Shown here: piece by piece, positions 1-64,000 of the stretch
Numbering within the stretch: the stretch's first letter is position 1
Layout of the letters: the number at the start of each line of letters is the position of its first letter
Assembly (NCBI GenBank): GCA_045660295.1
Contig: JAZRDN010000007.1
Span: forward strand, 5,438 to 69,437
DNA length: 64,000 nucleotides
Source: Eubacteriales bacterium
GTDB taxonomy: Bacteria > Bacillota > Clostridia > Oscillospirales > CAG-272
Reading direction: 5' to 3'
Position numbers and translations under genes: made by a program
The notes under the pieces: generated by a model
What the model saw: only the letters and a program-made list of their open reading frames with translations
What the model was told of the DNA's origin: nothing
Databases searched by the model: none

Positions 1-1
1 C

Positions 2-379
2 GCCAAGTGCATACAGAACGAGATACTCATGTATTTTCGCTCTCAAAAAAAGCTCTGCTCCGAAATTTCGATAAACGAGACCATCGACGTTGACCGCGAC
101 GGGAATCCGCTTACATACACCGACATTCTCTGCTCCGAGGAAAACGTCAGCGAGGAGATAGGGCGCAAGGTACAGACCGACAAGCTGATTCAGTTGGTAG
201 AGAATCTCCTTACCGAGCGCGAACGGCAGATAATCGTCATGCGATACGGGCTGTACGGCGTTCCTCCCGTAACTCAGAGAGAAATAGCCTCTATACTGAA
301 AATTTCACGCTCATACGTTAGCAGAATAGAAAAAAGTGCTTTATCAAAGCTATCCGAGGCATTCGACAACAATACATAA
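2..379 (+). CDS. sigK: Sporulation sigma factor K, 3' part (5' end outside window)
   Basis: The frame is open from base 2 (AKCIQNEILMYFR). It contains EISINETIDVDRDGN and region 4 TQREIASILKISRSYVSRIEK, typical of SigK. Confidence 0.9.
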   Translation, partial: AKCIQNEILMYFRSQKKLCSEISINETIDVDRDGNPLTYTDILCSEENVSEEIGRKVQTDKLIQLVENLLTERERQIIVMRYGLYGVPPVTQREIASILKISRSYVSRIEKSALSKLSEAFDNNT

Positions 380-441
380 TATAAAATATATTGTCAAAAT
401 CAAAAGCCACGGCGCCATATCAAAAAAAGCCGTTTTCCCCC

Positions 442-470
442 TTGCAATTTTGAAAGTTTTATGATATAAT
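442..470 (+). promoter_or_regulatory. SigA-type promoter of the glm operon
   Basis: TTGCAA-17 bp-TATAAT with an extended -10 TG. Confidence 0.7.
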
Positions 471-516
471 AATATAAATATATTTAATCGTAATTTAATC
501 ATAAGGAGGTGAAAAC

Positions 517-1182
517 ATGAAAGAACTCTCGGTCGCCGAGCTTTTTGACCTGTCACACACGCTGGCTTCCCCTCTGCTCTCCTCGGTCACGTACCCATGG
601 GAAGCGCTTCCAAAGATAAAGGAATTTATTCTTGAGCTTGGAAAAACGCTCCCAGCGAACGAGTACGACTCCCCCGCGGATGGCATATGGATATCCAAGG
701 ACGCAAGTGTCGCGCCGAGCGCGGTCATAAATCCGCCCTGCATAATCGGAAAGGGTGCGGAGATAAGACATTGTGCTTTTATTCGCGGCTCTGCCCTTGT
801 GGGCGAGGGCGCGGTAGTGGGTAACTCCTGCGAGCTTAAGAACTGTATTCTTTTCGACAAGGTTCAGGTACCCCACTTCAACTATGTAGGCGACTCCATC
901 TTGGGCTTCAAGTCTCACATGGGCGCGGGCTCTATAACGTCAAACGTCAAGAGCGATAAAACGAACGTGGTGATAAGCGCAAACGGCGAAAAGATAACCA
1001 CGGGACTCAAAAAGATCGGCGCTATCTTAGGCGACGAGGTAGAAGTGGGCTGTAACAGTGTTCTCAACCCCGGAACAGTCGTAGGCAAAAACAGCAATAT
1101 CTACCCCCTGTCGAGTGTGCGCGGCTATATTCCGCCCAAGCACATCCTCAAATCCCCCGACTGCATCGTAATCAAAAAATAA
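517..1182 (+). CDS. Hexapeptide-repeat (left-handed beta-helix) acetyltransferase resembling the GlmU C-terminal domain
   Basis: Hexapeptide repeats and the GlmU-like PHFNYVGDSILG motif. No N-terminal uridyltransferase domain. First gene of the glmM-glmS operon. Confidence 0.75.
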   Translation: MKELSVAELFDLSHTLASPLLSSVTYPWEALPKIKEFILELGKTLPANEYDSPADGIWISKDASVAPSAVINPPCIIGKGAEIRHCAFIRGSALVGEGAVVGNSCELKNCILFDKVQVPHFNYVGDSILGFKSHMGAGSITSNVKSDKTNVVISANGEKITTGLKKIGAILGDEVEVGCNSVLNPGTVVGKNSNIYPLSSVRGYIPPKHILKSPDCIVIKK

Positions 1183-1197
1183 CGAAAGGACAAAATT

Positions 1198-2556
1198 ATG
1201 GGAAGACTTTTTGGAACTGACGGAATAAGAGGCATCGCCAACACCGAGCTTGGTTGCGACAAAGCAATGACCATCGGACGAGCCGCCGCTATCGTTCTGT
1301 CAAAGGGTCTTGAAAAAAGACCTACGTTTATCATAGGCTCGGACACCAGAGCGTCCTCCGAAATGCTTGGCGCGGCGGTATCGGCAGGAATCTGCTCGGC
1401 GGGCGCTAATGTCATCATGCTCGGCGTTGTCCCCACCCCCGCGGTAGCCTATCTCGTACAGACCTGCAAAGCAGACGCGGGCGTTATGATCTCGGCATCA
1501 CACAACCCCTTTGAGTACAACGGAATCAAGATCTTCAACGGTGACGGCTTCAAGTTGCCCGACGAGCTTGAGGAAGAAATAGAGGATATTATCCTGGGCG
1601 TTGAGGCGGTAGAAAGCCAGCCCCCCACAGGCGGCGAGATCGGTCGTATTACCTACAAGTACGACGCTGTTTCGACTTACATGGAGCACGTAAAGGCATC
1701 GACCGCGGCAAATTTTGAGGGACTCAACATCGCTATCGACTGCGCGAACGGCTCGTCCTCTGTATCGGCTGAAAAGCTTTTCGTTGAGCTTGGCGCTACG
1801 GTACATATGCTCAGCAACCACCCCAACGGAATCAACATCAACAAGAACTGCGGCTCTACCCACATGGAGCGCCTGCAAAAGTACGTGCTTGACAACAAGC
1901 TCGATTGCGGTCTCGCCTTTGACGGAGACGCCGACAGATTTCTCTGCGTTGACGAAAAGGGCAACATCATCGACGGCGACATGATAATGGCTATCTGCTC
2001 GCTTGATATGAAGAAAAAGGGCAAGCTTGCTCAAAACACGGTAGTCGGAACTATCATGACAAACTTCGGATTTACCAAGTTCTGCGCCGAAAACGGAATT
2101 AATTTCATCGCAACAAAGGTTGGCGACAGATTCGTGCTTGAGGAGATGAATCTTTGCGGCTACGCGCTCGGTGGCGAGCAGTCGGGTCACATCATATTCC
2201 GCGAATACGCGACCACGGGCGACGGTCAGCTCACCGCCGTTCAGCTTCTTTCTATCATGGTTGAGGAGAAAAAGACGCTCTCCGCGCTTGCTTCGGTAAT
2301 GACCAAGGCGCCTCAGACTATGATAAATCTCGAAATTTCGGCAAACGGAAAGCGACTTTTCTATACGGACGCTACTGTCAAAAAGGCGATCGACGACGCC
2401 GCGGCAGAGCTCGGAAGCACGGGAAGGATCGTTGTTCGTCCCTCGGGAACAGAGCCTCTTATCAGAGTTATGGCTGAGGGTGAGAACACCGAAATTATCG
2501 AAAATGTTGCCAAGAAGGTTGCCGATGTCATTACAGTAAGACTTGGCAACAAGTAA
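1198..2556 (+). CDS. glmM: Phosphoglucosamine mutase
   Basis: MGRLFGTDGIRG N-terminus, ISASHNP phosphoserine loop, DGDADR metal loop, GGEQSGH. Confidence 0.97.
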   Translation: MGRLFGTDGIRGIANTELGCDKAMTIGRAAAIVLSKGLEKRPTFIIGSDTRASSEMLGAAVSAGICSAGANVIMLGVVPTPAVAYLVQTCKADAGVMISASHNPFEYNGIKIFNGDGFKLPDELEEEIEDIILGVEAVESQPPTGGEIGRITYKYDAVSTYMEHVKASTAANFEGLNIAIDCANGSSSVSAEKLFVELGATVHMLSNHPNGININKNCGSTHMERLQKYVLDNKLDCGLAFDGDADRFLCVDEKGNIIDGDMIMAICSLDMKKKGKLAQNTVVGTIMTNFGFTKFCAENGINFIATKVGDRFVLEEMNLCGYALGGEQSGHIIFREYATTGDGQLTAVQLLSIMVEEKKTLSALASVMTKAPQTMINLEISANGKRLFYTDATVKKAIDDAAAELGSTGRIVVRPSGTEPLIRVMAEGENTEIIENVAKKVADVITVRLGNK

Positions 2557-2559
2557 TAA

Positions 2560-2697
2560 GATGCGAGCGCCAGACCGTCTTACGGCGGTTAACGAGGTAG
2601 AGGATTTATCGAAATATTCGGCGGATATCCTCTCGGCAGATACAACTGTCGCAGGCTGTTTACAAATATACGGGCAACCGTAAAACAAAAAGACAGT
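2560..2697 (+). ncRNA. glmS ribozyme (GlcN6P-activated riboswitch-ribozyme)
   Basis: AGCGCCAGAC...GTTAACGAGG...TTTATCGAAATATTCGGCGGAT...ACAAA...ACAAAA matches the glmS ribozyme core; it lies directly 5' of glmS. Confidence 0.92.
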
Positions 2698-2725
2698 CAA
2701 ATAATATTTGAGGTAACGATTTAAT

Positions 2726-4558
2726 ATGTGTGGAATCATTGGTTATACAGGAGCAAAAGACACGGTAAAGGTTCTTCTCGACGGGCTTGAAACCCTTGAG
2801 TACCGCGGATACGATTCCGCGGGCATTGCGCTCTACACGGGCTCGGGAATAAGAACCATCAAATCCAAGGGCAAGCTGGCGGTTCTTGCCGAAAAGCTTA
2901 AGAATTTCGGAACTATCAATTCCTCTTGCGGCATCGGTCACACCCGTTGGGCTACTCACGGCGAGCCGTCAGACCGCAACTCGCACCCCCATTTTACCGA
3001 AAATCTCGCTCTCGTTCACAACGGCATTATCGAAAACTACGCCGAGCTTGCGGCGGTGCTTGAGGCAAACGGCTACACCTTTTTGTCCGAGACCGACACC
3101 GAGGTGGCGGCGAAACTTATTGATATGCTCTATATCAAGTACAAAAATCCCCTTAAGGCAATTTTTGAGTCAACCGAAATAATTCGCGGCTCTTACGCCT
3201 TCGGAATTGTGTTCGCGGACATTCCCGACACAATTTATTCCATAAGAAAGGACTCGCCGCTTATCGTGGCAAGGTCCGCAGACGGCGGTATGATCGCTTC
3301 CGACATCCCCGCCATACTGGCTCACACCAAGGAATATTACCGCCTTGACGAGGGCATTGTGGCAAAGATAACGCGCGACGAGGTGCGCTTTTACACAAGC
3401 GATTTCAGCGAGGTCGGGCAGAAGCTCGAAAAGATCGACTGGGACGTTGAACAGGCTCAAAAGGGCGGTTATCCTCACTTCATGATAAAGGAGATACATG
3501 AAGAACCCGAGGCAGTGAGAAAAACCCTCGCGCCAAGAATCAGAAATCGGCTTCCCTTCTTTGAGGTCGAAGCGCTCGACACCGATTTTATCAACCGCTT
3601 TGAGCGTATTCACATAGTTGCCTGCGGCACGGCTATGCACGCGGGACTTGTGGGAAAAACGATAATCGAAAGGCTGGCGCGAGTTCCCGTAATTGTGGAG
3701 ATTGCCAGCGAGTTCAGATACCGCGACCCGATACTCGGCAAAAACGACCTTGTTATCCTGCTTTCACAGTCGGGCGAAACCGCAGACACGCTGGCGGCGC
3801 TCAGGCACGCCAAGGCGTGCGGAGTCTATACGCTTGCCATCGTCAACGTAATGGGCTCGTCGGTAGCCCGCGAGGCAGACAGCGTAATCTACACGTGGGC
3901 TGGTCCCGAAATAGCGGTAGCAAGCACCAAGGCTTACACCGTCCAGTGCGCGCTTCTTTACCTTTTCGCCATAAGACTTGCGATAGCAAAGGACAAAATA
4001 AGCGAAGCCGACGCGGCGGCGCTCTGCGCGGATATGCTTACTGAAATTCCTCGCTCCATTGAAGAAGCGCTTAAGCTCGAGGAGCAGATAATGAACTGCG
4101 CAAAGAGCTTTGTCACCGCGGAGCACCTGTTCTTTATCGGTCGCGGAATTGACTATTCCATAGCCGTAGAGTCCTCTCTGAAGCTCAAGGAGATATCCTA
4201 TATCCACAGTGAGGCATACGCGGCGGGCGAACTGAAGCACGGCACTATCTCTCTGATTGAGGAAGGAACGCCCGTAATCGCTATCACCACAGAGAAAAGG
4301 ATATGCGAAAAGACGGTATCGGGCATCCGAGAGGTCAAGGCGCGCGGTGCCAACGTACTTTCGGTGTGCACCGAGTCGCTTTCAAAGCAGTTCAATATTC
4401 CCTGCAACGAAATGCTGATAGTTCCCGATACCCGTGAGGAGCTTGAGCTTTTCCCCGCGGCGACTATTTTGCAGTTGTTTGCATACTCGGTATCGTATGC
4501 AAAAGGGCTCAACGTTGATAAGCCCAGAAATCTCGCAAAATCGGTAACAGTTGAATAA
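2726..4558 (+). CDS. glmS: Glutamine--fructose-6-phosphate aminotransferase
   Basis: N-terminal MCGIIG, GIGHTRWATHG, SQSGETADT, ELKHG, PRNLAKSVTVE C-terminus. Confidence 0.98.
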   Translation: MCGIIGYTGAKDTVKVLLDGLETLEYRGYDSAGIALYTGSGIRTIKSKGKLAVLAEKLKNFGTINSSCGIGHTRWATHGEPSDRNSHPHFTENLALVHNGIIENYAELAAVLEANGYTFLSETDTEVAAKLIDMLYIKYKNPLKAIFESTEIIRGSYAFGIVFADIPDTIYSIRKDSPLIVARSADGGMIASDIPAILAHTKEYYRLDEGIVAKITRDEVRFYTSDFSEVGQKLEKIDWDVEQAQKGGYPHFMIKEIHEEPEAVRKTLAPRIRNRLPFFEVEALDTDFINRFERIHIVACGTAMHAGLVGKTIIERLARVPVIVEIASEFRYRDPILGKNDLVILLSQSGETADTLAALRHAKACGVYTLAIVNVMGSSVAREADSVIYTWAGPEIAVASTKAYTVQCALLYLFAIRLAIAKDKISEADAAALCADMLTEIPRSIEEALKLEEQIMNCAKSFVTAEHLFFIGRGIDYSIAVESSLKLKEISYIHSEAYAAGELKHGTISLIEEGTPVIAITTEKRICEKTVSGIREVKARGANVLSVCTESLSKQFNIPCNEMLIVPDTREELELFPAATILQLFAYSVSYAKGLNVDKPRNLAKSVTVE

Positions 4559-4561
4559 CTT

Positions 4562-4594
4562 AGGGCGCTGTCTCTTACGAGACAGCGCCTTTTT
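4562..4594 (+). terminator. Intrinsic terminator of glmS
   Basis: GGCGCTGTCTC-TTAC-GAGACAGCGCC hairpin followed by a T run. Confidence 0.85.
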
Positions 4595-4603
4595 CACGCA
4601 CCT

Positions 4604-5059
4604 TGTTCGCACTGCAACCGCGCCAAAAGTTTTGGTCGAGCCTTTTTTAAGGCTTGCGGTACTCTGGGCAGAGCCTTGGCTCGCTCGTCGCAACGAGCGA
4701 AAGCTCTTTTCGGCAAAAAATAATGGGGTTTGCGAAAGCAAATTTATGCCGTTTAGGCATAAAACCATTATTTATGTCGAATAGCGTAGCTATTCGTGTT
4801 TCTTTGGTTCTTTCTTTGCGCCTTTTGTGCCAAAGAAAGAACAACGGGCTTAAAACTAACTTTTACATGTTTGGTGCACAACAATTTTATAGGGCATAAA
4901 CCGTTAATCCGCTTTTCTTTGAAGCCAGAGGCGCAAAGAAAAGCTCACAAAAGAAACGCCGAAGGATTATTTCGCCGCGTGCGCGCGGCGACAAGGGCTA
5001 CGCGCCCTTGACTGTCGGCACCTCGCCGGTGCGGGCTTCCATTGGCTGCAGTGCGAACA
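4604..5059. mobile_element. MITE-like composite element with 16-bp terminal inverted repeats
   Basis: TGTTCGCACTGCAACC (4604-4619) pairs with GGCTGCAGTGCGAACA (5044-5059) at 15/16. Internal segments recur at 42361-42533 and 62110-62301. Confidence 0.7.
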
Positions 5060-5065
5060 CAGCGC

Positions 5066-5097
5066 AAAAAAGCGACGGCTTTCAGCCGTCGCTTTTT
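5066..5097 (-). terminator. Bidirectional intrinsic terminator
   Basis: AAAAAAGCGACGGCT-TTC-AGCCGTCGCTTTTT. Confidence 0.85.
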
Positions 5098-5107
5098 ATA
5101 ACAAATT

Positions 5108-7615
5108 TTATTTCTTAAGTCCCAGCTTCTCGACCGCGTCCTCACGCATCTTATACTTGAGTATCTTGCCTGCCGCGTTCATCGGGAAGGCCTTTACAAA
5201 GTCGATATATCTGGGCACTTTATGACGCGCCATGTGGGAAACGATATAATCCTTCATTTCCTCAACAGTCATATCCTCGCCCTCTTTGAGAATTATACAA
5301 GCCATTATCTCCTCGCCGTAGCGCTCGTCGGGCACGCCGATGACCTGAACGTCACGCACCTTGGGATGAGTATAGATAAATTCCTCTATCTCCTTGGGGT
5401 AAATGTTCTCACCACCGCGGATTATCATATCCTTAAGGCGACCCGTGATACGGTAGTTACCGTTCGAGTCACGGCAAGCGATATCGCCTGTGTGAAGCCA
5501 GCCGTCAGCGTCAATAGCGTCGCGGGTAGCGATGGGCATTTTATAATAACCCTTCATTACGTTATATCCGCGCGCCACGAACTCGCCGTTCTCGCCGTCG
5601 GGAAGCTCCGCGCCGGTTTCGGGGTCAATTATCTTACATTCAACATGCGGGAAAGCGTATCCGACTGTCTCGGTACGATCGTCTATGGGGTCGTCAAGCT
5701 CGCTCATGGTACATCCGGGCGAAGCCTCGGTCTGACCGTAAACGCTGACGATACCGCGCATATTCATCTCGTCGGGCTGTGCCGCGCGCTTCATAAGGTC
5801 AGCGGGGCAGTTAGCGCCAGCCATAATTCCCGTTCTCATATAAGAGAAATCGGTCTTGCGGTAGTCCTCATGGTTGAACATCGCTATAAACATTGTGGGA
5901 ACGCCGTTAAAGGCAGTAATATGCTCGTCATTTACGCAAGCAAGCGCGGATTTGGGTGAGAAATACGGAAGCGGATAGATAGACGCGCCGTGTGTCATTG
6001 AAGCGGTCATGGAAAGCACCATTCCGAAGCAATGGAACATAGGAACCTGTATCATCATGCGGTCGGCGGTGGAAAGATCCATTCTGTCGCCGATACACTT
6101 ACCGTTGTTGACAACGTTATAGTGAGTAAGCATAACGCCCTTGGGGAAGCCTGTCGTACCCGATGTGTACTGCATATTACATACGTCATCAGGCTCAACT
6201 GCCGCCGCGCGGCGATATACTTCTTCAAGCGGAACTCGATGAGCAAGTCCAAGCGATTCCTCCCACGTAAGGCAGCCCTCCTTGCGGAAGCCTACGGTAA
6301 TAACGTTACGCAAGAACGGAAGTCTCTTACAGTGAAGCGGCTCGCCCGCCTTTGTGTCCTTAAGCTCAGGGCAAAGCTCGCTGATAGTGCCGTTATAGTC
6401 CGAGTCTCTCCAGCCGTCAACCATAATAAGAGTATGGGTATCCGACTGACGAAGCAGATATTCAGCCTCGTGGATCTTATAAGCGGTATTCATAGTAACC
6501 AGCACCGCGCCGATCTTTGTGGTCGCCCAAAAGGCAATATACCACTGGGGCACGTTGGTCGCCCAGACAGCTACGTGATGACCGGGCTTTACGCCAAGCG
6601 CGATAAGCGTGCGCGCGAATGTGTCAACGTCGTCTCTGAACTCGGCATAAGTCCTCGTATAATCAAGAGTAGTATACTTAAAGGCTATCTGGTCGGGAAA
6701 TTCCTCGACCACAGCGTCAAGCACCTGCGGGAAGGTAAGGTCAATAAGCGACTCCTTTTTCCAAAGGAACTTACCCGTGTGAGTCTTGTTGCTGTAAAGC
6801 GTTTTCTTGTTCTTTTTGGGGTCGTCGAAGTGGTGCATATAGCTGACGAAATGAGAGAAGATTATCTCTATATCGTCTATATCGTCAAGCCACTTGGAGT
6901 CCCACTCAAGAGACACGAAGCCGTCGTAGTTTACGGCGCGAAGGCTATTCATCATGTCGCTCATGGGAAGCTCACCCTCACCGATAAGGCAATACTTAAG
7001 CTCGCCGTTATCGCGCTTTGAGTCCTTGATATGCACGTGCTTAACGTACGCACCGAGATTTTTTATAGTAATGTCGGGGGCCTCGCTCGCCGAGAAATAC
7101 GTATGATACATATCCCAAAGCGCGCCGAGGTTGTCCGAAGCAAAATGATTAAGCACGTCGCGGAGCTTTTCGGTAGTAGCGAAAAGTCCGACAGTTTCAA
7201 GCAGAATTGTTACTCCTGTCTTTTCGGCGATGGGAAGCATAACGTCAAGACACTTCTCTGTCATTTCCATATCGCCGTCGGTAATACCCGTTCCCGCGTG
7301 AATACGGACGTAGGGTATCTTGAGGTTTCTGGCGGTATTGATGCAATCACCGATCTCCTTGCAGTTCTCGTCAAACGCCGCGGAATCGGCTATATTGCAA
7401 GCCGCGTCAAGACAAGGAATAGACAGACCTCTGTTTATCATATCCCTTACGATAGCAAAAGAATTTGCGGGATCAAAGGGGTTACCGGAGCTGCGAAATT
7501 CCTTGTTTTTTATATTATGAAGCTCTACGCCGGCAAAGCCAAGCTCGGAAGCGATATTGCAGTAATCCTCCCAGCCGTAATTCTGCCAGCCCTTGATGGA
7601 GAATGACAGTTTCAT
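5108..7615 (-). CDS. Fusion of a xylose-isomerase/AP-endonuclease-2 TIM barrel with an AMP-dependent acyl-CoA synthetase
   Basis: N-terminal TIM motifs LLETVG, WDMYH, HVHIKD, SLEW. C-terminal QYTSGTTGFPKG, YGQTE, WLHTGD and GKILK adenylate-forming motifs. Confidence 0.85.
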   Translation of the reverse strand: MKLSFSIKGWQNYGWEDYCNIASELGFAGVELHNIKNKEFRSSGNPFDPANSFAIVRDMINRGLSIPCLDAACNIADSAAFDENCKEIGDCINTARNLKIPYVRIHAGTGITDGDMEMTEKCLDVMLPIAEKTGVTILLETVGLFATTEKLRDVLNHFASDNLGALWDMYHTYFSASEAPDITIKNLGAYVKHVHIKDSKRDNGELKYCLIGEGELPMSDMMNSLRAVNYDGFVSLEWDSKWLDDIDDIEIIFSHFVSYMHHFDDPKKNKKTLYSNKTHTGKFLWKKESLIDLTFPQVLDAVVEEFPDQIAFKYTTLDYTRTYAEFRDDVDTFARTLIALGVKPGHHVAVWATNVPQWYIAFWATTKIGAVLVTMNTAYKIHEAEYLLRQSDTHTLIMVDGWRDSDYNGTISELCPELKDTKAGEPLHCKRLPFLRNVITVGFRKEGCLTWEESLGLAHRVPLEEVYRRAAAVEPDDVCNMQYTSGTTGFPKGVMLTHYNVVNNGKCIGDRMDLSTADRMMIQVPMFHCFGMVLSMTASMTHGASIYPLPYFSPKSALACVNDEHITAFNGVPTMFIAMFNHEDYRKTDFSYMRTGIMAGANCPADLMKRAAQPDEMNMRGIVSVYGQTEASPGCTMSELDDPIDDRTETVGYAFPHVECKIIDPETGAELPDGENGEFVARGYNVMKGYYKMPIATRDAIDADGWLHTGDIACRDSNGNYRITGRLKDMIIRGGENIYPKEIEEFIYTHPKVRDVQVIGVPDERYGEEIMACIILKEGEDMTVEEMKDYIVSHMARHKVPRYIDFVKAFPMNAAGKILKYKMREDAVEKLGLKK

Positions 7616-9024
7616 ATCTGGTTCTCCTCGTACGCGATCTTATTGAGAGCCGCCACGTATGCTCGGATGCTTGCGCCGATAATATCGGTGGAAAGTCCGT
7701 TGCCCGAATAGAGCTTGCCGTTTGAGCGAAGCTTTACAAGCGCCGAGCCCATTGCCTCACGTCCCTCGGTCACAGACTTTATCTGGAAGTCGTCAAGCTC
7801 GTAGTGATGTCCGATTATCTGCTCGATAGCGCGGAATGCCGCGTCGATAGGACCGTCGCCCACGCTGATGCCCTCAGTGATAGCGCCCTTCTTTTCAAGC
7901 TGAATGTGAGCGGTAGCCGTGATAACGTTTCCGCTATTGATAACGTAGCTCTTAAGCACGAATGTGGGGGGAACCTGAAGCGCCGCGCTTGCGACTATGG
8001 CGTCAAGCTCAGCCTCGCCCACGTTCTTCTTTTCCGCCACGCGGCAGAACTCCTCGTAGACCTTTGCGTTGTCCTCCTCGGAAAGCTCGTAGCCAAGCAG
8101 CTTGACTGCCTTGCACACGGTGGGCATATCGTCGTCAGACTTAAGGTTGATAACACCGGCCACGTGAGCAGTGCCCATGCTTGCCGATTTATCTCTTTCC
8201 TTGGGGGCAAGTATCCAGTTGATCTGCGCGGTAAGGCGCTTAAGCTCTGTTATTTTGATGCCGCACTCGATGCCAAGCTCAATTCCGCGAGCCGCGATAA
8301 GCTTTGCAAAAACATCGGTGGAAAGGCAGTTTACAGCAACCGCCGCGAGCTTTATCTCGTCAACGTCGCACTTAACCGCCGCCACGGTATTTGCCGCCAC
8401 CATATCTATGGAATTGGAAAGCTGAACTCCCAGCTTTGCGCCTGCAATCACGGGAGCCGCCGCCTTAACACTTGCGATAAACGCGCTCATCTCCTCAGGA
8501 AGCATTGTTCCCGCATCGTCGCAAATGGTCACAACAGTTGCGCCTGCCTCGACTGCGGCAACCATAGCGGTTGCGAGGAACGGAATCTCGCTTCTTGTAG
8601 CGTCCTCTGCGACAAATTCGGTCTCAACGCCGAAGGATGCCGCTTTCGCAACCAAGCTCTTTATGCTCTCAAGCACCGCCGCGGGCTTTTTGTGGCAAAA
8701 ATACTCCATCTGAACGGGAGAGGTAGGCACTCTGACCTGAAGTCTCGCCTTATCAGCGTCTGCTATTGCCGAATAAGCCACCTCAACCGAAGCCTCGTCA
8801 TTTCCCACGGGCAAAGCGAGCGTGCTGTGCTTAAGGAAAGGAAGGATGGTGCGTGCCAGAAGCACGTCGGTCTTTTCGTTCTCAATGGGAGCAAGCTCGA
8901 TAACGTCAACGTGCATCTTATCAAGATTTCTGGCGATCTCTATCTTTTCCTTAAAAGACAGAGGCGCCTCTGCTCCCGTGCGGTTTATTCTCAGCGTTGT
9001 ATCGGAAATATATATCTTTTTCAT
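7612..9024 (-). CDS. 2-isopropylmalate-synthase-like protein with degenerate catalytic motifs and an intact C-terminal regulatory domain
   Basis: DTTLR is followed by INRTG instead of DGxQ. HxH is replaced (GVQLSNS). The C-terminal LeuA allosteric domain (GDGPIDAAF, EGREAMG) is present. Confidence 0.8.
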   Translation of the reverse strand: MKKIYISDTTLRINRTGAEAPLSFKEKIEIARNLDKMHVDVIELAPIENEKTDVLLARTILPFLKHSTLALPVGNDEASVEVAYSAIADADKARLQVRVPTSPVQMEYFCHKKPAAVLESIKSLVAKAASFGVETEFVAEDATRSEIPFLATAMVAAVEAGATVVTICDDAGTMLPEEMSAFIASVKAAAPVIAGAKLGVQLSNSIDMVAANTVAAVKCDVDEIKLAAVAVNCLSTDVFAKLIAARGIELGIECGIKITELKRLTAQINWILAPKERDKSASMGTAHVAGVINLKSDDDMPTVCKAVKLLGYELSEEDNAKVYEEFCRVAEKKNVGEAELDAIVASAALQVPPTFVLKSYVINSGNVITATAHIQLEKKGAITEGISVGDGPIDAAFRAIEQIIGHHYELDDFQIKSVTEGREAMGSALVKLRSNGKLYSGNGLSTDIIGASIRAYVAALNKIAYEENQI

Positions 9025-9132
9025 TGTTTAAGTTCACCTTTCATGGAATTTTTGTGTGCGTTTTTTATGCACAAATTATACATTAATCGCCCACAAAGAC
9101 TATCCCTCGGGCGTAAAAGTAAAATTCTTTGA

Positions 9133-10200
9133 TTACTTTGTTATGGGATATGTCCAGTTATAGGTGTCCTCTAGTCGTCCCCACTGAATTCCTGTCAAGG
9201 TGTCGTAAAGCTCCTGTGTTGTCTCGCCTATCTTTCCGTCATTGATAACGTATCTCTTGCCGTTATAATGAAGCTCGCCGATAGGAGACACAACAGCCGC
9301 GGTACCGCAGCCCCAGCCCTCTTTAAGAGTGCCGTTTTCAAGAGCATCAATAAGCTCGTCGATAGAGAGAAGTCTCTCAGAGACCTTCTGTCCCTTAGCC
9401 TTAAGAAGCTCTATGCACGATTTTCTCGTGATACCGGGAAGAATAGAGCCTGTAAGCGCGGGGGTTACAACCTCGTCGCCAATCTTGAACATTACGTTCA
9501 TGGCGCCGACCTCCTCGATATACTTACGCTCAACGCCGTCAAGCCAAAGAACCTGAGAGAAGCCCTTCTTTTCAGCCTTCTCGCCCGCTCTGTTGGACGC
9601 GCCGTAGTTACCGCCGCACTTGGTGTAACCCGTACCGCCGCGAACCGCGCGGACGTCCTCGGTCTCTATCATAATCTTAACGGGGTTAATTCCCTCTTTG
9701 TAGTAGCTTCCTACGGGAGAGAGAATGATAACGAACATAGAACGGTTGATGGAGTGAACGCCAAGGAAGGGGTCTGCTCCAAAGAGGAAGGGTCTGATAT
9801 AAAGAGACGTACCGGGAGCTGAGGGAACCCAGTCCTGCTCTACCTCAATAAGCTTTGTAAGGGCTTCGAGAGCGTCCTTTTCATCAAGCAACGGAAGGCT
9901 CATACGGTCTGCCGAGCTGTTCATTCTCTTTATATTCTCCTCGGGTCTGAAAAGCTGAACCTTACCCGCTGCGGTGCGGTAAGCCTTAAGACCCTCGAAT
10001 ATCTCCGCGCCGTAATGGAACACTGTGCAGGCGGGGTGAAGCTCAAGATTAGCAAAAGGAACTATTCTCGCGTCATGCCAGCCCTTATCACGTGTGTAGT
10101 CCATTATAAACATGTGGTCAGTGAAATATTTTCCGAAACCGAGCTCGCTCGCATCAGGCTTTTGCTTGGGAGCGGCGGTTTTCTGAATTTTGATCTCCAT
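9133..10200 (-). CDS. ilvE: Branched-chain amino acid aminotransferase
   Basis: FHYGAEIFEGLKAY, LYIRP, TKCGGNY, EEVGAMN, ILPGITR. Confidence 0.95.
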   Translation of the reverse strand: MEIKIQKTAAPKQKPDASELGFGKYFTDHMFIMDYTRDKGWHDARIVPFANLELHPACTVFHYGAEIFEGLKAYRTAAGKVQLFRPEENIKRMNSSADRMSLPLLDEKDALEALTKLIEVEQDWVPSAPGTSLYIRPFLFGADPFLGVHSINRSMFVIILSPVGSYYKEGINPVKIMIETEDVRAVRGGTGYTKCGGNYGASNRAGEKAEKKGFSQVLWLDGVERKYIEEVGAMNVMFKIGDEVVTPALTGSILPGITRKSCIELLKAKGQKVSERLLSIDELIDALENGTLKEGWGCGTAAVVSPIGELHYNGKRYVINDGKIGETTQELYDTLTGIQWGRLEDTYNWTYPITK

Positions 10201-10232
10201 GATAATTTTCCTTTCTGAAATATCTGTCCTTA

Positions 10233-10769
10233 TCAGTCCTTATAATTATAACCAAGCTCAAGAGCCTTAAGGTTAGCGCCTATAAGGTCGGCGCGCTTTG
10301 CCGAAACTATCTTCTTGAACACGTCCTCAAGACCGTCGAAGTCAACCGCGCCGGTCTCCTTAATGAGCTTGCCAAGAAGTATCATATTAGCAAGTGTGGG
10401 GACGCCTGCCTCTGCCGCCATTTTCGTAGCGGGAATATAGTAAGCGTCAACGTCTGTTCTCTCGACCTTTCTCTCGATAAACGAGGAGTCAACGAATATC
10501 TTACCGCCCTTTGCAACTGCGTTTTCGTACTTGTCAAGCGAGGGAAGATTCATAACCATAAGCACGTCGGGATTATCGACGATAGGCGAACCAACGGGGG
10601 TATCACTTATAATAACGCTACAGTTTGCCGTTCCGCCTCTCATTTCGGGACCGTAGGAAGGAAGCCAGCTAAGCTCCTTATTTTCATACATTCCCTTATA
10701 AGCCAGAAGCTTACCCGCAAAGAGAACGCCCTGACCGCCAAAGCCCGCAATCAAAATCTGATTTGTCAT
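10233..10769 (-). CDS. 2-oxoacid:ferredoxin oxidoreductase gamma subunit
   Basis: AGFGGQGV and [12 protein letters not shown] motifs. Confidence 0.92.
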
Positions 10770-11518
10770 TTCTGTTCCTCCTCTGCGGTTTTGTCCTTAT
10801 ATACGCCGAGAGGATAGTAAGGAAGCATCTTTTCCTCCACCCACTCAAGCGCCTTTGAGGGTGTAAGACCCCAGTTTGTGGGGCAGGTGGAAACGACCTC
10901 AACAAGAGAGAAGCCCTTTCCGTTTACCTGATTTTCAAACGCCTTCTTTATAGCCTTCTTCGCGTTCTTTACGTTCTTTACGTTATTTACCGCTACTCTT
11001 TCAAGGTATGTAGCGCCCTCAAGCTCGGAAAGAAGCTCGCAAACGCGGATAGGATAGCCTGCGGTCTTGGTGTCACGTCCGTAGGGAGAGGTCTGTGTCA
11101 CCTGACCGGGAAGCGACGTGGGAGCCATCTGACCGCCTGTCATGCCGTAGATAGCGTTGTTTACGAAGATTATGGTGATATTCTCGTTTCTTGTAGCGGC
11201 GTGGATAGTCTCAGCCATACCGATAGAAGCGAGGTCACCGTCACCCTGATATGTAAAGACGATATTATCGGGGTTTGCGCGCTTAACGCCCGTAGCAACT
11301 GCGGGTGCGCGTCCGTGAGCCGCCTGAACCATATCGCAGGCGAAATAGTTATATGCCATAACAGAGCAGCCTACGGGAGCGATACCAATAGTCTTGCCCT
11401 CGATGCCAAGCTCGTCAATAGCCTCTGCTACGAGTCTGTGAATAATACCGTGTGTGCAGCCGGGACAGTAGTGAAGCGGCGCATCGGTAAGAGAATGGGG
11501 TTTATCAAATACTACCAT
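10766..11518 (-). CDS. 2-oxoacid:ferredoxin oxidoreductase beta (TPP-binding) subunit
   Basis: YCPGCTHG, GDGD, NNAIYGMTGGQ, CPTNW. Confidence 0.92.
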   Translation of the reverse strand: MVVFDKPHSLTDAPLHYCPGCTHGIIHRLVAEAIDELGIEGKTIGIAPVGCSVMAYNYFACDMVQAAHGRAPAVATGVKRANPDNIVFTYQGDGDLASIGMAETIHAATRNENITIIFVNNAIYGMTGGQMAPTSLPGQVTQTSPYGRDTKTAGYPIRVCELLSELEGATYLERVAVNNVKNVKNAKKAIKKAFENQVNGKGFSLVEVVSTCPTNWGLTPSKALEWVEEKMLPYYPLGVYKDKTAEEEQK

Positions 11519-12576
11519 CAGTTAATACCTCCTGCTTCCTTAATTTTCGCAAGAACCTGCTCGGGAGAGGGGATCATGCCGCCTGCTCTGTTGCAAAGAA
11601 GCACAGGCTTTTTGCAGCGTGTGGCAAGCTCAACGTCCTCGATCATCTGTCCCATAGACATCTCAACCGTAACGAACGCGTTGACCTTGTCAGCCGCCTC
11701 GCGGAGAACCTTCTTGGGGAAGGGCCAAAGCGTAATAGGTCTGATCATACCTACCTTGATACCCTGCGCGCGAGCCGCCGTAATAGCGTTCTTGGAAACT
11801 CTTGCGGCAATACCGTATGCAACGACGCAGATCTCGGCGTCGTCCATCATGTATTCCTCATACATTACCTCGTTTTCTTCGATCTGCGCGTACTTTTGGT
11901 AGCGCTCGAAGTTAAGCTGCTCAAGCTCATCGGGAACAAGCGAAAGAGAGTTGACGATATTGTGCTTTCTCTGCATCTTCGTGCCCGTTACAGCCCAAGG
12001 CTTGTCATATTTCTTCTGCTCGGGAATATCGAGAGAAACAGGCTCCATCATCTGACCCATAGTACCGTCAGCGAGTATCATGGAAACCATTCTGTACTTA
12101 TCCGCAAGCTCAAAGCCCTTAACCGTCATGTCAGCCATTTCCTGAACAGACGCGGGAGCGAGAACGATATTTCTGTAGTCACCGTGTCCGCCGCCCTTAG
12201 TGCACTGGAAATAATCCGACTGAGAGGGCTGGATACCTCCGAGACCGGGGCCTCCGCGCTGTACGTTGATAACAAGAGCGGGAAGGTCACAACCCGCGAG
12301 ATAAGATATACCCTCGCTCTTAAGCGAGATTCCGGGGCTGGAGCTGGAAGTCATAACTCTTCCGCCCGCCGCCGCAACGCCGATAACCATATTGATAGCC
12401 GCGACTTCGCTTTCAGCCTGAAGGAAAGTACCGTCTATCTTAGGCATACGCTTTGCCATGTATGCCGCAATTTCTGTCTGAGGTGTAATGGGGTAGCCGA
12501 AGTAGTGACGGCATCCCGCAAGAATAGCCGCTTCGGCGATAGCCTCGTTACCCTTCATCAAAACCTTTTCTGCCAT
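11518..12576 (-). CDS. vorB: 2-ketoisovalerate:ferredoxin oxidoreductase-type alpha subunit
   Basis: MKGNEAIAEAA, GYPITPQTE, QAESEVAA, SSSPG, QRGGPG. Lies next to ilvE. Confidence 0.85.
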   Translation of the reverse strand: MAEKVLMKGNEAIAEAAILAGCRHYFGYPITPQTEIAAYMAKRMPKIDGTFLQAESEVAAINMVIGVAAAGGRVMTSSSSPGISLKSEGISYLAGCDLPALVINVQRGGPGLGGIQPSQSDYFQCTKGGGHGDYRNIVLAPASVQEMADMTVKGFELADKYRMVSMILADGTMGQMMEPVSLDIPEQKKYDKPWAVTGTKMQRKHNIVNSLSLVPDELEQLNFERYQKYAQIEENEVMYEEYMMDDAEICVVAYGIAARVSKNAITAARAQGIKVGMIRPITLWPFPKKVLREAADKVNAFVTVEMSMGQMIEDVELATRCKKPVLLCNRAGGMIPSPEQVLAKIKEAGGIN

Positions 12577-12610
12577 TTTAATCCTCCGTATCCGTTTTAA
12601 CGGTTAGTTT

Positions 12611-12817
12611 TTATTTCTCAACTTTTATGATGCAATCGGGGCACATTGTAGCGCAGAATGCGCAACCGATACAAGCCTCTTGGTTTGTTATCTCGGCAAC
12701 GTAATGTCCCTTTTTGTTGATTTTCACCTTGGAAACCTCAAGAATATGCTTGGGGCAGGCGTCAACGCAAAGTCCGCAGCCCTTACACATATCAACGTTA
12801 AATGTCAGCTTAGCCAT
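12611..12817 (-). CDS. 2x[4Fe-4S] ferredoxin (oxidoreductase delta subunit)
   Basis: Two CxxCxxCxxxCP motifs. Confidence 0.92.
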   Translation of the reverse strand: MAKLTFNVDMCKGCGLCVDACPKHILEVSKVKINKKGHYVAEITNQEACIGCAFCATMCPDCIIKVEK

Positions 12818-12829
12818 TTATTTTTCCTC

Positions 12830-13504
12830 CTAAATCAGTTTTTTCTGCAATTTCATTTTCAAAAGCCTGCCGTTCCCTTCCCCAAGGCTCTCGATGCCGT
12901 CAAAGCAAGGAAAATCGGGGACGGTGGTGAGCTTGATATCAAGTCCCGATAGTCGTGATACGCTCTCTGCGTATTCAAACGAATCCTTGACCGTTTGGGG
13001 TGTGGTCTCGGGTCCTAAATTGGAGTTGTTTACAATTCCGTTAAAGGGTATACCCGACGCCGCCTCTATCTCACGCATTATCTCCACCGTATCCTCGGGT
13101 GTCGAGGTAAGCGGACGGTAGCAATTGATAACGAAAAGCATATCGTAGTCGTTTTCTTCAAGTATGCTCGGCGTATATCTGCCCAAAGCGAAAGCGCCTC
13201 GGTCGTCTCCGCCGATATCAAGCACCGCGTGGCGGTTCTTGTCGAAAACCACTTTATACATCTCTGCGGGAAGTGCGGGCAGGTCCACGTTCGAGTTAGC
13301 GAACTCTGGGGATATAAGGTGTATTCCCGCCTCGGTCAGTTCCCTTTCGCTGTCCTTTGTTCGGAAATAAGGATTGACCGTATCAAGGTCGGCGATAGTG
13401 ACCTCAAGCCCCGACGCCTTAAGCTCGAAGGCGTAATTCACCGCCGCGTTGGTCTTTCCGCTTCCGTAGTGACCCGCGAAAAGCGTTATTCTTTTATATT
13501 CCAT
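12830..13504 (-). CDS. P-loop NTPase (MinD/CbiA-like) of unknown function
   Basis: GHYGSGKT Walker A, DLDTVNPYFR, DIGGD. Confidence 0.75.
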   Translation of the reverse strand: MEYKRITLFAGHYGSGKTNAAVNYAFELKASGLEVTIADLDTVNPYFRTKDSERELTEAGIHLISPEFANSNVDLPALPAEMYKVVFDKNRHAVLDIGGDDRGAFALGRYTPSILEENDYDMLFVINCYRPLTSTPEDTVEIMREIEAASGIPFNGIVNNSNLGPETTPQTVKDSFEYAESVSRLSGLDIKLTTVPDFPCFDGIESLGEGNGRLLKMKLQKKLI

Positions 13505-13519
13505 ATGCCCTCCGACGAA

Positions 13520-15820
13520 TTAAAGCTTGTTTCTCTGTATCTTTCCGCTGGTTGTCTTGGGCAACTCTGTCTTAAATACTACTATTCTGGGATACTTATA
13601 GGGTGCTGTACGGCTCTTTACGTAGCTCTGAATCTCCTTCTTAAGCTCGTCTGTGCCCTCTGTTCCCTTGGTAAGCACGATGCTCGCCTTGACCACCTGA
13701 CCTCTTACCTCGTCGGGAGCGGCGGAAACACCGCACTCGAGAACGTAAGGAAGCTCCATAATAACGTTTTCGATCTCAAAGGGACCGATACGGTAGCCCG
13801 AGGACTTGATAACGTCGTCAACTCGTCCAACGTACCAGAAATATCCGTCCTCATCACGCCAAGCGGTATCGCCCGTATGATAATATCCGTCGTGCCATAC
13901 CTCGTTTGTTTTTTCACTGTCGTTATAATAACCTCTGAAAAGTCCGCAGGGCGCGCCGTTCTGTACGTTTATACAAATTTCACCCGTTTCACCCACAGGA
14001 ACCTCGTTTCCGTCTGCATCAAGCAGCTTGATGTCGTAAAGCGGAACAGGCTTACCCATAGAACCGAGTCTTGCCTTTGTACCGATAAGGTTAGCAAGCG
14101 CAACGGTGGTCTCGGTCTGACCGAAGCCCTCCATTATCTGCAGTCCCGTAGCCGCCTCGAACTGTCTGAACACCTCGGGGTTGAGAGCCTCGCCCGCTGT
14201 GGTCATATGCTCGATAGTCGAGAGGTCGTACTTTGAGATATCCTCTTTAACCATAAGTCTGAGCATCGTAGGCGGTGCGCAGAAGGTGGTGATATTATAC
14301 TTAGCGAACATAGGAAGGATATCGTGAGCGTCGAAGCGGTCAAAGTCATAAACGAACAGACCTGCCTCGCAGAGCCACTGCCCGTAAATTTTACCCCACG
14401 CCGCCTTAGCCCAGCCGGTGTCCGAGATGGTAAGGTGGAATCCGTCGGGATTTACGCAATGCCAATACTTGGCTGTAATAAAGTGACCGAGCGGATATTT
14501 GTAGTTATGGCAAGCGATCTTGGGATTGCCCGTAGTGCCCGAGGTAAAGTACATGAGCATAAGCTCCTCGCCGCAAGCGGTGTCCTCGGTGCGCTCGAAT
14601 TTACCCGTGTAAAGGTTATATTCGTCGTCGAAGCTTCTCCAGCCCTCTCGCGTGCCGCCGACAATTATCTTAGTCTCAAGGCACTCGGCGTGCGCCGACG
14701 CCTTATCGACCTCTGCCGCCACGTTGTCGTCGGCGGTACAAAGCATCGCCTTTACGCCCGCGGCGTTAAGTCTGTATTCGATATCGTGCTCCTTAAGCTG
14801 ATTGGTTGCGGGAATAGCCACCGCGCCCAGCTTATGAAGCGCCACCATAGCGAACCAGAACTGGTAATGTCTCTTCAGGATAAGCATTACCTTATCGCCC
14901 TTCTTGATACCCAGCGACTTGAAGTAGTTAGCGGTCTGTGAGGACGCGCGCTTAAGGTCGGCGAAGGTAAATTTTCTTTCGGTCTTATCCTTTGCGATAT
15001 GAACCATAGCCACCTTATCGGGCTGTTCAACGCCGATTCGGTCAACCACGTCAAATGCAAAGTTGAATTTATCCTCGTTCTTGAAGTCTATAGCCTTAAG
15101 AATTCCGTTGTCATCCTCTGTGGGAATAATGAAATCCTCCCATACGCGGCGTCTTGTCGCCTTGACCTCGCTCTTTCTGGGCTTGGCGGTAAACTCCTTG
15201 ACCGCGCTGTGGGTGATTTCCGACATAGAAACGCCCGCGGGGTTAAGAACTATCGCGTAGAAGTAACAGTCTTCACCGCCGATAGCTATCATACCGTGAG
15301 GCGTGGAGCTATCGTAGTAGATGCTGTCGCCTTCCTCAAGAATCTCCTGATGGTCGCCCACCTGAACCTTAAGCCGTCCCTTAACCACGATGTCACATTC
15401 CTGTCCCTCGTGGGTGGTAAGCTCTATCGGCTCATACTCAGCCTTTTCCGAGTACACGCAGTGAACGTAAAGAGGGTTTGAGGTTCTGTTTCTGAAGGAG
15501 TGCGCGATATTGTAATAGGTCATTCCGTGCGCCTGCTCGATCCTCTGTCCCATTCCGCGTCTTGTAAGGGTATAGGATTTAAGTCTGGGAGCAGCGCCCT
15601 CGATGATCTCGGTAACGTCAATGCCCAGCGCGGTAGCGCATCTGAACAGGAACGCAAAGTTAAGGTCGGAGCGACCCTCCTCGCACTCTACGTACTCGCC
15701 GATGCTTACGTCGGTCTTTGACGCCATATATTCAATGGTATAGCCTTCCATTTCACGGAGCGCCTTGATACGCCCCGCCATGGCTTTTATTTTCTGGTCG
15801 ATGTCGTTAAAATTACTCAT
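13520..15820 (-). CDS. XRE-HTH + cupin + acyl-CoA synthetase fusion (paralog 2)
   Basis: N-terminal HTH, THEGQE cupin, YFTSGTTGNPK, FGQTET, YHTGD, SGKIQR. Confidence 0.9.
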   Translation of the reverse strand: MSNFNDIDQKIKAMAGRIKALREMEGYTIEYMASKTDVSIGEYVECEEGRSDLNFAFLFRCATALGIDVTEIIEGAAPRLKSYTLTRRGMGQRIEQAHGMTYYNIAHSFRNRTSNPLYVHCVYSEKAEYEPIELTTHEGQECDIVVKGRLKVQVGDHQEILEEGDSIYYDSSTPHGMIAIGGEDCYFYAIVLNPAGVSMSEITHSAVKEFTAKPRKSEVKATRRRVWEDFIIPTEDDNGILKAIDFKNEDKFNFAFDVVDRIGVEQPDKVAMVHIAKDKTERKFTFADLKRASSQTANYFKSLGIKKGDKVMLILKRHYQFWFAMVALHKLGAVAIPATNQLKEHDIEYRLNAAGVKAMLCTADDNVAAEVDKASAHAECLETKIIVGGTREGWRSFDDEYNLYTGKFERTEDTACGEELMLMYFTSGTTGNPKIACHNYKYPLGHFITAKYWHCVNPDGFHLTISDTGWAKAAWGKIYGQWLCEAGLFVYDFDRFDAHDILPMFAKYNITTFCAPPTMLRLMVKEDISKYDLSTIEHMTTAGEALNPEVFRQFEAATGLQIMEGFGQTETTVALANLIGTKARLGSMGKPVPLYDIKLLDADGNEVPVGETGEICINVQNGAPCGLFRGYYNDSEKTNEVWHDGYYHTGDTAWRDEDGYFWYVGRVDDVIKSSGYRIGPFEIENVIMELPYVLECGVSAAPDEVRGQVVKASIVLTKGTEGTDELKKEIQSYVKSRTAPYKYPRIVVFKTELPKTTSGKIQRNKL

Positions 15821-15850
15821 TAATACCTCCGAAAATCATATCTGTCTTCG

Positions 15851-16121
15851 AAAACAAAACTCGTCTCAAAGACGTGAAGAATCTTTGAGACGAGTACAAT
15901 TAATTCTACCCGCGGTACCACTCAACTTGCGCCGATACGGCGCCACTCTCGGACTCAAAGAAGCCCTATGCGTTCACGCAGCAATCACGGAGAGGTTCTA
16001 CTTGCTCTCGCTTTCTTCCTCTCGGCTCGGGGGCTACAAACACCGACCCGCACAACACCGACTTACACCAGCCGTCGGCTCTCTGCGCTTCTGCGAACCG
16101 TATTCTCCCCGTCCTCGCCTT
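15851..16121 (-). promoter_or_regulatory. T-box riboswitch with a probable Val (GUA) specifier, plus terminator
   Basis: AAGTTGAGTGGTACCGCG T-box (15911-15928), K-turn, AG bulge and GCTGGTG distal loop, GUA at 16035-16037, terminator hairpin 15859-15894. Promoter TTGACA-17-TAGAAT at 16141-16169. Confidence 0.88.
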
Positions 16122-16220
16122 TCATATTATATGTATTAAAATTCTATCACATTTTTATCATCTTGTCAAGCAATATCGAAAGTTTTCGAAATTTCGGCAA
16201 ATTTCACAATTTTCGCGTGA

Positions 16221-18491
16221 TTATAGCTTGTTTCTTTGGATTTTTCCGCTGATGGTTTTGGGAAGCTCATCGCGGAACACAACGATTCTGGGGTACTTAT
16301 AAGGAGCGGTATGCGACTTAACGTAGCTCTGGATCTCCTTTTTAAGCTCCTCTGTTCCCTCCGTGCCCTTTGTAAGCACGATGCTTGCCTTGACCACCTG
16401 ACCTCTTACCTCGTCGGGTGCCGCGGAAACGCCGCACTCAAGGACGTAAGGAAGCTCCATGATAACGCTCTCGATCTCGAAGGGACCGATGCGGTAGCCC
16501 GAGGACTTGATAACGTCGTCGATACGGCTGACGTACCAGAAATATCCGTCCTCGTCACGCCAAGCGGTATCGCCGGTGTGGTAAAGTCCGTCGCAAACGG
16601 CTTCTTTGGTCTTTTCCTCGTCGCGGTAGTATTCTCTGAACATACCGCAAGGGGAACCCTTATCAAGGTGAATAACGATCTCACCCACCTCACCGTTGGG
16701 AAGCGATCTGCCGTCGGGGTCTACGATATCAACGTCGTACTGAGGAGACGCCTTACCCATAGAGCCGAGCTTGGGAGTTGTGCCCACAAGGTTTGCGATG
16801 GTAAGAGTTGTTTCGGTCTGACCAAAGCCTTCCATGATAGTAAGTCCCGTAGCCGCCTCGAACCGGCGCGACACCTCGGGGTTGAGCGCCTCGCCTGCGG
16901 TTGTCATATGGTGAATAGACGTAAGGTCGTACTTGGAAAGGTCCTCTTTTATAAGCATTCTGAGCATCGTTGGGGGGGCGCAGAACGTGGTAATATTATA
17001 CTTGGCGAACATGGGAAGGATCTCAGCCGCAGAGAATCTGTCAAAGTCGTAAACGAACACCGCGCCCTCGCAGAGCCACTGACCGTAGAGCTTACCCCAA
17101 AGAGATTTACCCCAACCCGTGTCGGAGATAGTGAGATGCAATCCGTCACGCTCGCAGCAATGCCAATACTTAGCGGTCACGTAATGACCCAGCGCGTAGG
17201 TATGCTTGTGGGAAGCCATTTTGGGGTTGCCCGTTGTTCCCGACGTAAAGAACATAAGCGCCGCCTCGTTTCCGCAAGAGGAATCGGCGGTACGCGCGAA
17301 TTTGCCCGAGTACAGACCGTACTCGCTGTCAAAGTCGTGCCAGCCCTCGCGAGTTCCTCCCACAAGGATCTTGGTCTTGAGCTGAGGGCAGCTTTCAGCC
17401 GCTTTGTCAACGATCTCGGCAACGTCATCATCAGCCGTGCAAAGGATAGCCGAAACGCCTGCCGCGTCAAAGCGGTAAACGAAATCGTGGTCCTTAAGCT
17501 GGTTGGTTGCGGGAATTGCCACCGCGCCGAGCTTATGAAGCGCCACCATAGCGAACCAGAACTGGTAGTGTCTCTTAAGCACCAGCATTACTCTGTCACC
17601 CTTCTTGATACCCAGCGAGGTAAAGTAGTTAGCGCACTGCGCCGACGCGCGCTTGATGTCCTTAAAGGTAAAGCGGCGTTCGGTCTTATATTTATCAACG
17701 TGGAGCATAGCCAGCTTTTCGGGATAAGCGTCGGCGATCTCGTCAACGATATCAAAGCCGAAGTTAAAGCTCTCCTGATTGGGGAAGCTGATAGACTTAA
17801 GGCATCCGTTTTCGTCCTCCTCGGTCTTAATAAACTTCTCACAAACAAGCTTTTCGGTCTTTCTCGCGGTAGCGATGCTCTTTCTGACGGTCTCCTCCTT
17901 GGTATCCTCGCCCGGAAGAACGACCGCGCAGAACACGCAGTCCTTACCGTCAACGGCGATCATACCGTGTGGAGTGGAGCTGTTATAATAAATGCTATCG
18001 CCTTCATGAAGCACCTCTATATGGTCACCGACCTGCACCTTAAGGCTACCCTCAAGCACAAGGTCAAACTCCTGTCCGCTATGGGAGATAAGGTGAATGG
18101 GCTGGTTCTGCTGTTTTTCCGAATATTCGTAACGAACCCAGTACGGCTCCGCGATCTTCTTATTGAATTTGGGCGCAAGGTTACAAATTTCGATACCGTC
18201 CTCTTTAGCGGTCTCCTGACCCTGTCCGCGTCTTGTCACCGTATAGGACGAAAGCAGGGGCGAGGTTCCCTCAAGAAGGTCATTCATCTCAACGCCTAAC
18301 ACCTGCGCGCAGCTATGAATAAAGGTAAACGGAAAATCTACCGTACCCTCCTCGTATTTTTTGTAGTTATCAAGTGACACCTTTACCAAAGCAGCCATCT
18401 GCTCCTCGGTGTAGCCCGAGATCTCGCGCATGTCTCTGATACGACCCGCGATCTCAAGTAGCTTTGCGTTTTGTGAATTGTTGTTCTGCAT
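16221..18491 (-). CDS. XRE-HTH + cupin + acyl-CoA synthetase fusion (paralog 1)
   Basis: Same architecture as 13520-15820, with a near-identical C-terminal region (FFTSGTTGNPK, SGKIQRNKL). Confidence 0.9.
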   Translation of the reverse strand: MQNNNSQNAKLLEIAGRIRDMREISGYTEEQMAALVKVSLDNYKKYEEGTVDFPFTFIHSCAQVLGVEMNDLLEGTSPLLSSYTVTRRGQGQETAKEDGIEICNLAPKFNKKIAEPYWVRYEYSEKQQNQPIHLISHSGQEFDLVLEGSLKVQVGDHIEVLHEGDSIYYNSSTPHGMIAVDGKDCVFCAVVLPGEDTKEETVRKSIATARKTEKLVCEKFIKTEEDENGCLKSISFPNQESFNFGFDIVDEIADAYPEKLAMLHVDKYKTERRFTFKDIKRASAQCANYFTSLGIKKGDRVMLVLKRHYQFWFAMVALHKLGAVAIPATNQLKDHDFVYRFDAAGVSAILCTADDDVAEIVDKAAESCPQLKTKILVGGTREGWHDFDSEYGLYSGKFARTADSSCGNEAALMFFTSGTTGNPKMASHKHTYALGHYVTAKYWHCCERDGLHLTISDTGWGKSLWGKLYGQWLCEGAVFVYDFDRFSAAEILPMFAKYNITTFCAPPTMLRMLIKEDLSKYDLTSIHHMTTAGEALNPEVSRRFEAATGLTIMEGFGQTETTLTIANLVGTTPKLGSMGKASPQYDVDIVDPDGRSLPNGEVGEIVIHLDKGSPCGMFREYYRDEEKTKEAVCDGLYHTGDTAWRDEDGYFWYVSRIDDVIKSSGYRIGPFEIESVIMELPYVLECGVSAAPDEVRGQVVKASIVLTKGTEGTEELKKEIQSYVKSHTAPYKYPRIVVFRDELPKTISGKIQRNKL

Positions 18492-18550
18492 GGTTTTTCC
18501 TTTCTGCCTCTCTCGGCAATAAACGTTATTGACCGGATCTTCGAGACCGT

Positions 18551-18820
18551 AAAAAACAAAACCGTCTCAAAGAAATTTCTTTCTTTGAGACGGGTAAAAA
18601 TCATTTTATCCGCGGTACCACTCAAATTGCGCCAACAAGACGCCACCTCTTCGGACTCCGGCAAGCCCTATGCGTTAACGCAGCAATCACGGGAGAAGCC
18701 TACTCGTATTCTTTCAGCACTCCGGCTCGGAAGTGATAGGTTTATAAACGCTCTGCCATTGGCTCGCACCCTACGCCAACTCTCTGGAAGCATACCGTTT
18801 GACCGTCTTCGTCACAGCCT
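18551..18820 (-). promoter_or_regulatory. T-box riboswitch with a probable Ile (AUC) specifier, plus terminator
   Basis: AATTTGAGTGGTACCGCG (18611-18628), K-turn GAC-GAAG/CUUC-CGA, AUC at 18735-18737, terminator 18561-18594. Promoter TTGACA-17-TATAAT at 18840-18868. Confidence 0.88.
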
Positions 18821-18906
18821 TTTTTATTTGGTTGTGGTGATTATACACCTTTTTCCCCGATTTGTCAAGAGATTTTTTGAATTTTTTCTCATTTTTCTCT
18901 CATTTT

Positions 18907-20448
18907 TCACATCAGCGGCGCGAATATCCTCATTATCGAACGGAAGAACCTCATAAGCAGGCCGCGTTTACAATCCTCCGCGGTTATCTCACGGCAGACC
19001 TCAAGCGTATCGATGAAGTCCTTTTTCACGTCCTCTATGACGGCATCGTCATAAACAAGCGCGCCGCATTCAAAGTGAAGATAAAGGCTTCTGAAATCAA
19101 GGTTTACCGTTCCCACCACCGCTCGCCTTCCGTCGCTGACAAAGGTTTTGGAGTGGATAAATCCCGGTGTATATTCGTATATCCTTACCCCCGCCTCCAC
19201 AAGCGGCTCGTAATAGGAGCGAGTGGTAAAATGAACGAGAAATTTATCTCCGTGATGAGGTGTGATTATCCTCACGTCCACGCCGCTTTTTGCCGCCAGC
19301 CTCAGCGCCGACAGCAGGTCGTCGTCAACGATAAGATAGGGTGTTGTAATGTATAAATATTCACGCGAGCCGTTTATCATCTGCTTATAGATGTGCTCGC
19401 CGAGACGCTCATTGTCTATGGGGGAGTCGGTATAAGGAAGCACGAAGCCGCCGTTTTCATTCTTCTCCGCGTCATCGGGATAATATCCGCGGTAGTCCTC
19501 GTCGATACCCTCGCAAAAGCCCCACATCTGCAAGAACATGACCGTAAAACTCCACGCGCCGTCTCCGCAAAGACGTATAGCGGTATCCTTCCAGTGTCCG
19601 AAGCGCTCTATCCCGTTTATATATTCGTCGGCGAGATTTATTCCGCCCGTGTAGGCTATCTTTCCGTCTATTACCGATATTTTTCGGTGGTCGCGGTTGT
19701 TCTGTACCGACGATATAAAGGGAACAAAGGTATTGAACACCGAAATTTTTATTCCCTTTTTAGCAAGCTCCTCTATTCTGTCGTCCGAAAAGCCGTAAAG
19801 ACTGCCCATATCGTCGTAAACAAGGCGCACGTCAACTCCCACCGCGGCACGCTCGGTCAGTATTTCCTCGATAGCGTCCCACATTTTCCCTTCCTTGACT
19901 ATAAAAAACTCAAGGAAAATATACCGCTCGGCTTTTTTCAAATCCTCGCAAAGCGCCTCGAACATCTCCTCGCCAAGCCTGTAATAGCTCATTTGAGTGT
20001 TTTTGTATATGGGAAAGCCCATATAGCTGTCGGCGTAGCTTATTTGTGTGGAAAACTCGGGCATTTTCGCCTTTGCCTCATCCACCGCCACCTCGGGAAG
20101 CCTGAAAAACTCGGCAGACGCTTTGTTTATCTGCTCGGTGCGCTTATGTAAGCCGCGCCAGAGGGCGTTACTTTTGTAAAGCAGATAGAACACGCCGCCA
20201 AAGAGCGGAAACATAAAAATAAGGAAGGTAAGCGATATCTTATAGGCGGGCTTATTCTTTGAGATGACCACGTGAAGCTCCACGAAAAAGCTGACGAGAT
20301 TTGCCGCGTTCATCACTATATCCGACACCATGGAATTTGAGAATATAGTATATCCGATAAAGGCGAATTGCAACAAAATAAGGAGCGCCACAAGCACTCT
20401 CTGTCTCAAAAATCTTCTTATCCACCTCGGCAATCTCAAAAACTTCAC
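18907..20448 (-). CDS. cls: Cardiolipin synthase
   Basis: N-terminal TM segments and two HKD motifs (DHRKISVIDG, IHSKTFVSDG). Confidence 0.93.
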   Translation of the reverse strand: MKFLRLPRWIRRFLRQRVLVALLILLQFAFIGYTIFSNSMVSDIVMNAANLVSFFVELHVVISKNKPAYKISLTFLIFMFPLFGGVFYLLYKSNALWRGLHKRTEQINKASAEFFRLPEVAVDEAKAKMPEFSTQISYADSYMGFPIYKNTQMSYYRLGEEMFEALCEDLKKAERYIFLEFFIVKEGKMWDAIEEILTERAAVGVDVRLVYDDMGSLYGFSDDRIEELAKKGIKISVFNTFVPFISSVQNNRDHRKISVIDGKIAYTGGINLADEYINGIERFGHWKDTAIRLCGDGAWSFTVMFLQMWGFCEGIDEDYRGYYPDDAEKNENGGFVLPYTDSPIDNERLGEHIYKQMINGSREYLYITTPYLIVDDDLLSALRLAAKSGVDVRIITPHHGDKFLVHFTTRSYYEPLVEAGVRIYEYTPGFIHSKTFVSDGRRAVVGTVNLDFRSLYLHFECGALVYDDAVIEDVKKDFIDTLEVCREITAEDCKRGLLMRFFRSIMRIFAPLM

Positions 20449-20586
20449 CCTCTCCGCTTGAAAAATTCACATATGTGTGGTAAAATGAATACGATAAATT
20501 ATAATACCATCATTTTTACCCCGCTTCAATAGCTTTTATGAAAAATTAACCAAACAAAAGAAATTTTTTTACAAACGGAGGCATTT

Positions 20587-21528
20587 ATGACACGTGAGCC
20601 AATGTTGATAAACGAACTCATAAAAGAGGCTTCCTCTCCCGCGCGTTTTGTAGCCGAGAGCGAAGCGGAATACGAAAAAAAGCTGTCTGATACGGCAAAT
20701 GAAATAGCAAAGAACGCCGACGAGCATCCGTTTATACTCATTTCGGGACCCTCGGGCTCTGGAAAGACCACCAGTGCCCTTAAGCTTGAGGAGCGCCTTG
20801 ATAAAATGGGCTTTGAGACCCACATTCTGTCGCTTGACAACTATTTTCACCCCATAACCGACGACGAGCGCCCGCTTTTCGAGGCGCACAAGCTTGACCT
20901 TGAAGCCCCCGCGAGAGTTGACACAGACCTGCTTAACAGCCAGCTCCGCGCCATTATGGAAGGCGAGGATGTAGCGGTGCCTCGCTTCAACTTTGTGACG
21001 AACCTGCGTGAGGTAGGCGACAGAAGGCTGAAGCTCCGCAAGGGCGAGCTGATAATCTTAGAGGGTATCCATTCGCTCAATCCCTCTGTAATAGAGAACG
21101 CCGAGGACTTCAGCACCAGAATATACGTCAGCGTCCGCTCACGAATAGAGCACACAAAAAAGGGCGAGAGCTACCTGCTTCACCCCTCAAAAATAAGGCT
21201 GGCGAGACGCATGATCCGTGACGGGCGCACCAGAAACCGCAATCCCTCGGCGGTGGTCTCACTTTACGACAGCGTGGAGCGCGGAGAAAACCTCTATATA
21301 ATGCCCTACAAGCACCGCGCCGACTTCGACATCGACACCTTTATTCCGTATGAACCATGTATTTACAAGTCTTTGCTCCCCGCCTCGCTTCCCGATGACG
21401 AGGCAAAGCACCCGTGGCTGACCGAGCTTTTTGAGGTGCTTGGCGAGATTCCCGCAATACCCCCCGAACTTGTACCGACGGAGTCGCTTTTGCGCGAATT
21501 TATCGGAGGAGGCAAATACGGAGACTGA
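20587..21528 (+). CDS. Uridine kinase/phosphoribulokinase-family nucleoside kinase
   Basis: SGPSGSGKTT, LSLDNYF, ILEGIHSLNP. Confidence 0.8.
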   Translation: MTREPMLINELIKEASSPARFVAESEAEYEKKLSDTANEIAKNADEHPFILISGPSGSGKTTSALKLEERLDKMGFETHILSLDNYFHPITDDERPLFEAHKLDLEAPARVDTDLLNSQLRAIMEGEDVAVPRFNFVTNLREVGDRRLKLRKGELIILEGIHSLNPSVIENAEDFSTRIYVSVRSRIEHTKKGESYLLHPSKIRLARRMIRDGRTRNRNPSAVVSLYDSVERGENLYIMPYKHRADFDIDTFIPYEPCIYKSLLPASLPDDEAKHPWLTELFEVLGEIPAIPPELVPTESLLREFIGGGKYGD

Positions 21529-21549
21529 CAAAATACTGAATTTTCACAA

Positions 21550-21831
21550 ATGAATTTCATTATGACAGCAAGTTACAAACGAGTGAAGCTTGCTTGCTAC
21601 GCAAGCAACGTCACCATGTCTATCGTGGGCAATCTTTCGCCCGTTCTCTTTCTTACCTTTACTATAAACGAGAGCTCCAAAGCGGCGCAAATTGCCGCGG
21701 ACATGGGACTAACGCCCGACAGACCGGGCATGAAATGCGGAATACTTGTGGGAATGCTGTTCTCGCTTGTAGCGGTTTTCGTGTATTTGAGGATAATGAA
21801 AACGCAGAAAAATTTTGTAGCTGAAAAATAA
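21550..21831 (+). pseudogene. Internally deleted MFS transporter remnant
   Basis: A first-TM-like N-terminus (KLACYASNVTMSIVGNLSPVLFLTF) joins a last-TM-like C-terminus (GMKCGILVGMLFSLVAV) in only 93 aa. Confidence 0.55.
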
Positions 21832-21968
21832 ATTTTATAGCTGAACGGCGAAGGGTTTACCCCCGCCGTTTCTTTTTGCGCCGTGCAAACAAAAATTTCC
21901 ACCTACTGTTTACGTCTCCACTCGCGTGGCAAAAATAGTATAAGAAATCAGAGGAAAGGAGCTTTTAT

Positions 21969-22826
21969 ATGTCAAACACCGATTTACCTCGCACCGAAAT
22001 ATCCGCCTTTAAAAAGTCAAAGGACTTTCTTATATGCGTTGACAGCGACGGCTGCGCCATGGACTCAATGAACGTAAAGCACTTAAAGTGCTTTGGTCCG
22101 CTGATGATAAAGGAGTGGGAGCTTTACAGGTGGGAACACGATATCCTTGAAATATGGAACGAAATAAATCTTTACACAAAGACACGCGGAGTCAATCGCT
22201 TCAGGGGGCTTGCGCTGACCCTTAAGGCGGTCAACGAGCGCTTTCACCCGATAGCCGAGATAGGACATCTGCTGTTCTGGTCGGAGCGCGGCAGGGGGCT
22301 TTCAAACGACTCGCTGAGGCGAGAAATTGCCGACAATCCCGACATCGGGATATTAAAAAAAGCCCTCTCGTGGAGCACAGAGGTCAACCGCGCCATAGAA
22401 TCGCTTGGCGAAGACGAGATATTGCCGTTTGAGGGGGTAAAGGCAGGTCTTCGGCAAGCGAGTGAATTTGCCGATATTGCCGTGGTTTCGGGAGCTAACG
22501 CCGACGCGCTTATCCACGAGTGGTGCAAGCATGGGTTGGCAAAGCACGCCGACCTGCTTCTGTCGCAAAGTGCGGGAAGCAAGTCCTTTTGCATTGGCGA
22601 GCTTGTAAAAAAGGGCTATTCACCGCACAAAGTGCTTATGTGCGGTGACGCCGTAGGAGACCTTGAGGCGGCAGATGCAAACGGAGTATTCTTCTTCCCT
22701 GTTCTCGTGCGCCGAGAGCGCGAAAGCTGGGACGAATTCCCCCAAGCCCTGAAAAAGCTGTCAAGCGGCGATTACGTTCAATACGGCGAAAAAAAGAAAG
22801 CCGAATTTTTAAATAATCTGAGCTAA
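21969..22826 (+). CDS. HAD-superfamily hydrolase
   Basis: DSDGC motif I, VVSG motif II, MCGDAVGD motif IV. Confidence 0.85.
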   Translation: MSNTDLPRTEISAFKKSKDFLICVDSDGCAMDSMNVKHLKCFGPLMIKEWELYRWEHDILEIWNEINLYTKTRGVNRFRGLALTLKAVNERFHPIAEIGHLLFWSERGRGLSNDSLRREIADNPDIGILKKALSWSTEVNRAIESLGEDEILPFEGVKAGLRQASEFADIAVVSGANADALIHEWCKHGLAKHADLLLSQSAGSKSFCIGELVKKGYSPHKVLMCGDAVGDLEAADANGVFFFPVLVRRERESWDEFPQALKKLSSGDYVQYGEKKKAEFLNNLS

Positions 22827-22839
22827 TAAGGAGTTAAAA

Positions 22840-24609
22840 ATGGTAGATCTCAAAGCAAAGCCCTACTGCCTTTCAGACGACGGCATCGAATGGGTCAACT
22901 CAACAATAAGCGCTATGACCGACGAGGAAAAGGTGGGACAGCTCTTTTTTCAGCTGACCGCGTCAACCGACGAGGAATATTTAAAGGAGCTGATGAACAA
23001 ATATCATCTTGGCGGTTGCCGATACAACGCCATGCCCGCCGAGAAGGTACGCAAGCAAAACGAAATTCTCCAAAAACACGCAAGGATACCGCTTTTTATA
23101 GCCTGCAACACAGAGACGGGCGGCAACGGGGCGTGCACTGACGGCACGTATATCGGAAGCGGTATAAAGATAGGCGCTACGGGCAACGCCGAATACGCCC
23201 GCGCGCTTGGCAAATACGCCAACGAGGAAGCGGCGGCGATAGGCTGCAACATGGCGTTCGCCCCCGTATGCGACATTCACCTCAACTGGGAGAACACCGA
23301 GATAGTCTCAAGAGCCTTTGGCAACGATGCCGAGCGAGTAGCAGAAATGAGCCGAGCCTACGTTGAGGGCGCGCACTCGGTAGAGGGCTTCGCATCGGTG
23401 GCAAAGCACTTTCCCGGCAACGGCTTGGACTTCCGCGACGCCCACATCTCAAACAACGTGAACCCAACGGGCGAAAAGGAATGGTTTGAGACCTTTGGAA
23501 GGGTTTACAAGACGCTTTTTGAAGCTGGAGTAGACGCGGTCATGGGCGGTCACATAATGATGCCCACCTATATGCGTGAGCTTTACCCCGACATAAAGGA
23601 CGATGATATCCTGCCCGCCACGCTCTGCCGTGAGATAATGACAGAGCTTTTGCGCCACAGACTGGGCTTTAACGGAATGGTTGTGTCCGATGCCAGCCAC
23701 ATGGTGGCAATGACCAACCGAATGAAGCGCCGAGACATGCTCCCCGCGTGCATCAACGCGGGCTGCGACATGTTCCTTTTCTTCAACGACCCGGACGAGG
23801 ATTTCGAGTGTATGCTTTCGGCTTACAAAAGCGGTGTCATCACCGAGGAACGCATGACCGAAGCGCTTACGCGTATACTCGGGCTTAAGGCGAAAATGGG
23901 CTTGCACAAAAAGCCCAAGGACGGGCTTGTGTCAAGCGCCGAGCCGTCCGCCGCTCTCGGCAAGCCCGAATACAGAGAAATCGCCGAAAGCATAAGCCGT
24001 GACAGTATCACGCTGGTAAAGTACAAGGACGAGGGCGTTCTTCCGCTGACACCCGAGAAATACAAGCGCGTTATGATAGTTTACGTCAAGGGAGCGGCAG
24101 GACCTATGGACGCTTTTATAAAGATGGCAACGGGTGACAACGCCAAATCCAACCCCGCCGAGGAATTGCGCGACAGGCTCATTGCTCGCGGATTTGACGC
24201 CTTTATTTACGAAAGTCCCTTGGAAGCAATGAAGAAGAAGATTGCCGAGGGCGAAAAGCCGAGTCTTAACCTCTATTTCGCGGGCAAAAACTCAATAAGC
24301 GATTTTGTTTCGGGGCAGGATATAGTCATCACACTGTTTGACGTAACGGTAGGCAGACCCAGCTTTGGCATGTCAAAGGGTGGCGGTGAGATACCCTGGT
24401 ACGTTTTTGAGCTTCCTGTAATAGCAATAAGCGTAAACGCACCAACCATGCTTGCCGATATTCCGCAAGCGCGCACCTATATCAACGCCTACGACTCAAA
24501 GCCCCACACCCTTGACGCGCTTGTTGACAAGCTCACAAGCTCTCCCGATGCGTTCACGGGAAAAGACCCTATCGACAGTTTTTGCGGCATATGGGATACG
24601 AAAATTTAA
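22840..24609 (+). CDS. GH3 glycoside hydrolase (beta-hexosaminidase/glucosidase-like)
   Basis: EEKVGQLF, AFAPVCD, KHFPGNG, VVSDASHM. Confidence 0.9.
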   Translation: MVDLKAKPYCLSDDGIEWVNSTISAMTDEEKVGQLFFQLTASTDEEYLKELMNKYHLGGCRYNAMPAEKVRKQNEILQKHARIPLFIACNTETGGNGACTDGTYIGSGIKIGATGNAEYARALGKYANEEAAAIGCNMAFAPVCDIHLNWENTEIVSRAFGNDAERVAEMSRAYVEGAHSVEGFASVAKHFPGNGLDFRDAHISNNVNPTGEKEWFETFGRVYKTLFEAGVDAVMGGHIMMPTYMRELYPDIKDDDILPATLCREIMTELLRHRLGFNGMVVSDASHMVAMTNRMKRRDMLPACINAGCDMFLFFNDPDEDFECMLSAYKSGVITEERMTEALTRILGLKAKMGLHKKPKDGLVSSAEPSAALGKPEYREIAESISRDSITLVKYKDEGVLPLTPEKYKRVMIVYVKGAAGPMDAFIKMATGDNAKSNPAEELRDRLIARGFDAFIYESPLEAMKKKIAEGEKPSLNLYFAGKNSISDFVSGQDIVITLFDVTVGRPSFGMSKGGGEIPWYVFELPVIAISVNAPTMLADIPQARTYINAYDSKPHTLDALVDKLTSSPDAFTGKDPIDSFCGIWDTKI

Positions 24610-24832
24610 TTATAAAAAGGGGCTGTCTTACAAGAGCACAGCCCCACACTTGTATTATGCGGCAGATTATTATTTTTCGATGTTTTGACAAAAAATTTGA
24701 CAAAATTTTCATAGTTGTCTTGACGGAAAGCCTGTGATGTGGTATACTTAACTCATCTATTTACAAATTACGGAGCGAAATTTATAAACGTGGACGTTAC
24801 GTCTGATGAATAATTTAAAGGAGTTTTCGGAT

Positions 24833-25393
24833 ATGGACAAGATTCAAGGAATCAAGGATTTTGAAAGCAGAATCAAAAGAATCCTCATCACAGAGGAAGA
24901 AATCGACGCCGCTACAAAGAAGGTGGGCAAGGAAATAGACGCACTGTACGACGGACGCCCGATACTGCTTGTAAGCATTCTCAAGGGCTCGTTCGTATTT
25001 ATGTCAGACCTCTGCCGCGCGGTCTCTGTTCCCTGCGAGGTAGGCTTTATGTGCGCGAAAAGCTATTACAACGGCACTGTCTCGTCGGGCACAGTACAAA
25101 TCACAATGGACCTTGAGCAGGACATAAGCAAATATCACGTTGTAATCGTAGAGGACATTGTGGACACGGGAAGAACACTTAACGACGTTGTGGCGCTTCT
25201 TAAGAAACGCAACCCTCTTTCGATAAGGGTCGTAACACTCTTGGACAAGCCCTCAAGACGCTTGGTGGACTTCAATGCCGATATAGCTCTGTTCACCATT
25301 CCCGACCATTTTGTTATTGGCTACGGGCTTGATTGCGGCGAGCTTTACCGCAACCTTCCCTACATAGCAGAGTATAATCAGGACGTAAAGTAA
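24833..25393 (+). CDS. hpt: Hypoxanthine phosphoribosyltransferase
   Basis: ILKGSF, VIVEDIVDTG PRPP-binding motif, FVIGYGLD. RBS AAGGAG precedes ATG 24833. Confidence 0.93.
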   Translation: MDKIQGIKDFESRIKRILITEEEIDAATKKVGKEIDALYDGRPILLVSILKGSFVFMSDLCRAVSVPCEVGFMCAKSYYNGTVSSGTVQITMDLEQDISKYHVVIVEDIVDTGRTLNDVVALLKKRNPLSIRVVTLLDKPSRRLVDFNADIALFTIPDHFVIGYGLDCGELYRNLPYIAEYNQDVK

Positions 25394-25511
25394 GATTGGA
25401 TAGGCAAAGCGCTCGCTTTTTGCGAGCGCTTTGTTTTGATATGCGTTTGTACGCTATATTAAATTTGGTATATTGTATAGGATATCGCCCCCTGCGAGTT
25501 TCTTCACCCAA

Positions 25512-25634
25512 CAAAAATCGGTAGCCGAGTCGTTAAGACTCGGCTACATTTTGCGTTATTCACGTCAAGACTTGTATCGCCGATCACGGGAAGCTGAAGC
25601 TCGAGAGAATTACAGTTACCGATTGTCAATTGTG
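25512..25634 (-). ncRNA. Candidate orphan structured small RNA
   Basis: Promoter TTGCAC-17-TATATT (25641-25669), an 11-bp hairpin plus T run (25513-25547), complementary 5' and 3' ends, no ATG-started ORF. Confidence 0.4.
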
Positions 25635-25731
25635 CAATATAATATATATACCATATACAAATTGTGCAAAATGCACAGAAACACAATCAAAGAGGCTGAG
25701 TCAAAAACTCAGCCTCCACCTGTAATCTATC

Positions 25732-26481
25732 CTATGAATTTGTGTTTTGGGCGTTTTCAAGAAGCGCCTTTACCTTTGGGTCATCCATTCTGATCTTGCA
25801 AAAAAGCTCCGCAAGCTCAAGGAGCGGTAATTCCAAATCAGAAACGGTCATAGTGCGTGTAAGCAAAGTTCCCTTCTTTCGCGTCACGTTGTATTCGTTG
25901 ACCTGCTCAACCAAAATCATTTTCCATGAATCTTGCATTCCTTGAGAGCCGGCAATTATCTGACAAACCGAAGATGCGTCTATTTTGCTCTTTGAAGAAA
26001 CAGCCACCTTATTAAGGTTATCCATAAGAACCTGCCTGTTCCACGAGCATTGGTGCATAATAAACGCAAGATTGTTTCCAAATCTAATGTTTTCAGGCTT
26101 CTTTTTACTGCTCGGATCGCGGCTTTGTAGCTTGTTCTTGATGAATCTGTTCATGTTGTTGAAGAAGCTGGCGTATTCCTCGGAGGTAAGCTGTGACATA
26201 ACGTCGTCAAAAAGCTCTCTGACCTCCTCCTCGCTTCGAGGCGTGCGCGCCGAGGCTCTTTTGAGGCTCACAGACGAAATCGACTCCGCAGAGCAAAGCC
26301 CGAACAGCCCCGCAACCTCATGGGCATATATGCCGCCCAGATCACGGAACAGCCTAAGCTCCTCACCCGCAAGCGCGTCAGCGGCAAACGACCAATAGAC
26401 AAACGCGCGTTTCTGATCCATCATAACGCCGTCACCTTCCGCATATTTTCGCCCGAGCTTTATCCAGTCATTCTTGTTCAT
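25732..26481 (-). CDS. Hypothetical protein with an N-terminal Sel1-like repeat and a possible XRE-like HTH
   Basis: LGRKYAEGDGVMMDQKRAFVYW is Sel1-like; RFGNNLAFIMHQ...IDASSVCQI is HTH-like. Own promoter TTGAAA-17-TACAAT. Confidence 0.55.
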   Translation of the reverse strand: MNKNDWIKLGRKYAEGDGVMMDQKRAFVYWSFAADALAGEELRLFRDLGGIYAHEVAGLFGLCSAESISSVSLKRASARTPRSEEEVRELFDDVMSQLTSEEYASFFNNMNRFIKNKLQSRDPSSKKKPENIRFGNNLAFIMHQCSWNRQVLMDNLNKVAVSSKSKIDASSVCQIIAGSQGMQDSWKMILVEQVNEYNVTRKKGTLLTRTMTVSDLELPLLELAELFCKIRMDDPKVKALLENAQNTNS

Positions 26482-26563
26482 ATCATTCTTCCGTCCTTGT
26501 TGTTAATAGAAATCTTCTGTCATTGTATCACATTATCCGACATTTTTCAAGGGGTAATTTACT

Positions 26564-26586
26564 AAAAAAGCCCCCGAAGGGGCTTT
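26564..26586 (-). terminator. Terminator closing the ESCRT-like three-gene unit
   Basis: AAAGCCCC-TTCG-GGGGCTTTTTT on the minus strand. Confidence 0.85.
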
Positions 26587-26610
26587 AGTCAGTTAAGGTT
26601 TTTTGGAGGT

Positions 26611-27813
26611 TTATTTGCGCTGTGCCAGATATTTCTGGTACACCATCAAATCTGTTTTGGGTGTCTTATAACCCTTTTCTTCATTGTACTTGATGTACTC
26701 GCCAAGCTCGTCGCCCTTTATACTCTTTGGGGAGTGGGCGATGACATCGTTGACGTCCTCGGTCGTAACCACCGAGGCTACGCCCGTCTCGTAATGTCTG
26801 AACAATGGTCTGTCGCCGATCCTCTCGCATATGGTAGAGATATCAGCCGAGCTATATCCCTCAAGGAAGTCAGCTATTGTGTCAAGGTTAACGTTGGAAG
26901 CAAGGGGCGGAACTCCGCCGCCAAGGCTCTTTTTAACAAGAAATCTTCTCGCTTCCTGATCGGGCAAGCCCACGTAGACCTGAGTATCAAGACGCTTACC
27001 GCGAAGGATAGCCGAGTCAATGCTGTCGGGGCGGTTTGTGGTTGCCACAAACACGATGCTACGGTCGGTATTAGCCTTTACCATAGCGTCAATTCCCTGC
27101 AAAAGCTCGTTTACTACACGGTTCATTTCGCCGTCCGCACCCTCGGTGCTCTTTGAGCGCTTACCCGCGATCGCGTCAAACTCGTCAACGAACGCCAGAA
27201 TCCTTGGCGAATCGTCGGCAATGATGCTATCCATATAAGCCTTGATATTGCGTATAGACTGTCCTAAACGGGAATCAATTATCTCACTCGCCTTGCAACG
27301 GTGCATAGACATGTCAAGCTCGTTGGCAAGAGCCTCGGCAAACATGGTCTTTCCCGTACCGGGAGGTCCGTACAAAAGCAACTGTATCGTGCGGCTGGGC
27401 TTCTTCTTGTACATGCCCATGACCTCGGGGTGATTGATAGGACCAATTACCTTGTTTCTGAGCAGAGCCTTTACGTCGTCAAGACCGGCGATGTCGCTGA
27501 AGCGGATCTCGCTTCTGGTGGTTTCGGCAGCGAACTTGGGCGCCCTATCGTCATCCGCGTCCTGCGCGGAAACCGAAACGTGAGCGTTTCTGAGTCCCTC
27601 AAGACGAGCTGCCCAAAGATTCATTTTCTGCTTATAAATGTTACGCAGGTAGTCCTTTTCGCCTTTATCCTCAGCAATACGGGCGGCAAGCTGATAGGCT
27701 TTGGAAGCCGCCTCACGCGCCGCATCATACTGCTTACCGTTGATGGCGTTATTATAAGCCACCTCACATTCGCCAATCAGACGATTGACTTTTTCATAGT
27801 AGTATTCAGCCAT
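26611..27813 (-). CDS. AAA+ ATPase with a MIT-like N-terminal three-helix bundle (Vps4-like architecture)
   Basis: FSDIAGLDDVK, LLYGPPGTGKT, FVDEFD, TNRPDSIDSAILR. N-terminal helices end in YKQKMNLWAARLEGL. The C-terminal helix SIKGDELGEYIKYNEEKG is meiotic-clade-like. The AAA+ call is firm; MIT/Vps4 is inferred. Confidence 0.8.
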   Translation of the reverse strand: MAEYYYEKVNRLIGECEVAYNNAINGKQYDAAREAASKAYQLAARIAEDKGEKDYLRNIYKQKMNLWAARLEGLRNAHVSVSAQDADDDRAPKFAAETTRSEIRFSDIAGLDDVKALLRNKVIGPINHPEVMGMYKKKPSRTIQLLLYGPPGTGKTMFAEALANELDMSMHRCKASEIIDSRLGQSIRNIKAYMDSIIADDSPRILAFVDEFDAIAGKRSKSTEGADGEMNRVVNELLQGIDAMVKANTDRSIVFVATTNRPDSIDSAILRGKRLDTQVYVGLPDQEARRFLVKKSLGGGVPPLASNVNLDTIADFLEGYSSADISTICERIGDRPLFRHYETGVASVVTTEDVNDVIAHSPKSIKGDELGEYIKYNEEKGYKTPKTDLMVYQKYLAQRK

Positions 27814-27846
27814 AGTACCTTCTCTCCGTAAAAACAACAGCCGATA

Positions 27847-28443
27847 TTATTCGCCTATCTTTGTATTATCGTTCTTAAGAGAGGTAAAAGGAACCTCAGC
27901 CACGGTTGCGCCGACATTGTCAAGACCTGCGGTCTTCTGGAACTCTGCCTTCATCGTATCGAAAATGTTATTAGCCTCCTCAGATGTCTGTACATCGGAG
28001 TTCTTAAGAATAACGTCCATCTGATTGTCAAAAGCGTCGAGCATATTGTCCCACTTGTCGAGATTCTGGATAATGTCGCCGCCCTTGAGAGTGTTCATAA
28101 GGTTACCAACGCCGTTCATAACGTCCTCAAGACGTCCGATGCTCTCAGCATATTTCTGATGCATCTGAGCGCGCCTCGCACGGGTATTCATATCGCGCCA
28201 AACCTTGAGAATGCGTTCGGAAATGCTCATCTCCATGCAAAGCATCTTTGCCTCGGTCTCATCACCTGCCGCAAAAGCCTCCATAATACGGCTCTTGTAT
28301 TCGTCACGTTCCTTCTGAGCGTTCTTTACGTTTGTTGCGCACTCCTCGCAAAAAGCCGCGAGCTTCTTCTTCTGCTGATTAGCCAAAACCTGCTTTTCAA
28401 ACTCGATTTCCGCCTTTTTCTTCTTGCTCATAAACAATGCCAT
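27847..28443 (-). CDS. Snf7/CHMP (ESCRT-III)-like helical protein, 198 aa
   Basis: Basic N-terminus (MALFMSKKKK), hairpin turn IMEAFAAGDETEAKM, acidic C-terminal half, AGLD and a Pro-containing tail. Recognised by pattern only. Confidence 0.65.
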   Translation of the reverse strand: MALFMSKKKKAEIEFEKQVLANQQKKKLAAFCEECATNVKNAQKERDEYKSRIMEAFAAGDETEAKMLCMEMSISERILKVWRDMNTRARRAQMHQKYAESIGRLEDVMNGVGNLMNTLKGGDIIQNLDKWDNMLDAFDNQMDVILKNSDVQTSEEANNIFDTMKAEFQKTAGLDNVGATVAEVPFTSLKNDNTKIGE

Positions 28444-28488
28444 GTTATTACTCCTCCGTCAAATTGAAAATTTATTTGTTTTTAGGGA

Positions 28489-29679
28489 TCAAACGTTAGT
28501 TTCGCTGTTCTTGACAGTCTGCTCCGTCTTTGCGAACGGAACATCAGCCTCTTTTTCCATATTCTTGAACATCTCGGCAAGCTCGGGGTCAAGCTCAACG
28601 TCAGCGCCGTTGTATTCATCAACAGTGGGTATGTTAGAATTTATACCGTCCTTTAAGCCATCGAGAGCGAACACTATCTTTTCGTAATCGTGCAAGATCT
28701 CGCCAAGAGCCTTGTTCTTGAAGAACTTCTTTATATCTCCAACGTCAACACCCGAATTCTTAATATAAATGACCTTTTCCTTAAGCAGCACCAGCTTAGT
28801 CTGATTGCTTGCGCCTTGATCGACCAGCATCTGAGTCGAATTTCTCTGCGCCTTAAGCTGCTGGAACTTGATATTACCGCTCTTAAGCTCTACGTTCCTG
28901 CCCTTTTCAGCAAGAGCCTTCAGGCTTACAGCCATTTCGTCCATAGCCTTCTGGAGCGACTCAGATTTCTGTCTCAGACCGTAAAGCTCAGCCTCAAAGT
29001 TGGAAACGATATCGTCGCTCATAGAAACAAACGCGTCCCAATCCTTTACGCGAGTCTTCATGATCTCCATAGAGCTCTGATCGACTCCGCTGTCATTGAG
29101 CTTGCTGATAGCGTCATTGATAGTGTTGATAACTACTGTTACGTTATCGTTTGTACGCAAAGCGCGGTCGATAAGCGTAAACTGGCTATCGGCGATAGCC
29201 TTCTTCTCTACGTCGTCTCCCGCGGAAACATATGCCGAACGAAAATCCTGAACAAGGTCGAATATCTCGTCAACTCTGTCACTCTTGCAACAGGGATACT
29301 TTCCGTCGAACAAGCCCTGATAAAGAGTGTGAATACGCTTTGTAAACCCGTCTATATTAACATCGGCAAGATCGCGTATGAAAGCCGCCAAGTGAGACAG
29401 GCGCTTAGCGTTTACCGTCTTTCCGAAATTCTGCGCGTCAAGCTGAACACCGAGCTGCTTATTAACCGTGTTAAGCGCCGCCAGCTTATCCTCAACGCCG
29501 ACGCTTTCCGAACGGATAAATCTTACCATATCGGTCTTTGCTTGCTCCCACTGCGCGCTCTGCTCGCCGTCAACAGGAGTTTTGAGTCCGTCTGTGTTGC
29601 GAACAAACTTAAGTCTGGCTTCCTCCAACTGTTTCTTCAGCTTTTTCTTGCCTCCGAACAATTTTTCCAAAAAGGTCAT
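28489..29679 (-). CDS. Helical protein with a C-terminal Snf7/ESCRT-III-like region and an N-terminal extension, 396 aa
   Basis: Amphipathic MTFLEKLFGGKKK start; C-terminal coiled hairpin with turn ALAEKGRNVEL; acidic DVELDPELAEMF; ADVPF tail. Confidence 0.55.
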   Translation of the reverse strand: MTFLEKLFGGKKKLKKQLEEARLKFVRNTDGLKTPVDGEQSAQWEQAKTDMVRFIRSESVGVEDKLAALNTVNKQLGVQLDAQNFGKTVNAKRLSHLAAFIRDLADVNIDGFTKRIHTLYQGLFDGKYPCCKSDRVDEIFDLVQDFRSAYVSAGDDVEKKAIADSQFTLIDRALRTNDNVTVVINTINDAISKLNDSGVDQSSMEIMKTRVKDWDAFVSMSDDIVSNFEAELYGLRQKSESLQKAMDEMAVSLKALAEKGRNVELKSGNIKFQQLKAQRNSTQMLVDQGASNQTKLVLLKEKVIYIKNSGVDVGDIKKFFKNKALGEILHDYEKIVFALDGLKDGINSNIPTVDEYNGADVELDPELAEMFKNMEKEADVPFAKTEQTVKNSETNV

Positions 29680-29722
29680 AATTTTCCCTCCAAAAAATCA
29701 AAAGATTTGTTTTGTTGTATAC

Positions 29723-29751
29723 AGTATATCACCAAAATATCGAAGTGTCAA
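29723..29751 (-). promoter_or_regulatory. SigA promoter of the Snf7-like/Snf7-like/AAA unit
   Basis: TTGACA-17-TATACT with an extended TG. Confidence 0.8.
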
Positions 29752-29792
29752 CAGATTTTTCGACACACTTTTAAGTGCACTTAAGGCTTGTC

Positions 29793-30659
29793 TTATTTAT
29801 CCGACTTACCCTCAAGTCTCTTTTTGCCGTTGTCATCTCCGCTCAATTCGGCCTTCAGCTCCTTGATGGTCTTGTACTTATCCACGTACTCCTCAAGGAA
29901 GCTTACGTCCTCATCCATATTGGCGATGATCGCTTCATGCTCGTTCTTCTTTTCGACCCCGCCCACGTAATCGCTCCAAGCCGTACTGTCCATACGGTTA
30001 AAGGGGCTCGTGTTAGAGAAGCGGAATTTTGTCTGCAAGCCCAAACTTCTGAGACTGCTATTGGCTTTTATCTCGGATTGGCGCACAATTTCCGCATCGT
30101 CAATAGCCTCAGCCAACTCACTAACAGTCTTGACGCCTCTCCACAAAGCGGTTACGTCTCTGCAACACGTACCGACCAAATTTCTTATTTCGTCATGCAA
30201 GGTGGAAAATGTCATGGTGCTAAGGTTGGCATGCGCCTTTGTAAAGGCTGTTCCAGACGTAGTAATGCTCGGCTCATAATGCACAAGCAACGTCATTTTC
30301 GCGGGAACAACTCTCGCTTCATCGACCTTGATGTCCACGTCGCAAGGGTATCCAAGAATGTTCTCACACTTTCCGTTTGTATAGCTTCCAAGATTGTTAG
30401 TAACGCAATAGAGCTTGGATCTTTTAAGCTCATCCACCGTGGTGCGCCACTCTCCGTCGCTATTCACCTCAATAGGGGTGGCATCAGCGTCCTGACCCGT
30501 GATCTTTACAAGGTCACTCATCTCGGGGATCTTGACAACCACCTTAGCGGGAGAGATACGAAAATCTATATCTATTCTCTGAAATATCTCATCCTCGCCC
30601 ATTTTCACACAGACGTACTGATAACGGCTCAAGCCGCCTCTGACATCAACACTGTACAT
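29793..30659 (-). CDS. Hypothetical protein, probable SPFH (band 7)-like domain
   Basis: A beta-rich N-terminus, then a strand-helix-helix-strand pattern (TLHDEIRNLVG...SLRSLGLQTKFRFSNTSP) and a charged helical tail. Confidence 0.5.
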   Translation of the reverse strand: MYSVDVRGGLSRYQYVCVKMGEDEIFQRIDIDFRISPAKVVVKIPEMSDLVKITGQDADATPIEVNSDGEWRTTVDELKRSKLYCVTNNLGSYTNGKCENILGYPCDVDIKVDEARVVPAKMTLLVHYEPSITTSGTAFTKAHANLSTMTFSTLHDEIRNLVGTCCRDVTALWRGVKTVSELAEAIDDAEIVRQSEIKANSSLRSLGLQTKFRFSNTSPFNRMDSTAWSDYVGGVEKKNEHEAIIANMDEDVSFLEEYVDKYKTIKELKAELSGDDNGKKRLEGKSDK

Positions 30660-30678
30660 GGTATGTTTCCTCCGTAAT

Positions 30679-31554
30679 TTATAATAACATTTTCAAAGTC
30701 TCGATAGTGACGCCGAAGCAAACCCCCGTCTCAGGAGCCACAACGTTGACCGCCTGCGCCACTCCCGGCATAACCTCAACGCCGACCGTCTCAACTCCGG
30801 TAGGCGAGCCCGTGAGCAGACCCACCACTTCGCCGCGCACGTTATACAGCGGACCTCCGCTATTGCCGTGCTGAGCCGTACCGTTCATAAGTATGACCTC
30901 GCGATGCTCCTTGAAGTGAGGATGACGCTTAACTCTGTCCTTTATGCTGAATCTGTTGTAGGACAGACCCCAGCCTCTCGAGTTTCCTATGGAAATGACC
31001 TCATCGCCCGGCTTAAGCGCGTGGCTGTCGCCCAGCGCGTTGGCAAGCTCGCTGATATTACTCGGCTTTTCTCTGACGAAATCTATGATAGCCACATCCT
31101 GATCGGCACTGTATCTGACGATACGCGCGGGATATCTCTTGGACTTGTGCTCGATAACAACAACATTTGCGGGAGCGCTCATATCGTTGTTAAGTATAAC
31201 ATGCGCGTTAGTTCCGATCATGCCGTTCGGAAGGAAGAAACCCGAGCCCGCGCCGCAATCGGTAAGCACCTCGACTGCCTTGTCAAGCAATTCCTCAAAC
31301 AAGTGCGATCCCCACGTATGTATTTCATCGGAAGGATTAGCGGGGCGCTTATCACCTGCCGAGGGATCTGAGGGAAGATATTTTTCTATAACCTCGTTAA
31401 CCTCTTTGGTGATCCAACCGTTTTTATTTTTCTGCGTAATCTTACTGTTCCATGCCGCTTCTCCTGAATCGGAACGGGTGGTTCGGTTACCGCAATACGG
31501 GCAAGCAACGCTTCCGCCCTTAAGCTCCATGTTGCAGTTTGGACATCTCAACAT
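30679..31554 (-). CDS. Zinc-ribbon + trypsin-like serine protease (cytoplasmic)
   Basis: CPNC...CPYC N-terminus; triad TNAHVI, QDVAII, GNSGGPL; no signal peptide. Confidence 0.88.
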   Translation of the reverse strand: MLRCPNCNMELKGGSVACPYCGNRTTRSDSGEAAWNSKITQKNKNGWITKEVNEVIEKYLPSDPSAGDKRPANPSDEIHTWGSHLFEELLDKAVEVLTDCGAGSGFFLPNGMIGTNAHVILNNDMSAPANVVVIEHKSKRYPARIVRYSADQDVAIIDFVREKPSNISELANALGDSHALKPGDEVISIGNSRGWGLSYNRFSIKDRVKRHPHFKEHREVILMNGTAQHGNSGGPLYNVRGEVVGLLTGSPTGVETVGVEVMPGVAQAVNVVAPETGVCFGVTIETLKMLL

Positions 31555-31644
31555 AATTTCAACCTCCGCATATTATCAACGCGTCAAAATCAAGGACGCT
31601 CTCAAAGTGTCTCGATCCACCGCGAAATTTGATTATTCTCATAA

Positions 31645-31673
31645 ATTATATCATACAACTTAAAATTTGACAA
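31645..31673 (-). promoter_or_regulatory. SigA promoter of the protease-SPFH unit
   Basis: TTGTCA-17-TATAAT with an extended TG. Confidence 0.8.
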
Positions 31674-31745
31674 GAGTTTTTGCCCAAAAACGTCGTGTTT
31701 TTTGGCGATTTTTTGACAAAAATGTCAAATAGCGATGGCAAAAGC

Positions 31746-32219
31746 TCAATTACCTCGCCTTGAAAGCACCGCCAAGCTCACCGCAAGCAGGTTTGACACC
31801 ACCTCCATCAGGCTCTTTTTTGCGATTTCGGCCTGCGCCTCGGACGCTATTTTTATCGCTATTTCATTATCTATCAAACATATTTTAACACGGCTGTTCA
31901 GCCTTCCCAGCATATCGGAAAATTCCGATTTATCAACCCCATAAGTTTTTTTCAAATATTTAAAGGTATCTCCACCGTCTGTAACGAAGGTCCCGCTGTC
32001 GTTTTTTACACTGTACACGCGAAAGGCTTCCCCGCCCGCTTTTTCGCCCGGCAGGAAAAAGGACTTTTTCAGTGTCAAGTTTGTCAGCTCCTGTTTATTA
32101 TACGTGGTAATGCGGGAGGGGGTTCCAAAAAAGGAATACATATCCCACACCCGGTTTACCAAATTAGCGGAAATGTTATTTTTCTCCTCCCGATTATCGG
32201 TTCGTTTTTTGTTTCCCAT
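31746..32219 (-). CDS. Hypothetical protein, DUF1828-like
   Basis: The FVTDGGDTFKYL motif resembles DUF1828-type proteins. Confidence 0.45.
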   Translation of the reverse strand: MGNKKRTDNREEKNNISANLVNRVWDMYSFFGTPSRITTYNKQELTNLTLKKSFFLPGEKAGGEAFRVYSVKNDSGTFVTDGGDTFKYLKKTYGVDKSEFSDMLGRLNSRVKICLIDNEIAIKIASEAQAEIAKKSLMEVVSNLLAVSLAVLSRRGN

Positions 32220-32406
32220 AGTCTGCCTCCTTTTGACACCACAAGTATATCATTTTCAAAACAGCCGGTCAATAGTTTTTAGATCGAACAGTTAAGTGCA
32301 CTTAACCTTGTTGGCGAACCGTTATTGACTCGCAAAAAAACATATGATACACTGTAATCAGAAAATTTCAAACAGCAAGAAAACACAACGCACAGGAGGC
32401 TAAACA

Positions 32407-35400
32407 ATGGATATTAAAACACTCGATAGCTGGGCTGAACATCTGCTTGACATCGGCAAGGGCAACAACCTTATCAATTTCAAGAACAGCAGAGCGTCTA
32501 CCGTTGAAATACTCACACCCGATATTTCCACGCTTTTTGGCAAGGCCGAAAACGGAGTGACGCTGGAGGTCTACTATCCCGACGACGACAAAGACTTTGA
32601 GGTGACGAAGATCAACGCCCCCACGGAGCGGTCGGAGGGAAAGGACACCAAGGACGAGGGTGAAGAAGCCGCGGAGTCAGCACCCTCCACCGTAGTAACA
32701 TCGGCAAAGGAAAGGTTCATAGCCGCGCATGGGAACAAGCTCAAGAAGCCTAACCGCATACTGATATTCAACCAAAACGGGAAGCCGCTTACGGCGTTGC
32801 GAAACATTCAGAAGAAAGCCGATATGTTGATCGAGGAAACAGGCGTCAATGTAGCTTATATGGTGTTTGGCTTTGTCAACTGGTATGAAAATGAAAACAA
32901 GAGCCAGATCTTCTCTGCCCCCCTGCTGCTTGTTCCTATACATATAAAGCGCCGTTCGGCTATCGACCCGTATGTCATCAAGACAACCGAGGATGAGATC
33001 ATAGTCAACCCGACCTTTAACTACAAGCTCGCCGTAGAATACAAGATAAGCCTGCCCGAATACTCTGACCAAGGCTTTAACGAGTATCTGGCATACGTAG
33101 CCAAGACAGTCAAAAAAATCGGTTGGAGTGTCTCGTCGGAGTGCAAGATAGGTACATTCTCCTTCCTTAAAGTAAACATGTACCACGATCTTAAGACCAA
33201 CTCCGAGCAGATACTCAAAAACCTCCTCGTCCGCACACTTCTCGGTCTGCCGCAAGCAAGCGCGGAGAACGTCTCTGCCGAAGCGGGTGAGTCCATATTG
33301 AAGTCCCAAGACGAGGAAGAAGCGCGTTTGCACAATGTCGTTGACGCCGACGCAAGCCAAACCGAAGCGATAAAAATGGCAAAATCGGGCGAAAGCTTTG
33401 TACTCCAAGGACCTCCCGGCACCGGAAAGAGCCAGACCATAACCAACATCATCGCAGAGTGCCTCGCGGATGGCAAGACAGTGCTTTTCGTGTCCGAAAA
33501 GCTTGCCGCGCTAAACGTGGTATACAACAAGCTGAAGCAGGCAGGGCTTGAGGACTTCTGCCTTGAGCTTCACAGCCACAAGACCGGTAAGACGGGCGTA
33601 ATAAAGGAGCTTTGCCGCACACTGCGCGCCGACCGAAGCAAGGTGTCCGCACGCGCCGAAAACGACCTTGCCGACGAGGAACACGCCCGCAAGCTGTTGG
33701 AAGAATACACAAGAGCCCTGCACGAGCGCCACGAGAGCATCGGCATGAGCCTTTACGAGCTTTTCGAGGTATACGCCGCCTACCGCAACATTCCCGACAG
33801 CAACCGCGTGATACCCGATATAGCCGACAAGGGAGACGAATATCTCAAGGCATGTGTAGGTCTTATAAGTCAGTACGTTGAATTCATCCCTTCAATAGGC
33901 AACGATTACAGAAAAAACCCCTGGTACGGATATGACGGCACCGACACCTCGTATCAGGCTAAAAACACCTGCCGCAATGATCTGCGAAACGCGGCAGTCT
34001 GCGTGTCGAAGCTCTTTGAGACGGCTCAGGACATCGAGCAAAGACTGGGGGTGACCTGCGACACCATATCCGCGCTTGACAGCTGGAAAAGTATATTCCG
34101 TCTTGCCGCCGGCACCGAAACGCTTACCCCCAAGCTTTTCGACCGAAAGATCCTCAAATACACAATTTCTTACATAACGGAGCTAAAACTTCTCAGTGAA
34201 AAAATAGTCGCCATGAGAAACGATATCAGAGAGAACTATTTTGAGGATATCTTCGCCAGCGGCTGCTACAAGAATCACGAGCTTTTGGTTAAAAAGTACG
34301 ACAGACCCGTATTGCGCTTCATAAAGAAGGAGTACAGGCAGATAATCCGCGAGCTGCGCGCTTACAAAATAGACGGCAAGAAGATCGCCTACGTAGACGC
34401 GACAGAGGTGTTGAAAAAGCTGAAAAGCTACAATGAGCTCATGGAGACCTACATTTCCAAGGAGGAGTCTATCAAAAAGCTTTTGGGCAAGCAATATATC
34501 GGCATAGACACCGATTGGAAGCTTATGAACGAGCATCTCACCCTTTTTGCCCGGCTCCTTGTTCCGTCCGTGGACACCAAGCCGATAGCGGAAATGTCTG
34601 TTCAGCTGTTTGAGGAAGAAAAACCCTATTTCCAAGAGACGGCAGACACTATAGACAGCTGTATCTCGGGATGCAAGGAAAGCCTTGACAGACTCGCGCA
34701 AAGCTTTGACACGCGTATATTCGACTTCAACAACGCCCCCATAGACATGGTACTTACCACCTGTGAGGAATGTCTTGAAACCTTTGACTGCTTTGAAAAC
34801 TGGTGCCGCTTCAGAGTGCTGCTGACCGAGCTTGAGCGCGGCGGGCTTATTTCCTTCATCCACGAGGTCATAGAAAACAACCTTGCGCCCGAGCACGTCA
34901 AACCCCAGTACGAAAAGATCTTCTACCGCCGGTGGATAGACAGAATCCTGTGCAACAGTGCTATATTGGGCAACTTCTCGCGCATCATTCACGACAAGAC
35001 CGTAAACCTTTTCTGCGAGAAGGATCTTTTGGAATTCGAGATAAACAAAGCCATTATCAAGGCTCTGGTATCATCCAAGCGCCCCTCGCTTGATCTGGTT
35101 GCCTCGGGCAGTGCCGTTTCAATGCTACTAAGAGAAAACGAGAAAAAGCGCAAGCAGAAAGGCATACGCACCCTTCTTTCCGAGGCGGGCGGTCTCATTC
35201 AGCTCATAAAGCCCTGCTTTCTCATGTCTCCGCTCAGCGTAAGCACATTTCTTACCGCTGACGCAAGCTTCGACGTAGTTATCTTCGACGAGGCGTCCCA
35301 GATATTCCCGCAGGATGCTATGGGCGCTATTTACCGAGGAAAACAGATAATAGTTGTAGGCGACTCAAAGCAGATGCCGCCCAGCAACTTCTTTACAGTC

Positions 35401-37119
35401 TCCGCAGACGGCGACACAGGCGACACCGATACCGAGACAGTAGCCGATTTCGAGTCTATCCTCGATATTTGCTCTGCTACCTTCTCACAGCTCAGACTCA
35501 AATGGCATTACAGAAGCCGTTACGAGCCCTTGATAGCATTCTCAAACAAACACTTTTACGACGGCGATCTGGTCACCTTCCCCTCATCGGTTACCGATAC
35601 GAAGGGTATCGGCGTGGACTATCATTTCGTAAGCGAAGGGGTTTTTGAGCACGGTACACGAGTCAACCACCAGGAAGCCAAGTACGTGGTTGACCTTATC
35701 TTCGAAAACATCAGAGAATATCCCGAGCGCAGTCTCGGAGTGGTGGCGTTCAGCATAGCCCAGCAGGATCTCATAGACAAGCTCCTTATGCAGCGCAGAA
35801 GATTAGACCCCTCACACGAAAATTTCTTCGACCCAGACCGTGATGAGCCCTTCTTTATCAAGAATCTTGAAACCGTACAGGGCGACGAGCGCGACACTGT
35901 AATTTTCAGCATAGCCTACGCAAAGGATAGCAACGGTAAGCTCATGCACAATTTCGGACCTCTTAACAAGGTGGGCGGCGAGCGCCGTCTCAACGTCGCA
36001 ATAACCCGCGCCAAGAGCAACGTTCAGCTGGTCGCGTCCATACACGGAAGCGATATAAGCACCGAGCGTACGGGTGCCAACGGTGCAAGAGCTCTTAAGG
36101 AATATCTGGAATACGCCGAATTCGGACAGGCTCGCGCCGACACCGAGCCTCACGAGGTAGATACCCTCGGCTACGGTGAGACACGTCATGATCTTGAGGA
36201 GGAGATATGTGAATTTCTTCGCTCCGGCGGCTTTGTTGCCGAGCGCAAGATAGGAAGCTCGGGCTTCCCCGTGGATATTGCGGTACGCTCCGAGGAGACG
36301 GGAGATTTCGTTCTGGCAGTTGAGTGCGACGGACCAAATTACAAAAGCTTCGGCAACGTCCGCGACCGCGACAGACTCCGCAAGACAGTGCTTGAGCGCA
36401 TGGGCTGGAAATATCACCGCATCTGGGCTACCGATTGGTTCACCAACAACAGCGTTGAAAAAGAGGCTCTGCTTGACGCCGCGCGCTGCGCGCTGTCCCC
36501 CCTTCCCGAGTCCGAGGGCGCGCAGGACTGCATTGAGGCTCGTTGTGATTACATCGAAAAGCTCCATATCGCGCCCTTCACCTTCCCCGTTTACACGGAA
36601 GCGAATATTCCCCTCGCGCACAAGGCGCACAAGGATGATTTTCGGTCCTTCATAAAGGCTATATTGGAAATAGAAGCGCCCCTGTCCGAGGAATGGCTGC
36701 TTAAGCGCATCTCGTACCTTTTCAACAGAGAAAAGGTCACAAACGTGGTGGTTCAGGCGTATGAAAGGCTCATGGTGGGCTGTCAGTTCGCGGGTATTAC
36801 ACGGAAAGACCGATTCCTGTATCTTGACGGCAAGGACGACACCGTATTGCGTACTCCAAACGGCCCCCCCAGAGAAATAAAGCATATCGCCCTTGAGGAA
36901 TTGGCATCGGGTATGCTTGAAATAATCAGGAAAAATATCACCATATCCAAGCGAGGTCTGTATCACGCCGTTGTTTCGATCCTCGGCTTCTCGCGCATGA
37001 GCAACGCCGCCTATACCAGACTTGACGAGGCGCTCGCCCTCATTGCCGACGACATCGATGAGGAGGACGGCGTTATAACCTACACGCCATGCTTTAAGGA
37101 TGACGAGGACGATATTTAA
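32407..37119 (+). CDS. DUF4011 + SF1 helicase + Vsr-like nuclease protein (Hhe-type defence gene)
   Basis: WAEHLLDIGKGNNLINF (DUF4011), QGPPGTGKS, DEASQ, VGDSKQMPP, VQGDERD, RLNVAITRA, AVECDG...RDRDRLR...GWKYHRIW. Confidence 0.88.
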   Translation: MDIKTLDSWAEHLLDIGKGNNLINFKNSRASTVEILTPDISTLFGKAENGVTLEVYYPDDDKDFEVTKINAPTERSEGKDTKDEGEEAAESAPSTVVTSAKERFIAAHGNKLKKPNRILIFNQNGKPLTALRNIQKKADMLIEETGVNVAYMVFGFVNWYENENKSQIFSAPLLLVPIHIKRRSAIDPYVIKTTEDEIIVNPTFNYKLAVEYKISLPEYSDQGFNEYLAYVAKTVKKIGWSVSSECKIGTFSFLKVNMYHDLKTNSEQILKNLLVRTLLGLPQASAENVSAEAGESILKSQDEEEARLHNVVDADASQTEAIKMAKSGESFVLQGPPGTGKSQTITNIIAECLADGKTVLFVSEKLAALNVVYNKLKQAGLEDFCLELHSHKTGKTGVIKELCRTLRADRSKVSARAENDLADEEHARKLLEEYTRALHERHESIGMSLYELFEVYAAYRNIPDSNRVIPDIADKGDEYLKACVGLISQYVEFIPSIGNDYRKNPWYGYDGTDTSYQAKNTCRNDLRNAAVCVSKLFETAQDIEQRLGVTCDTISALDSWKSIFRLAAGTETLTPKLFDRKILKYTISYITELKLLSEKIVAMRNDIRENYFEDIFASGCYKNHELLVKKYDRPVLRFIKKEYRQIIRELRAYKIDGKKIAYVDATEVLKKLKSYNELMETYISKEESIKKLLGKQYIGIDTDWKLMNEHLTLFARLLVPSVDTKPIAEMSVQLFEEEKPYFQETADTIDSCISGCKESLDRLAQSFDTRIFDFNNAPIDMVLTTCEECLETFDCFENWCRFRVLLTELERGGLISFIHEVIENNLAPEHVKPQYEKIFYRRWIDRILCNSAILGNFSRIIHDKTVNLFCEKDLLEFEINKAIIKALVSSKRPSLDLVASGSAVSMLLRENEKKRKQKGIRTLLSEAGGLIQLIKPCFLMSPLSVSTFLTADASFDVVIFDEASQIFPQDAMGAIYRGKQIIVVGDSKQMPPSNFFTVSADGDTGDTDTETVADFESILDICSATFSQLRLKWHYRSRYEPLIAFSNKHFYDGDLVTFPSSVTDTKGIGVDYHFVSEGVFEHGTRVNHQEAKYVVDLIFENIREYPERSLGVVAFSIAQQDLIDKLLMQRRRLDPSHENFFDPDRDEPFFIKNLETVQGDERDTVIFSIAYAKDSNGKLMHNFGPLNKVGGERRLNVAITRAKSNVQLVASIHGSDISTERTGANGARALKEYLEYAEFGQARADTEPHEVDTLGYGETRHDLEEEICEFLRSGGFVAERKIGSSGFPVDIAVRSEETGDFVLAVECDGPNYKSFGNVRDRDRLRKTVLERMGWKYHRIWATDWFTNNSVEKEALLDAARCALSPLPESEGAQDCIEARCDYIEKLHIAPFTFPVYTEANIPLAHKAHKDDFRSFIKAILEIEAPLSEEWLLKRISYLFNREKVTNVVVQAYERLMVGCQFAGITRKDRFLYLDGKDDTVLRTPNGPPREIKHIALEELASGMLEIIRKNITISKRGLYHAVVSILGFSRMSNAAYTRLDEALALIADDIDEEDGVITYTPCFKDDEDDI

Positions 37120-37222
37120 CTTTCGTTAAATTAGACAAAATTTCGACATAAGTATTGCATTTCAGAGCTTTTTATGTTAAAATTAAAGAACCAACATAAT
37201 TCTATTTTTCGGAGGTATTATC

Positions 37223-37444
37223 ATGACTTGGTTTAACAAACAGAACCGTCTTGTGCAGATCATTCTGCTCCTCATTCCCGGTGTAAACTGGATCACCGAG
37301 ATCCTTGTAAGATGGTCCACTTTCGCTAAGAAGGGCGGCCTCTTACGCCTCATCATCTGCCTTATCGTAACCTTTGCGGGCTTCGTATTCGGCTGGCTCG
37401 ACGTTATCTGGGTGCTTCTTTTCAAGAAGTTATTCCTGCAGTAA
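37223..37444 (+). CDS. Small two-TM membrane protein
   Basis: Strong RBS GGAGGT and two hydrophobic segments. Confidence 0.7.
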   Translation: MTWFNKQNRLVQIILLLIPGVNWITEILVRWSTFAKKGGLLRLIICLIVTFAGFVFGWLDVIWVLLFKKLFLQ

Positions 37445-37549
37445 GTACAAACAACATAAGGGAGCAACGGTGTTGCTCCCTTTTTGTATTCACTGTTTTA
37501 TACGCACGCATCACAGCTTTGTAAACATTTCAAGTATTTCGGTTTTAGT

Positions 37550-37740
37550 GATATGCCGACTTGGTCAGCGTGATATTTTTGCTACGCAAAAGTGTTATTG
37601 AAGCCTTACGGCTTGTATGAAGCGGCAACTCCGTTGCCATGAACCGAAGCGCGTGGTAACCTCGACCTGTGCCGAAGGCACGCTTCATAGGGCGAAGCTC
37701 TGCTTCACGAGTTGCTTCATGCGCGTCAGCGCGCTTCACA
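37550..37740. repeat. Palindromic REP-like element rich in TGAAGC/GCTTCA
   Basis: Several TGAAGC copies followed by several GCTTCA copies, with nested small hairpins. Confidence 0.55.
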
Positions 37741-37741
37741 G

Positions 37742-37789
37742 AAAAAAGCACTTGCTTACGCAAGTGCTTTTTTCTGGCTGGGATGGCCG
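37742..37789 (-). repeat. Displaced tRNA-Gln 3' end (att-like, 15 bp) plus its terminator
   Basis: TGGCTGGGATGGCCG at 37775-37789 is identical to 38900-38914. It abuts the hairpin AAAAAAGCACTTGC-TTAC-GCAAGTGCTTTTTT. Confidence 0.8.
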
Positions 37790-37904
37790 ATTTAGATGCA
37801 AAGCCGTGTGTGGCAGATTTTGATGCATGGTTTTTCGCACGAGGGTAGACTATCCCCTTGGCGATGATGGTGGTTGCACGTGACCGCTATCTCCCGCTAT
37901 GTAA

Positions 37905-38327
37905 TCATTTAATATATTGATTTGAAAAGGCAGTCATTTTTCTCAGAAATTTCGGCAGAAACGTTTGGTCTATGCAATTCTCGAATTTCAGCTCCTGCCA
38001 AAACCCATTTGCACAATTAGAATTCAACATACCGGATACAAGAATATGTCCTTTTTTGTCACCGGAAAACAATATGCACTGCTGATTCCCGTATGGTTCT
38101 TGAATTTTCGCTTCACCCTTCAAGGAATCATATAAGTTTTGCAGTTCATTGCAGAAAGTCGGTATATCTTTTATATCAATATCCATTGTTGTAGATGCCG
38201 AAAAGCCCACACTTGAAACCGAAACAGTTAAAATGGTATTGGACGGATAAGAAATATCCGATTCAAACACTTGAAAATCTAATAACAAACTAAAACTTTC
38301 GCTTTCTAATAAAATAGTGTCGTTCAT
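37905..38327 (-). CDS. Hypothetical protein, WapI-like immunity protein
   Basis: Pattern VSSVGFSA...LQNLYDSLKGEAKI...GDKKGHILVSG...IDQTFL resembles WapI-type immunity proteins. Confidence 0.55.
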   Translation of the reverse strand: MNDTILLESESFSLLLDFQVFESDISYPSNTILTVSVSSVGFSASTTMDIDIKDIPTFCNELQNLYDSLKGEAKIQEPYGNQQCILFSGDKKGHILVSGMLNSNCANGFWQELKFENCIDQTFLPKFLRKMTAFSNQYIK

Positions 38328-38671
38328 TTTGTGTTCTCCTTCGCCGTGTTGATGGATGCTATCAAAATTCTTTTCACCTCAACGCATCTATCCAAAATTG
38401 TTTTATCGTAATAGTATCCGCTTTCAATTAAAAGTTCAAGCCAATATTCCGTTTCGGAGCATTCTTTCAAGGCAATATGTAACTTTGCCACAAAATCCGC
38501 TTTGCCGTGGGCATAAAATGCTTCACGAATATTCGCACCAATGCTTGTTCCAGAACGCAGAAACTGATTGATGAGCGCACTTTCGCACTTCGCTTCTCTC
38601 AACACCTTGCAAGCGCGAATAACCTCTAACGCAAACGCTTTCGACTTTATCATTAAAGGACTTTCGGACAT
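38324..38671 (-). CDS. Four-helix-bundle protein (23S rRNA IVP/Avd-like family)
   Basis: KSKAFALEVI, QFLRSGTSIGANIREA, KLHIALKECSETEYWLELL. Confidence 0.9.
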   Translation of the reverse strand: MSESPLMIKSKAFALEVIRACKVLREAKCESALINQFLRSGTSIGANIREAFYAHGKADFVAKLHIALKECSETEYWLELLIESGYYYDKTILDRCVEVKRILIASINTAKENTK

Positions 38672-38774
38672 AATACTTATCCTCCGTTTTGACTTTATTC
38701 CATTATACCATAAAACCTATTACTTTTCAACCTTTATAATAAAAATTGCTTTTCGCCTTTGCGAAAAGCTACCT

Positions 38775-38903
38775 CACTTCTTCACTATTCACTATTACTT
38801 ATTACCTTGCCAAAAATCTCCTCGGACGGATTTAGTGAAAAGTGAAAAGTGAAGAGTGAAAAAGTAAAAATCTCCCCGAACTTCGTCCGAGGAGATTTTT
38901 GGC
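38775..38903. repeat. Heptamer tandem repeats and a 19-bp inverted repeat between the four-helix gene and tRNA-Gln
   Basis: TCACTAT/TTACTTA and AGTGAAA tandem runs. GCCAAAAATCTCCTCGGAC (38809-38827) is the perfect inverse of 38885-38903. Confidence 0.75.
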
Positions 38904-38974
38904 TGGGATGGCCGGATTCGAACCGACGGGTGCCAGAGTCAAAGTCTGGTGCCTTACCGCTTGGCGACATCCCA
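38900..38974 (-). tRNA. tRNA-Gln(UUG)
   Basis: TGGGATG/CATCCCA acceptor stem, CCAGA-CT-TTG-AC-TCTGG anticodon arm, GTTCGAATC T loop, encoded CCA. Confidence 0.97.
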
Positions 38975-39100
38975 ATATTTAACTCTGTTATTATATCAAA
39001 TATTCTTCGATTTGTCAAGATGAAATTTGTCTTTTTTGCGAAGTGTTTTTTATGAGAATACAACTCTTGACATTTTTACGAATTTATGATATATTAGTTA

Positions 39101-39316
39101 TGCTACACGAACTGAATATGTAAACTAGGTATTTTTCTTTTTTTAGGATACTGTACCCTTTTTTGGGTATCCTATCTGTTGTGAATATGGCAAAAGCGCA
39201 AATTCTGCCGGATAGGAATTCACAGTATCCTTGATACTCTGTTTATACTTCGGTTCGTGTAGCAACGATCGGGGTTTGCATTTTTCGGTGCGTCGGCTTC
39301 GGTCGGCGCGCTTTTT
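39101..39316 (+). ncRNA. Candidate rod-shaped small RNA
   Basis: Promoter TTGACA-17-TATATT (39067-39095); 12-bp and 10-bp perfect long-range stems; TTCG-loop terminator at about 39288-39316. Confidence 0.55.
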
Positions 39317-39507
39317 ATTTTGAAAACCTCTTTGAGGGTCAAGCAAAAAGACCCATTGACCCAAACATAGCCCCCAAGCGCTCGGCGCTTGGGACTATGG
39401 GGGCTTTTATCAGGCACGCGTCATCTCACCGAAACTGTACAAATGCTTGACTTTGGTTACTGATATACTATACTGAAATCAGGCAAATTCATTACTTGGA
39501 GGACACT

Positions 39508-41430
39508 ATGAAAAAGACACTGTCGTTTTTTATCTTACTTGTGCTTATAACCATTACATTGGTATCCTGCGGCGGAATCAAGGTCACTTGGCTTGACGGA
39601 GACGGAACTGTGCTCTACACAGAAAAGCTATCGGCAAACAACACCTCTATTCCTCAAAAGCCTCTGCCCGAGGATAACGACAACTGGGATTACACCGAGT
39701 GGAAGGAGATAGCGACTGACGAAAAAGCTATCACCTACGAGGCGCAAAGGATCGAGATAGAAAAGCATGTTTGGAAGGACGCCGACGGAACTGTGCTCAA
39801 CACAGCGGTCATTCCCAAGGGAAATGATGTGCCCAAATTCGCGCTCCCTGCCGATACGTCCCACTGGGATTACACCGAATGGGAGAAGTCGGTAAACGGC
39901 AACCTTACCACTTACACGGCGTTGCGTACCGCGGTTGAGACCGTAATCTGGACAGACGTTGACGGAACTGTGCTTTACACAGTATACTTAAAGCCCGGTG
40001 AGACTATTCCCGAACGTTTTATTCCCAACGACACCGCAGACTGGCATTACACAGGCTGGAGACGCACCACTGCCGAGGACGGCGGTGTTAAATTCGTAGC
40101 TGAGCGTATTGCCAAGGAAAAGGTGCACTGGCTTGACATAGACGGCAAGCTCCTTTACACCGACGGAGTTGTGCCAAACACCGAGCTTGAAATGCGTGCG
40201 CTCCCCAAAAACAGTGCGAAATGGAACTACAATGATTGGGTAGAGGTAACAGAAGCGGGCGGCGAGCGCACCTTTAAGGCAACAGGCAACATAAACCCGA
40301 ACTACTTCAAGGGCAACGTGTTCCAGATAATAACCTACGACCTGTACGGAAATACGCTTTCGGCGGGCACGGGATTTATATTCAACAAAAGCGGCTGGTT
40401 TATTACCAACAGCCACGTTATGGAGAACGCGGTAAAAGCATCGGCAATATTTGAGATAGAAAACTACACAGAGGGCAACTCCTACACGACTCTCGAAATT
40501 GATCGCGGATATCACGACAGTCCCCAAAAGGATATATTTATCGGTCGCATTTCCGACTACTCCAAGATATCCAACAAATATCAGGATATCCCTATGGTGC
40601 GCGATTACGAGGTGGGTGACGTGACCTATTCGGTAGGCTATCCCAACGTATCGGTAAAAATGGAGATACACGCGGGTGAGGTAGCAAGCGAGCACTCACA
40701 GGACTTTAACGACCTTTACAGCAAGCTATACAGCGGAGTGACCTACATTCCTTCGACCAGCTATATCGCCCCCGGAAGCAGCGGCGGTATTCTCGTCAAC
40801 GAAAATCTCGAGGTTATAGGAATGACCACGCAGGCGCTTCAGACAAAGAAGGGCGACTTTATCATCGGAGCTTCGATAAGAGTATTCAACTATCTCAACA
40901 CTACCAGAACCGTGACAACCGCCAACGAAAAGTCGTTAGTAGAGGTTCTACACCCCGAAAACGGCGCGGCGCTGAAGATATTCCTCGCGGCAGGAAAGCA
41001 TAAAAATTGCGCCGGTCTTCTTAAGGATGATACCGGATACTATTATCTGCTCACGTGGGAAAACACCTATGACAAATATGAAGAAGCATACGTGTTTACC
41101 GTACACGAAAACGGTGTGATAGCAGGTAATATATCGAGAATGTGGTATGATAGCAACGACATCATGACATCTACCGTCTTTGGCGTATACACGGGTTCAA
41201 GCTCGCTCAACGGATTTGGCTACCTGTACACCTATAACTGGGGCTCAGGAAGCTCCATGACACTGACGTCAACGAGCATAAATTACTCCTCAACCGTATC
41301 GCAGACCTTGAAGGTCTACGACACCGCCGCAAACAATACAACGATAAAGGCAAGCAACGTTGAGCACGCAAAAAAGTGCTTCAACGAAACTTACGTCTGG
41401 CTCCGCGACCTGCTTAAGGAATTTGAGTAA
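39508..41430 (+). CDS. Lipoprotein with four tandem W-rich beta repeats and a trypsin-like serine protease domain
   Basis: LVSC lipobox; repeats of W.D.DG.VL.T...P....W.Y..W; TNSHVM, DIFIG, APGSSGG. Confidence 0.82.
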   Translation: MKKTLSFFILLVLITITLVSCGGIKVTWLDGDGTVLYTEKLSANNTSIPQKPLPEDNDNWDYTEWKEIATDEKAITYEAQRIEIEKHVWKDADGTVLNTAVIPKGNDVPKFALPADTSHWDYTEWEKSVNGNLTTYTALRTAVETVIWTDVDGTVLYTVYLKPGETIPERFIPNDTADWHYTGWRRTTAEDGGVKFVAERIAKEKVHWLDIDGKLLYTDGVVPNTELEMRALPKNSAKWNYNDWVEVTEAGGERTFKATGNINPNYFKGNVFQIITYDLYGNTLSAGTGFIFNKSGWFITNSHVMENAVKASAIFEIENYTEGNSYTTLEIDRGYHDSPQKDIFIGRISDYSKISNKYQDIPMVRDYEVGDVTYSVGYPNVSVKMEIHAGEVASEHSQDFNDLYSKLYSGVTYIPSTSYIAPGSSGGILVNENLEVIGMTTQALQTKKGDFIIGASIRVFNYLNTTRTVTTANEKSLVEVLHPENGAALKIFLAAGKHKNCAGLLKDDTGYYYLLTWENTYDKYEEAYVFTVHENGVIAGNISRMWYDSNDIMTSTVFGVYTGSSSLNGFGYLYTYNWGSGSSMTLTSTSINYSSTVSQTLKVYDTAANNTTIKASNVEHAKKCFNETYVWLRDLLKEFE

Positions 41431-41502
41431 ATTACTCCTTATTTAACGCACCATGTTCGCAGTAAACAAACGCCTTCCCTCGTAAGGGAAGGCGTTTTCA
41501 GT

Positions 41503-42237
41503 TCAAGAAATATTCGGCTCGAAGCAAGGCATAAGCTGAAGCTTGAAAAGGTTTATTCTGTGCAGGCGGTCTATCCTTGCCTTTTTGTCAAGGTCGTCTA
41601 TCTCGCCTGTGCGGATATATCTGTCAAGCTCGGCGTAGGTGAAGCCCAGATTGTCCTCGTCGGTCTTTCCGCAAAGCCCGTCTATGGGCGTTTTGTCCAC
41701 GAGCGCGTCGGGAAGCCCCAGCGCTCGCCCTATCTGCTTTACCTCGTCCACGGTCAGCTTGGCAAGCGGACTGAAATCGCCTGCCGAGTCGCCGTAGCGC
41801 GTAGAGTAGCCCACGTAGTCCTCTGACAGATTGCAGGTGTTTGCGACTCTGCCGTTACAGCTCTGCGAAACGGCGTAAAGCGTTGTCATACGCACACGGG
41901 GGGCAATATTGTTCAGAGTCTGCTGTGTAAGCTCAAGCTCCTTGGGCAAATTGGCTTTCACGCCCTCAACCGCGTCCTTTACGTTGACGGTGTAATGCTT
42001 TATTCCGAGGTGCTCGACAAGCGCGTAGGCGCAGTCGATGTCAAACTGCTCTCCGCAAGGCATCAGCACACCGATGACCCTGTCGCGCCCAAGCGCTTCG
42101 GCGCAGAGCGCCGCCACCACCGAGCTGTCCTTTCCGCCCGAAATTCCGACAACGGCGTTACACCCCTTGCCGTTTTCCTCAAAGAAATTTTTTATCCATT
42201 CAACACAGTTGTTTTTTACTTTAAGAGCGTCAAACAT
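41503..42237 (-). CDS. nadE: NH3-dependent NAD+ synthetase
   Basis: VGISGGKDSSV, NIAPRVRM, GYSTRYGD, PIDGL, DEDNLG. Confidence 0.93.
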   Translation of the reverse strand: MFDALKVKNNCVEWIKNFFEENGKGCNAVVGISGGKDSSVVAALCAEALGRDRVIGVLMPCGEQFDIDCAYALVEHLGIKHYTVNVKDAVEGVKANLPKELELTQQTLNNIAPRVRMTTLYAVSQSCNGRVANTCNLSEDYVGYSTRYGDSAGDFSPLAKLTVDEVKQIGRALGLPDALVDKTPIDGLCGKTDEDNLGFTYAELDRYIRTGEIDDLDKKARIDRLHRINLFKLQLMPCFEPNIS

Positions 42238-42360
42238 TGCCTTTCTCCTTTTTGTCACGAGTTTTGGGTTCTTAATACTTAATAATGATATCACAATATC
42301 GGCTTTTTTGCAATATGGGGGTAAAACTAATTTCAAACTAATTTTTAAATACAGTGCGGA

Positions 42361-42560
42361 ACAATTTTATAGGGCATGAGGCTTTTTATCCGCTTTTCTT
42401 TGAAGCCAAAGGCGCAAAGAAAAGCTCCGCAAAAGAAACGCCACTTGAGACGTTTCGCTCGTTGCGACGAGCGAGCCAAGGCGCTGCCTTGGCAATCCGC
42501 AAGCCTTTAAAAAGGCTTGACCGAAACTTTTGGAGCATTGGTGCGGTGCGTGCAGTGCGG
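42361..42560. repeat. Rearranged copy of the 4604-5059 element family
   Basis: 42361-42442 matches 4881-4960 directly; about 42453-42533 matches 4623-4702 inverted. Confidence 0.8.
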
Positions 42561-42615
42561 TGCGGTTCGAACGCCCCTCTCTCCACCCGAATAAACTGGG
42601 AAAGGAGGTGACAAA

Positions 42616-43227
42616 ATGACTCTTGAAGCTCTTTTTTGTCGGTGTCTCGACATCAACTACGTTCATGTTGAAAACGCGGGCGATTACGCCATGGAACAGG
42701 ACGGTGAAACGCTATACATCTACCTCGAACACTCAAACGGCGACGAGGATTGGAAAAATAATCTCGACTTCCCTGCCCGTGCCTACAAGCGAATGGGCAA
42801 AACGGCGTGGTACGCTCACCGCGGCTTCCTGCGCGTATGGAAAAGCGTGGAAGAACGGCTTGATGAAGCAATTCTCTCAACAAAAGCAAGCAAAATAGTA
42901 ATAACAGGCTACTCACACGGCGGTGCGCTGGCGGTGCTCTGTCACGAATATATCTGGTTCAACCGCCCCGATTTACGTCAATCCCTTCTCGGATTCGGAT
43001 TCGGAGCGCCGAGGGTCATTTGGCTTCCAAAAAGCGAAATCGCCGAGCGCTGGCAGAGCTTTACCCTCGTCCGCAATCCCGACGACGCGGTAACACATCT
43101 GCCGCCCGAATTTCTCGGATATCGGCACGTTGGCAACATTCTCAACATCAGCGAAAAAGGAAGCTACTCGCCAATAGATGCCCACCGCCCCGAAAACATT
43201 CTGGGAAGCCTGTCGGTGACGCAATAA
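42616..43227 (+). CDS. Lipase class 3 family alpha/beta hydrolase
   Basis: AHRGFL, ITGYSHGG (GxSxG), DDAVTHLPP. Confidence 0.85.
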   Translation: MTLEALFCRCLDINYVHVENAGDYAMEQDGETLYIYLEHSNGDEDWKNNLDFPARAYKRMGKTAWYAHRGFLRVWKSVEERLDEAILSTKASKIVITGYSHGGALAVLCHEYIWFNRPDLRQSLLGFGFGAPRVIWLPKSEIAERWQSFTLVRNPDDAVTHLPPEFLGYRHVGNILNISEKGSYSPIDAHRPENILGSLSVTQ

Positions 43228-43350
43228 TGATCATCTGTACTTTCAGGGGAAATGCCCTTATACTTTTTGAAGCATTTGGAAAAATAGCTTATCTCGTTAA
43301 ATCCGCACTCATACGCCGCCTCGGTAACGTTGCGGTGATTGAAGCGCATC

Positions 43351-44622
43351 TCATAGCACGCGCGCGATGCCTCCACGGCAGGGGCGGTACTCCGACGGCG
43401 TTTTTCCGTGGTGTCTCTTAAAAAGCTTGGAAAAATACTGCACGTCCATGATGCCGCAATGAAGGGCGACGGTCTGTATCTGCAGGGATGTGGTACGCAG
43501 GAGATACGCCGCGTATTCCATGCGCCGCTCTCTGATATATGCAGAAATAGTTTTATCGGTCTCTTTTTTAAACACTGTCGAAAGATATCCGAGGCTGACG
43601 CTTTGGCTTGCCGCCAGAGCGCTTGGGGAAAGCTCCACCGAAAGGTCTGCCTCAATCCTTAAAATAGTGTTTTGCACAATTGGCGAAAAACACTTTAACG
43701 AGTGCTTTTGAACCAATCGGCAGTAGGTGCGGAACATCTCGCACATCAACGGTGATATCTTCTGAAGCGTGGAAGTTTTTTCTATTTTGTTGGCGAAATC
43801 CGACGATATCTGATCCAGATGTATCGGATGCACACCGCCCTGCTCGGCGGCCTTTCGCAAAAGCGTATTCATGATAATTCCGTAGTTTTTGGCGTTTCTC
43901 AGCGGGTCGGCGTGGCGGCTTTCAAAGAGGTCTGTGGAAAAGGCTTCCTTAAACTGCGCCTCCATATGCGGCTGTCCCAAAAACACGGCGCGTATCATTT
44001 CGTTTTCAAAGGCGTACCTATTTTCAACTGCCTTTATATTGACAATGGTATCGTCCAGCTTCATATTCCGCATGGAACGGCTGACAGGCTCGTCGGCGGT
44101 TATCTGCGTTTGAGTGATATCACGGGTGTTGAACGAGGGACTGCGCCAAATTCTCTCGCAAAAGGTATTGAATACAGTCAAAAGACTCGACTCCTCCGAA
44201 AGCACGGGCAGACCCGCATAGCACTCCGCAAGATAGCGTTGCTTCTGCGAGGAAATACCGTGGCGCTCGCCGATCTCCAATATACGGCTTTGCGGAATAG
44301 GTGCGGACAGAAAAGGACCTATATAAAGAGCCGTAGGTATCTCCGTATCGGGCAGAAGGATCAATCGGCAACAGAACTCAAAGGCATCGGTGGTGCGATA
44401 GACTGTGCGCGGCTCAACAGACGGCAATATCTCCCTAAAAATATTGCGATGGTCGAAATCCTCTTTTTCCTCAGCCAGCATGCACTCCAATTTGGGCAGT
44501 GCGATAACATACGCGCCCACACGGCATTTTTTGAAAACATCACATAAAAAAGACAGCTCGCTTTGATAGAACACCGTTTTATCCTCCGTAGGCAACTCAT
44601 TAACACTTGTACTTTTTTTCAA
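43351..44622 (-). CDS. AraC-family transcriptional regulator
   Basis: C-terminal double HTH (YLSTVFKKET...YFSKLFKRHHGKTPSEYR); divergent from the sugar operon. Confidence 0.9.
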   Translation of the reverse strand: MKKSTSVNELPTEDKTVFYQSELSFLCDVFKKCRVGAYVIALPKLECMLAEEKEDFDHRNIFREILPSVEPRTVYRTTDAFEFCCRLILLPDTEIPTALYIGPFLSAPIPQSRILEIGERHGISSQKQRYLAECYAGLPVLSEESSLLTVFNTFCERIWRSPSFNTRDITQTQITADEPVSRSMRNMKLDDTIVNIKAVENRYAFENEMIRAVFLGQPHMEAQFKEAFSTDLFESRHADPLRNAKNYGIIMNTLLRKAAEQGGVHPIHLDQISSDFANKIEKTSTLQKISPLMCEMFRTYCRLVQKHSLKCFSPIVQNTILRIEADLSVELSPSALAASQSVSLGYLSTVFKKETDKTISAYIRERRMEYAAYLLRTTSLQIQTVALHCGIMDVQYFSKLFKRHHGKTPSEYRPCRGGIARVL

Positions 44623-44820
44623 CTTTCTATTTTATTGTATCATATTTTTTGTTTAAAATCAACAGAATTTTTCACAAAAAATGAAAATAATACAAAAAAA
44701 CATTAAAAAAATACTCACTCCATATTGTGAAATCATTTATACTTAATGTAAGGATATTTTTGCCCCGCACGGGTAAGATAATACTTCAAGATTAAAAAAA
44801 TCAGAAAAGAGGAAAAAGCT

Positions 44821-46311
44821 ATGAAAAAAGAACCTAAGCTTGACGCAAACGGCAAGCGCGCGTTTGGCATAAGAGACAGCATTGCTTATGCCGCAGGAGA
44901 CCTTGGATGTAACATGAGCTTTGCGCTTAAGGGCACTATGGCACTATTCTGGACACAGGTCATGGGCATGAGCGCTTGGTACTCTCTGCTCCTTGTAATC
45001 GTTCAGTTCTGGGATGCTATCAACGACCCCCTTATCGGCTCTATGATAGACGCCGACAAACGCAAGTACAAGAGAAACAAATTTTTGCAGTACATCCTCG
45101 TGGGTTCTATTGGACTTATCGTGGGCGGCGCGTGCTGCTTCCTTCCCTTCCCGCAGGCACCCGTTTGGGCTAAGTTTATAATCTTTATCGCGGGATACGT
45201 TGTTTGGGATGCTTTCTACACAATCGCAAACGTTCCTTACGGCTCATTGCTTTCTCTTATATCCAACGAGCCCGCTGACAGAGCATCGCTCTCCGCTTGG
45301 CGTTCGATAGGCTCTATGATCGGCAATATGCTTCCTATGGTAATTCTCCCGTTCCTTATCTACAACGAGGACGAATCGCTTAACGGCAATATGGTTTTCG
45401 TTGCGGCTCTCGTAATGGGCGTTATCGGATTCATTTGCTTCCAGTTCATGATCAAAAACACCGAGATCCGCGTTGACACCGAAACAAAATTAAACGAGGA
45501 ACAGGAAAAGTTTAACGTATTCAAGGCGCTGGGCAACTTCGTAAAGAATCGCCCCGCAGTCGGCGCTACACTTGCGGCTATGGGTATGTTCATAGGTATG
45601 CAGGGCGCTACTACCGCGGTTTCTGTAACCTTCCAGATCTATTTTAAGAACACCGAGATTTCGGGTATTGTTCAGCTCTTTGCAATGATCCCCATTCTCC
45701 TGTTTACCCCCCTTGCCCGAAAGATGGTTACTAAGTACGGCAAAAAGGAGCTTTCTGTAGTAGGCTCTATCTGCTCGATAATCGGCGGTCTCGGACTTTT
45801 CATAATTACTCCCAATAATACAGGACTTGACCTTATTATCTACATTCTTTGCCAGCTGGTTTACAGCCTTGGTCTCGGTATCTACTCCACCGTATCGTGG
45901 GCTATGATGGGCGACGCTATCGACTACAACGAGTGGAAAACAGGCAAGCGCGAGGAGGGCGTGGTATACTCGCTTCACTCCTTCTTCCGTAAGCTGGCGC
46001 AGGGCGTTGGTCCCGCGGTCGCGCTTATCATTATGCAGGGTATGGGATACGTAAACAACGCTATCGACCCCGAAACAGGCGCAGAGTTTATAGACGTTAC
46101 CAAGCTTTCTTGGGAATTTGCCGTTGAGCTTCGTGTCCTTGTTGCGATTCTCTTCCTCGCATCCGCAATAATGCAGTTCATCGGTCTCGGTATCATATAC
46201 AACCTTGACAAAAAGACTCTCGCTAAGATGAACGCAGACCTCGGTCGCGACGTTGAGGCTGACGACCTTCTTACATACACCACTGCAGAGGATAGCGACA
46301 ACCTCGCTTGA
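44821..46311 (+). CDS. Glycoside-pentoside-hexuronide (GPH) family MFS transporter
   Basis: YAAGDLG, WDAINDPLIG, NVPYGSL, DAIDYNEWKTGKREEG. Confidence 0.9.
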   Translation: MKKEPKLDANGKRAFGIRDSIAYAAGDLGCNMSFALKGTMALFWTQVMGMSAWYSLLLVIVQFWDAINDPLIGSMIDADKRKYKRNKFLQYILVGSIGLIVGGACCFLPFPQAPVWAKFIIFIAGYVVWDAFYTIANVPYGSLLSLISNEPADRASLSAWRSIGSMIGNMLPMVILPFLIYNEDESLNGNMVFVAALVMGVIGFICFQFMIKNTEIRVDTETKLNEEQEKFNVFKALGNFVKNRPAVGATLAAMGMFIGMQGATTAVSVTFQIYFKNTEISGIVQLFAMIPILLFTPLARKMVTKYGKKELSVVGSICSIIGGLGLFIITPNNTGLDLIIYILCQLVYSLGLGIYSTVSWAMMGDAIDYNEWKTGKREEGVVYSLHSFFRKLAQGVGPAVALIIMQGMGYVNNAIDPETGAEFIDVTKLSWEFAVELRVLVAILFLASAIMQFIGLGIIYNLDKKTLAKMNADLGRDVEADDLLTYTTAEDSDNLA

Positions 46312-46449
46312 TCGGTTCTATCTTCGGTGTCCGTCACGCGACGGACACCGAATTTTGAAAATATACGGTATCTTAATACCCACTTAATATTTAAGTTGTA
46401 GAATAAATACATATTCTAAATATATTCCCTATTGAAACGGAGAAAAAAC

Positions 46450-48711
46450 GTGAGAAATATTATTAATCTTAATGAAAATTGGCTGTTTACAAAAAACACC
46501 TCCGACGTAAGCGTCCGTGACGGTGAAGCAGTAAACCTGCCCCACACATGGAACGCAACCGACGGACAGGACGGCGGAAACGACTACTTCCGCGGCGCTT
46601 GTCTCTACACCAAGACCATAAACAAGGCAGACCTGCCCGAGGCTGACTGCTATTACCTTGAGCTTCGCGGAGCAAACTCCTCCGCCGACGTTTACGTGAA
46701 CGGCGAAAAGCTGGCTCACCACGAGCGCGGTTACTCCACCTGGCGTGTTGACCTTACCGAAAAGCTGACCGACGAGACGGTTATCGCGGTAGTGGTAGAC
46801 AACTCGCCCAATGAGACCGTATATCCCCAGATGGCTGACTTTACCTTCTACGGCGGTCTTTACCGCGGAGTAAACCTTATCGCGGTAAACAAGGCGCACT
46901 TTGACCTTGATTATTACGGCGGAAACGGTCTTAAGATAACCCCCGCTATCGAGGGCAAGGACGCTAAGGTTGAGGTTGAGGTATTCACCACCGAGCTTGC
47001 CGAGGGTCAGAAGCTGGTCTACGCTATTTACGACAAGGACGAAAACGAGCTTCAGAAGATCGAGTCCACCGAGAAAAAGGTTGTATTTGAGATAAAGGAC
47101 GTACATCTCTGGAACGGACGCAAGGACCCCTATCTCTACTGCTGTGAGGTAGAGATCGTTGAAAACGGCGAGGTTCTTGACAACGTTTGCAACCGTTTCG
47201 GCTGCCGCAGCTTCAAGATAGACCCCGACAACGGCTTTATCCTCAACGGCGAGGAATATCCGCTTCGCGGCGTTTCCCGTCATCAGGACAGACTCGGCAT
47301 CGGTAACGCGCTTCTCCCCGAGCATCACGCCGAGGATATCGACCTTATAATGGAGGTCGGCGCTACCACTATCCGTCTGGCTCACTATCAGCACGATCAG
47401 TATTTCTACGACCTTTGCGACGAAAAGGGTCTTGTTATCTGGGCTGAGATCCCCTACATATCCAAGCATATGCCGAACGGTCGTGAGAATACTATCTCCC
47501 AGATGAAGGAGCTTATCACACAGAACTATAACCACGCTTCTATCTGCGTTTGGGGTCTCTCAAACGAAATATCCATAGGCGGCTCTGACGAGGATCTGCT
47601 TGAAAACCACCGCATCCTCAACGACCTCGTTCACGACATGGACAAGACACGTCTGACTACTATCGCGGCTGTTTCCATGTGCAAGATGGACGACCCCTAC
47701 CTGCTTATCCCCGACGTTGTTTCCTACAACCATTACTTCGGCTGGTACGGCGGAGACACCTCTATGAACGGACCTTGGTTTGACAAGTTCCATGAGACTC
47801 ATCCCAATATTCCGATCGGCATCAGCGAATACGGCTGTGAGGCACTTAACTGGCACACCAGCGACCCCAAGCAGGGCGATTACACCGAGGAATATCAGGC
47901 ATTCTACCATGAAGAGCTTATAAAGCAGCTTTTCTCCCGCAAGTACATCTGGGCTACCCACGTATGGAACATGTTTGATTTCGGCGCTGACGCGAGAGCC
48001 GAGGGCGGCGAAAACGGTCAGAACCACAAGGGTCTCGTCACCATGGACAGAAAATACAAGAAGGACGCCTTCTACGCTTACAAGGCATGGCTTTCGGACG
48101 ATCCCTTCGTACACCTTTGCGGCAAGAGATATATTGACCGCGTAGAGGACGTTACCAAGATCACCGTTTACTCCAACCAGCCCGAGGTAGAGCTTTTCGT
48201 AAACGGCGAGAGCATCGGCAAAAAGAGCGCGCCCGATCACTTCTTCTACTTCGACGTTAAGAACGAGGGCGAGACCACCATTGTGGCAAAAGCAGGCGAG
48301 CTTACGGACGAGAGCAAGATCCGCAAGGTTGCCGAGAGAAACATGGACTATGTTCTCAAGGAAGTCGGCGCGGTTCTCAACTGGTTTGACGTGGTTGAGA
48401 TAGAGGGCAGATATTCGCTTAACGACAAGATTTCGGACATCATGAAGTCCAAGCGCGGTAAGCTTTGGTTCATCTCTCTGGGTCTTAAGCTCAAGAAAAA
48501 GATGAACGCGGGCAAGAATGGCGAGAAAAAGTCAGGCGGCTTTGAAGTCAATCTCAAGGATGCCGGCGGCAGCGGACTCATGGATATGATGGGCGGCTTT
48601 ACCGTTCTCCGTCTTTCAAGCATGATGGGCATGATGAACATCAGCTTCACAAAGGAAGAGCTTTTGAAGCTGAACAAGCAGCTCAATCGCATCCGCAAAC
48701 CCAAAAACTAA
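46450..48711 (+). CDS. GH2 glycoside hydrolase (beta-galactosidase/glucuronidase-like)
   Basis: LRGVSRHQD, IRLAHYQH, WGLSNE, ISEYG, WNMFDF. Confidence 0.92.
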   Translation: MRNIINLNENWLFTKNTSDVSVRDGEAVNLPHTWNATDGQDGGNDYFRGACLYTKTINKADLPEADCYYLELRGANSSADVYVNGEKLAHHERGYSTWRVDLTEKLTDETVIAVVVDNSPNETVYPQMADFTFYGGLYRGVNLIAVNKAHFDLDYYGGNGLKITPAIEGKDAKVEVEVFTTELAEGQKLVYAIYDKDENELQKIESTEKKVVFEIKDVHLWNGRKDPYLYCCEVEIVENGEVLDNVCNRFGCRSFKIDPDNGFILNGEEYPLRGVSRHQDRLGIGNALLPEHHAEDIDLIMEVGATTIRLAHYQHDQYFYDLCDEKGLVIWAEIPYISKHMPNGRENTISQMKELITQNYNHASICVWGLSNEISIGGSDEDLLENHRILNDLVHDMDKTRLTTIAAVSMCKMDDPYLLIPDVVSYNHYFGWYGGDTSMNGPWFDKFHETHPNIPIGISEYGCEALNWHTSDPKQGDYTEEYQAFYHEELIKQLFSRKYIWATHVWNMFDFGADARAEGGENGQNHKGLVTMDRKYKKDAFYAYKAWLSDDPFVHLCGKRYIDRVEDVTKITVYSNQPEVELFVNGESIGKKSAPDHFFYFDVKNEGETTIVAKAGELTDESKIRKVAERNMDYVLKEVGAVLNWFDVVEIEGRYSLNDKISDIMKSKRGKLWFISLGLKLKKKMNAGKNGEKKSGGFEVNLKDAGGSGLMDMMGGFTVLRLSSMMGMMNISFTKEELLKLNKQLNRIRKPKN

Positions 48712-48784
48712 GACACTACAAGGCAAACGCCACATACATTCATAGGTAAAGGGGCTGAGTTTTCAACTCAGCCCCTTGTTTTCC

Positions 48785-49155
48785 GCTTTGGCGAAATGGT
48801 CAGCCCCTCGCCGGCGGGGCTGGTCGCTTGCGACCTTGTGAGCGAAGCGGGCGATTTGGTCAGCGGTCCACATTTGTGCGAATATAGCCCTCGTTGCTAT
48901 CAGTCGTGTGCTGAACACACACTCCTTTGCTTTGGGTGCATGTTCATCGGTTCAAAACTAACTTTGTAGAGCGTTTGGGGAGGGGGTCCCCAACGCTTGC
49001 GGAAGCTATTGTTATGGCTACGCACTAAACATTCCATGCAGTTGTCGCAAACTAAGAATAGAGGCACAGAGCTAAACAAATACTCTCCATGCGCCAAAAG
49101 TTTTTGGGGCGCCTTTTTTCAAAAAGGCGCAACCCCCGTACAAAAACTAACTAAT
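48785..49155. repeat. Palindrome-rich intergenic REP-like tract
   Basis: CCTCGCCGGCGGGGCT is shared with 53577-53592; GCGCCAAAAGTTTT and AAAACTAACT are shared with the 4604-5059 element. Confidence 0.55.
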
Positions 49156-49166
49156 GCTTTTCAAAC

Positions 49167-49607
49167 TCAAAACGCAGTCATTAACCAGTAGATGACCCCG
49201 TAGACTGCCCCCGCGAATATTCCGTAAAGAATTACGGGTCCTGCCACTGTAAAAAGCTTTGCGCCCACACCGAGAACAGTTCCCTCTCCGCGGCTGTCTA
49301 TTGCGGGAGACGCTACCGCGTTGGCAAATCCTGTTATGGGAACGAGAGTTCCCGCCCCCGCGTACTTAGCTATCTTGTCAAAGACTCCCAGACCTGTCAG
49401 AAGCACCGCCACAAAAACAAGGGTAACCGAGGTCAGCGTTCCCGCGTCCTCTTCTCCCATATTAAGGTAGGTCATATACAGGCTTTTCAGACCCTCAGCC
49501 GCGCAGCATATCGCTCCGCCCACAAGAAATGCCCACACGCAGTCCTTGGCAAGCGGGGATTTAGGCGCGCGCGCCTCGGTATATTTTTTATATGTTTTCT
49601 TATCCAT
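49167..49607 (-). CDS. spoVAC: Stage V sporulation protein AC
   Basis: AFLVGGAIC, GAGTLVPITGFAN, AGPVI. Confidence 0.9.
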   Translation of the reverse strand: MDKKTYKKYTEARAPKSPLAKDCVWAFLVGGAICCAAEGLKSLYMTYLNMGEEDAGTLTSVTLVFVAVLLTGLGVFDKIAKYAGAGTLVPITGFANAVASPAIDSRGEGTVLGVGAKLFTVAGPVILYGIFAGAVYGVIYWLMTAF

Positions 49608-49665
49608 TTTCGCTCTCCTTTGTTTTGCGCCATGGGAGACGGGCTTTGCCCGTCTCCCACTCAAT

Positions 49666-49935
49666 TTAAGCGTTTACCGTCTGACCGTAGGTCTGCTTTG
49701 CCTCGCTTATCTTCTTTTCCTCTGCCGAGGGAGTGGGATAAAGTCCCTTTGTGTGCATGATGTTGAAAATATTCTGCTGAAGCTCGTGCTCCTCCTCAAG
49801 AATATTGTGGAAGCAGGACTTCACCTCGGGTGTCGCGCTCTCAAGAAGCGCGGTGTTGTAGTTCGCCGTGGTGAACTTCTGCGTGCAGAGCAGGTCCTTG
49901 AGGATATCCTTATCACTGAAATTTGCCTGTGTCAT
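49666..49935 (-). CDS. Spore coat protein (Coat F domain)
   Basis: DKDILKDLL...YNTALLESATPEVK...MHTKGLYP. Confidence 0.8.
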   Translation of the reverse strand: MTQANFSDKDILKDLLCTQKFTTANYNTALLESATPEVKSCFHNILEEEHELQQNIFNIMHTKGLYPTPSAEEKKISEAKQTYGQTVNA

Positions 49936-49947
49936 TACTCTATCTCC

Positions 49948-50133
49948 TTATTTAAGATTCGCGAAAAGCGTGTCGTAGTGCTTCCGGTGCGTCTGCGCCG
50001 CCTGCAGGAAGCAGTTTTTCATCTCGGCGTCCTCGGTTATCGACGCGTAAAAGCGGTATTTCGCGACGAGGTTTTCCTCCTCGCCAAGTCTGTCCTTGAT
50101 ATTGCCAAGCTCTTTTTCGGTTATCTGTGCCAT
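49948..50133 (-). CDS. Small spore-coat-associated protein
   Basis: MAQITEKEL...EENLVAKY...HRKHYDTL, the type usually found upstream of Coat F genes. Confidence 0.7.
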   Translation of the reverse strand: MAQITEKELGNIKDRLGEEENLVAKYRFYASITEDAEMKNCFLQAAQTHRKHYDTLFANLK

Positions 50134-50151
50134 GTTACACCTCTGTTTTTT

Positions 50152-50312
50152 GGTAATCTCTAAAAACTCGCGCGAGACGAGCGGCGAGTGAGTTTTTTCG
50201 TCAGTCTAAACAAAAATTCGTGCGTATAGTTGACCCTATACGAAGAATTTTTGTGACGAATGACGTAAAAAGCACCGCCGATTCGTCCGCCGTCGAGTTT
50301 TTAGAGGTTGCC
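50152..50312. mobile_element. 161-bp miniature inverted-repeat element
   Basis: GGTAATCTCTAAAAACTCG pairs with CGAGTTTTTAGAGGTTGCC at 17/19. Confidence 0.65.
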
Positions 50313-50317
50313 TTTAA

Positions 50318-50767
50318 TTACAAATACGCCTTCATTCGCTCGGCGGTGTCCTCCTCAAAGGCTATCACCTTTTTGGCAAGCCCTTCCGCGCGTCCGTAGT
50401 CCTTGTTGTCGTTAAGGCGTTTTTGCAGGTCGGTTATGCCCATAACGCAACCCTCGATTATCATCTGTGCGATGTGGGACGACGTCTTGTCTATAACGGT
50501 GTTCATGGTTATTCCCATTTTTGCCATCAGTCTTGAAAACATGCCTTCTTCCTCGGGCGCTTCCCCCATTTCGCCAAGCGTTTTTCTCGCCTCGGCGGCA
50601 AATTCCTCGTAGCGTGAAAGCTCAAGCGAAAGCTCACTTTCAAGCTCCTTGTCGGTAACACGCGGAAGAAGATTCAATATGGCGTCCGCGCCCATTTTCG
50701 CGTTCCTGTAAATGTCGCAAAAAAGCGACGCCTCGGCGCTCCTTTCGGCAACTGCGTTTTTTGACAT
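50318..50767 (-). CDS. Ferritin-like four-helix hypothetical protein (probably sporulation-related)
   Basis: YRNAKMG...SHIAQMIIEG..MG...FEE helical pattern; located in a spore gene cluster. Confidence 0.6.
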   Translation of the reverse strand: MSKNAVAERSAEASLFCDIYRNAKMGADAILNLLPRVTDKELESELSLELSRYEEFAAEARKTLGEMGEAPEEEGMFSRLMAKMGITMNTVIDKTSSHIAQMIIEGCVMGITDLQKRLNDNKDYGRAEGLAKKVIAFEEDTAERMKAYL

Positions 50768-50886
50768 TTTTTCACCTCCTGTCTTTTTTATTATTAACGA
50801 AAATTTCGGTTTTATGAAGTGAAATTTCTTGACATAAGGCAAAATAAATGTTATCATATATGTAGAACTTTTTAAGGAGCCAAAAA

Positions 50887-51330
50887 ATGAGAATTAACGT
50901 AAAAATTAAAAAAATCAATGAAAACGCGGTTATTCCCACCTACGGTTCGGAATTTTCGGCAGGCGCTGACCTCTATTACGCCGGCGACGAGCCGCTTGTC
51001 ATAGAGGCGCACAAAACCACGCTTGTTCACACGGGTATCGCTATGGAGATTCCCGAGGGGCTTGTGGGACTTGTGTTCGCACGCAGCGGACTTGCCGCAA
51101 AGCGCTCGCTTGCGCCAGCCAACAAGGTGGGTGTTATCGACTCGGATTACAGAGGCGAGATAATGGTGGCGCTTCACAACCATTCAAACGAGGCTCAGTC
51201 TATTGAAGCGGGTGAGCGCGTGGCACAGCTTGTTCTCGTGCCCTATATCTCCGCCGCATTTGAGGAAGTCGCCGAGCTTGACGAGACTGCGCGCGGTGCG
51301 GGCGGCTTCGGCTCGACGGGCACCAAATGA
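50887..51330 (+). CDS. dut: dUTP diphosphatase
   Basis: AGADL, ARSGLA, GVIDSDYRGE, RGAGGFGSTG. Confidence 0.96.
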   Translation: MRINVKIKKINENAVIPTYGSEFSAGADLYYAGDEPLVIEAHKTTLVHTGIAMEIPEGLVGLVFARSGLAAKRSLAPANKVGVIDSDYRGEIMVALHNHSNEAQSIEAGERVAQLVLVPYISAAFEEVAELDETARGAGGFGSTGTK

Positions 51331-51381
51331 TTTTTTGAAAAGCTTTGAAAAATTCAAAAAATAATGTTTAGGGAGAAAACT

Positions 51382-53466
51382 ATGGAAAAACTTATTGCTC
51401 TTTTGCTGGCAATGCTGACGCTTCTTTCCTGCGCGGCATGCGGCGGAACCGCGGACACCACGGTGGGCGGAAATGAAACAGAACCCTCTGTAAACGATCC
51501 CACGGTGACAGACGCGCCCGAGACCGAGGACCCCTACGACATCCCCACAGACATTGAAGAAACCGACGAGAGAGAGTACATCTTTAAATACACCTTTGAT
51601 AACGTAACTTCGATGAACGATGAGTCTCCCGAGGGCTTTGAGATTACCACTTTCAACAGCCTCCCCTATGAGCTTGTAGCGGGTGAAAACGGCTACATAA
51701 AGAACGTCAAGGACGACGGCTACGTTTTTATCGAGGACAAGAGCTTTGTTCTCAACGGCAAGAGCTTCATTTTCGAGGCGGAGATGACCTTCACCTCTAT
51801 GCCAGTTGAGCGCGAGTCAAACAAGGGCAAGGGAAGCTATCCCCTTTCTATCCTTTCTTGGATAAGAAAGAATGACGAATATCAGCATTACGACTTTGCC
51901 TTTAAGATGGACGGCGACGGATACGTTTACACCACAAGCACAACTCAGCACACGGGCGTAAAGCTTGAGGTGGGTCAGAAATACGTCATAAGCGCATACT
52001 ACACCGCCGACGGACAGGTAAAGCTTCTCATAAACGGCAAGCAGGTAGCGGCAAAGAGCTTTACTCCCCGTGATAACCTGACCTCGTCCATACTTCGTCT
52101 GATGGATGGCTCGAGAGCGCATTTCGGCGTTGAGATACATAGCGCCTGCGCTTATTATTCGGATATGTCCCAGTTCCTGCCCGACGCTACTCGCTCGCTT
52201 TCCGAGGCGACAAGCAACGTCTCAAGCGGCGTTTACTTCGAAGGCTACACCGACAAGGACGCGCTTTCCTACGCAGTTGGAGAGGACATCAACCTTGAGG
52301 TCTACCTCATGGCAAACGGCGAGGTCGTTTCGGTTCCATATTTCTATTACACAATAGAGGGTGAGGACGGCAAGCAGATATCCGACGGATACGCCGACGG
52401 CTCCAAGGGTCATTTCACCGTGACCACAAAAATGAGCAAACCCGGCCACGCACTTGTAGCTGTATATATGTGCGACAGCAACAAAAACAAGATAAACACA
52501 GGCGTAGTATTCCGTGGCGGAGCTATGGCAGGCGTTGAGCAGATACTCCCCGGCGCGCCCGCACCCGCTGACCTTGAGCAATACTGGAGCAAGGTCTACG
52601 ACGAGTGCTACAAGGGAGACATAAACCTCGTTCGCTTTGAGGAGGTTCCCACTACCAAGTACAACTACGACACAAACAAATACAAGGCTTATCTTTTCGA
52701 GATAGGCTACGGCGACGGCAAGATCTCCACGGGATACCTGACCTATCCTCTTAACAAGGACTCGCTCAATCTCCGCGTAACCTTCAGAGGCTACGGTGCG
52801 ACAAGAGGTGCAGAGCCCAGATTCAACGAGAGCGCGGTAACGGTTGAAATGGCGCCCCACGGCTTCAGACTGGACGACCCCAACCCCGATTATCCTCCGT
52901 CAGATTACGGCTTTGACCCTGTTGAGAACCAAAATCCCGACACAGTTTACTTCCACGGAATGGTAACCAGAAACCTGCTTGGCGCGCGCTTTCTTAAGGC
53001 TTTCGCAGGCGGCAAGGAGTTCGGAAATATATACCTTAACGGCAAAAAAATAGAACCCCTCGGGGTTTGGAAGAAGGGCGATTCTTTCCTTTCCACAGGC
53101 GGAAGCCAGGGCGGATTCCAGGCAATAGCGCTTGGCGCGCTTGACGACGACGTTACCGAGATAAGCATGGGACTTCCTTGGTTCTGCGACATAGGCGGTC
53201 AAAATATAGGACGCTTCCCCGGCGATCTTAAGCCCGCTTACACCAACGCGCTTATGTACTACGACTGCTGCTCGTTTGCCACCCTTGTTGACGAGGACGT
53301 CCAGGTAACTCTTTCGGCAGGATTGGGAGACAACACCTGTCCTCCCTCGGGCATACTCGCGGTGTACAACGCGCTCAACTGCCAAAAGTCCATCTCGGTC
53401 TCTCAGAACTTAGGTCATTCTTACACTCCCCAGTCAACCACTGCGTACAGACTCAGAAATCACTGA
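51382..53466 (+). CDS. Lipoprotein with a C-terminal CE7-like acetylxylan esterase domain
   Basis: LSCAAC lipobox, GGSQGG nucleophile elbow, GLGDNTCPP, GHS. Confidence 0.8.
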   Translation: MEKLIALLLAMLTLLSCAACGGTADTTVGGNETEPSVNDPTVTDAPETEDPYDIPTDIEETDEREYIFKYTFDNVTSMNDESPEGFEITTFNSLPYELVAGENGYIKNVKDDGYVFIEDKSFVLNGKSFIFEAEMTFTSMPVERESNKGKGSYPLSILSWIRKNDEYQHYDFAFKMDGDGYVYTTSTTQHTGVKLEVGQKYVISAYYTADGQVKLLINGKQVAAKSFTPRDNLTSSILRLMDGSRAHFGVEIHSACAYYSDMSQFLPDATRSLSEATSNVSSGVYFEGYTDKDALSYAVGEDINLEVYLMANGEVVSVPYFYYTIEGEDGKQISDGYADGSKGHFTVTTKMSKPGHALVAVYMCDSNKNKINTGVVFRGGAMAGVEQILPGAPAPADLEQYWSKVYDECYKGDINLVRFEEVPTTKYNYDTNKYKAYLFEIGYGDGKISTGYLTYPLNKDSLNLRVTFRGYGATRGAEPRFNESAVTVEMAPHGFRLDDPNPDYPPSDYGFDPVENQNPDTVYFHGMVTRNLLGARFLKAFAGGKEFGNIYLNGKKIEPLGVWKKGDSFLSTGGSQGGFQAIALGALDDDVTEISMGLPWFCDIGGQNIGRFPGDLKPAYTNALMYYDCCSFATLVDEDVQVTLSAGLGDNTCPPSGILAVYNALNCQKSISVSQNLGHSYTPQSTTAYRLRNH

Positions 53467-53574
53467 TTTTCGGTCAACGTAAAATGTAATAGTTAATAAA
53501 AGTGCTGAGTCATTAAGACTCAGCACTTTTTAGTTTTAATGGAGTATTTTTTGTGAGCTAAATTATTGTTTACC

Positions 53575-53735
53575 GCCTCGCCGGCGGGGCTTGTTCATTT
53601 CTTGTCATGCGACAAGAAACGAACCAAATGAAACATGCCAAAAAATCGTTTTGCGGTTGAACACCGCAAATTTGCTCCGCAAACCCGATTTTTAGGCGCA
53701 AGAGAGGGCGTTGCGCTTAAAGAGCAAACAAATAA
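53575..53735. repeat. REP-like palindromic element
   Basis: CCTCGCCGGCGGGGCT followed by the TTTCTTGTC-ATGC-GACAAGAAA hairpin. Confidence 0.55.
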
Positions 53736-53745
53736 GTAGCCATAA

Positions 53746-54732
53746 TTACAGCAAGTTCGCGCGAAGCTCCGCACCCGACTTGGGGCTGAGATACGCGGGG
53801 GGAATGTCAAAGACTGTCTTGCAGCCCCTTGCGCCCTCTCTGTTCATTCTTACCGCCGCTCGGGCGCACGCCACGATTACCGATGCGGTGAACTCGGGGT
53901 TGGAGTCGAGCTTAAGGCTGTATTCGATAATGTGATTGTGCTCAAGCTTTTCGCCTGTCTTTCCGCTCCTTATGACGAAGCCGCCGTGTGGAATACCGCT
54001 ATGGTCTCTCTTAAGCTCCTCGGCGGAGATGAAATGCACCGTGGTGTCGTAGTCGGCAAAATAGTTGGGCATGGTCTTTATTTCGTTCTCAATTCTCGCC
54101 TTGTCAGCGCCCTCTTTCGTTACCACAAAGCACTCGCGTGTGTGCTTCTGGCGTGTGGTAAGCTCGGGATTGCTTCCGCTTCTTACCGCGTCAAGCGCCT
54201 CGGGAACGGGAATGGTGTACTGCTTTGCGTCCTCAACGCCCTCGATACGTCTTATGGCGTCCGAGTGACCCTGACTTACGCCCTTGCCCCAGAAGGTATA
54301 GGCGTTACCGTCGGGAAGAATTGCCTCGGCGTAGAGTCTGTTAAGCGAGAACATACCGGGGTCCCAGCCGCAGGAGATAACGGCAACCTTGCCAGCGCCC
54401 GAAGCGGCGGCATCCACGTTATCAAAATGCTCGGGGATACGCGCGTGAGTGTCAAAGCTGTCTATAACGTTGAAATGCTTTGCAAGCTCAGGGGTCTGTG
54501 TGGGCAGGTCGGTAGCGCTTCCGCCGCAGATAATAAGGCAGTCGATGCTATCCTTAAATTCCGTAACGCGGTCGGCACCATAGACGGGAACGCCCGCGGT
54601 ATTTATCTTAAGTGTTTCGGGGGAGCGGCGGGTAAACACCGCCACAAGCTCCATATCCTTGTTTTGCTTGATTGCGGATTCAACTCCTCTGCCGAGGTTT
54701 CCGTAACCGAAAATTGCTATTTTTGTGCTCAT
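53746..54732 (-). CDS. ddh: meso-Diaminopimelate D-dehydrogenase
   Basis: IAIFGYGNLG, DSFDTHA, GWDPG, FWGKGVSQGHS. Confidence 0.95.
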   Translation of the reverse strand: MSTKIAIFGYGNLGRGVESAIKQNKDMELVAVFTRRSPETLKINTAGVPVYGADRVTEFKDSIDCLIICGGSATDLPTQTPELAKHFNVIDSFDTHARIPEHFDNVDAAASGAGKVAVISCGWDPGMFSLNRLYAEAILPDGNAYTFWGKGVSQGHSDAIRRIEGVEDAKQYTIPVPEALDAVRSGSNPELTTRQKHTRECFVVTKEGADKARIENEIKTMPNYFADYDTTVHFISAEELKRDHSGIPHGGFVIRSGKTGEKLEHNHIIEYSLKLDSNPEFTASVIVACARAAVRMNREGARGCKTVFDIPPAYLSPKSGAELRANLL

Positions 54733-54950
54733 GGGTAATCCTTTCTTATTGATTTCACACTGAGTTTTCATTCATAATTTTTTACAATTGATTATAACAC
54801 ATAATGCAATCCGTGTCAATAAAAATTCTTTACTTTTTGCGGTCGTAAGGCGTGTAAAAAAACTAAAAAACGTTCGAAAGCCTGCCTGTTTGAATAACCC
54901 CTGTTTTTTTCGTGAACAATAATGTAAAAGTGTAAAAAGAGGTGCTGAAT

Positions 54951-55634
54951 ATGAGCGAAAACAAACAGGAACGCCCGATGGGAGAGGAAAAGGACGGCAG
55001 TGTAGTCGTAAAAAACTCCAAGGGCTCTATCCACTGCATGTCGATAATCGGACAGATCGAGGGGCATTACATCTCGCCCGAAACCCAAAAGACAACAAAG
55101 TACGAGCACATCATTCCGCTTTTAGCCGCCATTGAGGAAAGTGAGGAGATAGACGGGCTTCTCGTCATGCTCAACACTATGGGCGGAGACGTCGAGGCAG
55201 GGCTTGCCATTGCCGAGATGATAGCCTCGATGTCAAAGCCAACAGTGTCTATCGTCCTCGGCGGCGGACATTCCATAGGCGTGCCCTTGGCGGTGGCGGC
55301 GAAAAAGTCCTTTATCGTGCCGTCGGCGACCATGACGGTGCATCCCGTCCGCTTCAACGGGCTGGTAATCGGCGTGCGCCAAAGCTTTGAGTATATGCGC
55401 GAGGTGCAGGCGCGCATCTGCGACTTTATCTGCCGACATTCGAAAATAAGCGCCGACAGGCTTGAGGACCTTATGACCAACACCGACTCCATGGCAAACG
55501 ACGTGGGTACGATAATAGGCGGCAACGATGCGGTGGAGTGCGGACTTGTGGACAGCGTGGGCGGTCTTTCGGACGCTGTTTCGTCCTTGCGAAGCATGAT
55601 AGAAGCCTCCAAAGGGCAAAAACACCCCACGTAA
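54951..55634 (+). CDS. tepA: ClpP-like translocation-enhancing protein TepA
   Basis: TTKYEHIIP, LNTMGGDVEAGLAIAE, GGGHSIGVP, VHPVR. Confidence 0.88.
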   Translation: MSENKQERPMGEEKDGSVVVKNSKGSIHCMSIIGQIEGHYISPETQKTTKYEHIIPLLAAIEESEEIDGLLVMLNTMGGDVEAGLAIAEMIASMSKPTVSIVLGGGHSIGVPLAVAAKKSFIVPSATMTVHPVRFNGLVIGVRQSFEYMREVQARICDFICRHSKISADRLEDLMTNTDSMANDVGTIIGGNDAVECGLVDSVGGLSDAVSSLRSMIEASKGQKHPT

Positions 55635-55784
55635 TAACAGGCGGCGGATAAACACCGTCGCCTTTGTTTTTTGTGCATATGAGAATATTAGTCAAAAGGT
55701 CAACAGATCTTCTGTATTTTATATATAAAAAGAGCCGCACCTTTCCTCAAATCGCTTTATTTTCGGGATTTTTCAAATTACCGC

Positions 55785-55813
55785 TTGACAAATCACAGAA
55801 GATGTGATAAAAT
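55785..55813 (+). promoter_or_regulatory. SigA promoter upstream of the tRNA-Pro locus
   Basis: TTGACA-17-TAAAAT with an extended TG. Confidence 0.75.
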
Positions 55814-55839
55814 ATCTTGGTATGAAAAACAGTAAATTC

Positions 55840-55997
55840 ATCGGGGTGTGGCACAGTTTGGAGCCGTTTGCGAGCGCCGCCATACGGTGGATACAGCGAG
55901 CAATAAGGCGTGGCAGCAACTTGGCGATTGACAAGCAAACCACGGCTTGCGCCGTCAGAGCCTTAGTTGCAACAGGGATGTAAGCATGGTTCGGGAC
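55840..55997 (+). pseudogene. Interrupted partial duplicate of tRNA-Pro
   Basis: 55840-55861 equals 56051-56072 (22 bp) and 55984-55997 equals 56079-56092 (14 bp). The two blocks are separated by 122 unrelated nt. Confidence 0.75.
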
Positions 55998-56052
55998 ACT
56001 CGTAACAAAACGTTTATAATAACAAAACATTTGTAAAATATAATACAATAAT

Positions 56053-56129
56053 CGGGGTGTGGCACAGTTTGGTAGTGCGCATGGTTCGGGACCATGAGGC
56101 CGCAGGTTCGAATCCTGTCACTCCGACCA
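56053..56129 (+). tRNA. tRNA-Pro(CGG)
   Basis: CGGGGTG/CACTCCG acceptor stem, CATGG-TT-CGG-GA-CCATG anticodon arm, GTTCGAATC, CCA. Confidence 0.97.
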
Positions 56130-56421
56130 AATAAGCACCGTAATTATGATACGAAACCGTATCGTAAAAGCGGTGCTTATTTTTTATCGGCAAGCCTTGA
56201 TTTATAAGGTTTTTCTTGTTTTGGGGCGCGAGATAAGTGTCCGTATCAAAATTATAAGTTTTCTTTCTACTGAATTTTTGAGGACTTAAACTATCAAAGT
56301 CCACATTTGATTATTGATTCTGACACTTAACAAAAGATAAGTGTCAGAGTGTGAAACGGCTTGAAAATTCGTAGAAGTTATGATATAATTATTACATCAA
56401 CATCGAATCGAGGTGAGCATT

Positions 56422-58500
56422 GTGGCAAAAAAAAAAGAAAAACAATACGTGAGCGATAATGCTCAACTTATGGCAGAATGGAACTGGGAAAGGAATACGG
56501 ATTTAACCCCATCGCAATTAACCCTTGGTAGCGGACAAAAGGTATGGTGGAAATGTAGCAAAAAACACGAATGGCAAGCAGAGATAGTTAATAGAAATAA
56601 AGGAAATAGGTGCCCATATTGCTCAAACAGAAAAGTTTTAAAAGGATATAATGATTTACAAACGATTAACCCCGCGTTAGCAAAAGAATGGAATTTTGAA
56701 AAAAATAATGGATTAACACCTATAGATGTATCTCCCAATAGCAATAAAAAGGCTTGGTGGAAATGTAGCAAAGGACACGAGTGGCAAGCGAGGATAAACA
56801 GTAGAAATAGCGAGAATGGATGTCCATATTGCTCAGGGCGATACGTCGTTAAAGGTGAAAATGATTTACAAACAGTCAATCCAACTTTAGCTGAAGAATG
56901 GAATTATGAAAAAAATAATGGATTAACTCCTGCGGATGTATTACCCAATAGCAACAAAAAAGCATGGTGGAAATGTAGCAAAGGACATGAATGGCAAGTA
57001 ACGATAGCTCTTAGAAATAATGGGAACGGATGTCCATATTGTGCAGGAAAAAAAGTTTTAAAAGGCTTTAACGATTTGCAAACAGTTAACCCAACTTTGG
57101 CTAAAGAATGGAATTATGAAAAAAACAACGAATTAACACCTGTAAATGTAACGCCTAATAGCAATAAAAAAGTATGGTGGAAATGTCAGAAAGGACACGA
57201 ATGGCAATCGACAATAAACAATAGAAACAGAGGAAATGAATGCCCTGTTTGTAACTCTGAGCGAAAAACATCTTTCCCTGAATATGCGCTTGTTTTTTAT
57301 TTCAAAAAATATGGTTTAGAGGTAGTACATTCGTATAGGGAGCAAGGTTATGAATTAGATATTTATATCCCATCCCAAAAAACTGCTATTGAATATGACG
57401 GTTATTTTTGGCACAGAAATAAAACAGAAGAAGATTTAGAAAAAAATCGCAAGTGTGAAAGAGATGGGGTAAAATTATATAGAATCAGAGAAGGTTTGCT
57501 CCCATTGAATGACAGTTCTATTGATTACACTATTCAAAAGGATCAAAAAGATTTATCGACAATCATTGAAAAAGTTTTAAGTAAAATTGTTGGCACGAGC
57601 GTCGACGTTAATCTAAAAAGAGACACTATTGCCATAGAAAATTTGCGAGAACACACCGAAAAAGAAACCTCTCTTTTATTTTCTAAGCCGGAAATAGCAA
57701 ATGAATGGAATTATGAAAAGAACGGCAATCTAAGACCGGAACATTTTGCAACGAACAGTCATAAAAAAGTTTGGTGGCAGTGTAGCGAAGGACACGAATG
57801 GCAAGCGGCGATATCTAATAGGAATAAAGGGCGCGGGTGTCCGTATTGTTCTGGTAAAAAAGTTTTAAAGGGCTATAATGACTTGCAAACTACTAATCCA
57901 ACCTTAGCCAAAGAGTGGAATTATGAAAAGAATTATGGATTAAGTCCTATGGATGTAACGCCGAATAGTAATATAAAAGTATGGTGGAAGTGTAGTAAAG
58001 GACATGAGTGGGAAACAACTATAAATAACAGAAATAATGGAAACAACTGCCCATATTGTTCTAACCGATACGCCGTTAAAGGTGAAAATGATTTGCAAAC
58101 AGTTAATCCAACCTTAGCCAAAGAGTGGAACTATGAAAAAAATTATGGATTAAGTCCTATGGATGTAACGCCGAATAGTAATAAAAAAGTATGGTGGAAG
58201 TGCAGCAAAGGACATGAGTGGGAAACGACTATAAATAACAGAAATAACGGAAATGGATGTCCATATTGTTCAGGTAGATACAGCGTTAAAGGTGAAAATG
58301 ACTTACAAACAATCAATCCAACTTTAGCAAAAGAATGGAATTATGAAAAAAACAACGGATTAACACCTGCTGATGTGTTACCTAAGAGCAACAAAAAGGT
58401 ATGGTGGAAGTGTGGCATGGGACACGAGTGGCAAGCGAGAATTATTGATAGAAACAAAGGGAACGGTTGCCCTATTTGCAGAAAAAATAAAAAGCATTAA
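56422..58500 (+). CDS. Protein with eight treble-clef/zinc-ribbon repeats (DUF4379-like) around a PD-(D/E)xK/Vsr-like nuclease domain
   Basis: WW.C..GHEW......R.....CP.C occurs 4 times before and 4 times after the central ELDIYIPSQKTAIEYDGYFWH. Confidence 0.85.
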   Translation: MAKKKEKQYVSDNAQLMAEWNWERNTDLTPSQLTLGSGQKVWWKCSKKHEWQAEIVNRNKGNRCPYCSNRKVLKGYNDLQTINPALAKEWNFEKNNGLTPIDVSPNSNKKAWWKCSKGHEWQARINSRNSENGCPYCSGRYVVKGENDLQTVNPTLAEEWNYEKNNGLTPADVLPNSNKKAWWKCSKGHEWQVTIALRNNGNGCPYCAGKKVLKGFNDLQTVNPTLAKEWNYEKNNELTPVNVTPNSNKKVWWKCQKGHEWQSTINNRNRGNECPVCNSERKTSFPEYALVFYFKKYGLEVVHSYREQGYELDIYIPSQKTAIEYDGYFWHRNKTEEDLEKNRKCERDGVKLYRIREGLLPLNDSSIDYTIQKDQKDLSTIIEKVLSKIVGTSVDVNLKRDTIAIENLREHTEKETSLLFSKPEIANEWNYEKNGNLRPEHFATNSHKKVWWQCSEGHEWQAAISNRNKGRGCPYCSGKKVLKGYNDLQTTNPTLAKEWNYEKNYGLSPMDVTPNSNIKVWWKCSKGHEWETTINNRNNGNNCPYCSNRYAVKGENDLQTVNPTLAKEWNYEKNYGLSPMDVTPNSNKKVWWKCSKGHEWETTINNRNNGNGCPYCSGRYSVKGENDLQTINPTLAKEWNYEKNNGLTPADVLPKSNKKVWWKCGMGHEWQARIIDRNKGNGCPICRKNKKH

Positions 58501-58532
58501 CATAAGTTTTAATTTCATAAAGGAGGTGGAAA

Positions 58533-58898
58533 ATGATACATTTTGATAATAACTTAGCTAAAGAAGCATTCAAAATTGCACACGAAGCGCACGAATTATC
58601 TGATGTGGCGAATGATCTTAATAGAATCAATACTGTTTTATCAACCACACCAACTATAGAAAATTTATTTGAAGCGCAAAGATTAGATAATGAATTACGT
58701 AAAAAATATCCAACTATCGATAAAATGCTTGCAATAGCAAATAATTATCTAATACTTGCGGTTGCTTCACAAAGTAATACACAAGATTTACCCGAATATG
58801 CAAATCTTAAACAAGATTATTTCGGTATCTTATGTGATGTTCTTTTAAAAAAGGGGATTACAACTTCAATTGAACAATTTATTGAAAAAGTAGATTGA
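58533..58898 (+). CDS. Hypothetical helical protein
   Basis: RBS AAGGAGG; AT-rich codons; follows the zinc-ribbon gene. Confidence 0.6.
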   Translation: MIHFDNNLAKEAFKIAHEAHELSDVANDLNRINTVLSTTPTIENLFEAQRLDNELRKKYPTIDKMLAIANNYLILAVASQSNTQDLPEYANLKQDYFGILCDVLLKKGITTSIEQFIEKVD

Positions 58899-59106
58899 AT
58901 AGTTTTTGAAAAGGTGGAAATTCAATTGCAGGAACATAGGTCAAAGTTAAGTATCATAGTATGCACCGCTTTTTGCACCGCCTCGGTGAGCGTATCCAAA
59001 TTATAATCAGTATTCAATAAAATAAGGGAGCGTTTGCTCCCTTATTTTATTGTTTGAAATGCGGCTCGAAGCCATGGCTTGTGATACCATGCCCCCCACC
59101 GCGCGA

Positions 59107-59928
59107 TCATTTAGAATTTCTTTTATGCTTTTTTATGGTCTTATCAATACTGCTCTTGGCGCTGTCTATTATCTCGTTCCCCTTGAGGAGCAAGCGTTTT
59201 CTGTTCTTTTGAATAAAGCTCCGCAATTGTCTTTTATGCGAGCAGAGCTTCTCGTTGCAATTTTTGCAGGAAATGCAGGCGTTCGTGTTTTCCGCAAAGC
59301 GTTCGGGGTGGAGATGAAGCGTTATTTCCCAACGGAAAAGCAACAAGAGCGACATTCCGAGAAGCGACCACGTATAAACATTCGGAATAAAGACGTAGGG
59401 CGTGAACATCATCGCGAAATCCCAATTATAGATGCGGCAATCGGTACAGCATCGGTTTTTCATAAACCATGTCTGGAAGGGGCAGAAAAACAGAATACAT
59501 ATCATATCGCAAACGCCGTAAGCGAGGCTGATAAGAACAAGAATGCCTATATCGATCACTTGGGTATAATAAAGGATTCCGATAGCGGCGTTTAATATCA
59601 CCCACGCAAGCGCAACCGAAAAGGTTCGCTTCCAAGATTGAAGCCGCGGCTTTTCTTCTCCCGTCGGCAGATAATTCCTCGCAAACTGCTTTTGACAGCC
59701 GGGGCTTTCCAGCTTCGACGGAAAGAAGCGCAAAAACATTTCCACCGCATAAATTATCCATATCACCACAAGCAGCCACGGCAGCTTATCGTAACCGCCG
59801 AACGGCTCACCCGTGCTTTTGACGCGGTTGACAATATAGAGAGCCAACGCCGCAACTAACAGCACAGAGCGGATCACCAGCTTCAGGTAGTGCATATATG
59901 AGGTTTTTGATATTTTATTTTTGTTCAT
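59107..59928 (-). CDS. Conserved hypothetical membrane protein with Cys clusters
   Basis: Multiple TM segments, CC..CRIYNWD and C..C..C...LC motifs; promoter TTGACA-17-TATAAT upstream. Confidence 0.75.
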   Translation of the reverse strand: MNKNKISKTSYMHYLKLVIRSVLLVAALALYIVNRVKSTGEPFGGYDKLPWLLVVIWIIYAVEMFLRFFPSKLESPGCQKQFARNYLPTGEEKPRLQSWKRTFSVALAWVILNAAIGILYYTQVIDIGILVLISLAYGVCDMICILFFCPFQTWFMKNRCCTDCRIYNWDFAMMFTPYVFIPNVYTWSLLGMSLLLLFRWEITLHLHPERFAENTNACISCKNCNEKLCSHKRQLRSFIQKNRKRLLLKGNEIIDSAKSSIDKTIKKHKRNSK

Positions 59929-60236
59929 AGCTATACTGATTTTGAGCCTCCTTTTTAATCATAGTTGGCTTTGGCTATGAGTTTTCGATTCTTATTATAG
60001 CAAAAACATTATTATTTGTCAATCGGTGTAAACACGAAAAAACGTCACGGCGGTCAAGCTCCGTGGACTGCTTTTCCATATGCTGCGAACCGATCCTTTG
60101 CCCATAACCCGCTGATCGCTCCTGTTGATGACAAAAAACTCTCTGCTGTTGTTTTTTTATCAAATTATATTGAATTTTGTTTTTGTTTGTGATAGAATAG
60201 AAGAAAGACAAAAATCAAATCACCAACGGAGGAAGC

Positions 60237-60665
60237 ATGAGCACCACGGAAAAGATCAAAACAGTTGTAGACGGCATCAAAAAGGCGGGTCAGTACGTTA
60301 TAAAGCACCCCGAGCAAATGACGATCGCAACAGAAGCGAGCAAGAGCATACAAGACAGAATATCAAAAATAACAGGCAAAAAGGGCTCAAAGCGCGATGA
60401 GGATATCGCGCGTATCAACGAAAAGCTCGCGAGCGCGGAGACCGAGATATCTGCTATAAAGGACGACCTCGCCAAGGCTGACGAAGGCAGACAGAAAGAT
60501 TATCAGCAATTAATTGGCGAAATAGAATTGCTCAAGGACGAGCTTGCACTCAACAGAAAGAAGGCAAAGCGCAGATTTGTATTGCTGACCGTTTTCCTTA
60601 TTTTGTCTTTTGTGGCTACCGCGGCATTGGCGGCGTTTTTGTATTACATTTTGTATATTGCTTAA
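60237..60665 (+). CDS. Coiled-coil protein with a C-terminal membrane anchor
   Basis: Heptad-like charged region followed by KRRFVLLTVFLILSFVATAALAAFLYYILYIA. Confidence 0.7.
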   Translation: MSTTEKIKTVVDGIKKAGQYVIKHPEQMTIATEASKSIQDRISKITGKKGSKRDEDIARINEKLASAETEISAIKDDLAKADEGRQKDYQQLIGEIELLKDELALNRKKAKRRFVLLTVFLILSFVATAALAAFLYYILYIA

Positions 60666-60764
60666 TTCCCAAAACCGAATATTCAACGCAAATCGGAAGG
60701 CATTTCTGCCTTCCGATTTTTCTTTGTCCCCCGGCATAGGTTATCGTGATTTTGCGCGGACAGG

Positions 60765-60793
60765 TCATAATCCCCCGCCCTACCGCATAAGAT
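60765..60793 (+). promoter_or_regulatory. SigE-type promoter of the spoIIIA operon
   Basis: TCATAA...CATAAGAT resembles the SigE -35/-10 elements; spoIIIA is SigE-dependent in Firmicutes. Confidence 0.7.
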
Positions 60794-60813
60794 GTGTCAG
60801 GGCAGGTGAGAAA

Positions 60814-61695
60814 ATGGACAACGTTATAATCAACCGCAGGGCCTTACCGCGCGCGGCGGCTGAGCTGTTACCGCGCGAGCTTTTGTGGGAGATCGAGCAA
60901 GCCGCGCTCGGCTTTGCCGTTGAGGAGATTCGCATAAAGTCCTCGCGCCGCATATGGGTCTGCGGCGAGGAAAAAAACGCAATGCTCGACGTCTCGGCAA
61001 GCGAGGGCGAGCTTGAGGAAATGCTTCTGCGCGCGTGCGGCGGCTCGCTTTACGCCTGCGCCGAAAGCATAAAAAACGGCTTTGTTTCGGCGCGTGACGG
61101 TGTGCGCGTGGGCGTTTGCGGAGATTGGACTGTGGGCGGTGTGCGGAATATCTCATCGCTGGTAATCAGGATACCCCACAGGATAAACGCCGACGCAAGC
61201 GGATTTCGCGCGGCGCTTGAGGGCTTCGGCTACGCCCGAGGTCTGCTTCTTTTCTCGCCGCCGCTGGGGGGCAAAACAAGCATGCTCCGCGAGATAGCCC
61301 GCGAGCTTTCGTCGGGAGATGACCCGAAGCGAGTGGTGGTAGTAGACACTCGCGGAGAGCTTGGCTTTTCGCTTGACGGTGACTCGCTTTGTCTGGATAT
61401 TCTGTCGGGCTACCCTCGACGCGCGGGCATTGAGATAGCCGCGCGGACGCTTGGGGCGCAGGTGGTCATCTGCGACGAGATCGGAGCGGGCGAAAGCGAA
61501 GCGATATGCGAGCTTCACGGCGGCGGCGTACCGCTGGTGGCATCGGCGCACGCGGCAGACCTTGCGGACTTGCTGTCACGCAGGGGCATAGCCGAGCTTC
61601 ACCGCGCGGGAGTATTTGGGGGTTACGCCGAGCTTTCCAGAGGTACTGACCCACCATACAAAATTCACATGCGGGAGGAGTGCCTTGATACTTAA
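60814..61695 (+). CDS. spoIIIAA: Stage III sporulation protein AA (ATPase)
   Basis: EEIRI, GVRVGVCG, SPPLGGKT, VVDTRGE, ICDEIG. Confidence 0.88.
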   Translation: MDNVIINRRALPRAAAELLPRELLWEIEQAALGFAVEEIRIKSSRRIWVCGEEKNAMLDVSASEGELEEMLLRACGGSLYACAESIKNGFVSARDGVRVGVCGDWTVGGVRNISSLVIRIPHRINADASGFRAALEGFGYARGLLLFSPPLGGKTSMLREIARELSSGDDPKRVVVVDTRGELGFSLDGDSLCLDILSGYPRRAGIEIAARTLGAQVVICDEIGAGESEAICELHGGGVPLVASAHAADLADLLSRRGIAELHRAGVFGGYAELSRGTDPPYKIHMREECLDT

Positions 61696-62110
61696 GCTTG
61701 TAGGCGCGGCTGTAATACTTAGCTGCGGAGCGCTCTATTCAAGCGCCGCGAGGCGAGAGGTAACGCGCGAGCTTGACGAGACAGACAGGACACTGTCACT
61801 GTTTCGCTACATAAAAAGCGAGATATCCGACTACGGCACGCCGCTTGACGCAATCTTTGCCGCGCGCGGCATTTCGGGCGGCATGGACGGGCTTTTATCC
61901 TCTCTTTCCGAGAATCTGCGAGCCGAAATATCCGAGGCGCGCGCGCTGGGTAGAGGCTACGGCAACGAGGAGCTCCGCATTTGCGACAAGCTCCTCGGGC
62001 GCTTGGAGGCGAGAAAGAAAGCCTTGGAAAACCGAGTCAAAGAGGTCACGGCAATCTCACGGGTAAAAGGCTACGGCATATCCGCGGCGGTGGTGATATT
62101 GTTGATTTAG
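61685..62110 (+). CDS. spoIIIAB: Stage III sporulation protein AB
   Basis: LKLVGAAVILSCG start, position in the operon, C-terminal hydrophobic tail. Confidence 0.75.
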   Translation: MILKLVGAAVILSCGALYSSAARREVTRELDETDRTLSLFRYIKSEISDYGTPLDAIFAARGISGGMDGLLSSLSENLRAEISEARALGRGYGNEELRICDKLLGRLEARKKALENRVKEVTAISRVKGYGISAAVVILLI

Positions 62111-62301
62111 CACCGCAACCAATGGAAGCCCCCACCGGCGAGGTGGCGCCAGTCAAGGGCGCGTAGCCCTTGTCGCCGCGCGCACGCGGCGAAATAACCC
62201 TCGGCGTTTTTCTTTTTGCGAACTTTTTCTTTTTGCGCCTTCGGCTCCAAAAAGAAAAAGTGGACTAACGGTTTATGCACTATAAAATTGTGGTGCAGTG
62301 C
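62110..62301. repeat. Inverted copy of the right half of the 4604-5059 element
   Basis: Near-identical reverse complement of about 4871-5055; its own ends are GCACCGCAACCA and TGGTGCAGTGC. Confidence 0.85.
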
Positions 62302-62334
62302 ATTTTAATTCAACACACCCAGGGAAAGGTTAAA

Positions 62335-62529
62335 ATGGATATAAGTTTAATTTTCAAGGTGGCGGGAGTCGGCTTACTTGTCGGTATACTCGCGCAGATC
62401 CTAAACAAATACGGGCGCGACGAGCAGGCTATGTTCGTCGGGCTTGCGGGCATCCTAACGGTTTTGATTATCCTCGTGGGCGAGATCGGCGAGCTGTTCA
62501 ACAGCATAAGAGAGGTATTCGGGCTTTGA
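62335..62529 (+). CDS. spoIIIAC: Stage III sporulation protein AC
   Basis: MDISLIFKVAGVGLLV...GRDEQA...LF..I..VFGL. Confidence 0.92.
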   Translation: MDISLIFKVAGVGLLVGILAQILNKYGRDEQAMFVGLAGILTVLIILVGEIGELFNSIREVFGL

Positions 62530-62918
62530 GTGGGCTTGACACTATGAAGATATGCGCCGTAGCGCTTCTCGCCGCACTCTGCTTCTCGGTGGTCAGACGG
62601 GTATATTCGGGCTTCGACGTTCCTCTTAAGGTCACGGCTTCTGTGGTCTTTTTCGGACTGGTAATAGGACTTGCTTCCCCGCTCTTTTCATATATTTCGG
62701 AGCTTGTGGCAAGCTCCGCGCTTGCCGAATGGCAGGGCGTCCTTTTCGGAGCCTTTGGCGTGGCGCTTATGTCGCACACCGCCGCCGAGCTTTGTCGCGA
62801 ATGCGGTGAAAGCAGTGTGGCGGGCTTTGCAGAGCTTGCGGGCAAGGTGGAGATACTTTTGTTATGTCTCCCCCTCGTAAAGGCTCTGCTTGAGGAGGTG
62901 GAAGCTCTTGTGGGCTAA
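62526..62918 (+). CDS. spoIIIAD: Stage III sporulation protein AD
   Basis: AELCRECGESSVA..ELAGKVEIL motif. Confidence 0.9.
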   Translation: MSGLDTMKICAVALLAALCFSVVRRVYSGFDVPLKVTASVVFFGLVIGLASPLFSYISELVASSALAEWQGVLFGAFGVALMSHTAAELCRECGESSVAGFAELAGKVEILLLCLPLVKALLEEVEALVG

Positions 62919-64000
62919 GCTTTTGGCGGTTTTCTTCACGCTTGCGCTTTTTGCGCTTCCCTGCCACGCCGAGACGAACTCGACCGACACGGTGGACGAG
63001 AGCTTTGGCGAGATGATGGAGAGCATACCCGACGACATCGCAAAGCTCCTGCCCGACAGCTTTTTTGAGGGCGGCATTGACAGTGCGGCGCAAGGGCTTG
63101 ACCAGGTATTGGACACGGGCTTTTTCACAAGGCTTATCGGCGGTCTGCTTTCGGACGGGCTGAAAGCCGCGATACCCACGCTTTTGTCGCTTTTTTCGGT
63201 GCTTTTAGTGTCGGCGCTTTTGTCAACCTTCAAGAACACGCTTCGCTCCGAGGCGCTTTCGGGCGCGGTAAGCCTTGCGGTATCAACTGTGATGACCGCA
63301 ATTCTGGTGAGATGCGCGGCGGCGCACATTGAAGCGGCAACCGGCTTTCTCTCACGGCTCTCCGAGCTTTGTCTTGCTATGCTTCCCATACTTGGCGCGG
63401 TGCTTGCCATGGGCGGAAGCGGCGGCGCGGCGGTGGCGACTCACGGCGGATTTCTCATGCTTCTCGGTGCGCTTGAGGCGATAGTGGGCGAGGCTTTCGG
63501 CGGAATAGTGGGAATCAGCCTTGCCCTATCGGCGGCAAACGTCTTTTCCTCAAAATTCAGACTTGGGGCGGTAGCGCGCGCCATAAGGCGATGCTTTGGG
63601 GTATTCTTCGGCGCGGTGATGAGTCTCCTCAGCTTCATTCTCTCAATAAAGATAGGCATTGCGGCGGCAGGCGACAGCGTGGCTATGCGCGGGGCGAAGA
63701 TGTTCGCCTCAAACGCCATTCCCTTGGTGGGCTCTGCCATAGGCGACTCATTCAAGACACTTGCCACGGCGCTTACATATATGAAAAGCGTCAGCGGCGC
63801 GGTGGGGATAATTCTTATCCTGCTTTTGGCGCTTCCCACGTTTTTGTCGGTCTGGCTTTATCGATGCGGCTTGGTGCTCTTGTCGGGCGCGGCGGAGATG
63901 CTGGACTGTGACAGAGAGAAAGAGCTTTTGTCTGGCGTGGTCTCGGTATACGGCTACATGCTGGCGGTAATAGCCATTTCGACAGTGGTATTCATACTGA
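62908..64000 (+). CDS. spoIIIAE: Stage III sporulation protein AE (truncated by window end)
   Basis: Open frame from TTG 62908 (RBS GAGGAGG) to the window edge, with MLPILGAVLAMGG and NAIPLVGSAIGDS; multi-TM. Confidence 0.85.
   Translation, partial: MWAKLLAVFFTLALFALPCHAETNSTDTVDESFGEMMESIPDDIAKLLPDSFFEGGIDSAAQGLDQVLDTGFFTRLIGGLLSDGLKAAIPTLLSLFSVLLVSALLSTFKNTLRSEALSGAVSLAVSTVMTAILVRCAAAHIEAATGFLSRLSELCLAMLPILGAVLAMGGSGGAAVATHGGFLMLLGALEAIVGEAFGGIVGISLALSAANVFSSKFRLGAVARAIRRCFGVFFGAVMSLLSFILSIKIGIAAAGDSVAMRGAKMFASNAIPLVGSAIGDSFKTLATALTYMKSVSGAVGIILILLLALPTFLSVWLYRCGLVLLSGAAEMLDCDREKELLSGVVSVYGYMLAVIAISTVVFIL

Follow-up and report, generated by a model that had tools for sequence, protein, structure and literature searches.

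LeuA, the isopropylmalate synthase (EC 2.3.3.13; TIGR00973/PRK00915), is a DRE-TIM metallolyase (structures 3rmj, 3ewb, and 1sr9/3fig) in which a TIM barrel is followed by subdomains I and II and by a regulatory domain with a doubled beta-beta-beta-alpha arrangement. From its subdomain I, the HxSGIHQ...SGR segment contributes a His and a Tyr to catalysis in the active site of the partner. The citramalate synthase CimA of Leptospira interrogans (3f6g/3f6h), which is catalytically active and inhibited by isoleucine, shares this fold and has a C-terminal domain of the same amino-acid-binding type. HisZ, a dead histidyl-tRNA synthetase paralog, is the histidine-sensing regulatory subunit of the short-form ATP phosphoribosyltransferase HisG, and IlvN/IlvH is the small valine-binding, ACT-type regulatory subunit of acetohydroxyacid synthase. 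Dedicated AMP-forming ligases activate short branched acids, as exemplified by MbcS of Staphylococcus aureus, a branched-chain carboxylate acyl-CoA synthetase (PMC10026030; PMC11167679), and rumen microbes are known to carboxylate isovalerate to leucine (PMC7356843). No published description of a pairing between a dead LeuA and an acyl-CoA ligase was found.

The window (the whole stretch of DNA analyzed, 64,000 nucleotides from an Eubacteriales bacterium) contains a LeuA-like gene and an acyl-CoA ligase gene at the end of an operon with Ile and Val T-boxes, an oxidoreductase, and IlvE; all features given below lie on the minus strand. The LeuA-like gene (P0001; open reading frame and translation) occupies 7612–9024, exactly as in the preliminary description, and encodes 470 aa. 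Its product has the LeuA domain architecture, with an HMGL-like (DRE-TIM) barrel (PF00682, residues 3–224, E = 2.9e-30), accessory subdomains, and a LeuA_dimer regulatory domain (PF08502, residues 335–463, E = 2.5e-30). AF2 predicts the fold confidently (pLDDT 92.2), and Foldseek matches this model to full-length Mycobacterium tuberculosis LeuA (3hps, 1sr9, 3fig; E about 1e-21). The degenerate barrel (residues 1–230; 8335–9024), characterized by alignments, superposition, and dN/dS, superposes on the catalytic domains of Listeria and Neisseria LeuA with TM scores of 0.83–0.92. Accessory subdomains I and II (residues 231–334; 8023–8334) were characterized by entropy, pLDDT, and alignment to true LeuA, and the C-terminal regulatory domain (7615–8022) by Pfam, entropy, motifs, secondary structure, and dN/dS. 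Subdomain II (LGYELSEED) is conserved. Despite the shared domain order, the LeuA-like protein is about 40 residues shorter than LeuA, and its gene is not found beside leuBCD, is always coupled to that of an acyl-CoA ligase, and is present in genomes that lack a true LeuA.

The motifs of the LeuA active site are lost from this protein. Three strings quoted in the preliminary description, DTTLRINRTG (residues 8–17), GVQLSNS (199–205), and AAVAVNC (227–233), were all found, and a HMMER alignment with Neisseria meningitidis LeuA (3rmj) sets them opposite DTTLRDGEQS, SAHCHND, and GLGERAGN; PDTVG of the same LeuA corresponds to CDDAG. The metal triad (Asp and His-x-His) is lost, with Ile13, Gln201, and Ser203 at these positions, as is GERxGN. 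Subdomain I, when aligned to true LeuA, is shortened and variable, with a shorter, unconserved segment in place of HxSGIHQ...SGR. Among 224 homologs, the column of the metal Asp holds E, Q, or I or is gapped, and those of the His-x-His pair hold Q/E/C/R and S/N/A/E; the metal columns are also non-His and non-Asp in 23 paired loci. The loss of catalytic residues is family-wide and not a chance quirk of a single sequence. With the NCBIfam equivalog models used for true LeuA (TIGR00973 and NF002086), the protein scores 243.5 bits (cut-off 598.7) and 265.4 bits (cut-off 532), and the score gap between the LeuA-like family and true LeuAs is clean across 399 genomes. The earlier suggestion that the protein is dead for Claisen condensation is well supported by this motif loss in the protein and its homologs. 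Judged from its sequence, the LeuA-like protein is a pseudoenzyme, having LeuA homology and lost essential catalytic residues in a gene that is under selection.

The C-terminal allosteric domain, previously noted as well conserved, has been kept intact and shows the strongest conservation in the protein by entropy (1.40, the lowest in the protein, versus 2.28) and dN/dS. Its identity to the regulatory domain of Clostridia LeuAs is about 40–50%, and the helix-cap motifs are the same. In the secondary structure of the AF2 model, the N-termini of two regulatory-domain helices are capped by GDGPIDAAF and SGNGLSTDII, and the helix-N-cap motifs GDGPIDAAF and GxGxSTDI are common to the LeuA-like family and true LeuAs. 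The helix-cap ligand site of the LeuA regulatory domain has been described (PMC11057210). The isoleucine-regulated domain of CimA (3f6g) reads GDGGYDAF, with Gly-Tyr where the LeuA-like protein has Pro-Ile, whereas the LeuA-like family and true LeuAs read GDGPIDAAF. The CimA regulatory domain (3f6g/3f6h) is the sole, and weak (E = 0.006), PDB sequence match to residues 319–470. The putative ligand pocket looks LeuA-type rather than citramalate-synthase-type, and the motif similarity suggests leucine as the ligand.

Compared with three close homologs, the LeuA-like gene has an overall dN/dS of 0.09–0.11, with about 0.10 in the barrel, 0.14–0.20 in the accessory part, and 0.02–0.06 in the regulatory domain. 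Full-length, intact LeuA-like proteins form more than 100 clusters at 50% identity, and the family is present in 78 of 399 sampled Clostridia genomes from many families. The gene is not decaying. True LeuA was found in three of the 78 carriers versus 134 of the 321 non-carriers. This count and the co-occurrence counts below come from related and hence non-independent genomes.

The LeuA-like stop codon is overlapped by the ATG of the next gene (ATGA, 7612–7615). This partner (P0002; 5108–7615; domain searches) encodes an 835-aa fusion of a xylose-isomerase-like TIM barrel (about residues 1–265) and an AMP-forming acyl-CoA ligase (296–835, PRK12583 type). Of the "coupled synthetase" in the preliminary description, the coupling stands, but the product is this TIM-barrel/acyl-CoA-ligase fusion and not an aminoacyl-tRNA synthetase. 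Hardly any variation is seen in the ligase domain of 40 orthologs, including at the C-terminal GK lysine. The linkage of the two genes, which had been proposed as a check, extends to other genomes: they are immediately adjacent in all 22 fetched relatives, in varied contexts, and 76 of the 78 LeuA-like carriers also hold the ligase fusion, the two exceptions being at contig ends. This genetic linkage points to a possible contact between the two proteins. About half of the genomes with the ligase fusion have no LeuA-like gene and group in the ligase tree as a single nested clade, and 12 of 26 examined partnerless cases have neither LeuA nor the LeuA-like gene. The LeuA-like protein is thus accessory rather than an obligate subunit, and is dispensable for ligase function. 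No fused LeuA-like/ligase protein was found, which counts weakly against a regulatory subunit.

The operon has two T-box leaders, each followed by a gene for an HTH-cupin-(MbcS-like acyl-CoA synthetase) fusion identified by domain and family searches. The first leader (18583–18824; specifier AUC, Ile; 85.7 bits, E = 2e-18) precedes the fusion at 16221–18491, and the second (15883–16124; specifier GUA, Val; 81.4 bits, E = 2e-17) precedes that at 13520–15820. Both leaders score slightly below the Rfam T-box gathering score of 93; with their specifiers and E-values of about 1e-17, the Ile and Val T-boxes reported earlier are real. Among named families, MbcS comes nearest to the two ligases under T-box control (433–443 bits; the equivalog cut-off of 850 is not reached). 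Unlike MbcS, the ligases in the window bear HTH-cupin or TIM-barrel N-terminal domains and would feed amino-acid rather than lipid synthesis, and the S. aureus system has no counterpart of the LeuA-like partner. Downstream lie a conserved P-loop protein of 224 aa (12830–13504; weakly ParA/CbiA-like by Pfam), which has the same position in loci L005, L006, L061, and L014, and a four-subunit 2-oxoisovalerate-type 2-oxoacid:ferredoxin oxidoreductase (10233–12817; domain and family searches) with delta (12611–12817), VorB-type alpha (11518–12576), beta (10766–11518), and gamma (10233–10769) subunits. These are followed by the branched-chain amino acid aminotransferase IlvE (9133–10200; NF009897, 478 bits, above cut-off). 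The AMP-forming ligases in the operon point to the anabolic direction.

Between ilvE and the LeuA-like gene is a 108-nt spacer (9025–9132) with a possible extended -10 element (TGTATAAT, 9082–9075; a putative promoter) and an AAGGTG ribosome-binding site. No T-box and no Rfam match were found in this spacer, and the pair here is without its own Leu T-box; feedback through the LeuA-like protein would therefore be the only leucine-specific control. Among relatives, 7 of 22 loci have a Leu (CUC) T-box directly 5' of the pair, with no other specifier seen there, and 17 of 26 loci have one 5' of a ligase without the partner; relatives with a CUC T-box are L006, L007, L019, L020, L026, and L036–L038. 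IlvE also neighbors the pair in differently ordered loci. With Leu T-boxes before the pair or the lone ligase in relatives, the leucine link is stronger than the preliminary description could see.

In this genome (93% complete), no LeuA, IlvC, or IlvD was found. Matches to leuB and leuC fall below family cut-offs and lie beside a citrate/homocitrate-synthase-like gene, and so look like isocitrate dehydrogenase and aconitase. A de novo leucine route was not found in this genome. We would give an even chance to the reading that the LeuA-like protein senses leucine as the regulatory subunit of a ligase that salvages isovalerate for leucine synthesis. The ligase fusion would most likely activate isovalerate to isovaleryl-CoA, the ferredoxin-dependent oxidoreductase would convert the latter to 2-oxoisocaproate by reductive carboxylation, and IlvE would transaminate this product to leucine. 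The LeuA-like protein would dimerize through its regulatory domains, bind leucine there as LeuA does, and pass the signal to the ligase by a presumed contact and with a presumed direction of regulation. The outcome would be feedback by leucine, the end product, on the salvage step that commits to leucine. HisZ provides a conceptual precedent, as a dead paralog with a kept amino-acid site that places a different enzyme under end-product control. It differs in fold, partner, and pathway, and the complex and allostery of HisZ are experimentally established, whereas those of the LeuA-like protein are inferred. The proposed role also resembles that of IlvN, which is a polypeptide of its own, binds a branched-chain amino acid, and feedback-inhibits the committed enzyme encoded beside it. 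However, IlvN is a small ACT-domain protein rather than a degenerate enzyme, and its partner is a ThDP enzyme rather than an acyl-CoA ligase.

Strict gene coupling and purifying selection on the entire protein, dead barrel included, would also fit a structural partner that senses nothing, such as a scaffold, a stabilizer, an assembly factor, or a bridge between ligase and oxidoreductase, with the regulatory domain kept only for dimerization. PF08502 is also a dimerization domain, and canonical metal ligands are missing from the N-terminal TIM barrel of the ligase in 7 of 23 partner-associated loci, a loss that would suit docking. We nevertheless consider a structural partner unlikely. Constraint is strongest at the two Gly-rich helix-cap motifs, which are common to true LeuAs and make up the ligand site, and pure dimerization would not require their invariance. 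The large clade of ligases that work without the LeuA-like protein also counts against it.

It is quite doubtful that the barrel was instead remodeled into a new enzyme required for leucine salvage, working without metal or with a different metal site on a substrate such as isovaleryl-CoA or 2-oxoisocaproate. In M. tuberculosis LeuA, mutating barrel Arg80 or Glu218 destroys activity (PMC10464499). The window protein retains Arg12 and Glu140 at the catalytic Arg/Glu positions, although the family has only 44% Arg and 40% Glu there. In the dead barrel, D8, T10, S102, D141, R144, D169, and K225 are conserved and dN/dS is about 0.1, a strong constraint that might reflect an additional ligand site or some other activity. 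A subgroup of homologs has Glu at the former metal-Asp and first-His positions, and metal binding may thus persist in some members; in the window protein, however, Ile, Gln, and Ser stand in for the metal triad. Where catalytic residues used to be, the family varies and the beta1 loop carries indels, with no new consensus fixed. The subdomain-I segment that completes the active site in LeuA is the least conserved (entropy 3.0 in subdomain I, the highest in the protein) and is predicted to be disordered (pLDDT below 50 at residues 278–289). Moreover, the salvage route needs no extra chemistry, and the partnerless ligase clade is likewise under Leu T-boxes.

Sensing of another metabolite (isoleucine, valine, 2-oxoisocaproate, or isovalerate) or regulation of another target (the oxidoreductase, IlvE, or gene expression) appears distinctly improbable. 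The ligand is suggested only by motif similarity, and the pair in the window is co-transcribed with shared Vor and IlvE genes after a Val T-box. However, Leu is the only T-box specifier seen before the pair, the ligand motif resembles that of LeuA and not that of citramalate synthase, and the ligase is adjacent in every locus, whereas Vor and IlvE vary in position or are absent (L007). The barrel of M. tuberculosis LeuA can bind 2-oxoisocaproate (PDB 3hps title), but 2-oxoacid binding in LeuA needs the metal, which is missing here. Finally, a functionless leuA relic left after loss of the isopropylmalate pathway is scarcely credible: although true LeuA is almost never kept in carriers and the catalytic residues have decayed, this idea is contradicted by the selection analysis (dN/dS 0.02–0.2), intact frames in the deep clusters and sampled genomes of many families, conserved translational coupling, and the confidently predicted fold.

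To a broader reading of leucine-sensing control we would give slightly less than an even chance. The isopropylmalate pathway may have been lost and the feedback module of LeuA then re-used, with the dead LeuA as a detachable sensor of leucine controlling an unrelated enzyme, the acyl-CoA ligase. In some lineages, where the metal ligands of the ligase TIM barrel are also lost, two dead barrels may make up the regulatory apparatus. Such a system would place the reductive carboxylation of isovalerate to leucine in gut and rumen Clostridia under allosteric control.

The LeuA-like gene (7612-9024, minus strand) is an open reading frame of 470 residues, and Pfam divides its product into an HMGL-like barrel (residues 3-224) and a LeuA allosteric/dimerization domain (335-463), both with E values of about 3e-30. 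Every LeuA model of NCBIfam matches the protein, with scores of 243-265 bits against cut-offs of 532-599. In the alignment with the N. meningitidis LeuA (3rmj), DTTLRDGEQ is replaced by DTTLRINRT, HCHND by QLSNS, GLGERAGN by AVAV..NC, and PDTVG by CDDAG. Furthermore, the subdomain-I HxSGIHQ...SGR of true LeuAs corresponds to a shorter stretch without those motifs. The alignment with 3rmj bears out the replacement of catalytic motifs claimed in the preliminary description. The AlphaFold2 model, for which 104 family members were used, has high confidence (pLDDT 92.2) except for residues 278-289 in the subdomain-I stretch. Foldseek matched this model to the full-length M. tuberculosis LeuA (E about 1e-21), and the barrel superposes on the catalytic domains of Listeria and Neisseria LeuA with TM scores of 0.83-0.92. 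The protein is a LeuA homolog in which the defining features of LeuA, namely the metal triad, the subdomain-I motif, equivalog scores, and pathway context, are all missing. We propose that this pseudoenzyme may be the leucine-sensing regulatory subunit of an isovalerate-activating ligase.

Upstream on the minus strand and in order of transcription, an isoleucine (AUC) T-box precedes an HTH-cupin-MbcS-like ligase, and a valine (GUA) T-box precedes a second HTH-cupin-ligase and a P-loop protein. Then follow a four-subunit 2-oxoisovalerate-type ferredoxin oxidoreductase (Vor), the aminotransferase IlvE, the LeuA-like gene, and the TIM-ligase fusion (5108-7615, minus strand). Both T-boxes had been expected from the first reading of the sequence, and their specifiers agree with it. 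A requirement for branched-chain volatile fatty acids, and the carboxylation of isovalerate to leucine, have been recognized in rumen and gut anaerobes since the 1960s. The AMP-forming ligases, the oxidoreductase, and the transaminase fit an anabolic route from branched acids. Such a route, from branched acid through acyl-CoA and 2-oxoacid to amino acid, has long been known in rumen bacteria (PMC7356843).

The two T-box-controlled MbcS-like acyl-CoA synthetases (13520-15820 and 16221-18491, both minus strand) have an N-terminal HTH (XRE-type) and a cupin fused to the enzyme, and this architecture recurs in loci L005 and L006. The product of the third ligase gene combines a xylose-isomerase-like TIM barrel and an AMP-forming acyl-CoA ligase of the PRK12583 type in one protein, so that all three amino-acid-specific ligases carry an extra N-terminal domain. 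The 224-aa P-loop protein (12830-13504, minus strand) has weak ParA/CbiA similarity and adjoins the oxidoreductase delta subunit on its upstream side. Its position is the same in loci L005, L006, L061, and L014, and it may serve the branched-chain 2-oxoacid:ferredoxin oxidoreductase as a so far unrecognized accessory or maturation factor. The LeuA-like/ligase pair follows the Val-T-box operon without a Leu T-box of its own. In the 108-nt spacer between ilvE and the LeuA-like gene, the extended -10-like TGTATAAT (9075-9082, minus strand; about 50 nt before the start codon of the LeuA-like gene) may, judging by its sequence, be an internal promoter for the pair; it is absent from the consensus promoter scan because no good -35 is found there. 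Elsewhere in the window, glmS (2726-4558) has a glmS ribozyme (2555-2708, plus strand; 74 bits) immediately upstream, and glmM (1198-2556) and a GlmU-like acetyltransferase come before the ribozyme.

The genome (1.64 Mb, 93% complete) has no detectable de novo pathway: at this completeness, ilvD, ilvC, and a true LeuA were not found. The only leuB- and leuC-like matches score below the family cut-offs and adjoin a citrate/homocitrate-synthase-like gene, and for these reasons look like isocitrate dehydrogenase and aconitase. The catalytic motifs of this homocitrate/Re-citrate-synthase-like gene are intact; one part of it lies at the end of contig C26 and the other at the start of contig C54. 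It also adjoins a GntR regulator (gene and surroundings in loci L001, L004, and L008-L010). The cluster is likely the oxidative branch to 2-oxoglutarate, and its synthase-like protein is the sole Claisen-condensing HMGL enzyme found in the genome.

Full-length LeuA-like members are present in 78 of the 399 sampled Clostridia genomes, about a fifth, and these carriers are spread over many families, although counts over the 399 genomes include related ones and are thus non-independent. Carriers were called by a full-length match of at least 249 bits; true LeuAs reach at most 166 bits with split matches, which leaves a clean gap. The TIM-ligase fusion is present in 76 of the 78 carriers, with both exceptions at contig ends, and the two genes are adjacent or overlapping in all 22 fetched loci. 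In the window, the start codon of the fusion overlaps the LeuA-like stop codon (ATGA). The "coupled synthetase" of the preliminary description therefore stands as far as the coupling is concerned. An aminoacyl-tRNA synthetase as the partner is ruled out by Pfam, which gives AMP-binding and AP_endonuc_2 domains. True LeuAs (TIGR00973, E <=1e-100) were found in 137 of the 399 genomes, comprising three of the 78 carriers versus 134 of the 321 non-carriers. Unlike all other carriers, G075, G106, and G389, which belong to one genus (represented by locus L029), have a true LeuA. The LeuA-like members of this genus are the most divergent (34-38% identity to the window's protein), and the L029 ligase is sister to the ligases that lack a LeuA-like partner.

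In three public contigs, the fusion directly follows the LeuA-like gene in three different contexts, and a CUC (Leu) T-box is directly upstream of the pair in two of them. In seven of the 22 fetched loci, the pair comes directly after a Leu (CUC) T-box, and no other specifier was seen; in the others, it is part of an operon in which IlvE lies before or after it. A Leu T-box for every pair is thereby ruled out, as it also is by the window. At L026, an Ile (AUC) T-box (L026:683-923, minus strand) comes after a unit of Leu T-box, LeuA-like gene, and ligase, which shows the same modular layout, each amino-acid-specific ligase having one T-box, although the order differs.

The fusion occurs about twice as often as the LeuA-like gene, and the partner-free ligases form one nested clade in a midpoint-rooted ligase tree of uncertain polarity. 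With a whole clade lacking the partner, dependence of the ligase on the LeuA-like protein is ruled out. A CUC T-box precedes the partner-free ligase in 17 of 26 examined loci (four confirmed by Rfam, 110-114 bits), and one such ligase lies directly in front of P-loop and Vor genes. Together, these observations point to the fusion as the route's leucine-specific enzyme, with the LeuA-like protein as an accessory.

The acyl-CoA ligase (ACS) domain is almost invariant in partner-free and partner-associated ligases, including the C-terminal GK lysine, and a search for large indels separating the two groups found none. The TIM domain is much more conserved in the former (entropy 1.00 vs. 1.70). Its canonical metal ligands E140, D168, H195, and E237 are invariant in all 26 partner-free ligases, whereas one to three of the four are replaced in seven of the 23 partner-associated ones; the window's ligase retains all four. 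The replacements occur at L019, L020, L026, L035, and L036-L038, and the window counterpart of this domain is 6821-7615 (minus strand). PDB and NCBIfam searches with the TIM domain returned only generic sugar isomerase/epimerase relatives, the closest being MJ1311 (E 3e-9). Complex prediction with the full LeuA-like protein and ligase residues 1-290 (the TIM domain; both with alignments) gave ipSAE values of 0.19 and 0.00 (mark 0.32), which speak neither for nor against binding. A search among longer proteins found no fused LeuA-like/ligase protein, which is weak evidence. Given the coupling of the two genes, the LeuA-like protein could also be a purely structural partner, which we regard as rather unlikely. 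As a regulatory subunit, it would contact the ligase, and we infer both this contact and the sign of the regulation.

A word-indexed search with the LeuA-like protein gave thousands of matches. The best 120 are about 470 aa long, come mostly from uncultured Clostridia and Oscillospiraceae, and, where named, are called [quoted passage not shown] or "hypothetical". In an exhaustive search, more than 100 full-length LeuA-like clusters (50% identity) rank ahead of true LeuAs. Among 224 aligned members, Glu, a gap, Gln, or Ile is found in the former metal-Asp column, Gln/Glu/Cys/Arg and Ser/Asn/Ala/Glu are found in the two former His columns, and the GERxGN region is variable. That no new consensus has become established at the catalytic positions favors loss over the emergence of a new active site. 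The barrel has a column entropy of 2.28 and, against three close homologs, a dN/dS of about 0.10; the entropy of subdomain I is 3.0 and the dN/dS of the accessory region 0.14-0.20, while the regulatory domain has values of 1.40 and 0.02-0.06. The protein is therefore functional, with the allosteric module as its most constrained part; the preliminary description had called this C-terminal domain well conserved. A remodeled barrel with a new enzymatic activity would be in line with the constraint on the barrel and the retention of several pocket residues, but the variable catalytic positions and degenerate subdomain I speak against it, and we consider it improbable. In several shorter singleton proteins from metagenomes (P0234, P0240, P0241, P0247, P0248, and P0269), the highly conserved LeuA-like regulatory domain is joined to an N-terminal fragment of unrelated origin (MFS, TGT, response regulator, MBOAT, 7TMR-HDED, and lectin fold). 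Because each fragment is a different singleton, these were rejected as real architectures and left out of the analysis; they are most likely assembly chimeras with breakpoints at the gene's conserved 3' region.

Within the regulatory domain, the LeuA-like family shows little or no variation in two Gly-rich motifs, GDGPIDAAF (389-397) and SGNGLSTDII (440-449). Both are shared with true LeuAs, whose leucine site is described in PMC11057210. In the AlphaFold2 model, each motif is at the N-terminal end of a helix (392-404 and 448-469, respectively). At the first motif, the domain of the isoleucine-regulated citramalate synthase (3f6g) has GDGGYDAF instead, so the ligand site of the family looks LeuA-type. 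This likeness in sequence supports, without proving, leucine as the ligand. That the protein senses a different ligand, or acts on a different target, appears quite improbable. That the gene is a functionless relic is barely credible, being contradicted by the dN/dS analysis.

In the proposed mechanism, the ligase, with isovalerate as its presumed substrate, would catalyze the committed, leucine-specific step of the salvage route, the later enzymes being shared with valine and isoleucine. Since the pair has no Leu T-box in this genome, a protein-level sensor would be its only leucine-specific control, in agreement with the proposal of the preliminary description. HisZ is a dead HisRS paralog that regulates HisG, and IlvN is the valine-binding subunit of acetohydroxyacid synthase; these would be the closest functional analogies to the proposed role. 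A literature search found no paper on a LeuA-derived pseudoenzyme.

The genes and control of the isovalerate-to-leucine route are still poorly defined. A complete gene set that lends itself to testing is present at this locus, where three amino-acid-specific ligases are combined with a shared ferredoxin oxidoreductase and transaminase, RNA-level T-box control, and a candidate protein-level leucine sensor. For annotation and metabolic models, a "LeuA" match in such genomes must not be taken to mean leucine prototrophy via the isopropylmalate pathway. If the sensor role is true, the family would, like HisZ, exemplify a pseudoenzyme, here a widespread one, whose allosteric domain has been transferred to a new pathway.

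Follow-up and report, generated by a model that had tools for sequence, protein, structure and literature searches.

An isoleucine and valine T-box gene cluster pointing to salvage of branched short-chain fatty acids in a Eubacteriales bacterium

In a Eubacteriales bacterium (GCA_045660295.1, contig JAZRDN010000007.1), two paralogous acyl-CoA ligases, each behind a T-box leader of its own, share the minus strand of a 64,000-nt window, the whole stretch of DNA analysed here, with a VOR-type oxidoreductase and the aminotransferase IlvE. We think it likely that the cluster carries out a T-box-gated salvage, in which branched short-chain fatty acids are turned into branched-chain amino acids through reductive carboxylation. 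An earlier note on this DNA, whose span of 9133-18820 matches ilvE through the first T-box, had reported two T-box-preceded ligases together with VOR and IlvE; this observation is confirmed, and the interpretation attached to it is supported overall. A third arm, present in relatives and consisting of a Leu T-box, a LeuA-like pseudoenzyme and a different ligase, had been overlooked. The features are collected in Table 1.

Table 1. Features of the cluster and its control elements, in window positions.
Feature	Position	Strand	Details
Ile-arm promoter	18840..18868	-	TTGACA-17-TATAAT, 12/12 matches, sigma-70-type
T-box leader 1	18583..18824	-	RF00230 85.7 bits, E 6.1e-18; own covariance model R1 79.4 bits
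T-box 1 intrinsic terminator	18562..18593	-	14-bp stem and U tract
Ligase 1	16221..18491	-	756 aa; HTH (XRE type), Cupin_2, AMP-binding, AMP-binding_C
Val-arm promoter	16141..16169	-	TTGACA-17-TAGAAT with TG, sigma-70-type
T-box leader 2	15883..16124	-	RF00230 81.4 bits, E 7.5e-17; own covariance model R1 73.1 bits
T-box 2 intrinsic terminator	15859..15895	-	15-bp stem and U tract
Ligase 2	13520..15820	-	766 aa; architecture of ligase 1
P224	12830..13504	-	224 aa; conserved SIMIBI-class P-loop NTPase (GHYGSGKT)
Ferredoxin, delta-type oxidoreductase subunit	12611..12817	-	68 aa; 2x[4Fe-4S], Fer4
VOR alpha (VorB-type)	11518..12576	-	NF005507 545.5 bits, cut-off 399
VOR beta, TPP-binding	10766..11518	-	PF02775; TIGR02177 131.8 bits, below cut-off
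VOR gamma	10233..10769	-	PF01558, E 1.1e-37
IlvE, branched-chain amino acid aminotransferase	9133..10200	-	NF009897 478.3 bits (cut-off 307); TIGR01123 397.6 bits (cut-off 250)
LeuA-like pseudoenzyme	7612..9024	-	470 aa; PF08502 LeuA_dimer allosteric domain kept, E 2.5e-30
Ligase 3	5108..7615	-	835 aa; xylose-isomerase-like TIM barrel and AMP-forming acyl-CoA ligase, different family

Both leaders span positions 1-219 of the Rfam covariance model RF00230, with scores below its gathering cut-off of 93, which is why a default Rfam scan missed them; the shortfall is one of scoring, not of structure. In the Rfam alignment Stem I with its K-turn, the specifier loop carrying the codon and the AG bulge/distal loop are all present, and the conserved T-box sequence with its UGGN bulge, AGUGGUACCGCG, is found in both leaders (T-box bulge of leader 1: UGGUACCGCG). 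The same alignment places the specifier of leader 1, AUC (Ile) followed by A, at 18737-18735 and that of leader 2, GUA (Val) followed by G, at 16037-16035. In a 32-sequence alignment (A1), the proportion of paired cells is 93.9% and double changes occur at 12 of the 15 pairs; when the whole structure is slid by one position either way, the paired share falls from 94% to roughly 40%. What fixes the specifier's register is the 4-bp helix under it (columns 15-18/103-106), which is 100% paired and has compensatory double changes in three of its four pairs. The two codons, originally read from the letters, thus hold after structural alignment, with an independent covariance model and under covariation.

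The claim that each paralog has its own promoter and T-box is likewise borne out, two near-consensus promoters, two leaders and two terminators having been located. The Val-arm promoter lies directly 3' of the ligase 1 stop, and no terminator was found between that stop and the Val-arm promoter and leader 2. In both leaders the 3' strand of the antiterminator overlaps the 5' arm of the terminator, making the two structures mutually exclusive. A tRNA-Val(UAC) gene matching the GUA specifier is present in the genome; no gene for tRNA-Ile(GAU) turned up in the assembly, which is 93% complete, and it probably sits in an unassembled rRNA operon.

The association of codon and paralog extends beyond this genome. 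With the purpose-built model R1 we read the specifiers over 80 related loci: leaders before ligase-1 orthologues carry AUC in 67 of 67 cases, those before ligase-2 orthologues GUA (46) or GUC (4), and those before the LeuA-like third arm CUC (18) or CUG (6). Codon and ligase paralog thereby agree throughout, the Val class varying only synonymously (GUA/GUC), and on a tree of 128 ligases the Ile and Val labels change once (support of the Val clade, 100). Both ligases occur in 55 of the 80 loci and VOR is reached in 47, the recurrent gene order being (LeuA-like, TIM-ligase), ligase 1, ligase 2, (IlvE), P224, ferredoxin, VorA, VorB, VorG, (IlvE). Elsewhere, a ligase with IorAB follows a UAC leader and a PaaK-type ligase follows a UUC leader, a parallel that speaks for the same principle.

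Ligases 1 and 2 have 65% identity along their whole length. To our knowledge, only two CoA ligases for alpha-branched short acids have been characterised, the Methanosarcina acetivorans medium-chain acyl-CoA synthetase MacsMa (3ETC) and the S. aureus methylbutyryl-CoA synthetase MbcS. The former is the closest solved structure to our ligase domains (E 4.5e-187, aligned end to end); the latter is the top NCBIfam match of both paralogs (NF047394), at 432.7 and 443.1 bits, about half the equivalog cut-off of 850, and because the scores fall so far below it the specificity of MbcS is not transferable by family membership. MacsMa prefers 2-methylbutyrate (PMC10455477); MbcS selects 2-methylbutyrate and isobutyrate, uses isovalerate poorly and does not act on acetate (PMC10026030). 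Judged by sequence, this kinship points to alpha-branched acids, contrary to the preference for acetate or aromatic acids that the earlier note had named as speaking against its reading.

Like MacsMa, both ligases have Gly at the position of Acs Trp414/416 and retain the alternate Trp259 within the surrounding GW.K..WGK segment, features whose significance is set out in PMC10455477; EGFGQTE and GW[G/A]K..WGK are kept in both clades. The main pocket motifs AKYWH, TTFCAPPT and EGFGQTE are identical between the clades, and the sole strictly clade-specific position of the catalytic domain is MacsMa-255 (Gly461 in ligase 1, Ala471 in ligase 2), which is Gly in 99% of the Ile clade, and in MacsMa itself, and Ala in 100% of the Val clade. 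Trp259, a residue of the pocket, follows it by four positions; from this adjacency in sequence, and from the pocket reportedly described by Meng et al. 2010, we take it to be placed beside the acyl pocket. The change from Gly to Ala at this site runs the way one would expect if 2-methylbutyrate gave place to isobutyrate, smaller by one carbon. We propose that ligase 1 may be a 2-methylbutyrate-CoA ligase and ligase 2 an isobutyrate-CoA ligase.

One could suppose instead that both ligases are broad alpha-branched-acid enzymes of overlapping specificity, whose two T-boxes only raise the total dose of ligase, so that the codon does not report the substrate. Such breadth has precedents, as MbcS and MacsMa each take more than one branched acid, and it would suit pockets with identical motifs and one strict difference. 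But a dosage device alone needs no two diverged genes, the ligases have stayed apart as two clades, each with its matching specifier throughout the 128-protein tree, and the one catalytic residue that differs falls within the pocket segment and shifts volume in the expected direction. We regard the idea as unlikely.

Whereas MacsMa and MbcS are devoid of it, ligases 1 and 2, themselves two paralogs under different T-boxes, carry a fused N-terminal XRE-HTH and cupin module of about 245 residues. It shares its two-domain fold, an HTH-like alpha domain joined to a cupin, with HppE and with the V. cholerae XRE-cupin regulator 1Y9Q (Foldseek E about 1e-10), but is fused to an enzyme here and is only 17-22% identical to them, with TM-scores of about 0.34 that are low because the domain orientation differs. 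In all of 50 sequences the His-Glu-His positions of the cupin metal triad are unchanged. Given that these hosts are anaerobes, a reaction that depends on O2 is unlikely. We looked for an operator for the HTH module and found none. The module may play a part in salvage.

The oxidoreductase behind ligase 2 is of VOR type, as had been claimed: its alpha subunit exceeds the NF005507 cut-off and lies next to beta, gamma and ferredoxin delta subunits, of which beta and gamma both fall short of the cut-offs of their specific NCBIfam models. This build, four subunits (delta, alpha, beta and gamma) with alpha of the VorB type, is that of 2-oxoisovalerate:ferredoxin oxidoreductase (VOR). The P-loop NTPase P224, which always directly precedes the ferredoxin-VOR genes, may act as an accessory or maturation factor. 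The transaminase downstream, single-copy in the genome, proves to be a bona fide IlvE, above both equivalog cut-offs.

VOR-type enzymes are reversible and run oxidatively in many peptide fermenters, so the cluster might be thought catabolic, with IlvE and VOR oxidising branched-chain amino acids in Stickland fashion and the ligases recycling or exchanging acids. T-boxes, however, turn on the genes behind them while the cognate tRNA lacks its amino acid, a state in which degrading the scarce amino acid would be senseless. AMP-forming acyl-CoA ligases, moreover, consume ATP and are not used in energy conservation, and an ADP-forming acyl-CoA synthetase and a PTB/BUK pair are both absent from the cluster. 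AMP-forming ligases and induction by starvation together argue for synthesis, not degradation, and we find the catabolic alternative scarcely credible.

Synthesis would also answer a need of the host. The genome is without ilvC, ilvD and a true leuB, and a salvage route is needed for this reason. Among cluster-bearing genomes ilvD is missing in 35 of 40, against its presence in 14 of 14 controls; as five of the 40 keep it, the cluster is not a strict replacement of the canonical pathway. The ligases could still mainly supply acyl-CoA primers for branched membrane fatty acids when Ile/Val primer sources run short, with amino-acid synthesis secondary or absent: MbcS, the closest named family, has exactly such a role in S. 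aureus, and the acyl-CoA products could enter FabH. We differ from that lipid precedent in proposing amino acids as the destination, since in dozens of genomes the ligases are co-transcribed and syntenic with IlvE and an oxidoreductase of VOR type, genomes lacking ilvC, ilvD and leuB need an amino-acid source, and T-boxes classically govern how the cognate amino acid is supplied. Primer supply as the main role is quite improbable in our estimate, although it and amino-acid salvage are not mutually exclusive.

Downstream of ilvE lie the LeuA-like gene and, translationally coupled to it, ligase 3. An active 2-isopropylmalate synthase LeuA was considered for the ORF at 9024-7612 and rejected, as the catalytic Asp and the metal-ligand His-x-His are lost: in an alignment to 3RMJ, the LeuA motifs LRDGxQ and HxH are replaced by INRTG and QLS, and GERAGN by a deletion. 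No NCBIfam LeuA model reaches its cut-off, and among 29 orthologues none has both His and two have the catalytic Asp. A Leu T-box precedes the LeuA-like gene in relatives; none was found before it in this genome, where a 108-nt gap with TATAAT at 9080-9075 follows ilvE. The pseudo-LeuA and ligase 3 probably handle isovalerate on its way to leucine, a third arm in which the pseudoenzyme itself would have a role.

RF00230 leaders that control amino-acid supply genes in Firmicutes include the Leu T-box in the ilv-leu operon of B. subtilis and transporter T-boxes. With these our leaders have in common Stem I anatomy, the UGGN bulge, antiterminator/terminator competition and a specifier codon that tells which amino acid is cognate, but the genes they control encode acid-CoA ligases, IlvE and a 2-oxoacid:ferredoxin oxidoreductase, which would make up a salvage route and not a transporter, a tRNA synthetase or the de novo pathway. 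In a survey of transporter T-boxes, Wels et al. 2008 (PMC2494555) already used the specifier codon to predict downstream gene function; the words oxidoreductase, acyl-CoA, ferredoxin and salvage are absent from that paper. The chemistry has its own history: passages of PMC7356843 citing Allison and co-workers describe rumen anaerobes converting 2-methylbutyrate to isoleucine, isobutyrate to valine and isovalerate to leucine. That reductive-carboxylation work of the 1960s and 1970s came without genes or regulation, whereas we propose a whole gene set, P224 as its conserved P-loop partner, and control through tRNA. No description of T-box-gated branched-acid salvage was found in the searchable literature.

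We now propose a pathway in which branched short-chain fatty acids, abundant in gut and rumen, would feed a demand-gated salvage; its substrate preferences, the carboxylating direction of VOR and the response to tRNA are what we infer. In leader 1, the AUC specifier and the UGGU bulge would base-pair with uncharged tRNA-Ile, stabilising the antiterminator and allowing transcription of ligase 1, which would convert 2-methylbutyrate to 2-methylbutyryl-CoA. Uncharged tRNA-Val(UAC) would open leader 2 for ligase 2, P224, ferredoxin-VorABG and IlvE, and ligase 2 would convert isobutyrate to isobutyryl-CoA. With reduced ferredoxin, VOR would carboxylate the two acyl-CoAs to 2-oxo-3-methylvalerate and 2-oxoisovalerate, which IlvE would transaminate to isoleucine and valine, respectively; in the third arm, the catalytically dead LeuA-like protein and the TIM-barrel-ligase would lead from isovalerate to leucine. 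The control logic is imperfect: as the shared VOR and the single IlvE sit behind the Val T-box, with no terminator between ligase 1 and leader 2, isoleucine starvation alone would not obviously induce the later steps. If the proposal is true, a gut bacterium without the normal pathway would rebuild isoleucine and valine from fermentation acids.

The default Rfam scan of the window returned a glmS ribozyme and two tRNAs, and nothing else. The ribozyme (2555-2708, plus strand, 74.4 bits) stands directly 5' of the glmS ORF (2726-4558) and is ordinary. With permissive filters, full-length T-box matches appear in front of both genes for the HTH-cupin-acyl-CoA ligases, hereafter ligases 1 and 2. Both scores are slightly below the family gathering score of 93, so that standard annotation would overlook them. 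A strong intrinsic terminator closes each leader, the terminator 5' arm being the antiterminator 3' strand.

Features of the cluster on the minus strand of the window
Feature	Position	Strand	Description
Leader 1 promoter	18868-18840	minus	TTGACA-17-TATAAT, near-perfect sigma-70
T-box leader 1	18824-18583	minus	full-length Rfam match, permissive filters, 85.7 bits, E 6.1e-18
Ligase 1	16221-18491	minus	756 aa; XRE-HTH, Cupin_2, AMP-binding, AMP-binding_C
Leader 2 promoter	16169-16141	minus	TTGACA-17-TAGAAT with TG, near-perfect sigma-70
T-box leader 2	16124-15883	minus	full-length Rfam match, permissive filters, 81.4 bits, E 7.5e-17
Ligase 2	13520-15820	minus	766 aa; XRE-HTH, Cupin_2, AMP-binding, AMP-binding_C
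P224	12830-13504	minus	conserved SIMIBI-class P-loop NTPase, 224 aa
LeuA-like ORF	9024-7612	minus	downstream of ilvE
TIM barrel-acyl-CoA ligase fusion	7615-5108	minus	835 aa, translationally coupled to the LeuA-like ORF

The earlier note had read the two specifiers as AUC (Ile) and GUA (Val). In the Rfam structural alignment, the specifier loops hold AUC followed by A, and GUA followed by G. We tested this register on 80 related loci from species genomes, aligning 32 Stem I sequences and counting pairs on the Rfam-derived structure. In this alignment, 100% of cells are paired in a 4-bp helix that begins one base 3' of the codon, with compensatory double changes at three of its four pairs; its variants include GAAG/CUUC, GAGG/CCUC, GGAG/CUCC, GAUA/UAUC and GUGG/CCAC, among others. 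When partners are slid by one position either way over the whole structure, pairing falls from 94% to about 40%. A regular-expression specifier finder gave many false alternative registers and was dropped; a covariance model on the Rfam-derived structure was used instead.

This Stem I model, built on the 32-sequence alignment, finds 153 elements across the window and the 80 loci, and independently returns AUC and GUA for the window's own pair: the initial assignment thus holds in both analyses. Codons were read off the model alignment at its codon columns; each element was assigned to the first gene downstream. The specifier is AUC in front of ligase-1-type genes (67/67), GUA (46) or GUC (4) in front of the ligase-2 type, and CUC (18) or CUG (6) where a LeuA-like gene follows. 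Synonymous variation at the third position, as seen within the Val and Leu classes, is expected of a codon and not of a chance triplet. One change suffices to place the Ile and Val labels on a tree of 128 HTH-cupin ligases, whose Val-linked clade has a support of 100.

Some related loci deserve mention on their own. The Stem I model also matched an element with an AUG (Met) specifier (L060:3461-3560, minus strand), about 1.1 kb from a Leu-arm T-box (L060:4676-4777). In MAGs of Lachnospiraceae, Ruminococcus and uncultured Clostridia (loci L074, L080 and L082), the genes of the TIM-ligase, ligase 1 and ligase 2 abut with gaps of 13-56 nt and no T-boxes inside the ligase gene run, likely a differently regulated single operon. 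A candidate replacement enzyme behind a Val (GUA) T-box (L075:12320-14140) was rejected: it is a decayed HTH-cupin ligase, broken into separate ORFs for its cupin, AMP-binding and AMP-binding_C parts, and represents either a pseudogene or an assembly error.

The two Val T-boxes of the present genome differ in codon: GUC for valS (contig C48:17217-17420, minus strand) and GUA for ligase 2 (window 16035-16037). As tRNA-Val(GAC) and tRNA-Val(UAC) are both encoded there, the two operons may monitor different isoacceptors. No tRNA-Ile(GAU) gene was found in the draft assembly (1.64 Mb, 93% complete). The oxidoreductase VOR and the aminotransferase IlvE, common to both arms, lie behind the Val T-box, and no terminator follows ligase 1; with this layout, Ile starvation alone would not obviously switch them on.

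Domain and family searches bear out the proposed content of the downstream ORFs: two XRE-cupin ligases, a VOR-type oxidoreductase and IlvE. The two ligases share 65% identity. For both ligase domains the top NCBIfam family is MbcS, with scores about half of the equivalog cut-off, and both align end to end with MacsMa of M. acetivorans (PDB 3ETC, E 4.5e-187). MacsMa prefers 2-methylbutyrate (PMC10455477); MbcS is selective for 2-methylbutyrate and isobutyrate, very poor on isovalerate and does not use acetate (PMC10026030). These specificities fit two MacsMa-like ligases for Ile and Val, and a ligase of a different family for Leu.

We then defined clade-specific positions as those at least 85% conserved within each ligase clade and at most 10% shared between clades. 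There are 18: 17 in the N-terminal HTH-cupin region (residues about 1-215) and a single one in the catalytic domain of around 515 residues. At the latter, MacsMa position 255, the Ile clade has Gly (99%), as does MacsMa itself, and the Val clade has Ala (100%). The position belongs to the segment GW[G/A]K..WGK, which includes Trp259, a residue shaping the MacsMa acyl pocket (PMC10455477); from this adjacency in sequence, residue 255 is predicted to lie beside the pocket. The extra methyl of Ala would then act in the direction expected of a ligase proposed to take an acid smaller by one carbon.

In the HTH-cupin module, a His-Glu-His triad is invariant. Structural matches to its model (pLDDT 76.5), at E about 1e-10, are HppE-type Fe(II) enzymes and the XRE-cupin regulator 1Y9Q; pLDDT is below 50 in the segment that holds the clade-specific residues 97, 100, 102 and 112. 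In the 140 nt ahead of Stem I, compared over some 140 leaders, we found promoter hexamers and A-rich tracts only, with no conserved operator near the ligase promoters; autoregulation by the HTH at these promoters is therefore unsupported. The module may act as a regulator that binds DNA, as an allosteric sensor, or as both.

After the ligases come the genes for P224, a 2x[4Fe-4S] ferredoxin, the VOR alpha, beta and gamma subunits, and IlvE. VOR alpha scores above the NF005507 cut-off and IlvE above two equivalog cut-offs. P224 has no assigned Pfam or NCBIfam family; in gene order it always follows the ligases (or IlvE) and precedes the ferredoxin-VOR genes. Its model, of high confidence (pLDDT 89), is that of a SIMIBI P-loop NTPase, with SRP54/FtsY G-domains and ATPase-type HypB as the nearest folds; a function as VOR maturation factor is only a guess.

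The metabolic context was surveyed in the whole genome. There, ilvD, ilvC and a true leuB (best score 148 bits vs a cut-off of 353) are absent, and all three are present in all control genomes. Among other cluster-carrying genomes 35 of 40 miss ilvD, and leuB above the cut-off is missing in 39 of 41, this genome included. VOR, IlvE and P224 are each single-copy here, and there are four AMP-forming ligases: three in the cluster, of which two have a T-box each, plus one in a different T-box operon. Conversion of 2-methylbutyrate to Ile, isobutyrate to Val and isovalerate to Leu is classical rumen biochemistry (PMC7356843). Induction by uncharged tRNA and the ATP-consuming, AMP-forming ligases argue for synthesis rather than degradation; a catabolic direction is rejected on these regulatory and energetic grounds.

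The third arm, proposed for Leu, consists of the LeuA-like ORF and the TIM-ligase (ligase 3). In relatives this pair stands under its own Leu T-box (CUC or CUG). No T-box is found in the window's gap between ilvE and the LeuA-like ORF, which measures 108 nt and holds a TATAAT hexamer. Gone from the LeuA-like protein are the catalytic Asp, the His-x-His pair and the GERAGN motif, but the allosteric domain is kept; the loss is conserved in 29 orthologues, none of which retains both His residues. A canonical LeuA role is rejected, given the lost catalytic motifs and the absent leuB. The protein is therefore a maintained pseudoenzyme, plausibly one that senses leucine for the TIM-ligase.

T-box operons beyond the branched-chain cluster were also noted. 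Contig C32 of the same genome carries a T-box (2010-2255, plus strand), and the 6 kb or so downstream of it encode a Na+/solute symporter, an acyl-CoA ligase of 545 aa and IorA/IorB, the indolepyruvate:ferredoxin oxidoreductase. UAC is invariant in the specifier loop of orthologous leaders from six other genomes, so this leader probably reads Tyr and the operon would be an aromatic analogue of the branched-chain salvage. The base after UAC varies among orthologous leaders, and an ACN (Thr) frame is also compatible with the sequence; we set it aside, as Thr is metabolically senseless beside IorAB and a 5-bp helix in most orthologues puts UAC in the codon slot. In genome G016 (L137:603-705 and L138:6279-4969, minus strand), and also at L134:446-547 (minus strand), a UUC (Phe) T-box comes right after IorB and before a PaaK-type phenylacetate-CoA ligase, with a dipeptidase, an aminopeptidase and an Opp permease downstream; at 525 bits the ligase stays under the TIGR02155 cut-off of 646. 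Finally, a UGG (Trp) T-box on contig C43 of the present genome (171702-171950, plus strand) precedes a stand-alone trpB (TIGR00263, 508 bits), which suggests indole salvage to tryptophan under tRNA control. Going by the UGG-trpB, UAC-ligase-IorAB and UUC-PaaK-type operons, these bacteria seem to apply the codon-to-ligase rule generally.

Since the 1960s, many rumen and gut anaerobes have been known to need or use isobutyrate, 2-methylbutyrate and isovalerate for Val, Ile and Leu. To our knowledge, the genes and control of this route were never pinned down. We found no link between T-boxes and branched-acid salvage in the searchable literature, and the genome-wide survey of T-box regulons by Wels et al. 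2008 (PMC2494555) does not mention these genes. The T-box mechanism, the physiology of reductive carboxylation and the specificities of MacsMa and MbcS are already known. What we could not find in that literature is the link between them, made up of the gene set and its gating by tRNA, the family of fused sensor-ligases, and a codon and a pocket residue that are specific to each paralog.

We regard as possible, rather than probable, a broader reading: in a large group of Clostridia with reduced genomes, from gut and rumen, de novo synthesis of amino acids would be replaced by a salvage regulon that is modular and has two layers. There would be one CoA ligase per fermentation acid, each gated twice: by a T-box sensing the charging of the product's tRNA, and by a protein module that senses a ligand and is either joined to the ligase or coupled with it. 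This module would be the metal-binding HTH-cupin in the Ile and Val arms, and the dead LeuA with its retained leucine-binding domain in the Leu arm. That 17 of the 18 paralog-specific residues sit in the HTH-cupin would then reflect discrimination of Ile vs Val, or of their acids, and the codon-to-ligase rule would reach aromatic acids via IorAB (UAC for Tyr; UUC for Phe with the PaaK-type ligase). If this is true, T-box codons could assign substrates to otherwise unannotatable acyl-CoA ligases.

Altogether, the cluster provides a full set of candidate genes for branched-acid salvage, together with a signal of starvation. It offers a testable specificity rule for a very large, generically named protein family, whose members (at least 8000 sequences) are labelled just 'AMP-binding protein'. 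The cluster also shows that enzymes, as well as transporters, can be annotated from riboswitch codons. Branched-chain volatile fatty acids are in practical use as supplements in herbivores, and the cluster may account for cross-feeding and for the need of branched acids for growth in the guts of these animals.

Follow-up and report, generated by a model that had tools for sequence, protein, structure and literature searches.

Can a bacterium pair an ESCRT-III-like subunit with a Vps4-like ATPase? A 2025 review of prokaryotic ESCRT-III describes such an ATPase as apparently absent from bacteria, which leaves the disassembly of bacterial ESCRT-III relatives an open question (PMC7619361), and a comparative study restricts Vps4 to archaea and eukaryotes (PMC10936438). 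Associations between bacterial PspA/Snf7-clade proteins and classical AAA+ ATPases are already known from computational work, where they were read as ATP-dependent membrane remodelling (Ravi et al., 2024; PMC11237479). The window analysed here, a 64,000-nucleotide stretch of DNA from a gut Clostridia-type bacterium, contains three adjacent genes whose products, with a probability of roughly 60% in our view, follow the working principle of ESCRT-III and Vps4 in a bacterium: a Vps4-style polymer-and-unfoldase machine, possibly for defence. A bacterial operon that combines a subunit of the Snf7 class with tail motifs and a MIT-like AAA ATPase would change the published picture, allow the logic of polymer plus unfoldase to be tested in a small, tractable case, and bear on the origin of Vps4 from CDC48-like motors, be it by convergence or through an intermediate.

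The three genes are tightly packed and co-oriented, with a strong promoter ahead and a hairpin terminator behind:

29723–29751, minus strand: sigma-70-type promoter, TTGACA-17 nt-TG-TATACT, ahead of the 396-aa gene
28489–29679, minus strand: open reading frame of the 396-aa all-helical protein, with the N-terminus MTFLEKLFGGKKK, a helical domain (residues 1–195), a long hairpin (214–309), and a disordered linker ahead of the C-terminal helix and tail
28534–28596, minus strand: C-terminal helix and ADVPF tail of the 396-aa protein (residues 362–382), a candidate MIT-interacting motif from alignment and model
27847–28443, minus strand: open reading frame of the 198-aa protein, assigned to the ESCRT-III superfamily, with a basic N-terminus, an α1–α2/3 hairpin with an AAGDExEA tip, α4, a C-terminal helix and a tail
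27886–27984, minus strand: C-terminal amphipathic helix (residues 155–172) and AEVPF tail (182–186) of the 198-aa protein, a candidate MIT-interacting motif
26611–27813, minus strand: ATPase gene from the ATG start, 400 aa (open reading frame and ribosome-binding site); a linker joins the helical N-domain to a single classical AAA cassette, which a C-terminal helix follows
26611–27837, minus strand: the ATPase open reading frame from the TTG start, 408 aa
27583–27813, minus strand: MIT-like three-helix N-domain of the ATPase (residues 1–77), from profile comparison
about 26586–26564, minus strand: intrinsic terminator hairpin AAAGCCCC-TTCG-GGGGCTTT, followed by a T run, read in the sequence

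This layout had been described in the original prediction and was confirmed: promoter, open reading frames and terminator are all present, and the peptide motifs quoted there (MALFMSKKKK, IMEAFAAGDETEAKM, DIIQNLDKWDNMLDAFD, MTFLEKLFGG, SRLGQS and LRGKRLD) all occur in the translations. Read from 29751 to 29723, the promoter has 11 of 12 consensus matches plus the TG extension and is the top-scoring site of the region in a promoter scan. The terminator was not listed by the consensus scan and is plain by eye. Gaps of 45 and 33 nt separate the three genes, each with a ribosome-binding site. For the ATPase, the ATG at 27813, which follows the ribosome-binding site GGAGAGAAGG, is more likely the start than the TTG.

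The 198-aa protein is supported as ESCRT-III-like, of the Snf7/CHMP class rather than a plain PspA. Like archaeal CdvB and eukaryotic CHMP/Snf7, it is a small helical hairpin with a basic N-terminus, an α1–α4 core and a C-terminal tail motif. An AlphaFold2 model built from the single sequence (pLDDT 64) has helices at residues 7–59, 62–119 (kinked, 62–94 and 96–119), 124–147 and 154–171, followed by a disordered tail; the ESCRT-III core, a long α1/α2–3 hairpin and then α4 and α5, is seen in it with moderate confidence. When the model was compared with the PDB using Foldseek, the best 15 matches were all ESCRT-III proteins (CdvB, CdvB2, CHMP2A/3, CHMP1B), with probabilities of up to 1.00 but E-values of 0.05–0.1 and TM-scores of about 0.4, which makes them weak, and PspA was absent among the best 50. 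In an independent viral structure library, a phage PspA/IM30 protein ranked first and a Snf7 protein fourth.

Profile comparison gave a similar result. The 198-aa family and the CHMP/Snf7 alignment matched collinearly (residues 1–155 against 1–148) with an hhalign score of 33.3 (P = 2.7e-4). Reversed references scored 15 and block-shuffled ones 14.8 ± 2.7, with 0 of 120 shuffles reaching 33.3; as a yardstick at equal alignment depth, an accepted ESCRT-III/PspA pair scores 37.7. The CHMP/Snf7 and MIT reference sequences were validated against the PDB, and the family alignments are shallow, with 4–5 sequences each. In contrast, the comparison with PspA/Vipp1 scored 21.0 over 46 columns, out of register, a value reached by 16 of 120 shuffles and not significant. 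The fold matches and the collinear profile match uphold the CHMP-class reading of the original prediction, and the contrary outcome that it had named, a plain PspA, was seen neither in this comparison nor among the best 50 PDB folds.

Curated models returned less. The Pfam Snf7 model (PF03357) matched no window protein at E ≤ 1 and nothing in a six-frame genome search at E ≤ 10; this model is insensitive, because the six-frame search also missed the cut-off in Sulfolobus. PspA_IM30 (PF04012) had no match among the window proteins or in the profile search of the genome. The checks proposed for Snf7, PspA and MIT were answered in part, with Foldseek and profile–profile likeness for Snf7, profile–profile likeness for MIT, and no Pfam match for any of the three. 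In a profile search of the PDB with the 198-aa family, syntaxin ranked above CdvB and CHMP1B, none of them significantly. The charges of the N- and C-terminal halves are +6/−10 in the window protein and +8/−16 in that of locus L009; the homologues P0004 and P0006 are without this asymmetry.

A second Snf7-like gene and a CHMP7-like layout had been claimed for the 396-aa protein. Neither profile comparison nor fold search against Snf7 was significant, and its AlphaFold2 model (pLDDT 73.6) retrieved generic helical proteins only, so that neither a second Snf7-like gene nor the likeness to CHMP7 is proven. Common to the two helical proteins are N-termini that resemble the lipid-binding helix α0, and a terminal amphipathic helix with an [AE][ED]VP[FI] tail; in the 396-aa model this helix lies at residues 365–377, after a disordered stretch. 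Tail pairs from the same locus score 36, 46 and 42, against 17–29 across loci (NDELEEIVGNLKK and NDVFEELVGELKR are the pair from L009). From one locus to the next, the two tails vary together, which would be expected of MIT-interacting motifs, and they may dock onto the ATPase.

As with CdvB/CdvC and ESCRT-III/Vps4, a subunit gene stands beside the gene of an ATPase that has a single AAA cassette between a putative MIT-like three-helix N-domain and a C-terminal helix. The single cassette (PF00004, E = 5.8e-32) has intact motifs in the alignments: GPPGTGKT (Walker A, G149–T156 in the 400-aa numbering), VDEFD (Walker B, D210–E211), TTN (sensor-1, N260) and the arginine fingers R271 and R274. Compared with validated MIT domains, the N-domain scored 28.0 in hhalign (P = 8e-5, probability 61%) in the expected register; shuffles scored 12.2 ± 2.5, 0 of 120 reaching 28.0, and reversed references stayed at background. 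This supports the predicted MIT-like N-terminus at the profile level, although the Pfam MIT model (PF04212) and a profile search of the PDB gave no match for this domain. A meiotic-clade-like terminal helix had also been predicted, and the helix after the lid domain indeed carries a Y..[WY]N..G motif (DELGEYIKYNEEKGY) that aligns with the C-terminus of spastin. The top NCBIfam model for the ATPase, CdvC, covers residues 36–386 of the 408-aa reading; its score of 152.8 bits is below the cut-off of 650 and level with CDC48 (151.4) and PAN (148.4).

The AAA core is nearest to CDC48 D2, at 135–149 bits against 104–119 for Vps4. Unlike Vps4, which has an RRRFE-R second region of homology (SRH), the ATPase carries a CDC48/PAN-type ILRGKRLD that aligns with RPGR(F/L)D of p97, PAN and FtsH; the meiotic-clade SRH (RR-RF-x-KR, without the two-residue insertion) is not found in the ATPase family, which has the RPGR-type insertion instead. 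A small tree, which like the SRH comparison includes unvalidated reference sequences for the Vps4 AAA, spastin AAA and FtsH, groups the family with the p97/PAN/FtsH type at 88% support; a firm grouping of this kind is what the original prediction had listed as speaking against itself. Its caveats on the SRH and the pore loop proved justified as well. The pore-loop-1 aromatic (K-W/Y-x-G) is not conserved, the position being R, L or Y across the family (SRLGQS in the window, SLLGES in L005, SYLGES in L009), which is odd for a threading motor. With its CDC48/PAN-type SRH and a core closer to CDC48 D2/PAN, the ATPase was rejected as a Vps4 orthologue. Since the motor probably goes back to CDC48/PAN-like members of the classical AAA clade, its likeness to Vps4, judged from sequence, is one of architecture, not of orthology. 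CDC48/VCP was rejected too: the protein has one cassette and a helical N-domain, not two cassettes and a double-psi-barrel, and scores 151 with TIGR01243 against a cut-off of 803.

Six genes form the conserved unit, with the trio as its downstream half and three upstream members:

29793–30659, minus strand: 288-aa protein with no known fold, co-conserved upstream
30679–31554, minus strand: 291-aa zinc-ribbon and trypsin-like serine protease (Trypsin_2), co-conserved upstream
31746–32219, minus strand: 157-aa protein, function not assigned, first gene of the six-gene block by co-conservation

No family or solved structure matched the 288-aa protein. In the neighbourhood census, the trio was found in order at 22–91% identity in L001, L005 (22/27/56%) and L009, and partially in L004 and L006; co-conservation in the same order in such divergent loci means that the three genes are real. 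The predicted unit of three is therefore conserved in content and order, but not in extent, as the conserved block is six genes, all of which recur in L001 and L009. In the window and in L001, L004, L005, L006 and L009, the 198-aa gene is directly followed by the ATPase gene, and adjacency to ESCRT-III genes is what operationally marks a Vps4 for Makarova et al. (2024; PMC10936438). With five loci, and present in one of 14 genomes of the genus and one of 301 of the order, the module is very rare and hence accessory; this extreme rarity limits the weight of the finding. In the host, its variable island, flanked by hpt and tRNA-Gln, also carries a WapI-like immunity gene and the Hhe-like neighbour noted earlier, now identified as a Hhe/PDC-S37 defence helicase.

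The linked protease raises the alternative of an IetAS-like defence system, proteolytic or signalling, in which a CDC48-like unfoldase acts with a trypsin-like protease, the two helical proteins serve as its sensors, adaptors or substrates, and the ESCRT-III likeness is a by-product of long-helix composition. As in IetAS, genes for a classical AAA ATPase and a serine protease are linked within a defence-island context, and each of the three loci that extend far enough upstream has the protease gene conserved as well. The ATPase scores 142 bits with PADLOC IetA models and 129 bits with NCBIfam IteA, its AAA core comes closest to CDC48 D2/PAN, and no curated ESCRT-III or MIT model matches. However, the score with the IetA equivalog (IteA, NF042959), 128.7, falls well short of the 510 cut-off and does not surpass those with CDC48, PAN or CdvC, and the protease is a zinc-ribbon Trypsin_2 protein, not the subtilase IetS, and lies behind a separate promoter-bearing gap; the module was therefore rejected as an IetAS member. 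Four further genes are conserved here, the ESCRT-III-like one included, and such a system does not explain the collinear CHMP/Snf7 match, the ESCRT-III-only top PDB folds or the MIT-like N-domain. We regard it as unlikely.

Without recourse to defence, the genes could form a housekeeping-type module for envelope stress or membrane repair, standing in for a PspA system missing from the lineage. PspA_IM30 is absent from the host genome and from 40 of 41 relatives by profile search, bacterial ESCRT-III-superfamily proteins are known for membrane maintenance (PMC7619361, PMC8281802), and the α0-like N-termini of both helical proteins would suit this role. Yet with the module in so few genomes of the genus and order, the lineage evidently lives without it, and it lies in a variable island with a defence helicase and an immunity gene, which makes this explanation improbable. 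Generic coiled-coil proteins beside an unrelated AAA ATPase, alike to ESCRT-III by chance among helical proteins, are very improbable: the weak E-values throughout, shallow alignments, low-confidence single-sequence model, rank of syntaxin over CdvB and generic matches of the 396-aa model would fit, but two independent shuffle controls (198-aa protein against CHMP/Snf7, N-domain against MIT) gave z scores of 6–7 with 0 of 120 each at the observed score, reversed references fell to background, ESCRT-III-superfamily proteins rank first in two different structure libraries, gene order is kept at 22–56% identity and the tail motifs co-vary within a locus.

In the polymer-and-unfoldase machine that we favour, the Snf7/CHMP-type 198-aa subunit would polymerise on the inner membrane face through its basic N-terminus, and the 396-aa protein, with the same C-terminal docking helix and tail, could be a partner, nucleator or adaptor. 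The MIT-like N-domain would bind the C-terminal tails, and the single AAA ring would extract or unfold subunits, resulting in ATP-driven disassembly and polymer turnover. The cytoplasmic zinc-ribbon trypsin-like protease may regulate or activate the polymer. Because the island is rare, horizontally distributed and beside a Hhe-like helicase, a conflict or stress function is likeliest, that is, phage defence or membrane rescue; if this context is meaningful, membrane remodelling by an ESCRT-III-like polymer would join the bacterial conflict mechanisms. It is conceivable, though doubtful, that bacteria possess an ESCRT-III/Vps4-type machine that is complete and was assembled separately. In it, a Snf7-class filament former and a partner, both with MIM-like tails, would be recycled by a MIT-domain AAA unfoldase with a motor derived from a CDC48/PAN-like one; the machine, linked to a zinc-ribbon serine protease, would serve as a mobile membrane effector in anti-phage defence or abortive infection. 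If true, the solution known from Vps4 would have been invented again by convergence, or the machine would be a relic of the transition from CDC48 to Vps4.

How does the module compare with known systems? Its best structural and NCBIfam matches (CdvB, CdvB2 and CHMP for the 198-aa protein, CdvC for the ATPase) are to Cdv and ESCRT components. Unlike in those systems, no curated Snf7, MIT or CdvC model exceeds its threshold, CdvA, an ESCRT-II winged-helix partner and a Vta1-binding β-domain are not evident, and the genes form an accessory island set in a bacterial host. In the cases of Ravi et al. (PMC11237479), the ATPase has two AAA domains of which the first is inactive, the operons are linked to transporters, or an archaeal-type Vps4 goes with a TPR+6TM protein instead of Snf7, whereas the ATPase here has a single cassette and a MIT-like domain and comes with a protease block and two helical proteins that share their tails. 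PspA/Vipp1 (IM30) belongs to the same ESCRT-III superfamily; its partners PspB, PspC and PspF are missing here, and in their place there is a dedicated ATPase of the classical AAA type. One homologue begins, like PspA, with MGIFNIF.

The genes for the 396-aa helical protein, the 198-aa ESCRT-III-like protein and the AAA ATPase are tightly packed on the minus strand. The original prediction had described them as one transcription unit with a promoter, three co-oriented ORFs and a terminator; all of these were found where it had placed them, as was every peptide motif that it quoted. The most likely start of the ATPase is the ATG at 27813, which is preceded by a ribosome-binding site (GGAGAGAAGG).

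Features of the three genes and their surroundings (window coordinates)
hpt, ends at 25393, and tRNA-Gln, 38900–38974: the block of six genes lies between them
25732–26481, minus strand: 249-aa ORF directly past the terminator, with its own promoter-like site at 26550–26522
26586–26564, minus strand: terminator, GC-rich hairpin and T run, read in the sequence
start at 27813, minus strand: AAA ATPase gene, 400 aa from the ATG (408 aa if read from a TTG)
27847–28443, minus strand: 198-aa protein gene (ORF call)
28489–29679, minus strand: 396-aa protein gene (ORF call)
29751–29723, minus strand: near-consensus promoter, TTGACA-17 nt-TG-TATACT (promoter scan)
29793–32219, minus strand: upstream genes for a 157-aa protein, a 291-aa zinc-ribbon trypsin-like protease and a 288-aa protein, in the same order in the window and in loci L001 and L009
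37905–38974: WapI-like immunity protein (140 aa), four-helix protein of the 23S-rRNA-intervening-sequence type (115 aa) and tRNA-Gln, just past the Hhe-like helicase

The three ORFs (26611–29679) share one reading frame, with just stop codons and short spacers between them, which is probably a coincidence. No family match was found for the 249-aa ORF, and the related contigs stop short of its position.

The 198-aa protein had no match in scans with curated Pfam, NCBIfam and PADLOC models, and its family profile had no significant match in the PDB. In its AlphaFold2 model, predicted from the single sequence (pLDDT 64), helices 7–59 and 62–119 form a long hairpin, followed by helices 124–147 and 154–171 and a disordered tail. 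The top 15 Foldseek matches of this model in the PDB were all ESCRT-III proteins (CdvB, CdvB2, CHMP2A/CHMP3 and CHMP1B), with probabilities up to 1.00, E values of about 0.05 and TM-scores of about 0.4; PspA/Vipp1 was not among the top 50. In a viral structure library, a phage PspA/IM30 protein ranked first and a giant-virus Snf7 protein fourth.

A profile of the five family members was aligned with a reference alignment of CHMP1B, CHMP2A, CHMP3, CHMP4B and Snf7 using hhalign. The match was collinear (score 33.3, P 2.7e-4, columns 1–155 versus 1–148) and lined up the MxxF-basic motif at the N-terminus, the tip of the hairpin (IMEAFAAGDETEAK versus IKKAIQKGNMEVAR) and alpha4 (LDAFDNQMD versus MDKFEHQFE). 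Reversed references scored 15 and block-shuffled references 14.8 ± 2.7, with none of 120 shuffles reaching 33.3; as a yardstick, the accepted ESCRT-III/PspA pair scores 37.7 at equal alignment depth. Against a PspA/Vipp1 profile the family remained at background (21.0, reached by 16 of the 120 shuffles). Most of the reference sequences were confirmed by PDB chains, with some 2 bits per residue (the CHMPs, Snf7, the MIT domains, Vipp1, PspA of E. coli, PAN and one katanin, identified as katanin p60 A-like 1 and not katanin p60 A1); outside this check were FtsH, PspA of B. subtilis and, for Vps4 and spastin, the AAA parts. Since predicted fold, profile comparison and reference check agree, we consider the 198-aa protein a probable ESCRT-III superfamily protein nearer the Snf7/CHMP class than PspA (roughly three chances in four), in keeping with the original prediction of a Snf7/CHMP-like protein rather than a plain PspA.

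The 396-aa protein had been read as a second Snf7-like gene of CHMP7-like layout. Its model, from a four-sequence alignment (pLDDT 73.6), begins with a helical domain (1–195); a 95-residue hairpin (214–309) comes next, then short helices, a stretch of disorder and a terminal helix (365–377). Pfam, NCBIfam and PADLOC scans gave nothing usable, and Foldseek returned only generic helical proteins, with ESCRT-III at rank 49; low-probability matches to alpha-pore-forming toxin components were not credited. Comparison with the ESCRT-III profile was not significant (18.7, reached by 5 of 120 shuffles), and hhalign found no relationship between the 396-aa and 198-aa families. The Snf7-like or CHMP7-like label is not supported, though the hairpin-plus-tail layout is compatible with it.

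The two helical proteins do resemble each other at their C-termini. Local alignment of their last 55 residues within a locus gave scores of 36 in the window, 46 in L009 and 42 in L005 (shuffle p values 0.03, 0.0005 and 0.017, respectively); between divergent loci, tail scores were 17–29. In both tails of the window, A[ED]VPF comes after a Φ-Φ-x-x-M-[KE] helix, and the L009 tails read NDELEEIVGNLKK and NDVFEELVGELKR. That the tails of two different proteins change together locus by locus points to a common binding partner. Their hydrophobic spacing resembles that of the helical type-1 motif, a resemblance that offers no more than a lead. ESCRT-III tails bind MIT domains via helical and extended motifs (PMC9477494).

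A single AAA cassette of the classical type makes up the core of the ATPase (PF00004, E 5.8e-32); in alignments, its Walker A and Walker B motifs, sensor-1 and both arginine fingers are intact. Its N-terminal 77 residues had no significant match to curated MIT models or in a profile search of the PDB. A five-member profile of this domain nevertheless matched, in the expected register, an MIT alignment built from VPS4A, VPS4B, yeast Vps4, spastin and Sulfolobus CdvC (hhalign score 28.0, P 8e-5, probability 61%, 0 of 120 shuffles), setting QYDAA against NYEEA and IYKQKMNLWAARLEGLRN against IRAKCVQYLDRAEKLKD. The predicted MIT-like N-terminus is backed by the profile comparison but not by the curated models. 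The meiotic-clade-like terminal helix was borne out by an alignment in which the C-terminal DELGEYIKYNEEKGY pairs with spastin's own terminal helix.

The best NCBIfam model for the ATPase was archaeal CdvC, which covered nearly the whole protein (residues 36–386). Its 152.8 bits are on a par with the values for CDC48 (151.4) and PAN (148.4), and all three scores fall far under the models' own cut-offs. The core scored highest against p97 D2 (135–149 bits, versus 104–119 for Vps4). Its second region of homology, ILRGKRLD, has a two-residue RPGR-type insertion as in CDC48, PAN and FtsH, whereas the meiotic clade lacks this insertion. A small tree put the family beside the CDC48/PAN/FtsH group with 88% support, and across the three lineages R, L or Y occupies the aromatic position of the pore loop. 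From the p97 D2 scores, the insertion, the tree and the pore-loop residue, the ATPase is Vps4-like by architecture and context, as had been proposed, but not by descent; nor is a firm position within CDC48 or FtsH supported by the data. These comparisons correct two parts of the original prediction, the Snf7-like reading of the 396-aa protein and the Vps4-like reading of the AAA core, which is no Vps4 orthologue.

Among 5.8 billion clustered proteins and 1.8 billion representatives, homologue searches turned up just a handful of relatives. Word-based searches returned close relatives only (83–91% identity), and of the four proteins from an exhaustive HMMER search, one was spurious, a repeat protein of 1612 aa. 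Scanning species genomes, metagenomes and viral contigs for sequence patterns added one locus, L009, from a Clostridia MAG of roe-deer colon. The order of large helical protein, ~195-aa protein and ATPase is kept in L005, at identities of 22%, 27% and 56%, and in part in L004 and L006. L001, near-identical to the window, and the divergent L009 also keep, in order, three further upstream genes (for a ~160-aa protein, a zinc-ribbon trypsin-like protease and a ~280-aa protein), so the conserved unit comprises six genes. The proposed transcription unit is real and co-conserved in its three genes, and it forms the downstream half of the six-gene unit. The 288-aa family had no match to Band_7/SPFH or any other family, and no significant PDB profile match. 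In L008, a locus of another genome (G042), a 152-aa ORF (1381–1839) with RAIRAGDETMISK weakly matched the hairpin-tip motif (E 0.0013); it is surrounded by mobile-element-like genes and was judged unrelated.

The module is accessory: among the species genomes, 1 of the 14 from the genus and 1 of the 301 from the order carry it. It had no match in the phage, plasmid and viral-contig collections searched, the first two by tblastn. The PspA_IM30 family is common among bacteria generally; the genome of the window lacks it, as do 40 of 41 relatives from the order. The lineage overall is without a recognisable ESCRT-III relative, and the module is an add-on in one species.

The interval between hpt and tRNA-Gln also holds a 1570-aa PDC-S37/Hhe helicase-nuclease (1351 bits). 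The layout at 37905–38974 fits a tRNA-linked variable island, at which no integrase was seen. Synteny around hpt is not kept in the same-genus genome compared, so the island borders are not definable from it.

The accepted bacterial relatives of ESCRT-III are PspA and Vipp1 (PMC8281802), and according to a 2025 review bacteria appear to lack a Vps4-like ATPase (PMC7619361). Some PspA/Snf7-AAA+ neighbourhoods in bacteria were noted by Ravi et al. (2024), who also described bacterial cases of archaeal-type Vps4 together with a TPR+6TM protein (PMC11237479); the general idea is therefore not new. Our literature search found no description of this family or the six-gene arrangement. Overall, on moderate evidence, the module is a variant of the ESCRT-III-plus-AAA theme that is real, rare and probably undescribed. 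The 198-aa subunit would polymerise at a membrane, perhaps together with its 396-aa partner; the ATPase would dock via its MIT-like domain on the tails of both and extract subunits, and the protease encoded upstream may act as its regulator or trigger. We favour a role in conflict or stress because of the island setting and the sporadic distribution.

Beyond tRNA-Gln lies a second, larger trypsin-like protease (39496–41430, plus strand, 644 aa, Trypsin_2 at 291–443). Directly past tRNA-Pro (56053–56129), G+C drops to 0.34–0.37 (56000–59000) over a 695-aa ORF (56413–58500), and this stretch may be another inserted element.
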